The position numbers and the translations under genes are program-made. The notes beneath the pieces were generated by a model, which saw nothing but the letters and a program-made list of their open reading frames with translations, did no database searches and was not told the origin of the DNA. Source: Candidatus Methylomirabilales bacterium (GTDB lineage: Bacteria; Methylomirabilota; Methylomirabilia; Methylomirabilales; CSP1-5). From it: 21,102 nt of DNA. Positions 1 through 21,102 of the stretch are shown here, piece after piece. The DNA lies in the NCBI GenBank assembly GCA_046758505.1, contig JBHIAH010000045.1, forward strand, positions 1 to 21,102, in the 5' to 3' direction. The first letter of the stretch is position 1. Each line of letters begins with the position of its first letter.

Positions 1-2
1 GG

Positions 3-527
3 CTTGTTCCAGTGGAAGAGCACAGCCCTGTCATCCATGTGAACTGGTATGAAGCCGAGGCGTATTGCAATTGGGGAGGTAGACGGCTTCCTACTGAGGC
101 GGAGTGGGAAATGGCAGCCGGTGCAGAACCCGCCCCCGGCGCCAAAGGTATTACAGAGCGTAAACGACGGTATCCTTGGGGAGATGAACCACCTTCGCCC
201 GACCGCGCTAACTTGGATTCTCGCTTTCTGGGGTGTGTTGACGTCGGAGCATTTCCATCTGGAGATAGCGCTTTTGGTTGTCGCCAGATGATAGGGAATG
301 TTTGGGAGTGGACAGCTTCAGCCTTTTACCCCTATCCAGGATTTATTGTGGATTCGCCGTATAAGGAATATTCGGCGCCATGGTTTGGCTATCGCAAGGT
401 GCTGAAAGGGGGAGCGTGGGCCACGCGCTCTCGACTCGCTTGCAATACGTATCGGAATTTTTTTCAACCTTACCGGCGCGATATATTTGGCGGCTTTCGC
501 ACCTGCGCCCGCCAACGGGTGATATGA
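3..527 (+). CDS. C-terminal part of an EgtB/SenA-family sulfoxide/selenoxide synthase (FGE-sulfatase domain); 5' truncated by the window edge
   Basis: Frame is open from position 3. FGE motifs PVIHVNWYEAEAYCNWGGRRLPTEAEWE and GNVWEWT are present. The tail FYPYPGF..PYKEYSAPWFG.RKVLKGGAWAT..YRNFF.P.RRDIFGGFRTC is typical of EgtB/SenA. The N-terminal DinB-like domain needed to separate EgtB from SenA is outside the window. Confidence 0.8.
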   Translation, partial: LVPVEEHSPVIHVNWYEAEAYCNWGGRRLPTEAEWEMAAGAEPAPGAKGITERKRRYPWGDEPPSPDRANLDSRFLGCVDVGAFPSGDSAFGCRQMIGNVWEWTASAFYPYPGFIVDSPYKEYSAPWFGYRKVLKGGAWATRSRLACNTYRNFFQPYRRDIFGGFRTCARQRVI

Positions 528-745
528 CCAGGGGCCAAAATGACGGCGGCGAGGAGATCGGAGCGGTGGAGTCTGGGGTTGTCCCCTATCTCCTTTTCGT
601 GTGGGTCAACAGCAATGCGCCCACGGCCGATGGGAGATCCGTGGACTAGATGAATCCGGAGTCGAAATCAGCAGTGCCAGCCCGTCGCTCGTGATCGAGC
701 GGCCCCCTCCCCGACGGCTTTAGCAAAAATGGGCCAAATGACTTA

Positions 746-774
746 TTGACCAGATTCGTCCTGCGGCCTAGCGT
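746..774 (+). promoter_or_regulatory. Putative sigma70 promoter for the moaD-oxidoreductase operon
   Basis: TTGACC (746-751), a 17-nt spacer, then TAGCGT (769-774), about 30 nt before the ATG at 806. Confidence 0.5.
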
Positions 775-805
775 GAGGGAAAGTTTCTCCCATACTTAGA
801 AGAAG

Positions 806-1120
806 ATGACTATCCGGGTCTCGTTCATGGGGGTGATGAGGACAGTGACCCGCGAGACAGATGTCGGACTGTCTGCCGCGCCTGGCGTCACGCTCCGCGA
901 AGTCCTTGACAGCCTGGAGAGGCGGTACGGACCAGAATTCGGCCGTCGGGTGTTCCGCTCGCAGGTACCGCCCCGCCCCCTGCAGATGCACACCCGGATT
1001 TTCGTCAACGGGAACCTGACGGACGAGGAAAAGCTGGATGAGCCCCTGCCGGTTGACGGCGGCGAGGCCGGGTGCCCAGAGGTCTTGATCTACCTCATGC
1101 CAGCTGCAACGGGTGGATGA
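806..1120 (+). CDS. MoaD/ThiS-family ubiquitin-like sulfur carrier protein
   Basis: 104 aa. Beta-grasp pattern (IRVSFMG..R, TLREVLDSL..RYG, IFVNG) and a C-terminal di-glycine (MPAATGG). Confidence 0.88.
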   Translation: MTIRVSFMGVMRTVTRETDVGLSAAPGVTLREVLDSLERRYGPEFGRRVFRSQVPPRPLQMHTRIFVNGNLTDEEKLDEPLPVDGGEAGCPEVLIYLMPAATGG

Positions 1121-1131
1121 CAGGAGGAGCC

Positions 1132-3714
1132 ATGCGTGGTCAGGCAAACAATGCTCGTGAGATTCGGGAAGATCGGTGGATTCCGTCCGCCTGCAGCATC
1201 TGTTACGGCGGCTGCTCGGTCCGGGTCCACCGGGTCAACGGCACCGTGGTGAAAATCGAGGGAAATCCGGAGAGCCCCGTGGGGAACGGCCGGATCTGTG
1301 CGAAGGGCCTGAGCGGCATTATGGTCCTTTACGATCCGAACCGGCTCAATGTCCCGCTCCGGCGCACCAACCCTGTGAAAGGAGTCGGGGTGGACCCAGG
1401 ATGGAGGCCGATCAGCTGGGACGAGGCGCTCGAGGAAATCGCGGTCCGCCTGGAGAAGATCCGGGCAGAGGATCCCCGCCAGCTCTCGCTCCAAGTGACG
1501 ACTACCCTGGCGCCCTCATCGCTCTTCTTCTTCACCTTTGGATGGGCCTTTGGCACCCCCAATATGTGGGTGGCCGGGGGCGGAATCCACTGCGGCAACG
1601 GGGCCCACTCGGTGGGCGGCATCATGCACGGCTCGTGGTCCCTCGTTCCAGACTTCAAGCAGTGTAACTACGCCATCTACTTCGGCGCCTCGAAGGGCCA
1701 CTCCGCGGGACATGCCTCCACGCCGAACATGGAACTGGCCGCCGACGCCCGGGCCCGGGGGATGCGCTTGGTCGTAGTCGATCCCATGTGCAACTTCGCC
1801 GCGGCCAAGGCTAACGAATGGGTGCCGATCCGGGTCGGGACTGACGCCGCCCTCGCCATGGCCATGGTCAACTGCCTGCTGAATGAGTTCGGGATCTACG
1901 ACGCGGAATACCTGAAGGCGAAGACCAACGGCTCCTACCTGGTCCGGCCTGACGGCACCCACGCCCGGGAACCCGAGTCCGGGAAGCCCCTCGTCTGGGA
2001 CTCGGCGACCGGCTCTACGAAGACCTACGATGACCCGACGGTGAAGGACCCGGCCCTGCTCGGCGAGTGCGAGGTGGCGGGAGAGCTCTGCCGGCCGGCG
2101 TTCGAGCTCCTGAAGGAGCACGTGCGCCGCTATACGCCCGAGCGGGCGGAAGGGATCACGGGAGTGCGGACGCCTGTGGTCCGGCGGCTGGCCCGCGAGT
2201 TCGGGGAGGCCGCGCGCGTGGGGAGCACCATCGTCCTCGACGGTGTCCGGCTTCCGTACCGGCCCGCGGCGGCCATCTACTTCCGCGGAGCCCAGGGGCA
2301 CAAGAATTCCTCCCACAACTGTTTCGCGGTAGACCTGTTGAATCAGGTAGTCGGCGCCGCTGATGTGGTGGGTGGCGCGCTCGGTTTCAACCCCGTGTGC
2401 TACGGCCACCCGGAGACCGGCCGTCCCCGCTACGCGCCCCGGGCCGACCGGGACGGCCTGCTGACCCCCGGGACGTGGATGCTGCCGCACCTGCCGTACC
2501 CGCCTGCGGAGCCCCGGCACCCGGACTCGATGGGGTTCATCGAGCTCTTCCCCCTCTCCCACGTCTCGCCTCTGATGGCCTCGGCCGACCAGGAGGAGTG
2601 GTGGCAACGGTTCGAGCTCCCGTACCGCCCGAAGATGCTGCTGAATTACGGCGCCAACTCCCTGATGAGCGTCGGCAACAAGGAGACGGTGGCCGCCAGC
2701 CTGGCGAAGTTTGACTTCGTCGTCTCTTTCGACCTGTTTCTCAACGAGACGTCCGACTTCGCTGACATCATCCTGCCCGACGGCAGCTATCTGGAGGTGT
2801 TAGACCCGCGACCGAACTTCCCTTTCATCTTCAACCATCCGGCCGGACCGGGGCAGTGGGGGTGGCCGATCCGCCAGCCAGTGGTCCCGCTGACCCAGGA
2901 GCGCCGGAGCGCCCGGGAGGTGCTGCTGGACCTCGCCGGGCGTCTGGGGCTCCGGCCCGAGATGAACATGGCGCTGAACGTCTTCTATGGCCTCGATGGC
3001 GCGTATCTGCTTGACCCGAAGCGGGCGTACACCTTTGAGGAGATCGCCGACCGGGAGCTCCAGCACAAGTTCGGCCCCGAACGAGGGCTCTCGTGGTTTA
3101 AGGAGCACGGCGTCATCACCTGGCCCAAGCGGGTGGAGGAGGTCTATTGGCGGCCGTTCCTGGACGTGCGCGTGCCGATCTACTGGGAGTTCATGATCGA
3201 GCTGGGCCGGAAGATCCGGGAGATCGCCGGCTCCCGCGGGATGACGTTCGACCCAGCCTACTATAGCCCGCTGCCCGAGTGGCTGCCCTGTCCGACCCAC
3301 ACGGTGGAGGATCCCCGCTATGATCTATTCGCCTTCTACTACCGGGACGTCCTCCACACCAACGCCTTCACCATGCAGAACCCGTGGCTGGACGAGGCCT
3401 CACAGATGGACCCGTATACGTACAGGATCTCCCTCAATACGACGACGGCTCGCCGGCGTGGCATCGCCGATGGGGATCGGATCCGCGTGGAGTCCTCCGC
3501 GGGCCGGCGGGTCAGCGGACGCGCCAAGCTGACAGAGGGGATCCACCCCGAAGGGGTTGGCATCAGCGCCTGCGCCGGGCACTGGACCCGCCACCAGCCC
3601 ATCGCTCAGGGGAAGGGGGTGTTCTTCAACGACCTCCTAGAGGTGGACTACAAGCACACCAGCCCGGTGAACCTGAACCTGGATCTTTGCGCCAAGGTAC
3701 GGGTCTTCAAATGA
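1132..3714 (+). CDS. Molybdopterin (bis-PGD) oxidoreductase catalytic subunit, DMSO reductase family, no export signal; PadB/PsrA-related, substrate unknown
   Basis: AGGAGGAG RBS before ATG 1132, so the track start at 1072 is probably too long. N-terminal [4Fe-4S] motif CSICYGGC...CAKG. Also LYDPNRLNVPLRRTNP.KG...DPGW..ISWDEA, ETSDFADIILPD and a C-terminal MGD-binding domain. No twin-arginine signal. Confidence 0.9.
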   Translation: MRGQANNAREIREDRWIPSACSICYGGCSVRVHRVNGTVVKIEGNPESPVGNGRICAKGLSGIMVLYDPNRLNVPLRRTNPVKGVGVDPGWRPISWDEALEEIAVRLEKIRAEDPRQLSLQVTTTLAPSSLFFFTFGWAFGTPNMWVAGGGIHCGNGAHSVGGIMHGSWSLVPDFKQCNYAIYFGASKGHSAGHASTPNMELAADARARGMRLVVVDPMCNFAAAKANEWVPIRVGTDAALAMAMVNCLLNEFGIYDAEYLKAKTNGSYLVRPDGTHAREPESGKPLVWDSATGSTKTYDDPTVKDPALLGECEVAGELCRPAFELLKEHVRRYTPERAEGITGVRTPVVRRLAREFGEAARVGSTIVLDGVRLPYRPAAAIYFRGAQGHKNSSHNCFAVDLLNQVVGAADVVGGALGFNPVCYGHPETGRPRYAPRADRDGLLTPGTWMLPHLPYPPAEPRHPDSMGFIELFPLSHVSPLMASADQEEWWQRFELPYRPKMLLNYGANSLMSVGNKETVAASLAKFDFVVSFDLFLNETSDFADIILPDGSYLEVLDPRPNFPFIFNHPAGPGQWGWPIRQPVVPLTQERRSAREVLLDLAGRLGLRPEMNMALNVFYGLDGAYLLDPKRAYTFEEIADRELQHKFGPERGLSWFKEHGVITWPKRVEEVYWRPFLDVRVPIYWEFMIELGRKIREIAGSRGMTFDPAYYSPLPEWLPCPTHTVEDPRYDLFAFYYRDVLHTNAFTMQNPWLDEASQMDPYTYRISLNTTTARRRGIADGDRIRVESSAGRRVSGRAKLTEGIHPEGVGISACAGHWTRHQPIAQGKGVFFNDLLEVDYKHTSPVNLNLDLCAKVRVFK

Positions 3715-4316
3715 GATATGGAATGGTGATCGACCTCAAGCGGTGCTTTGGCTGCTATAGCTGCCAGGTCAGCTGTAAGGCGGAGTACGCGACTCCCCCC
3801 GGCGTCTTCTTCGCCCGGGTGGTCAAGCGCGAGAGCGGGACCTATCCGAACGTGAGGAAGATTTTTCAGCCCATGCTCTGCATGCACTGCGAGATCCCGC
3901 CGTGCGAGGAGGTTTGCCCGACCGGAGCGACATTCAAGCGTCCCGACGGTATTGTTGAGATCGACCATGACATCTGCGCGGGCTGCCGCTACTGCATCCA
4001 GGCCTGCCCCTACGAGGCCCGGTATTACCATGCCAAAGAGCGCTTCTATTTCGGCCGGCAGGGCCCGACCGAGTACGAGGCTCGGGGCTACCAGCAGCAT
4101 CAGACGGGCGTCGTCATGAAGTGCAACTTCTGCGTCCACCGTCTTGAGCGGGGAGAGCTGCCCAGCTGCGTCGTGACGTGCCCGGCTAACGCGCGGACGT
4201 TTGGTGATCTGGACGACCCCAACAGCGAGGTCAACCGGCTCATTAAGGATCGTGGCGGGGCACCGCTCCACCCCGAACTCGGGACTGCTCCGTCGGTGTA
4301 CTACCTGCCGGCGTAG
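3711..4316 (+). CDS. 4Fe-4S dicluster electron-transfer subunit (DmsB/NrfC/PsrB type)
   Basis: ATG 3711 overlaps the upstream stop (ATGA). Four cluster motifs: CFGCYSCQVSC, CMHCEIPPCEEVCP, CAGCRYCIQACP, CNFC...CVVTCP. Ends GTAPSVYY. Confidence 0.95.
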   Translation: MRYGMVIDLKRCFGCYSCQVSCKAEYATPPGVFFARVVKRESGTYPNVRKIFQPMLCMHCEIPPCEEVCPTGATFKRPDGIVEIDHDICAGCRYCIQACPYEARYYHAKERFYFGRQGPTEYEARGYQQHQTGVVMKCNFCVHRLERGELPSCVVTCPANARTFGDLDDPNSEVNRLIKDRGGAPLHPELGTAPSVYYLPA

Positions 4317-4331
4317 ACGGGGAGGCCGCCC

Positions 4332-5234
4332 ATGAAACTGCTTACAGACCCGTTCGACGTCCTCCTCCAGGACTTTCAGGAGACCGCCCGTCCCCAGCGG
4401 GAGTGGGTGGACCGGCGGGGGATCCTGCTTATCAGCGGCCACTTCCTGTCCGGGGTAGGCGCCGGAGGATGGGTCTTTTCCAGCATCCTCGACTTTCTGC
4501 CAGGTGAGGTGGCCAGCATCTGCCTCGTGGCGCTGAGCGGACTCGCTCATCTCCTCTTCCTCGGTCGGCCGAAGCGCTTCTGGCGGATGGTCCGGGTGCA
4601 GTCGTCGTGGGTGAGCCGCGGGTTCATGGGGATGACCCTTTTCCTGCTGGCGGCGACGGCCTATCTGGTCCTCACGCTGAGCGGAGATGGCGCTCTCGGG
4701 ATGCCCGGTCGGATACTCTGGATCCTCTCCCTGATCGGGGCGGGCGTGATCATGCTTTACAAGGGCAACGTCTACGCGGTGTGCCGGGCGATCCCGTTCT
4801 GGAACTCCCCTCTCCTGCCCGTCCTCTACGTCGCCTATGCGATCCGGGGGGGCGTGGCGCTGCTCATGCTCTTCCTGCCTTGGGATGGGGTGCGCGTCCA
4901 TCTCGGACTCCTCGAGATACTCGAGCTGTGGGTTGGCGTGTCGGTTGGGATGTGCATCCTCTTCTACCTGACGATCATGGCGGGCTCGTCCCTCGACGGG
5001 CGTCGCTCGGTAGACGACCTCCTGCGCGGACGGGTCGCCACCTTCTTCTACGTCGGCGTGGTCCTGGCTGGATTTGTGGTGCCGGTCGTCATCGGGGTCT
5101 GGAACGTCATCACGCCTGTGTCGCTGGGAATGCTCGCCCTGGTGGGAGCCTTCTCACTGGTGGGTGACTTCTACGTGAAGCTCTCGATCGCCAAGGCGGG
5201 GCGGTATATCCCGCCCGTGGCTCTCGCGCGATGA
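4332..5234 (+). CDS. NrfD/PsrC/DmsC-family membrane anchor (quinone-interacting) subunit
   Basis: GGGAGG RBS. 300 aa with about 8 hydrophobic segments. Motifs PQREW, LGRPKRFWR..SSWVSRG, RAIPFWNSPLLP. Lies directly after the Fe-S subunit. Confidence 0.9.
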   Translation: MKLLTDPFDVLLQDFQETARPQREWVDRRGILLISGHFLSGVGAGGWVFSSILDFLPGEVASICLVALSGLAHLLFLGRPKRFWRMVRVQSSWVSRGFMGMTLFLLAATAYLVLTLSGDGALGMPGRILWILSLIGAGVIMLYKGNVYAVCRAIPFWNSPLLPVLYVAYAIRGGVALLMLFLPWDGVRVHLGLLEILELWVGVSVGMCILFYLTIMAGSSLDGRRSVDDLLRGRVATFFYVGVVLAGFVVPVVIGVWNVITPVSLGMLALVGAFSLVGDFYVKLSIAKAGRYIPPVALAR

Positions 5235-6022
5235 CGGAGAGCACCTTGGACGGTTTACAGGGGCACGGGGGGGACTCGCCTCCGACGAAGCAGGCGGGGG
5301 TCATGTTTAGTCGAAAACTCCCGCTCTGGTATCAGCTCGCCCAGATCCTGCGGGCGGGGATCTTGGGGGGGCAGTTCCCTCCGGCCTCCCGGGTTGCTCC
5401 CGAGGTGCGGTTGGCACGGCAGTATCGAGTCAGCGTCGTGACAGTCCGTCAGGCCCTGAAGTCACTGGAGGAGGAAGGGCTCATTTCCCGTCAGCGCGGC
5501 CGAGGCACCTTCGTGAACCCCGAATGCCCTCCCCGGAAGGAGCTCAAGCTGATGGGCACCGTGGAGACAGTGATTGCGCAGCAGTTCAGCGAGGAAACCA
5601 TTGTGCTGGAGCAGAGCCTCATCTCTGTCCCTCCGCATCTCGCTCCTCTTTTTGGGGCTGAGCGCGAGGTGAGTTTTTTCCGGCGGCTCCGCCAGGAGCA
5701 GGGAGCCCCCCTGAGCTATGCCCTCAACTACGTCGTTCCCCAGTACGGGCACCAGATTCCGGTAGGGGCCCTCCGGCGCTATCCGATGCTGAAGATCCTG
5801 CGGGACGTCATCGGGGTCAAGCTCAAGGAGGTCCAGATCTCAGTGGAAGCCCAGGTCGTGCCCCCGGAGGTTGCGAAGCCGCTGGAGGTGGACCTGCTCA
5901 GCCCGATCCTCTTCTTCTCCGGTATTGTGTACGATCAGCGCCAGCGGGTCGTCGACCTGGATTGCATTTACTACCGGGCGGACCGCTTCAAATTCACGCT
6001 AGATCTCGAAGTGAGCCGGTGA
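5231..6022 (+). CDS. GntR-family transcriptional regulator, HutC/UTRA subfamily
   Basis: ATGA overlap with the nrfD-like stop (alternative start ATG 5303). wHTH PLWYQLAQILR..I..G.FPP..R.APE..LA.QY.VS..TVRQAL..LEEEGLI.RQRGRGTFV. UTRA C-terminus ending YRADRFKF. Confidence 0.92.
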   Translation: MTESTLDGLQGHGGDSPPTKQAGVMFSRKLPLWYQLAQILRAGILGGQFPPASRVAPEVRLARQYRVSVVTVRQALKSLEEEGLISRQRGRGTFVNPECPPRKELKLMGTVETVIAQQFSEETIVLEQSLISVPPHLAPLFGAEREVSFFRRLRQEQGAPLSYALNYVVPQYGHQIPVGALRRYPMLKILRDVIGVKLKEVQISVEAQVVPPEVAKPLEVDLLSPILFFSGIVYDQRQRVVDLDCIYYRADRFKFTLDLEVSR

Positions 6023-6165
6023 GGGGGCGCCACGACGCTCGCGACCATTCAGGTTTCGGCGCCTGGTCCGTGACTTGAGGGGCCCAGCGCACTTTTTTCG
6101 AGGACAACAAGGTGTTGCATGGAATGGAGATCATGGCCACGCACGTGCTCTTGGCCTCCCGGTAG

Positions 6166-6990
6166 ATGTCCTGCGGCGCTCGACGCAACCTGGAGGCGAA
6201 CGGGCTCACGCTGGCGCTGTTCGAGTGGGGGCGGGCGGAGGCCCCGCCCCTCCTCTTACTGCACTCGCTTGCAGCTCATAGCCATTGGTGGGACTGGGCC
6301 GCGTCACTCTGGGCAGGCCGGCGACGCGTAATTGCGCTCGACTTCCGGGGCCACGGTGCCAGCGCTCACGCGGTTCCCGCCGTGTACGCGTTTGACGACT
6401 ACGCCGCCGACACGCTGGCGGCGCTCGACGCTCTCGGCCTCGCCCATCCGGTGGTCGTGGGGCACTCCATGGGCGCGTATGTTGCTGCCTACGTGGCCTC
6501 CCTCCACCCAGAGCGCGTCCGGGCACTGGTCATCGCCGATATGCTGACGGGGTGGACCCCGGAGCAGGCAGAGGGGGCGAAACGCCAGGCCGCTCGCCCG
6601 GCACCCCAGTTCGCGAACTGGGCGGAAGCGAGAGATCGCTTCAAGTTCCAGCCGCCGGCAACCCGCGCCCCCGGCGACCGCATCCGGCACCTGGCCGAGG
6701 CGAGTGTCCAGCAGACGGCGCCGGGCGTGTGGCAGCTTGCTTTCGACCGGTCGGTGTTTCTGCACCCGCCGGTCAATCCCTGGCCGTTCCTCCCCGCCGT
6801 CGTGTGCCCCACGCTGGTGATTCACGGGGAGGGAAGCACCATCATGGACCGGCGGGCCGCTGAGCGCGTGGCGGCTGCGGTCGGGCGCGGGAGCGTGGTC
6901 ACCCTTACGGGAACCTTCCATCACCTCATGCTGGACGACCCGGCCGGCTTTGTCGCGGTTGTTGACGGGTGGTTGACCGCTGCTCACTAA
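6166..6990 (+). CDS. Alpha/beta-fold hydrolase
   Basis: LLLLHS oxyanion motif, DFRGHGAS, nucleophile elbow GHSMG, PTLVIHGE.S and catalytic His region FHHLMLDDP. Confidence 0.92.
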   Translation: MSCGARRNLEANGLTLALFEWGRAEAPPLLLLHSLAAHSHWWDWAASLWAGRRRVIALDFRGHGASAHAVPAVYAFDDYAADTLAALDALGLAHPVVVGHSMGAYVAAYVASLHPERVRALVIADMLTGWTPEQAEGAKRQAARPAPQFANWAEARDRFKFQPPATRAPGDRIRHLAEASVQQTAPGVWQLAFDRSVFLHPPVNPWPFLPAVVCPTLVIHGEGSTIMDRRAAERVAAAVGRGSVVTLTGTFHHLMLDDPAGFVAVVDGWLTAAH

Positions 6991-7047
6991 CCAGGTCCGC
7001 GGGCTGGAAGGCACATGAGAGATCGAGTGCCTCACTGCATAAGTTAT

Positions 7048-7056
7048 TGGTATGAT
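7048..7056 (+). promoter_or_regulatory. Putative extended -10 promoter for the two-component system
   Basis: TG-G-TATGAT in an AT-rich patch about 55 nt upstream of ATG 7110. No convincing -35. Confidence 0.4.
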
Positions 7057-7109
7057 TGAACGGGACGGGTTGAGCGAGGTCGCAACGTCTTTGCGAGTCA
7101 CCCCATTCG

Positions 7110-9500
7110 ATGATCAACGTCAATAAGCTGTTCCGCCGACTCTCCATCCGGTCCAAGCTGGTCATCGCCTTCTGTCTCTTCGGGGTGGTCCCCGTGTCGG
7201 TGGTGGGCGGGTATGGCGCCTTCCACTCGTTCTGGCTGCTGAACGACGCTGTCCAGGAGGGCCTGAAGGCCGGGGTCGCGATGAAGGCCGAGGAGATCCA
7301 GCGCCTCCTCGACCGGGTGAAAGGGGACGTCCTCTTCCTGAGCCGTCTGCCCACCCTTCAGGCTCTCGTCAACCTGAAGCCGGAAGCCCACGAGGAACGG
7401 CGGCGTCTGCTCGCCCGCCTGGGCGAGGAATTTCTCTCTTTCTCTCGCTCCCACCCGGTCTACTACCAGGTCCGCTACATCGATGAGCGCGGGAGAGAAG
7501 CCGTCCGGGCCGATTTCGACGGGCAGGGTCACCATCTGGTGCCGCCCGACCAACTTCAACACAAAGGAGATCGTTACTATTTCAGGGAGGCCATGGCGAC
7601 ACCTCCCGGAGCCATCTATGTCTCCCCCATGGACCTCAACATCGAGTGGGGGGCCGTGGAACTCCCCCGGAAGCCGGTCGTCCGCTACGCCGTCCCCCTT
7701 CGGAGCGCCAGGGAGGAGCCGCGAGGGATCGTGATTCTCAACATCTATGCCTCCCGCATCCTGAGTCACGTCCTGGCCCTGGGGGAAAAGGGAGAGGTGT
7801 CCCTGGCCAGTTCGACGGGCTTCTACCTCTTGAAGTCCAATTGGGTGGGCGAGAGCCGCACCTCCTCAGGTGCTGACTCTCTTCCTTTCCCCTCCTGGTT
7901 GGCCTCTTACTCGGAGCAACTTCGCCCCGAGGAGTTCTCGGATGGCCTGCCTGACGGGGCGGTGATGGAGGACTACCCTTCAGACCTGGCCTCCGCCATC
8001 TTCTCGGGGGAGATCGGGACCGCTGTGGAGCCTGGCCTCCGTGGCCGGATCGTGGCGTTTGCCCCGATCTTCCCTCACCTAGACCGCCAGGAGGAGTTCT
8101 GGGTGGCGGTTCACGCGTACCGGAAGTTAGAGGTGCTCTCCTCCCTGCGGGCCCTCCAGTTCCTCGTGCTGCTGCTGGGCGGAGCAGTCCTCGTCGTGGC
8201 TCTCGTGGCGGGCGTTGCCGCCGCCCGGCATTTTACCCGCCCGATCACTGCCTTGATCAGAGGCGCCGAGGCCGTCGCTGCAGGGGACTTCGATCGCCCC
8301 ATCCGGGTCGAGACCAACGACGAGCTGGAGGACCTGAGCCATCAGTTCACTCAGATGGCCACCCGCCTGAAGGAGCACGAGCGACAGCTCAGGGAGGCGC
8401 GGGGCCGGGCCGAGCGAAGGGCCCAGGAGACACAGGCCCTGAACCGTATCGGGATGGAGGTGCTGACGCTTCTCTCCCTCCCCGAGATCCTCCAGCTCGT
8501 GGTGGACAAGGCGCGGGAGCTCCTCAAGGGAGATCTGGCCATCCTCTGCCTGGACGAGTCTGACCACGGGCTCCGGTTGGGCGCCGTGAGCGGATCAGCT
8601 GAGGCACTCCAGTTCCACCCCGGGGATCTCATCCCGGCCCTCACATGCGACAGGGTCAGCTGCCAGGAGGCTCGGTGCCCGGTTGTCTCTGGCGCGGCGT
8701 TCGGGAGCCATGTAGGAGTCGTGATGAGGAGTGAAGAACGGGTGGTGGGTTACCTCTGCGTGGGCCACCACGAGACCCGGCCGGTGGGCTCCGACGAGCT
8801 GGAATTCCTCTCCGGCCTCGCCAACCAGGCTACGATCGCGATCGAGAAAGCCCGTCTCCACCGAGAGGTAAGGGAGCTGGCGAGGCTTGAGGAGCGGGAA
8901 CGGATCGGCCAGGATCTTCACGATGGGATTATCCAGTCCATCTACGCCACGGGCCTCGGCCTCGAGGAGTGCCTGAAGCTCGTCGGCGGGGTGCCACAGG
9001 AAGTGGGCCCGAAGCTCATGGAAGCGATTCAGAGCCTCAACGTCGTGATCCGCGATGTGAGGAACTATGTGGTGGGCCTCCAGCCCGAGGAGCTTCATGG
9101 CCGCGGGTTGAGCGGTGCCCTGGCCGATCTCAGCCGAGGCCTGGTTCTCAACGCCCTGCTCAACGCTGAGCTCGAGGTGGAGCCCGGGACTGACGAGGCC
9201 CTCAGCCCCGACCAAGCCGCCAACCTCTTCCAGATCTCTCGGGAGGCGCTGACGAACGTGGTGAAGCACGCGGGCGCCTCTCAGGTCATCCTGACCCTGC
9301 GGAGGGCGGACGGCGTGGTCTGTCTCGCGGTGGAGGACGACGGCGCGGGGTTCGATCCCGACCTTTGGGGAGGCGGGGGCCAGGGATTGCGCAACATGGG
9401 GGAGCGGGCGCGACGCCTGGGCGGGTCGCTCAGCGTCGAGAGCGCGCCAGGCCGCGGGACACGGATCAGGGTGGAGATCCCGCTGGCGGAGCCCGCATGA
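7110..9500 (+). CDS. Membrane sensor histidine kinase (TM-dCache-TM-HAMP-GAF-HisKA_3-HATPase), DevS/NarX-type transmitter
   Basis: Two TM segments flank a Cache-like region (LQHKGDRYYF, YVSPMDLNIE.G...P.KPVVRYAVP). HAMP (TRPI..L...AE.VAAGDF...I.VET.DELEDL...F.QMA). GAF ending LANQATIAIEKARL. H-box ERERIGQDLHDGIIQ. N/G boxes EALTNVVKHAGA, DDGAGFD, GQGLRNM, PGRGTRI. Confidence 0.95.
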   Translation: MINVNKLFRRLSIRSKLVIAFCLFGVVPVSVVGGYGAFHSFWLLNDAVQEGLKAGVAMKAEEIQRLLDRVKGDVLFLSRLPTLQALVNLKPEAHEERRRLLARLGEEFLSFSRSHPVYYQVRYIDERGREAVRADFDGQGHHLVPPDQLQHKGDRYYFREAMATPPGAIYVSPMDLNIEWGAVELPRKPVVRYAVPLRSAREEPRGIVILNIYASRILSHVLALGEKGEVSLASSTGFYLLKSNWVGESRTSSGADSLPFPSWLASYSEQLRPEEFSDGLPDGAVMEDYPSDLASAIFSGEIGTAVEPGLRGRIVAFAPIFPHLDRQEEFWVAVHAYRKLEVLSSLRALQFLVLLLGGAVLVVALVAGVAAARHFTRPITALIRGAEAVAAGDFDRPIRVETNDELEDLSHQFTQMATRLKEHERQLREARGRAERRAQETQALNRIGMEVLTLLSLPEILQLVVDKARELLKGDLAILCLDESDHGLRLGAVSGSAEALQFHPGDLIPALTCDRVSCQEARCPVVSGAAFGSHVGVVMRSEERVVGYLCVGHHETRPVGSDELEFLSGLANQATIAIEKARLHREVRELARLEERERIGQDLHDGIIQSIYATGLGLEECLKLVGGVPQEVGPKLMEAIQSLNVVIRDVRNYVVGLQPEELHGRGLSGALADLSRGLVLNALLNAELEVEPGTDEALSPDQAANLFQISREALTNVVKHAGASQVILTLRRADGVVCLAVEDDGAGFDPDLWGGGGQGLRNMGERARRLGGSLSVESAPGRGTRIRVEIPLAEPA

Positions 9501-10153
9501 AGAATCGGAAGATTCCCGTTTTGCTGGTGGACGACCACGAGGTCGTCCGTGTCGGCCTTCGCTCGCTCTTGAGCCGAGAGCCTGGAATCGAGGTGGTCGG
9601 CGAGGCGGGAAGCGCTGCCGACGCAGTGGCCCAGGCCGATCGGCTGCGGCCTCGCGTGGTGATCATGGACGTGAGGCTCCCGGACCGGAGCGGGGTCGAG
9701 GCCTGCCGGGAGATCCGGTCGGCGGACCGCGAGATCCAGATCATCATGCTGACCTCCTACGCGGATGATGAGGCGGTATTCTCCTCCGTTATGGCCGGGG
9801 CCTCAGGGTACCTCCTCAAGCAGATCCGCGGACAGGAGCTGGTACGCGCCATCGAGACCGTGGCGGGGGGGCAATCCCTTCTCGATCCCGCCGTGACCCA
9901 GAAGGTCCTGGACCGCGTGAAGCAGCTCGCCTCAAGCTCGCAGCCCGACGAGATCGCCGCGCTGTCGGCCCAGGAGCGCAAGGTGCTTGCCCTCGTAGCG
10001 GACGGGAAGACGAACAAGGAAATCGCCGCCGCCCTTGGGCTCAGCGACAAGACGGTGAAGAACTACCTCTCTCACATATTCGAGAAGCTCAACCTCTCGC
10101 GCCGGGCCGAGGCCGCCGCCTACTTCGCCCGCCGTCGCTCCCTCTCGCCCTGA
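9497..10153 (+). CDS. NarL/DevR(DosR)-family response regulator (REC + LuxR-type HTH)
   Basis: ATG 9497 overlaps the kinase stop (ATGA). REC motifs LLVDDHEVVRVGL, MDVRLPD.SGVEACR, MLTSY.DDEA, GASGYLLKQIRG, which are very DevR-like. HTH LSAQERKVL.LVADGKTNKEIA..LGLSDKTVKNYLS.IFEKL. Confidence 0.95.
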   Translation: MKNRKIPVLLVDDHEVVRVGLRSLLSREPGIEVVGEAGSAADAVAQADRLRPRVVIMDVRLPDRSGVEACREIRSADREIQIIMLTSYADDEAVFSSVMAGASGYLLKQIRGQELVRAIETVAGGQSLLDPAVTQKVLDRVKQLASSSQPDEIAALSAQERKVLALVADGKTNKEIAAALGLSDKTVKNYLSHIFEKLNLSRRAEAAAYFARRRSLSP

Positions 10154-10250
10154 CCTGTTTCGAGAAGAACTGAATCTCGGGACCGGGCGACTCGGCCTGG
10201 CCTTCTCCACCCTGTGCCAGAAGGTTAGCGTGAGGGGGATCGGCTTGTCC

Positions 10251-10342
10251 CCGGAGGGCCATCTGGCCCTATTCCCTTCAGGGCCGAAATACTTGAACTG
10301 GCCCCCCTTCCGGCACTTTTCTTGGCTGTCGCCGTCGGTCGA
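10251..10342 (+). promoter_or_regulatory. Operator/promoter element of the idr-like operon with a DosR-type palindrome (copy 1 of a duplicated element)
   Basis: Perfect inverted repeat AGGGCCA-TC-TGGCCCT (10255-10270), fitting GGGNCNNNNGNCCC. Then CAGGGCC (10279), CGGCACTTTT (10311-10320) and GCCGTCGGTCGA (10331-10342). The same blocks recur at 17525-17614. Confidence 0.7.
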
Positions 10343-10430
10343 CAATGGGCTTATGAAGCGGCCCGTCGCGGTGGGGGAAGAGCAAGTGAACTTTGAGCTC
10401 TCTCGATAGACATCCGGAGGAGGGGAAGGG

Positions 10431-11549
10431 ATGAAAGGCGTCAGAGTGCGGGTATTCGCGTCCATGGTCGTCGCCCTCTCCCTCGTGGTCGGGTCCTCTG
10501 ATAAGGCTTTTTCAGGAGAAGAGCTTGCCCCCTTGCCTAAGCCGCCAAAGGTGAAGGAGTCCCGAGCCAAACTCGGGATGTATCTCTTCTTCGACGAAAG
10601 GATCTCCGGGGATGGCGGGATCAGCTGCGCTACCTGTCACGACCCGAGCAAGGGGTGGGCGAACAACCAGAAGAATGACGAGGAGCTTTCAGACGCTTAC
10701 CCCGGTTCCAAGTACTTTCGGAACGCCAAGTCGCCTGTCAATGTGGTCTTTGCCGAGACGGTGTATTGGGATGGGCGCCTTCCTGGAAAGTCGATGCTTC
10801 AAGTTCACGTAAGGGACCATCTCACGGAGACTCACTTTCTGAACATGGACGGGAGGCTGATGCTGGAGCGGATCAAGCAGATCTCTCTGTACGTCAAGAT
10901 GTTCAAGAAGGCATGGAACGCGGAGCCTTCGTTCGGGAAGATCAGGAACTCGATCAGGGAATTCGAGAAGACCCTGGTGTCCACGAACGTTCCCTTCGAC
11001 AGATTCCTCAAGGGGGACAGAACGGCCCTGTCCCGCAAGGCGAAGCGGGGGGTCGAGCTCTTCAAAGGGAAGGCTCGCTGCCTCCGGTGCCACAACGGGA
11101 CGATGCTCTCCGATTACAAGCCTTATAACATCGGTGTTCCTGAGAACCTCAAGGTCTGGCGGGATCCCATGAGGCATTTCACGTTGCGATCGTTCCTGCT
11201 CGGGATGGGGGTTCCTGGCTTTGAGCGGGCCGAGCGTGATGTGGGGTACTACGCTGTCAGCAAGAAGAAGGAAGACATCGGAAAGTTCGTGACCCCGTCC
11301 CTGAGAGAGGTCTCCCGGACGGCTCCCTATATGCATAACGGGATGCTCAGCACCTTGGAAGAGGTTATCGAGTTCCACGCCAAGGGTGTTGGCCCGGACA
11401 TTGAGCCGGTGGCGCTTTCGAAAAGAGAGATCAATGACTTGGTGGAGTTCCTGAAGAGTCTGAGCGGAGACGAAATCAAGGCGGCGAGCCCTGCCGATAT
11501 GCCGGCGGACTACGCCCTTATCGAAGACTGGTACAACACCAGAAACTAG
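10431..11549 (+). CDS. idrP: Di-heme cytochrome c peroxidase/MauG-family protein, IdrP-type (first copy)
   Basis: GGAGG RBS and N-terminal signal peptide. LFFDERISGDG.ISCATCHDP, YWDGR, second heme CLRCH, F.TPSLREV..TAPYMHNG. Adjacent to idrB/idrA. P1 versus P2 numbering not assigned. Confidence 0.88.
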   Translation: MKGVRVRVFASMVVALSLVVGSSDKAFSGEELAPLPKPPKVKESRAKLGMYLFFDERISGDGGISCATCHDPSKGWANNQKNDEELSDAYPGSKYFRNAKSPVNVVFAETVYWDGRLPGKSMLQVHVRDHLTETHFLNMDGRLMLERIKQISLYVKMFKKAWNAEPSFGKIRNSIREFEKTLVSTNVPFDRFLKGDRTALSRKAKRGVELFKGKARCLRCHNGTMLSDYKPYNIGVPENLKVWRDPMRHFTLRSFLLGMGVPGFERAERDVGYYAVSKKKEDIGKFVTPSLREVSRTAPYMHNGMLSTLEEVIEFHAKGVGPDIEPVALSKREINDLVEFLKSLSGDEIKAASPADMPADYALIEDWYNTRN

Positions 11550-11591
11550 GGCACGAGGAACTATGGGGCGAACTCCAAAGGAGAAGTGGAT

Positions 11592-12746
11592 ATGACGAGG
11601 TGTAGGACGTTCCTGATTCTCCTTGCTGCCTTCGTGCTAGCCACTGGATCCACTGTGGGGAGGTCGGCGGTTGCTGGCGGGAGCGAGGTTCCTGAGCTCG
11701 GGCCCCTCGGTCCTGCCCCGATCCCTCCCGACAACCCCATGACCCCTGCCAAGGTCGAGCTGGGGAAGATGCTCTTCTTCGACACCAGGCTCACAGGAGA
11801 TGCGAGCCTGAGCTGTGCAACCTGCCACGATCCCGCGCTCGGGTGGGGGGACGGTGCGGATATCGGCCGGGGTTACCCTGGCACCTCCCACTGGCGCAAC
11901 ATCCAGACGGTCATCAACACCGCGTACTACAACAAGCTCTTCTGGGCGGGAAGCAGCCGAAGCCTTGAAGCCCAGGCAGAGACAGCCAACAGGGGTGCGG
12001 TGGCCGGGAACGGCGAGCGGGACATGATGGAGGCGCGTCTCTATCAGGTTCCCGAATATCGAAAGATGTTCAGAGAGGTGTTTGGGGATGAATGGCCTCT
12101 GCTCAAGAATGCGTGGCGGGCCATCGCCGCCTTCGAGAGGACCCTTGTTCAACGAGATACCCCGTTTGACCGGTTCATGCGGGGGGACAAAGGCGCCCTC
12201 TCGGCCGAGGCCAAGCAGGGGTTGAAGCTCTTCAAGGGCAAGGGCGGGTGCATCCAGTGCCACAACGGGCCTTTCCTGACCGACCAGAAGTACCACAACT
12301 TGGGGGTACCCGAGAATCCTGCCTTCGCCGAAGACGCCAAGAAGCAGATCACCTTCCGCTACGAGCAGTATGCCAAGGGAGTGCCCGAGGAGATCTACCG
12401 AACCACCAAGACCGACCTCGGCCTCTTCTACCAGAGCAAGAGAAAAGAGGACATGTCCAAGTTTAGAACGCCCACCCTGCGGTACCTGGCGTACACGCCC
12501 CCCTACATGCACAACGGGGCCTTCTTCACCTTGGAGGAGGTCATCGACTTTTACGACCAGGGCGGGGGTGAGGATCAGGCCCTGAAGAACCACGGCATCG
12601 TCACCAAGAGCAAGAAGTTGAAGAAGCTCAAGCTCAGCGACGAGGAGAAGGAAGCCCTGGTGGCCTTCCTGGAGAGCCTCTCAGGGGAGGAGATTGTCAT
12701 CGAGCCTCCCAAGCTGCCCGACTACGCGGTCATGATCACGAAGTAG
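11592..12746 (+). CDS. idrP: Di-heme cytochrome c peroxidase/MauG-family protein, IdrP-type (second copy)
   Basis: AAGGAG RBS 8 nt before ATG 11592 (the track uses GTG 11586). Signal peptide, CATCH and CIQCH heme motifs. The segment HWRNIQTVINTAYY.KLFWAGS..SLE.QA..A..G.VAGNGE.DMMEARL is recalled as characteristic of IdrP. Also TPPYMHNG. Confidence 0.9.
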   Translation: MTRCRTFLILLAAFVLATGSTVGRSAVAGGSEVPELGPLGPAPIPPDNPMTPAKVELGKMLFFDTRLTGDASLSCATCHDPALGWGDGADIGRGYPGTSHWRNIQTVINTAYYNKLFWAGSSRSLEAQAETANRGAVAGNGERDMMEARLYQVPEYRKMFREVFGDEWPLLKNAWRAIAAFERTLVQRDTPFDRFMRGDKGALSAEAKQGLKLFKGKGGCIQCHNGPFLTDQKYHNLGVPENPAFAEDAKKQITFRYEQYAKGVPEEIYRTTKTDLGLFYQSKRKEDMSKFRTPTLRYLAYTPPYMHNGAFFTLEEVIDFYDQGGGEDQALKNHGIVTKSKKLKKLKLSDEEKEALVAFLESLSGEEIVIEPPKLPDYAVMITK

Positions 12747-12759
12747 AGGGAGGCCAAAC

Positions 12760-13320
12760 ATGACGAGGGGTGACAGCATGGAAAAGAAAGGTGGGGAGTT
12801 CCTCTGTCCGTCCAGAAGGCAGTTCCTCATCGCAGGGGGCGGGGTGACAGCTACTGTTTTGCTCTCCAGCGTCTTCCCGGGCACTGCCCTCGGGGCCCTC
12901 AAGGTCCGGCTCACAAAGTACCCGGAGAAGAAGATCGTCACGTTAGGTAAGCTCAAGACCGATGTCCTGACGACGTTCAGGTATCCCTATGATGACTTTC
13001 ACTCGAACAGTTTCGTCGTCAAATTGGGGTTTCCAGCCGGAGGGGGCGTCGGGCCCAACCACGATATCGTGGCCTTTAACGCCCTCTGCACCCACATGGG
13101 AGGCCCGTTGATGGGCGCCTACAAGGCGCGGGATAAGGTCATGGGTCCATGCCCGTTCCATCTGAGCACCTTTGACCTGACCAGGCACGGCATGGTGGCG
13201 GCAGGTCACGCCACCGCGCCTCTGCCACAGGTTGTTCTCGAGGTCAGGCGGCAGGACATCTATGCCACGGGGATCGTGGGGCTGATCTATGGCTACAGCG
13301 ATAACCTGGCGAAAGCCTAG
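12760..13320 (+). CDS. idrB: Rieske [2Fe-2S] small subunit of iodate reductase/arsenite oxidase family, Tat-exported (IdrB-like)
   Basis: GGAGG RBS (alternative ATG 12778). Tat motif SRRQFL plus a hydrophobic stretch. Rieske boxes CTHMGG and CPFH lack the disulfide Cys pair of many AioB. Also GGGVGP..DIVAFN and GHAT..LPQVVLE, GLIYGY. Confidence 0.88.
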   Translation: MTRGDSMEKKGGEFLCPSRRQFLIAGGGVTATVLLSSVFPGTALGALKVRLTKYPEKKIVTLGKLKTDVLTTFRYPYDDFHSNSFVVKLGFPAGGGVGPNHDIVAFNALCTHMGGPLMGAYKARDKVMGPCPFHLSTFDLTRHGMVAAGHATAPLPQVVLEVRRQDIYATGIVGLIYGYSDNLAKA

Positions 13321-13334
13321 CGCCGTGCCGATAA

Positions 13335-13530
13335 CCGTCGCACGACCCACTTCGTGGGTGCCCGCCAGGGATGGCCTTCGGCCAATCATCATCTGGCGGT
13401 CGTCGCCCATCCTCAACGTACGGGGAGTACGCCTCCGGTGGGCCGGGGTCCCCACGAGGCGGAGCCGAGTGGGGTGCTGGACACCTCCCTGCGTCCTTGA
13501 TCTGCTCGGTTCTCCGCACGGCGCCAGTGG
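13335..13530. repeat. Multi-hairpin intergenic element (REP/MITE-like or structured RNA) between idrB and idrA
   Basis: Serial hairpins ACCCAC-TTC-GTGGGT, TGGCC-TTC-GGCCA, CGTAC-GGGGA-GTACG and CCCCAC..GGC-GGA-GCC..GTGGGG in a 279-bp gap with no credible ORF. Boundaries are approximate. Confidence 0.5.
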
Positions 13531-13599
13531 CGTCCTACCAAAATTGGACACAAACGTGGAGATGTTGGGCGAACAAGCAAGCTGAAGAGGTGTAAGACT

Positions 13600-16272
13600 A
13601 TGGCGACACCGTATTACATCGCTGAAGGTCGGGTTCCTCTGCCTCCCAAGGATGCCGATGTCTTGACCATATGCTGCGACTACTGTGTGGTGGCCTGCGG
13701 GTACAAAGTGTACCGGTGGCCGGTGGGGAGGGAAGGGGGGCCGAGAGCTGGTGAGAATGCCCTGCGGGTTGACTTTCCCGTGGCGGTCAATACCGGGAAG
13801 TGGGTGAGCCCCAACATGCATAACGTCGTGATGCATGAGGGCCGGCCCCACAACGTCATCGTGATCCCCGATGCGGATTCGAAGGTGGTGAACGTCGGGG
13901 GGACCCACAGCATCCGGGGGGGGTGCATCGCGCAGAAATGCTACAACCCCCAGAAGCCTACCGCCGACAGGCTCCAACATCCCCTGCTCAGGGTCGGTGG
14001 CTCTCTCCAGATGGTCTCGTGGGGTGCCGCGTTGGACATCATGGCCGAGGTCTCTAAGCACGTCATCAAGAATTATGGGCCCCACGCCTGGGCCATGAAG
14101 ATGTTCAGCTACCAGTTCTTTGAGAACACATACGCCCTGACCAAGATCGCCTTCCGGCACATCAAGACCCCGGCTTGGGCCTCGCACTGGACCGGAACCG
14201 CCAACACCAATTCAACCCCGGGATTCAGGGATGTGGGGTTCGACAACTTCGGCCCGGCCTACGAAGACTTCAAGAACGCCGATGTCCTGTTCTGCTCGGG
14301 CTCGGACCCCTTTGAGACCAAGACGGTGCTCTTCACCGCCTGGATCCTGCCAGGGATCTTGGAGCACGGCCTCAAGGTGATCATGGCGAACCCGCGGAAG
14401 ACCACCGGCGCGGCCTTTTCCGAACAGCACGGCGGCCTCTTCCTCCAGGTCGAGCCGGGGAGCGATACCGTCCTTCACATGGCCATCTCCAGGGTCATCC
14501 TCGAGAACGGCTGGGAGGATCGGGACTGGATTGCCAAGTACACCTCCAACAAGTGGGAAACCGATTCCGGATTCGGGCAGGGAACACGGAACACTCCGTG
14601 GCAGTGGAGGACGACCTGGGGCAAGCTCGAGGGCCGAAGCTTCGAGGATTACAAGAAGTGGCTCCTCGCGCAGAAGGAATCCACCCTGGACTTCGCGGAA
14701 AAGGAAACCGGCGTGCCCCGGCAGAAGATCATCAAGGCCGCGGAGATGATGGCGAAGCCCGTCAATGGCAAGCGCCCCAAGACGACCATCGGCATTGAGA
14801 AGGGAAACTACTGGTCGAACAACTATCTCAATACGGTCTCGATTGCGACCCTAGCCCTTCTCTGCGGGACCGGGAACCGGCCCGGTCAGATGATCGGGAG
14901 GTTTGGTGGCCACCAGCGGGGAGGCAACACCGCGGGGCGATATCCCAACGAGAGGTCGCCGGAGAAGTATCCCGGCCGGAGGAAGAGGAAGATTGATCTC
15001 GACCGATGGGTTCAGACCGGAAACGTGAGGTTTGCCTGGGTCATCGGGACCACCTGGATCCAGTCCATGGCGGCGGGGGCCGAGCTGCGTAAGGTCTTTG
15101 ACGCCATGACCCGACGCAACCCTTACCAGATCGAAGGCTTCGATACGGCGCGGGCCATCGAGACGCTCAAGAAACGGGTCGATAGCGGCGGGATGGTGGT
15201 GGTCGAACAGGACATCTACCTGCGGGATCCCATCGGGTCCAAGTATGCCGATATCGTTCTGCCGGCCGCGACCTGGGGTGAAGAGGATTTCACCCGGTGC
15301 AACGGAGAGAGAAGACTCCGCCTCTACCAGAAGTTCTATGATCCCCCGGGCGATGCGAAGCCCGACTGGTGGATCGCGGCCCAGTTTGCCAAGCGGATGG
15401 GCTTCGAGGGCTTTGACTGGAAGGATTCCAATGAGGTCTTCGAGGAGGGCGCACGGTTCAGGAGGGGAAGCCGCGTCAACTACCATCCCCTGGTCTGGCT
15501 CGCCAAGAAGAATGGGATGCGGGGCCACGACCTCTTGCAGACATACGGGACCCACGGCATCCAGTGCCCCATCCGGTACGAGGATGGGAACCTCGTTGGG
15601 ACCGTGAGACTCCACGACTCCACCCTCAAGCTTCCCGAGACCGGTCCCCAGGGGCCGACGGTCTGGCGGAAATGGCTCACTGCTTCCAAATCTCAGTCCG
15701 GGAAGTTCAACTGGATGCGGTCGCCATGGGACCTCTTCGCTGACTACTATGACTGGCTGAAGCCCAGGGGAGACGAGCTCTGGCTGAGCAATGTCCGGAT
15801 CAACGAGACCTGGCAGACCATGTTCGACGACATAAGGAAGCCGTACATCGCCCAGCGCTGGCCCGAGATCTTCGTAGAGATCCACCCGGACGATGCCCGG
15901 CCCCGGGGCATCGAGAGCGGGGACGCGGTCAGCCTCACCAATGACAGGATTCCCGTCCAGACGGGAGGGTTCTACGGGGTCATGGCGGATGACGCGAGCT
16001 TCACAGGCCTGATGAAGAACGGCCATATCAAGATGACCAGAGCGTCCATTTCCGCGGTGGCGATCGTCACCCCGGCGGTGAAGAAAGGGGTCGTGGCAGC
16101 CCTGAAGTTCGACATGACCAACTCGGTCAATGACCTCATTCCGCGGGTAACCGACCCCTTCAACAACCACTATCGCTTCATGCTGGCGGTGGCAAAGGTC
16201 AAGAAGATCGGGGAATCGCCGTACAAGAGGTCGCTCAATGCCATGAGCTTTGCGCGGAGAGATATCGTGTAG
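13600..16272 (+). CDS. idrA: Molybdopterin oxidoreductase large subunit of the AioA/IdrA family, IdrA (iodate reductase)-like
   Basis: VPLPPKDA..T..CDYCVVACGYKVYRWP and HSIRGG give the [3Fe-4S] pattern CxxCxxxC..S. IdrA-type segments: WAMK..SYQFFENTYA.TK, KWE.DSG.G.GTRNT.WQWRTTWG, EKGNYWSNNY.N, GGHQRGG (AioA has GGHQEG), SPEKYPGRRK, C-terminus R.IV. No signal peptide. Two CcP genes and a Rieske gene are adjacent. Confidence 0.88.
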   Translation: MATPYYIAEGRVPLPPKDADVLTICCDYCVVACGYKVYRWPVGREGGPRAGENALRVDFPVAVNTGKWVSPNMHNVVMHEGRPHNVIVIPDADSKVVNVGGTHSIRGGCIAQKCYNPQKPTADRLQHPLLRVGGSLQMVSWGAALDIMAEVSKHVIKNYGPHAWAMKMFSYQFFENTYALTKIAFRHIKTPAWASHWTGTANTNSTPGFRDVGFDNFGPAYEDFKNADVLFCSGSDPFETKTVLFTAWILPGILEHGLKVIMANPRKTTGAAFSEQHGGLFLQVEPGSDTVLHMAISRVILENGWEDRDWIAKYTSNKWETDSGFGQGTRNTPWQWRTTWGKLEGRSFEDYKKWLLAQKESTLDFAEKETGVPRQKIIKAAEMMAKPVNGKRPKTTIGIEKGNYWSNNYLNTVSIATLALLCGTGNRPGQMIGRFGGHQRGGNTAGRYPNERSPEKYPGRRKRKIDLDRWVQTGNVRFAWVIGTTWIQSMAAGAELRKVFDAMTRRNPYQIEGFDTARAIETLKKRVDSGGMVVVEQDIYLRDPIGSKYADIVLPAATWGEEDFTRCNGERRLRLYQKFYDPPGDAKPDWWIAAQFAKRMGFEGFDWKDSNEVFEEGARFRRGSRVNYHPLVWLAKKNGMRGHDLLQTYGTHGIQCPIRYEDGNLVGTVRLHDSTLKLPETGPQGPTVWRKWLTASKSQSGKFNWMRSPWDLFADYYDWLKPRGDELWLSNVRINETWQTMFDDIRKPYIAQRWPEIFVEIHPDDARPRGIESGDAVSLTNDRIPVQTGGFYGVMADDASFTGLMKNGHIKMTRASISAVAIVTPAVKKGVVAALKFDMTNSVNDLIPRVTDPFNNHYRFMLAVAKVKKIGESPYKRSLNAMSFARRDIV

Positions 16273-16302
16273 GGCGGATCATTCATCATTCATGAGCGCG
16301 CC

Positions 16303-16390
16303 TGAGACCCTCGCCCCGACGCTCTCCCTCTTGAGGGAGACCTTTTGAGACCCTCGCCCCCAGCGGGGGAGAGGGGAGGGTGAGGGGGGG
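16303..16390. repeat. Pair of REP-like palindromic repeats downstream of idrA, including a terminator-like hairpin
   Basis: 15-bp direct repeat TGAGACCCTCGCCCC (16303-16317, 16346-16360). Hairpin TCTCCCTC-TT-GAGGGAGA (16323-16340) followed by CCTTTT. The second unit CCCTCGCCCC..GGGGAGAGGG GAGGGTGAGGGG resembles the widespread CCCTCACCC..CCCTCTCCC..GGGAGAGGG repeat. Confidence 0.6.
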
Positions 16391-16418
16391 CTGAGGTGTC
16401 TCGCGGGAGGATGAGGGA

Positions 16419-17267
16419 ATGGCAAAGCAAGAGCGCGGAATCGGAGGCGTTGCGGCGAGGGAGACCTGGATCCCGCCTGCTGCAAGGTCCCTTCAGGTGG
16501 ACGAGCCGGAGTCACTGAGGAGGCTCAAGGCCGCAATGGCGCCAGTGCAGTTCAAGGTGGCCATCACCGGCACGGAGCGCGGAGCAGGCGTGAGCACTGT
16601 CGCGGTGAACCTTGCCTTGGCCCTGGCTCGGGCGGATCGAGACGGTCACGCCGGCGCGGTGCAAAAGAAGCCCCAAATGGGGATCCTCCATCTGGGAGTG
16701 GCCCCCAAGCCGGCTCTCGACCCTGCGGGGATGAAGGTTCTCTCCCTGGAGACCCTTCTCGGCGGTCCGCTCGCCCTGCAAACGGGGGTCAGCACGGACT
16801 GGCGGGTAGTGCAGGAGTCCCTCACCCGGGTCGATTGGAAGGGAATTGATTTCCTCCTAGTCGAGCTGCCTTTCGGGATCGGGATCGTGGGAGACTTTTC
16901 AGAACTCTTCCCTGCGATGGATGCCGCCTGCATTGTCACGTTGCCCACCGAAGGCGCGCGGGATCGTATCAGGAGAGCCTGGAAGTTCTTCGACGCTAGC
17001 AGCATCCCGGTCATTGGGCTGGTGTCGAACATGGAAGGACGCTTCAAGGGTGAGGAGGTGGAGGACCTGGGTCAGACTTTTGGCATCCCCCTCCGCGTGG
17101 GGCTCCCCCATGAGCCCGCCCTGGCCACTATCCAGGCCGGTGCCGCTCCCTACATCCTGGCAAACAGGGAGGCAAAGGTCAGCAGGGCCTTCTTCGACCT
17201 CGCGGATGACCTGGTGGACTATCTTTTCTGGCTTCGCGACGAGGGCGATCAGGAGGAAGAATTCTAA
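16419..17267 (+). CDS. Mrp/NBP35 (ApbC)-like P-loop protein with degenerate Walker A and no CxxC motif
   Basis: KVAITGTERGAGVSTVAVNLALALA, VDWKGIDFLLVELPFGIG, AACIVTLP and IPVIGLVSNM align with the Mrp motifs SGKGGVGKSTVAVNLA, WG.LDYL.ID.PPGTGD, G.V.VTTP and G.VENM. Confidence 0.75.
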   Translation: MAKQERGIGGVAARETWIPPAARSLQVDEPESLRRLKAAMAPVQFKVAITGTERGAGVSTVAVNLALALARADRDGHAGAVQKKPQMGILHLGVAPKPALDPAGMKVLSLETLLGGPLALQTGVSTDWRVVQESLTRVDWKGIDFLLVELPFGIGIVGDFSELFPAMDAACIVTLPTEGARDRIRRAWKFFDASSIPVIGLVSNMEGRFKGEEVEDLGQTFGIPLRVGLPHEPALATIQAGAAPYILANREAKVSRAFFDLADDLVDYLFWLRDEGDQEEEF

Positions 17268-17524
17268 CCCGCCATAACTTCATTCTGCTGATTTCCCTAG
17301 CCCCCGCTACGCCGGAATTGCGCCTAAGGTATTTCACGCGATTCACATGTACGACCTGATCTTCTCGCCAGCAACAGAGCGGGTGTCTCCGGTCATTGAC
17401 ACAGAGGGCAGATGCAAATCAGCGTTTCTCCGGTCAAGGTGATCCCCAGTCCCCAGGAACTCCTCTCGCCGCTTCCTGCGCATGATCGGTTGCTCCCCAT
17501 CGGTGAGCTAAAGGAGGGGGGGTT

Positions 17525-17614
17525 CCGGAAGCCATTTGGCCCTATTACCCCAGGGCCAAAAAAAACTGTCCGTGTTCCCTGTTCGGCACTTTTGTCCACT
17601 CTGCCGTTGATCGA
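17525..17614 (+). promoter_or_regulatory. Operator/promoter element (copy 2 of the idr promoter element)
   Basis: CCGGAAGCCATTTGGCCCTATTACCCCAGGGCCAAA...CGGCACTTTT (17584-17593)...GCCGTTGATCGA. It contains the inverted repeat TTTGGCCCT-N8-AGGGCCAAA. The TGGCCCTATT-to-CGGCACTTTT offset is 47 nt in both copies. Confidence 0.7.
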
Positions 17615-17629
17615 TCATCTGTACTAGTT

Positions 17630-18013
17630 ATGGAAGGGTCTGTCGCGGTGGCAGTGGTGGATGGCAATGCCGGAGCGCGCCAGGCGCTGGTGCGGCAGCT
17701 CGGGCAGGTGCATGGGGTCTCGGTGGTGGGGGAAGCGGAGGATCCTGAGGAGGCCCTGAGGATGGTCCGGGACCAGCGGCCCCAGGTGGTGGTGATGGAC
17801 GTCCGGCGGATGGAGCCTAAGGGGCCCGAGTTCGTGGGGCGGCTGGTGGCTGACGCCCCCGGCTTGGCTGTCGTGATCCTCACCGCGTACCTCACCGAGC
17901 GGGAGCGCTACGACCTGGTGGGGGCCGGTGCCCGCGCCATCCTCCTCAAGGAGATCGACTCCGGGGCACTCGTCCGGACGATCCGCACAGTCGCCGCCCC
18001 GACTTGGGGCTAG
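17630..18013 (+). CDS. Stand-alone receiver (REC) domain protein of NarL type, no DNA-binding domain
   Basis: 127 aa. VAVVDG, VVGEA, RPQVVVMDV (phospho-Asp), VILT, GA...LLKE. Ends before any HTH. Confidence 0.85.
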   Translation: MEGSVAVAVVDGNAGARQALVRQLGQVHGVSVVGEAEDPEEALRMVRDQRPQVVVMDVRRMEPKGPEFVGRLVADAPGLAVVILTAYLTERERYDLVGAGARAILLKEIDSGALVRTIRTVAAPTWG

Positions 18014-18032
18014 CGAAAGGGGGGTCAGAGGC

Positions 18033-18773
18033 GTGAGGTATCTCAGGGCGTTTATGCTGGCGGCTCTGCTGCTCGCCCCATCGGTGGCCGTCGCCTACGA
18101 GGTGGTGCCGGTGGCCAACGGGGGGGCGATCGTCGGCCGCGTGAAGTTCAAGGGCGCTCCCCCTCCTAACCGGAGGATCCTGATCACGAAGAACTTCGAC
18201 GTGTGCGGGAGGGGAGAGAGGGAGATCCCGGAGGTGGTCGTCTCAGCGGAAGGCGGTCTCCAAGAGACTGTGGTGTATATCGAGAAGATCCGCAAGGGGA
18301 AGGCGTGGGCGAACGCCGACGGGGGAGAGTACCTGCTCAACCAGAAGGGATGTCGGTTTATCCCGTACTTCAGAGTGGTTCCGAAGGGGCAGACGATGAT
18401 CATTCAGAACAGCGACCCGGTGCTCCACAACATCCATGTGCGCGAGCTCATCGGGAGGGCCCGGCGGACCCTTTTCAATTTCGGGCAACCCCGGCAGGGG
18501 CAGCGGGTCCCTCAGAAGATCCGCCCCATCCGGAGCAGTCGCATCAAGATTGAGTGCGAGGCGCACAATTTCATGCACGCCTGGATGTTTGCTGCCAAGA
18601 GCCCGTACTACGCCGTCACGAGCGTGGACGGCTCGTTTCGAATCGACCAGGTCCCCCCGGGAACCTATACCGTCAAGGCCTGGCATCCCGTCCTGGGAAC
18701 CCAGAAGCGGACGGTAACCGTTCCACCAAATGGAGGGGCGGAGGTCTCTTATGAATTTTCGGCTGAGAAATGA
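18033..18773 (+). CDS. Secreted cupredoxin-like protein with carboxypeptidase-regulatory-like domain
   Basis: GTG 18033 after a G-rich RBS. Signal peptide MRYLRAFMLAALLLAPSVAVA. Motifs NQKGCRF.P, NSDPVLHNIH and CEAHNFMHAW (type-1 Cu-like His..Cys-x2-His-x2-Met), GSFRIDQVPPGTYTVKAWHP.LG. Confidence 0.8.
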   Translation: MRYLRAFMLAALLLAPSVAVAYEVVPVANGGAIVGRVKFKGAPPPNRRILITKNFDVCGRGEREIPEVVVSAEGGLQETVVYIEKIRKGKAWANADGGEYLLNQKGCRFIPYFRVVPKGQTMIIQNSDPVLHNIHVRELIGRARRTLFNFGQPRQGQRVPQKIRPIRSSRIKIECEAHNFMHAWMFAAKSPYYAVTSVDGSFRIDQVPPGTYTVKAWHPVLGTQKRTVTVPPNGGAEVSYEFSAEK

Positions 18774-18925
18774 ACCGTGCCATGTACACGTTCATGATCG
18801 GCCTGACGGGGCGCCCTCTGCCGTCTTACGCCGACGTGTTGACCGCTGAACAGGCTTGGGCTCTCGCCTACTACGTTGAGGAGGTCATCAAAAAGGGGCA
18901 GAGCGGGGTGAGTGGGGTTTTGTGA
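18770..18925 (+). pseudogene. 51-aa ORF resembling only the C-terminal half of a class I cytochrome c (remnant or heme-less mini-protein)
   Basis: MNRAMYTFMIGLTGRPLPSYADVLTAEQAWALAYYVEEVIKKGQSGVSGVL resembles TF..GL.GTPMPSY...L...E.W.L..YV of c-type cytochromes. No CxxCH, and Leu at the axial Met position. ATGA overlap upstream, TGATG overlap downstream. Not in the ORF track. Confidence 0.55.
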
Positions 18926-19965
18926 TGGGTCTCCAGCCTGCATTCGCGCGTAGGGTCAGGCTGCTGCTCAGATCACTCCGACGGTGCTCAACCTTCACGA
19001 GACCGGTCGGGACCGTGGCGGGAGTGCTCATGCTCTGGACGACCTCCTGGGCAGGCCCGGTTGCCGCCGCCGCTCCCGCGGAGGTTCTCAAGTCCTACCT
19101 GAAGGCCATCTACGCCCGGGATTACTCAGGGGCGTACGATTGGATCTCTCAGGAGGACCGGAAGCTCAAGACCAAAGAGGAATACCTGCGTGAGAACGCC
19201 GCCTTCTCAGGGGCGGCCCTCGAAATGGCCCAGGCTCTCGCCTCACTGATTCGGTTTGAGGATCTCAAGACGGAGATTGAGCAGCACCACGCCACGATCA
19301 CGTTCAGAGCGGTTGTCCCGAACGTGAACGACCCCGCCGTCGACGACCTCCTTCTGGGGTTCAACGAAGAGCGCCTAGCCCTCCTCTCTCCTGGCGACCG
19401 CCGGGCGAGGTCGGATCAGCTTCGGGAGATGGCGAGGACACGGCGCCTGCCGGTGATCGAGGGGAACGAGCAATGGGAGCTGATCCGCGACGACGGATCG
19501 TGGCGGGTCTTTCTCAACTGGGCGGGAGCGGTGGCGGTCCACTTCGAGGCGGTGACGAAGAGCGGACTGCCGTGGCAATTCGTCCCGGTCCAGCCCGTGG
19601 TTCGCGCCACCCCGGGGGAGACCCTCCAGACCTACTACCGCGTGAAGAACCTCTCGGACCGGGAGATCACGGCCAAGTCCCGCCACGTCCTCAATCCCCC
19701 CGAGGAGACGGGATACCTCGAGGTTATCTCCTGCTTCTGCCTTCTCGAGCAGACCCTGGCTGCGGGAGAGGAGCAGAGGTTGCCGGTCGTGTTTCGGGTG
19801 AGCTATGACATCCCGGAGTCGGTCCAAGAGATCCGGGTTCGCTACGAGTTCTACCCGATCGGGCAATTTCCGTGGCGACAGCCTCTTGGGGCTACGACGG
19901 AGAGGTCCGGGGGTCACTTTGAAGTCCACCGGCCCGAGCAGTTCCAAGCGGAACGACGCGAGTGA
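18925..19965 (+). CDS. CtaG/Cox11 copper-delivery domain fused to an N-terminal domain of unknown function
   Basis: C-terminal half has the Cox11 pattern V.FEA....LPWQF.PVQ..V...PGET....YRVKNLSDREI......H...P......YL..ISCFCL.EQTL.AGEE..LPVVFRV...IP......V.YEFY. The N-terminal ~190 aa carry a signal-like hydrophobic stretch and YLKAIYARDYSGAYDWIS. Start uncertain (18922, 18925 or about 19015-19030). Confidence 0.8.
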   Translation: MGLQPAFARRVRLLLRSLRRCSTFTRPVGTVAGVLMLWTTSWAGPVAAAAPAEVLKSYLKAIYARDYSGAYDWISQEDRKLKTKEEYLRENAAFSGAALEMAQALASLIRFEDLKTEIEQHHATITFRAVVPNVNDPAVDDLLLGFNEERLALLSPGDRRARSDQLREMARTRRLPVIEGNEQWELIRDDGSWRVFLNWAGAVAVHFEAVTKSGLPWQFVPVQPVVRATPGETLQTYYRVKNLSDREITAKSRHVLNPPEETGYLEVISCFCLLEQTLAAGEEQRLPVVFRVSYDIPESVQEIRVRYEFYPIGQFPWRQPLGATTERSGGHFEVHRPEQFQAERRE

Positions 19966-21102
19966 GCGGCCCCGGTCGGGCGCGGATGGTCTCGTTCTTC
20001 ACTGCCCTGTCCCTCCTTTTGGTCTCTTCCCCCCTTATGGCCCAGGAGGTGGAGTACCGGGGAGGCATTCTGGCCGATCCGCGGACGGTCATCTGGATAG
20101 TGGCCGAGCTCCATCTGATGTTCGGGGCCTTCGTCCTCGGGGTTCCCATCTTCGCCGTCATCGTCGAGATCATCGGGGCGCGGACGAAGGACCCGAGATA
20201 CGACCGGATGGCGCGGGATTTCACCCGGCTCCTCTCAGCGGCCTTTGCGACCACAGCGGCCCTGGGGGGCCTCCTGGCCTTCACCCTCTTCTCCATTTAC
20301 CCGCGGTTCATGGGCTACCTGACGGGCGTCTTCCACAAGACGTTCTATGTCTATGGCCTCCTTTTCTTTGCGGAGACCTTCTGCCTCTATCTCTATTACT
20401 ACTCCTGGGACCGGCTACAGCATCGGAAGGGCCTCCACATCGGGCTCGGAGTTCTTCTGAATCTCGTCGGCACGGCCATCATGATGATCTCCAACTCCTG
20501 GGCGAGTTTCATGATGAGCCCGGTGGGGATCGAGGAGGAGACGGGGAAGTTCGTCGGGACGACCCTCCAGGCCGTGATGAATCCCCTCTGGACGCCGTTG
20601 AACCTCCACCGGATCTTGGGCAACGTGGTCTTCGGGGGGCTGGTGGCGGGCGCATACGCGGCCATCAAGTTCATCGGGGCGAAGACCGAACAGGAGCGGG
20701 CCCACTACGACTGGATGGGATACACGGGCAACTTTGTCGCCATCTCCGCCCTCATCTTCCTTCCCTTTGCCGGCTACTACCTGGGGCGCGAGGTCTACAG
20801 CGCCAGCCCCATCATGGGCAACAACATGATGGGCGGCACGTTTTCCTGGACCTTCATCATCCAGGCGCTCCAGGTCGGCGTGCTCTTTATCATGAGCAAC
20901 TACTATCTCTGGCTCGGGATGGGGCGCATCCCCGGGGCGGAGCGGTATCAGAAATACGTGAAGTACATCAATCTGGTTCTGCTCCTTGCCTTCGCCGTCT
21001 GGTTGACGCCCCACAATCTTCCCCTGAGCTCTGAGGAGCAGATCCTCGTGGGGGGGCAGTATCATCCGGTGCTGAAGTATCTGGGGCTGATGTCAGCCAA
21101 GA
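19962..21102 (+). CDS. Cytochrome bd-like oxidase subunit I (CydA-like, Nitrospira/anammox type); 3' truncated by the window edge
   Basis: Read manually because it is absent from the ORF track. GTG 19962 overlaps the upstream stop (alternative ATG 19986) and the frame is open to the end. IWIVAELHLMFGAFVLGVPIFAVIVE, DPRYDRMA, FFAETF.LY.YYY.WD, NSWASFMMSP, NPLW.PLNLHR.LGN, ERAHYDWMGY.GN, PFAGYYLGREVY, VWLTPH, YHPVL..LG.M.AK. Confidence 0.88.
   Translation, partial: MSGPGRARMVSFFTALSLLLVSSPLMAQEVEYRGGILADPRTVIWIVAELHLMFGAFVLGVPIFAVIVEIIGARTKDPRYDRMARDFTRLLSAAFATTAALGGLLAFTLFSIYPRFMGYLTGVFHKTFYVYGLLFFAETFCLYLYYYSWDRLQHRKGLHIGLGVLLNLVGTAIMMISNSWASFMMSPVGIEEETGKFVGTTLQAVMNPLWTPLNLHRILGNVVFGGLVAGAYAAIKFIGAKTEQERAHYDWMGYTGNFVAISALIFLPFAGYYLGREVYSASPIMGNNMMGGTFSWTFIIQALQVGVLFIMSNYYLWLGMGRIPGAERYQKYVKYINLVLLLAFAVWLTPHNLPLSSEEQILVGGQYHPVLKYLGLMSAK

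Follow-up and report, generated by a model that had tools for sequence, protein, structure and literature searches.

The window, by which we mean the whole 21,102-nt stretch of DNA analysed here, comes from an uncultured bacterium of the Methylomirabilia and is one complete contig in which a gene cluster for an iodate reductase-type (Idr) enzyme lies next to an operon for a cytochrome bd-like protein, and both operons are likely switched by the adjacent DevR-like regulator via a shared putative three-box promoter. The regulator and its promoter are what is new here. We also suggest, at somewhat less than an even chance, that the co-regulated bd-like module may be the membrane-to-periplasm electron conduit for Idr.

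Organization of the locus

The genes of both blocks all lie on the + strand, as first described from the open reading frame (ORF) calls between 7110 and 21102, and all coordinates below refer to that strand. ORF positions place the idr cluster and the bd-like operon side by side, as stated in the original prediction. Between the two blocks there is also a degenerate gene for an Mrp/NBP35-like P-loop protein (16419..17267; PF10609), which was absent from the earlier description. Among 341 loci, relatives of this gene with more than 45% identity occur only at the window, C17 and G006 loci, beside the IdrA copies with an altered active-site loop. The 3' end of the window overlaps contig C110 by 55 nt, and this join is spanned by locus L017 at 99.99-100% identity. 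Reading past 21102, as had been proposed, we found that the bd-like gene carries on in C110. There were no Rfam matches at gathering scores and no sigma-70 sites (1.9 expected), and 12 terminators were found against 9.7 expected.

A DevR-like regulator and its putative promoter

The two-component system consists of a membrane-bound histidine kinase (7110..9500) and a NarL/LuxR response regulator of the DevR/DosR type (9497..10153). In Pfam the kinase has the domain order TM, periplasmic dCache, TM, HAMP, single GAF, HisKA_3 and HATPase. DevS and DosT have two GAF domains, the GAF-A binding haem, and no periplasmic sensor. The single GAF combined with dCache and HAMP, together with a GAF search (E up to 1) in which no chain named DevS or DosT was matched, rules out the kinase as DevS. 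The GAF domain has a Cys pair conserved in 10/10 close orthologues aligned, window included, and the sole solved relatives of the dCache domain are 2P7J and 3LID, the latter listed with phosphate. The top PDB match of the regulator is DevR (3C3W, E 1.7e-55), followed by VraR (9e-41), and the recognition helix KTVKNY is common to the regulator, DevR and all seven orthologues. The DevS/DevR-like pair originally described therefore stands for the regulator and falls for the kinase. The system shares with DevSR (DosRS/T) of Mycobacterium tuberculosis the HisKA_3 kinase core and a regulator that is nearest to DevR among solved structures, but differs from it in its membrane-bound dCache, HAMP and one-GAF kinase and in having two target promoters here rather than a large regulon.

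Using a weight matrix for the three-box element, trained on six non-window loci, we scanned the 2.99 Mb genome. The element preceding the idr cluster (copy 1, 10254..10318; 67.6 bits) ranks first and that preceding the bd-like operon (copy 2, 17527..17591; 48.4 bits) ranks second, which bears out the claim that both operons carry the same promoter element. The next independent site scores 23.6 bits, and the maxima of three shuffled genomes were 15.7-18.0 bits. Copy 1 has an 18-bp palindrome at 10254-10271, a second box from 10279 and GGCACTT at 10312-10318, and copy 2 has its boxes at 17527, 17551 and 17585, so that both retain all three. Box 1 alone is unspecific, with many genome matches above 13 bits, and the simple pattern GGCCCT-N8/9-AGGGCC gave four sites against three for its control. 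A sigma-54 reading of GGCAC was ruled out by eye, since the -12 element of the sigma-54 consensus is not conserved. Copy 1 keeps G4, G5, C7 and G12 in the numbering of the 18-bp Dev box (PMC3177182). As in the DevR system of M. tuberculosis, the boxes stand in tandem, a single 18-bp palindrome being strong and those next to it degenerate, but the palindrome here is GGGCC-N4-GGCCC, compared with a GGGAC half-site, and the box spacing is 24-25 bp rather than 21 bp.

The three-box motif with its DevR-box-like palindrome is found behind orthologous regulators across Methylomirabilota, and in relatives the gene for a stand-alone receiver (REC) is often the first after it. A decayed 5' REC remnant of 18 codons (repeat family D19) is present at 10353..10409, downstream of copy 1. 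The likeness of the two element copies extends into the first REC codons, which suggests that they likely arose by a local promoter-plus-REC duplication. The prediction of a new regulon holds in so far as a conserved promoter with DevR-box geometry is shared, but in this genome the regulon is limited to two promoters, and elsewhere orthologous regulators precede ACIII-like operons (three loci) or an unrelated gene (one locus). The idr genes of Roseovarius respond to iodate and to low O2 (PMC11445184), and in the accessible part of the published work this induction is described without a named regulator. The window supplies a candidate idr regulator with a predicted binding site.

The Idr cluster and its altered IdrA

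The cluster begins with two di-haem CCP/MauG proteins, idrP2 (10431..11549) and idrP1 (11586..12746), each with PF03150 and two CxxCH motifs. These are followed by the Rieske subunit IdrB (12760..13320; TIGR02694 over cut-off, twin-arginine RRQF at residue 19) and an IdrA-clade Mo-bisPGD subunit (13600..16272; TIGR02693 over cut-off). ORFs and profile matches thus agree with the idrP-idrP-idrB-idrA cluster first reported, which has the published order P2-P1-B-A (PMC10989891). Membership of IdrABP1P2 has been defined by an idrA and an idrB gene next to two genes for di-haem peroxidases (PMC8692401), all of which are present and adjacent here. In a FastTree analysis of 59 rows, with four AioA-type rows as outgroup and clade members other than the experimentally tested IdrA proteins, the window IdrA falls inside the IdrA clade with support of 100 and the AioA-type rows fall outside. 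None of the tested IdrA proteins (SCT, IR-12, DN11) is named among the 120 matches listed. This placement, together with the neighbouring genes, upholds the description of an Idr-like reductase with two peroxidases.

The window resembles the idrABP1P2 clusters of Pseudomonas sp. SCT, Denitromonas sp. IR-12, Roseovarius azorensis and Ca. Methylomirabilis iodofontis, a likeness that rests on descriptions rather than direct sequence comparison, in the common P-P-B-A order, the Tat-bearing Rieske subunit, the IdrA clade, the two di-haem peroxidases and the lack of a quinol dehydrogenase in the cluster. Neither NapC nor NrfD is encoded within it, as had been said of NapC and other membrane anchors. 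It differs from the published clusters in a rewritten active-site loop, a 280-bp insert between idrB and idrA, the Mrp-like gene, the flanking two-component system with its conserved boxes, the attached bd-like module and a second idr copy in the genome (C17), which has neither the bd-like module nor the promoter element.

The loop H-D-x-P, a clade trait that we found in our alignment and not a published criterion, is replaced by H-W-T-G-T in the window, C17 and G006. Its D and P are invariant in 100/100 other IdrA rows, and its His aligns to H195 of AioA. Most module-linked IdrA sequences keep H-D-T-P, the ordinary loop of the clade to which published idr carriers such as Endozoicomonas sp. 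OPT23 belong. The altered loop leaves the substrate of the window IdrA uncertain, with iodate or a related oxyanion as the probable candidate. The Mo and Rieske subunits are homologous to those of arsenite oxidase AioBA, the window passes the NCBIfam AioA/AioB cut-offs, and the equivalents of H195, R419 and H423 are kept. It differs from AioBA in its position outside the AioA-type outgroup, the missing AioA loop H-N-R-P-A-Y-N-S-E, the peroxidase neighbours and the lack of an aioXSR-type regulator, and an identity as arsenite oxidase was rejected.

The bd-like module

The second operon opens with the stand-alone REC (17630..18013; PF00072) and a secreted protein with a cupredoxin domain and a beta-sandwich domain (18033..18773). 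The type-1 copper ligands of the cupredoxin, His, Cys, His and Met, are invariant in 13/13 rows. A sequence search of the PDB matched the beta-sandwich part only, and the identity was settled by a fold search, in which the cupredoxin model (pLDDT 92.5) had amicyanin, plastocyanin and pseudoazurin as best Foldseek matches. A 51-codon ORF (18770..18925) looks like a cytochrome c domain of which the C-terminal half is left, has no CxxCH and is a probable remnant; its likeness to a C110 cytochrome was judged by eye, and in the relative L309 a full cytochrome gene takes its place. The next gene encodes a Cox11/CtaG-domain protein with an N-terminal extension (18922..19965; PF04442) and is the sole copy in the genome (G000). 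With a non-identical match at one locus (L341) among 341, Cox11 is ruled out as a core member, and what had been described as part of the module is a local addition. The last gene, whose 5' part lies at 19962..21102 and which is open at the contig end, encodes a CydA-only, cytochrome bd-like protein of the OR-N type with a full length of 644 aa, and is followed in C110 by genes for a di-haem cytochrome c, a mono-haem cytochrome c, an NxrC-like protein (di-haem c plus EB_dh) and a second cupredoxin. A paralogous bd-like module on C12 has no idr.

The bd-like protein has the fold of CydA (Z 33), and in its structure model the leader is followed by some 14 long helices, of which a Kyte-Doolittle analysis, with 11 segments, gave an undercount. 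In alignments to 5DOQ and 9R2G the Q-loop motif is absent. E99 is replaced by Tyr (Tyr122) and E445, mapped via a weak C-terminal alignment, by Ser (Ser574) in 47/47 rows; H19 is kept in 46 of the 47, and the equivalents of E107, H186 and R448 are also kept. CydB (PF02322) had no match in G000, which is 96.8% complete, and the control was positive in 9/14 genomes. The missing CydB and Q-loop and the replacement of E99 and E445 rule out a canonical cytochrome bd quinol oxidase. The quinol-oxidising input first proposed would thus need a non-canonical site, the canonical one being absent. The CydA fold, H19, the lack of a quinol site, the approximately 14 helices and the operon with c-type cytochromes are those of the OR-N family, which Murali et al., in the accessible part of their account, class as probable cytochrome-c-fed O2 reductases. 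In complex modelling the bd-like protein and the di-haem cytochrome scored 0.73, compared with 0.00 for the best of three controls, at a mark reached by 116/157 solved and 2/215 mismatched pairs, rough counts from our own alignments. At least 78% of the contacts are common to the runs, and the partner pLDDT is at least 71. The CydA-like protein is predicted to bind the membrane-anchored di-haem cytochrome in the place of CydB.

This set of genes is the bd-like_3/alt_NxrC_2/two c-cytochromes/cupredoxin cluster known from the nitrite oxidoreductase (NXR) loci of Nitrospira, Nitrospina and anammox bacteria, our own OR-N tree having been built without Nitrospira or Kuenenia sequences. Shared features are the CydA-only protein without a Q-loop, the di- and mono-haem cytochromes followed by di-haem c plus EB_dh, and the cupredoxin-like genes. 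Unlike the NXR-locus module, that of the window adjoins, and shares its promoter with, an Idr-type enzyme. Anammox bacteria, which are anaerobes, have conserved the module, and it has been proposed to anchor NXR and to form an interface with quinone (PMC3578206, PMC6606698).

Co-occurrence of idr and the bd-like module

The synteny of idrA homologues with bd-like cydA, suggested as a check on the association, recurs in several phyla rather than being lost from related genomes. Among 301 genomes of one alphaproteobacterial order (that of G044), picked because its centre carried both, 20 have an IdrA-type gene, 25 have OR-N and 19, which are kin, have both; OR-N is found in 6/281 genomes without idr and in none of the seven AioA-like genomes. 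In 17 of the 19 the two share a contig and are no more than 15 kb apart. When metagenome loci were searched in reverse, from the module, idrP followed it in 33 of the 41 loci that extend 4.5 kb or more beyond the module (8/41 without idrP), or in 22/26 clusters at 90% identity, and no Nxr was found beside the module in these loci. The pairing is also present in Rokubacteria (L024), Nitrospinota (L020) and G006, with gene orders that differ across phyla. No periplasmic NxrA was found in five of five pairing genomes tested, the controls G000 and G051 being positive. The module is present in only 10/78 genomes with IdrA relatives (seven adjacent, three not shown adjacent), and in Methylomirabilota OR-N occurs in 142/251 genomes and IdrA in 17, with both on one contig within approximately 16 kb in 7/17. 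Most idr clusters are without the module, which is therefore accessory to idr. No description of the pairing was found in the literature searched, so the statement that this coupling was undescribed holds for the idr link but not for the bd-like module, which is known from NXR loci.

Possible functions of the module

The characterised idr cluster is without a quinone oxidoreductase (PMC8692401). If the module is an electron conduit for Idr, as we tentatively favour, the kinase dCache would sense a small anion and the Cys-bearing GAF a redox or O2 signal, and the phosphorylated regulator would bind the promoter boxes. Electrons would then leave the membrane quinone pool via a non-canonical site into the b-haems and reach IdrB/IdrP and IdrA by way of the c-cytochromes, the haem-b domain of the NxrC-like protein and the cupredoxin. 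The recurrent pairing with idr, the conservation in anammox bacteria, the changed O2-site residues, the lack of CydB in a genome with three haem-copper oxidases and the predicted complex with the di-haem cytochrome speak for a conduit. Against it stand the missing canonical quinol site, the class given to OR-N, the low share of idr genomes with the module, the second idr cluster and the C12 module of this genome, each of which lacks the other partner, the kinship of the 19 co-occurring genomes, the other operons fronted by orthologous regulators and the box spacing.

A clearly smaller but still appreciable chance attaches to the module being an O2 reductase of high affinity that is fed by cytochrome c and induced together with idr when O2 is low, the two serving as parallel outlets under one switch and the reductase also shielding an O2-sensitive Idr. 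The O2 reductase role proposed for OR-N, the retained H19, E107 and R448 equivalents in a CydA fold, the ACIII-like operons fronted elsewhere by the orthologous regulator, the copper handling suggested by Cox11 and cupredoxin, and the O2 sensitivity and low-O2 induction of Idr, as far as the accessible accounts go, all speak for such a role. It is opposed by the loss of E99 and E445 in every row, the conservation of the module in anammox bacteria and the three haem-copper oxidases already in the genome, and such tight tracking of idr would be unexpected for a generic oxidase.

It is improbable that the enzyme runs oxidatively, like the NXR of Nitrospira, with the IdrA variant oxidising a reduced anion (iodide, hypoiodite or another) and the module carrying electrons to O2 or quinone. 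The known partners of the module are oxidases, as is AioA of the sister group of IdrA, and the window loop is unlike that of all 100 other IdrA rows, but most module-linked IdrA sequences have the ordinary H-D-T-P loop, every idr host tested in the accessible part of the published work reduces iodate, and both peroxidases are kept. Slightly less probable still is that there is no functional link here, the module of a mobile respiratory island serving a periplasmic Nar/Nxr with idr brought beside it by rearrangement. Periplasmic NxrA-like genes are present in G000, G006 and L024 (nearby in the latter two), reshuffling is evident from the decay at 10353 and 18770, and in this phylum many OR-N copies of the long type are without idr; against this, all three boxes are kept in both promoter copies, and the pairing persists where NxrA was not found and in differing gene orders across phyla. 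Least probable is that the module removes O2 from dismutation of HOI, the iodate-reduction product, akin to the scavenging role first suggested: the SCT model has an O2-yielding Cld-like step (PMC8692401, PMC10989891), but cld never adjoins idr and is missing from all but 2/145 genomes (PMC8692401), and the sole Cld-family gene in G000 sits among haem-synthesis genes on C66, leaving no local Cld partner.

Returning to the electron conduit, a broader and more doubtful form of it is that the OR-N module is a non-oxidase, quinone-reactive membrane adaptor for various periplasmic molybdoenzymes (NXR, Idr and others), which here would feed an Idr variant that acts on a new substrate, controlled by a dedicated anion-plus-redox switch of the DevR type. 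The operon link to an iodate reductase where NXR was not found provides a second, independent context for the module, and such genomes are possible hosts in which 'oxidase' and 'electron conduit' could be tested against each other. In a subset of bacteria, the electron input from the membrane that Idr is missing may be provided by this module.

The locus and its host

The genes named in the original prediction are all present in the window, every one on the forward strand. The window is the entire contig C45 of a 2.99 Mb genome. Its end overlaps contig C110 of the same genome by 55 nt and the closest named locus, L017 (labelled Candidatus Methylomirabilia; 99.99% identity across 17.5 kb), bridges both, so that the bd-like gene starting at 19962 encodes 644 aa counted from its ATG. 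Downstream follow, in order, a di-haem cytochrome c, a mono-haem cytochrome c, an NxrC-like protein (di-haem c plus EB_dh haem-b), a cupredoxin-like gene, which is the second of the locus, and a bd-like fragment of 129 aa. Contigs C36 and C21 of G592, a genome of another order (RpoB N-terminus 57% identical), reproduce C45, C110 and much of contig C12 at 99.9-100% identity; the C17 island described below is missing from G592. These near-identical contigs reflect either shared binning or recent transfer.

An EgtB/SenA-like FGE-sulfatase gene, with a 70% paralogue on contig C19, reaches into the window with its 3' end (3-527). A separate operon at 806-6990 encodes a MoaD-like protein, an 860-aa Mo enzyme without clear family, a 4Fe-4S subunit, an NrfD-like anchor, a GntR/HutC regulator and an alpha/beta hydrolase; among other loci it was found beside idr only in the identical copy.

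Kinase, regulator and promoter element

The best solved relative of the regulator (9497-10153) is DevR (E 1.7e-55), and the recognition helix is retained. The kinase (7110-9500) has a periplasmic dCache domain, a HAMP domain and a single GAF domain. A search with the GAF domain gave no DevS or DosT chain among its matches, and its Cys pair is kept in all 10 aligned close orthologues. Only 2P7J and 3LID are solved relatives of the dCache domain (E 3e-7); the latter is listed with phosphate in the available text of PMC8534201, a weak hint that the kinase may sense anions. Roseovarius idr is induced by iodate and by static growth (PMC11445184, in part), and we infer that a two-input kinase would suit dual induction of this type. 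Of 251 Methylomirabilota genomes, 16 have an orthologue of the kinase.

The promoter element, with copies at 10254 and 17527, has three parts: a palindrome of 18 bp, another box 24-25 bp further on, and a GGCACTT box. DevR promoters are described as having two to four tandem 18-bp boxes in which G5 and C7 are essential (PMC3177182, in part); copy 1 retains both, with C rather than A at position 6. When the genome was scanned with a matrix built from six loci other than the window, the window copies ranked first and second (67.6 and 48.4 bits), the next hit reached 23.6 and shuffles at most 18.0; at the idr locus of C17, the C12 locus and the nxr loci the scan found no site of similar strength. 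The element stands directly behind the regulator or ahead of REC in L305, L306, L308, L309, L310, L313 and the Rokubacterial L024, and in weaker form in G006 and L318. Among 11 loci with visible downstream sequence, the genes behind it are idr in six, module cupredoxin and cytochrome genes in one, ACIII-like operons in three and unrelated in one. This indicates that the kinase-regulator system is a respiratory regulator, often but not always tied to idr. In L306, L308 and L318 the kinase-regulator pair and the element precede ACIII-like operons, idr being absent. What we take to be an FNR-like box (8/10 to consensus) lies ahead of idrP on C17. Mechanism aside, co-regulation of the idr and module operons is likely.

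The IdrA-type reductase

In a FastTree tree of 59 rows, none of them an experimentally tested IdrA, the Mo subunit of the idr cluster (10431-16272) falls among the IdrA sequences and apart from four AioA-type rows, with a support of 100. Two peroxidase neighbours are the defining mark of iodate reducers in the available text of PMC8692401, and both peroxidase genes adjoin the window idrA. The presence of idr in Methylomirabilota is already published (PMC10989891, in part). After the His aligned to AioA H195 the window IdrA has the loop H-W-T-G-T, at which Asp and Pro are invariant in 100/100 other IdrA rows; the same loop occurs in the second IdrA copy on C17 (86% identical) and in G006. A separate Methylomirabilota subclade (L011-L015, L024, L310, L315) has an H-D-K-P-G-P-G loop and a G-G-H-Q-R-G-W motif. 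In the window a 280-bp insert (13321-13599) splits idrB from idrA, against 15 bp in the C17 copy; it is hairpin-rich (z -2.3), single-copy in the genome, without an Rfam match, and possibly a mobile-element scar.

The bd-like protein and its partners

In a fold search the predicted bd-like model (pLDDT 85.7) matches CydA (Z 33.7, rmsd 3.3, 355 aligned residues) and, more weakly, CydB, ActF and PsrC (Z 16-26); predicted likeness to a CydA-type fold is by itself no proof of function. Alignment to solved bd oxidases shows that H19, E107, H186 and R448 are retained and reveals no Q-loop. E99 is replaced by Tyr and E445, mapped through a weak C-terminal alignment, by Ser, as in 47/47 aligned relatives. 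The genome has no CydB and three haem-copper oxidases. The residue pattern, the missing Q-loop and the lack of CydB fit the OR-N family as presented in the available text of 10.1101/2021.01.16.426971. In gene set the module matches bd-like_3/alt_NxrC_2, a cluster kept across Nitrospira, Nitrospina and anammox bacteria and proposed to anchor NXR and possibly to form an interface with quinone (PMC6606698, PMC3578206, both in part). Elsewhere OR-N1/N2 are handled as putative O2 reductases without experimental proof (PMC12342949, PMC10839748, in part); the main rival explanation, which we consider less likely than electron supply to the reductase, is that the module is a low-O2 oxidase co-induced with idr.

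Complex prediction for the bd-like protein and the N-terminal membrane helix of the di-haem cytochrome scored 0.73 (best of three controls 0.00), with contact agreement of at least 78% and partner pLDDT of at least 71, and supports binding between the two. The score mark is reached by 116/157 solved pairs and 2/215 mismatched pairs, counts that are rough with own alignments. The window cupredoxin (18033-18773) has type-1 ligands in 13/13 rows and a cupredoxin fold. Cox11 has one non-identical match among 341 loci and is thus a local extra.

Co-occurrence of idr and the module

Among 78 non-identical IdrA loci, many with short flanks, a bd-like gene lies inside the fetched flank in six and a stub in one more; whole-genome searches of the same 78 found it in 10, adjacent in seven and with adjacency not shown in three. 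A reverse search used an alphaproteobacterial idr-linked bd-like copy, a linkage that biases the count. Of its best 80 metagenome loci, 39 were left out as too short and 41 had at least 4.5 kb downstream; idrP directly follows the cytochromes in 33 of these 41 (22/26 clusters at 90% identity), and Nxr in none. Of the 301 genomes in the alphaproteobacterial order that includes G044, 20 have IdrA-type genes, 25 have OR-N and 19 have both, the pair being within 15 kb on a single contig in 17/19; OR-N is present in 6/281 genomes without idr and 0/7 with AioA-like genes. As the genomes are related to one another, and as the order was picked for its centre, the counts are given without a p-value. 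Many of the co-occurring genomes hold two modules. The idr-linked OR-N copies spread over long and short subgroups, plus one in a third, and periplasmic NxrA was not found in 5/5 paired genomes tested (completeness unstated; positive controls detected). Proteobacterial idr and bd-like clusters (L065, L089, L093, L275-L281) also bear HEAT-repeat, cupredoxin, FGE-sulfatase, USP, radical SAM/SPASM and HemY-like genes; such clusters frequently include a divergent CRP/FNR-like gene, and many have two bd-like modules.

Across 251 Methylomirabilota genomes OR-N occurs in 142 and IdrA in 17, with both on one contig within ~16 kb in 7/17, two of these being identical copies. In the window's own genome the C17 idr cluster sits between periplasmic nar/nxr and nap genes with the module absent, and C12 carries a paralogous module with no idr beside it. 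These counts and unpaired copies speak against a strict link between idr and module. Of the two further bd-like genes on C12 (L005, L006), one belongs to that full module and the other, a short copy at 42%, follows another Mo enzyme. C66 (10725-14065) and C17 (L002-L004) form a large respiratory island with Tat-type NarG/NxrA, B, chaperone and haem subunit, the second idr cluster, napFHGAB-like genes, ACIII, a ba3-type oxidase and several NarL-type systems.

Implications

Idr and the bd-like module are each already known. A search limited to openly readable papers, and so without the first SCT study, found no description of their coupling, and 'cytochrome bd' does not occur in the available text of PMC8692401. 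New here are the regulator, the promoter and the altered IdrA enzyme. Our preferred reading, held tentatively, is that the idr and module operons together make up a small regulon: a shared switch would turn on both, and the module would deliver electrons to the periplasmic Idr-type reductase.
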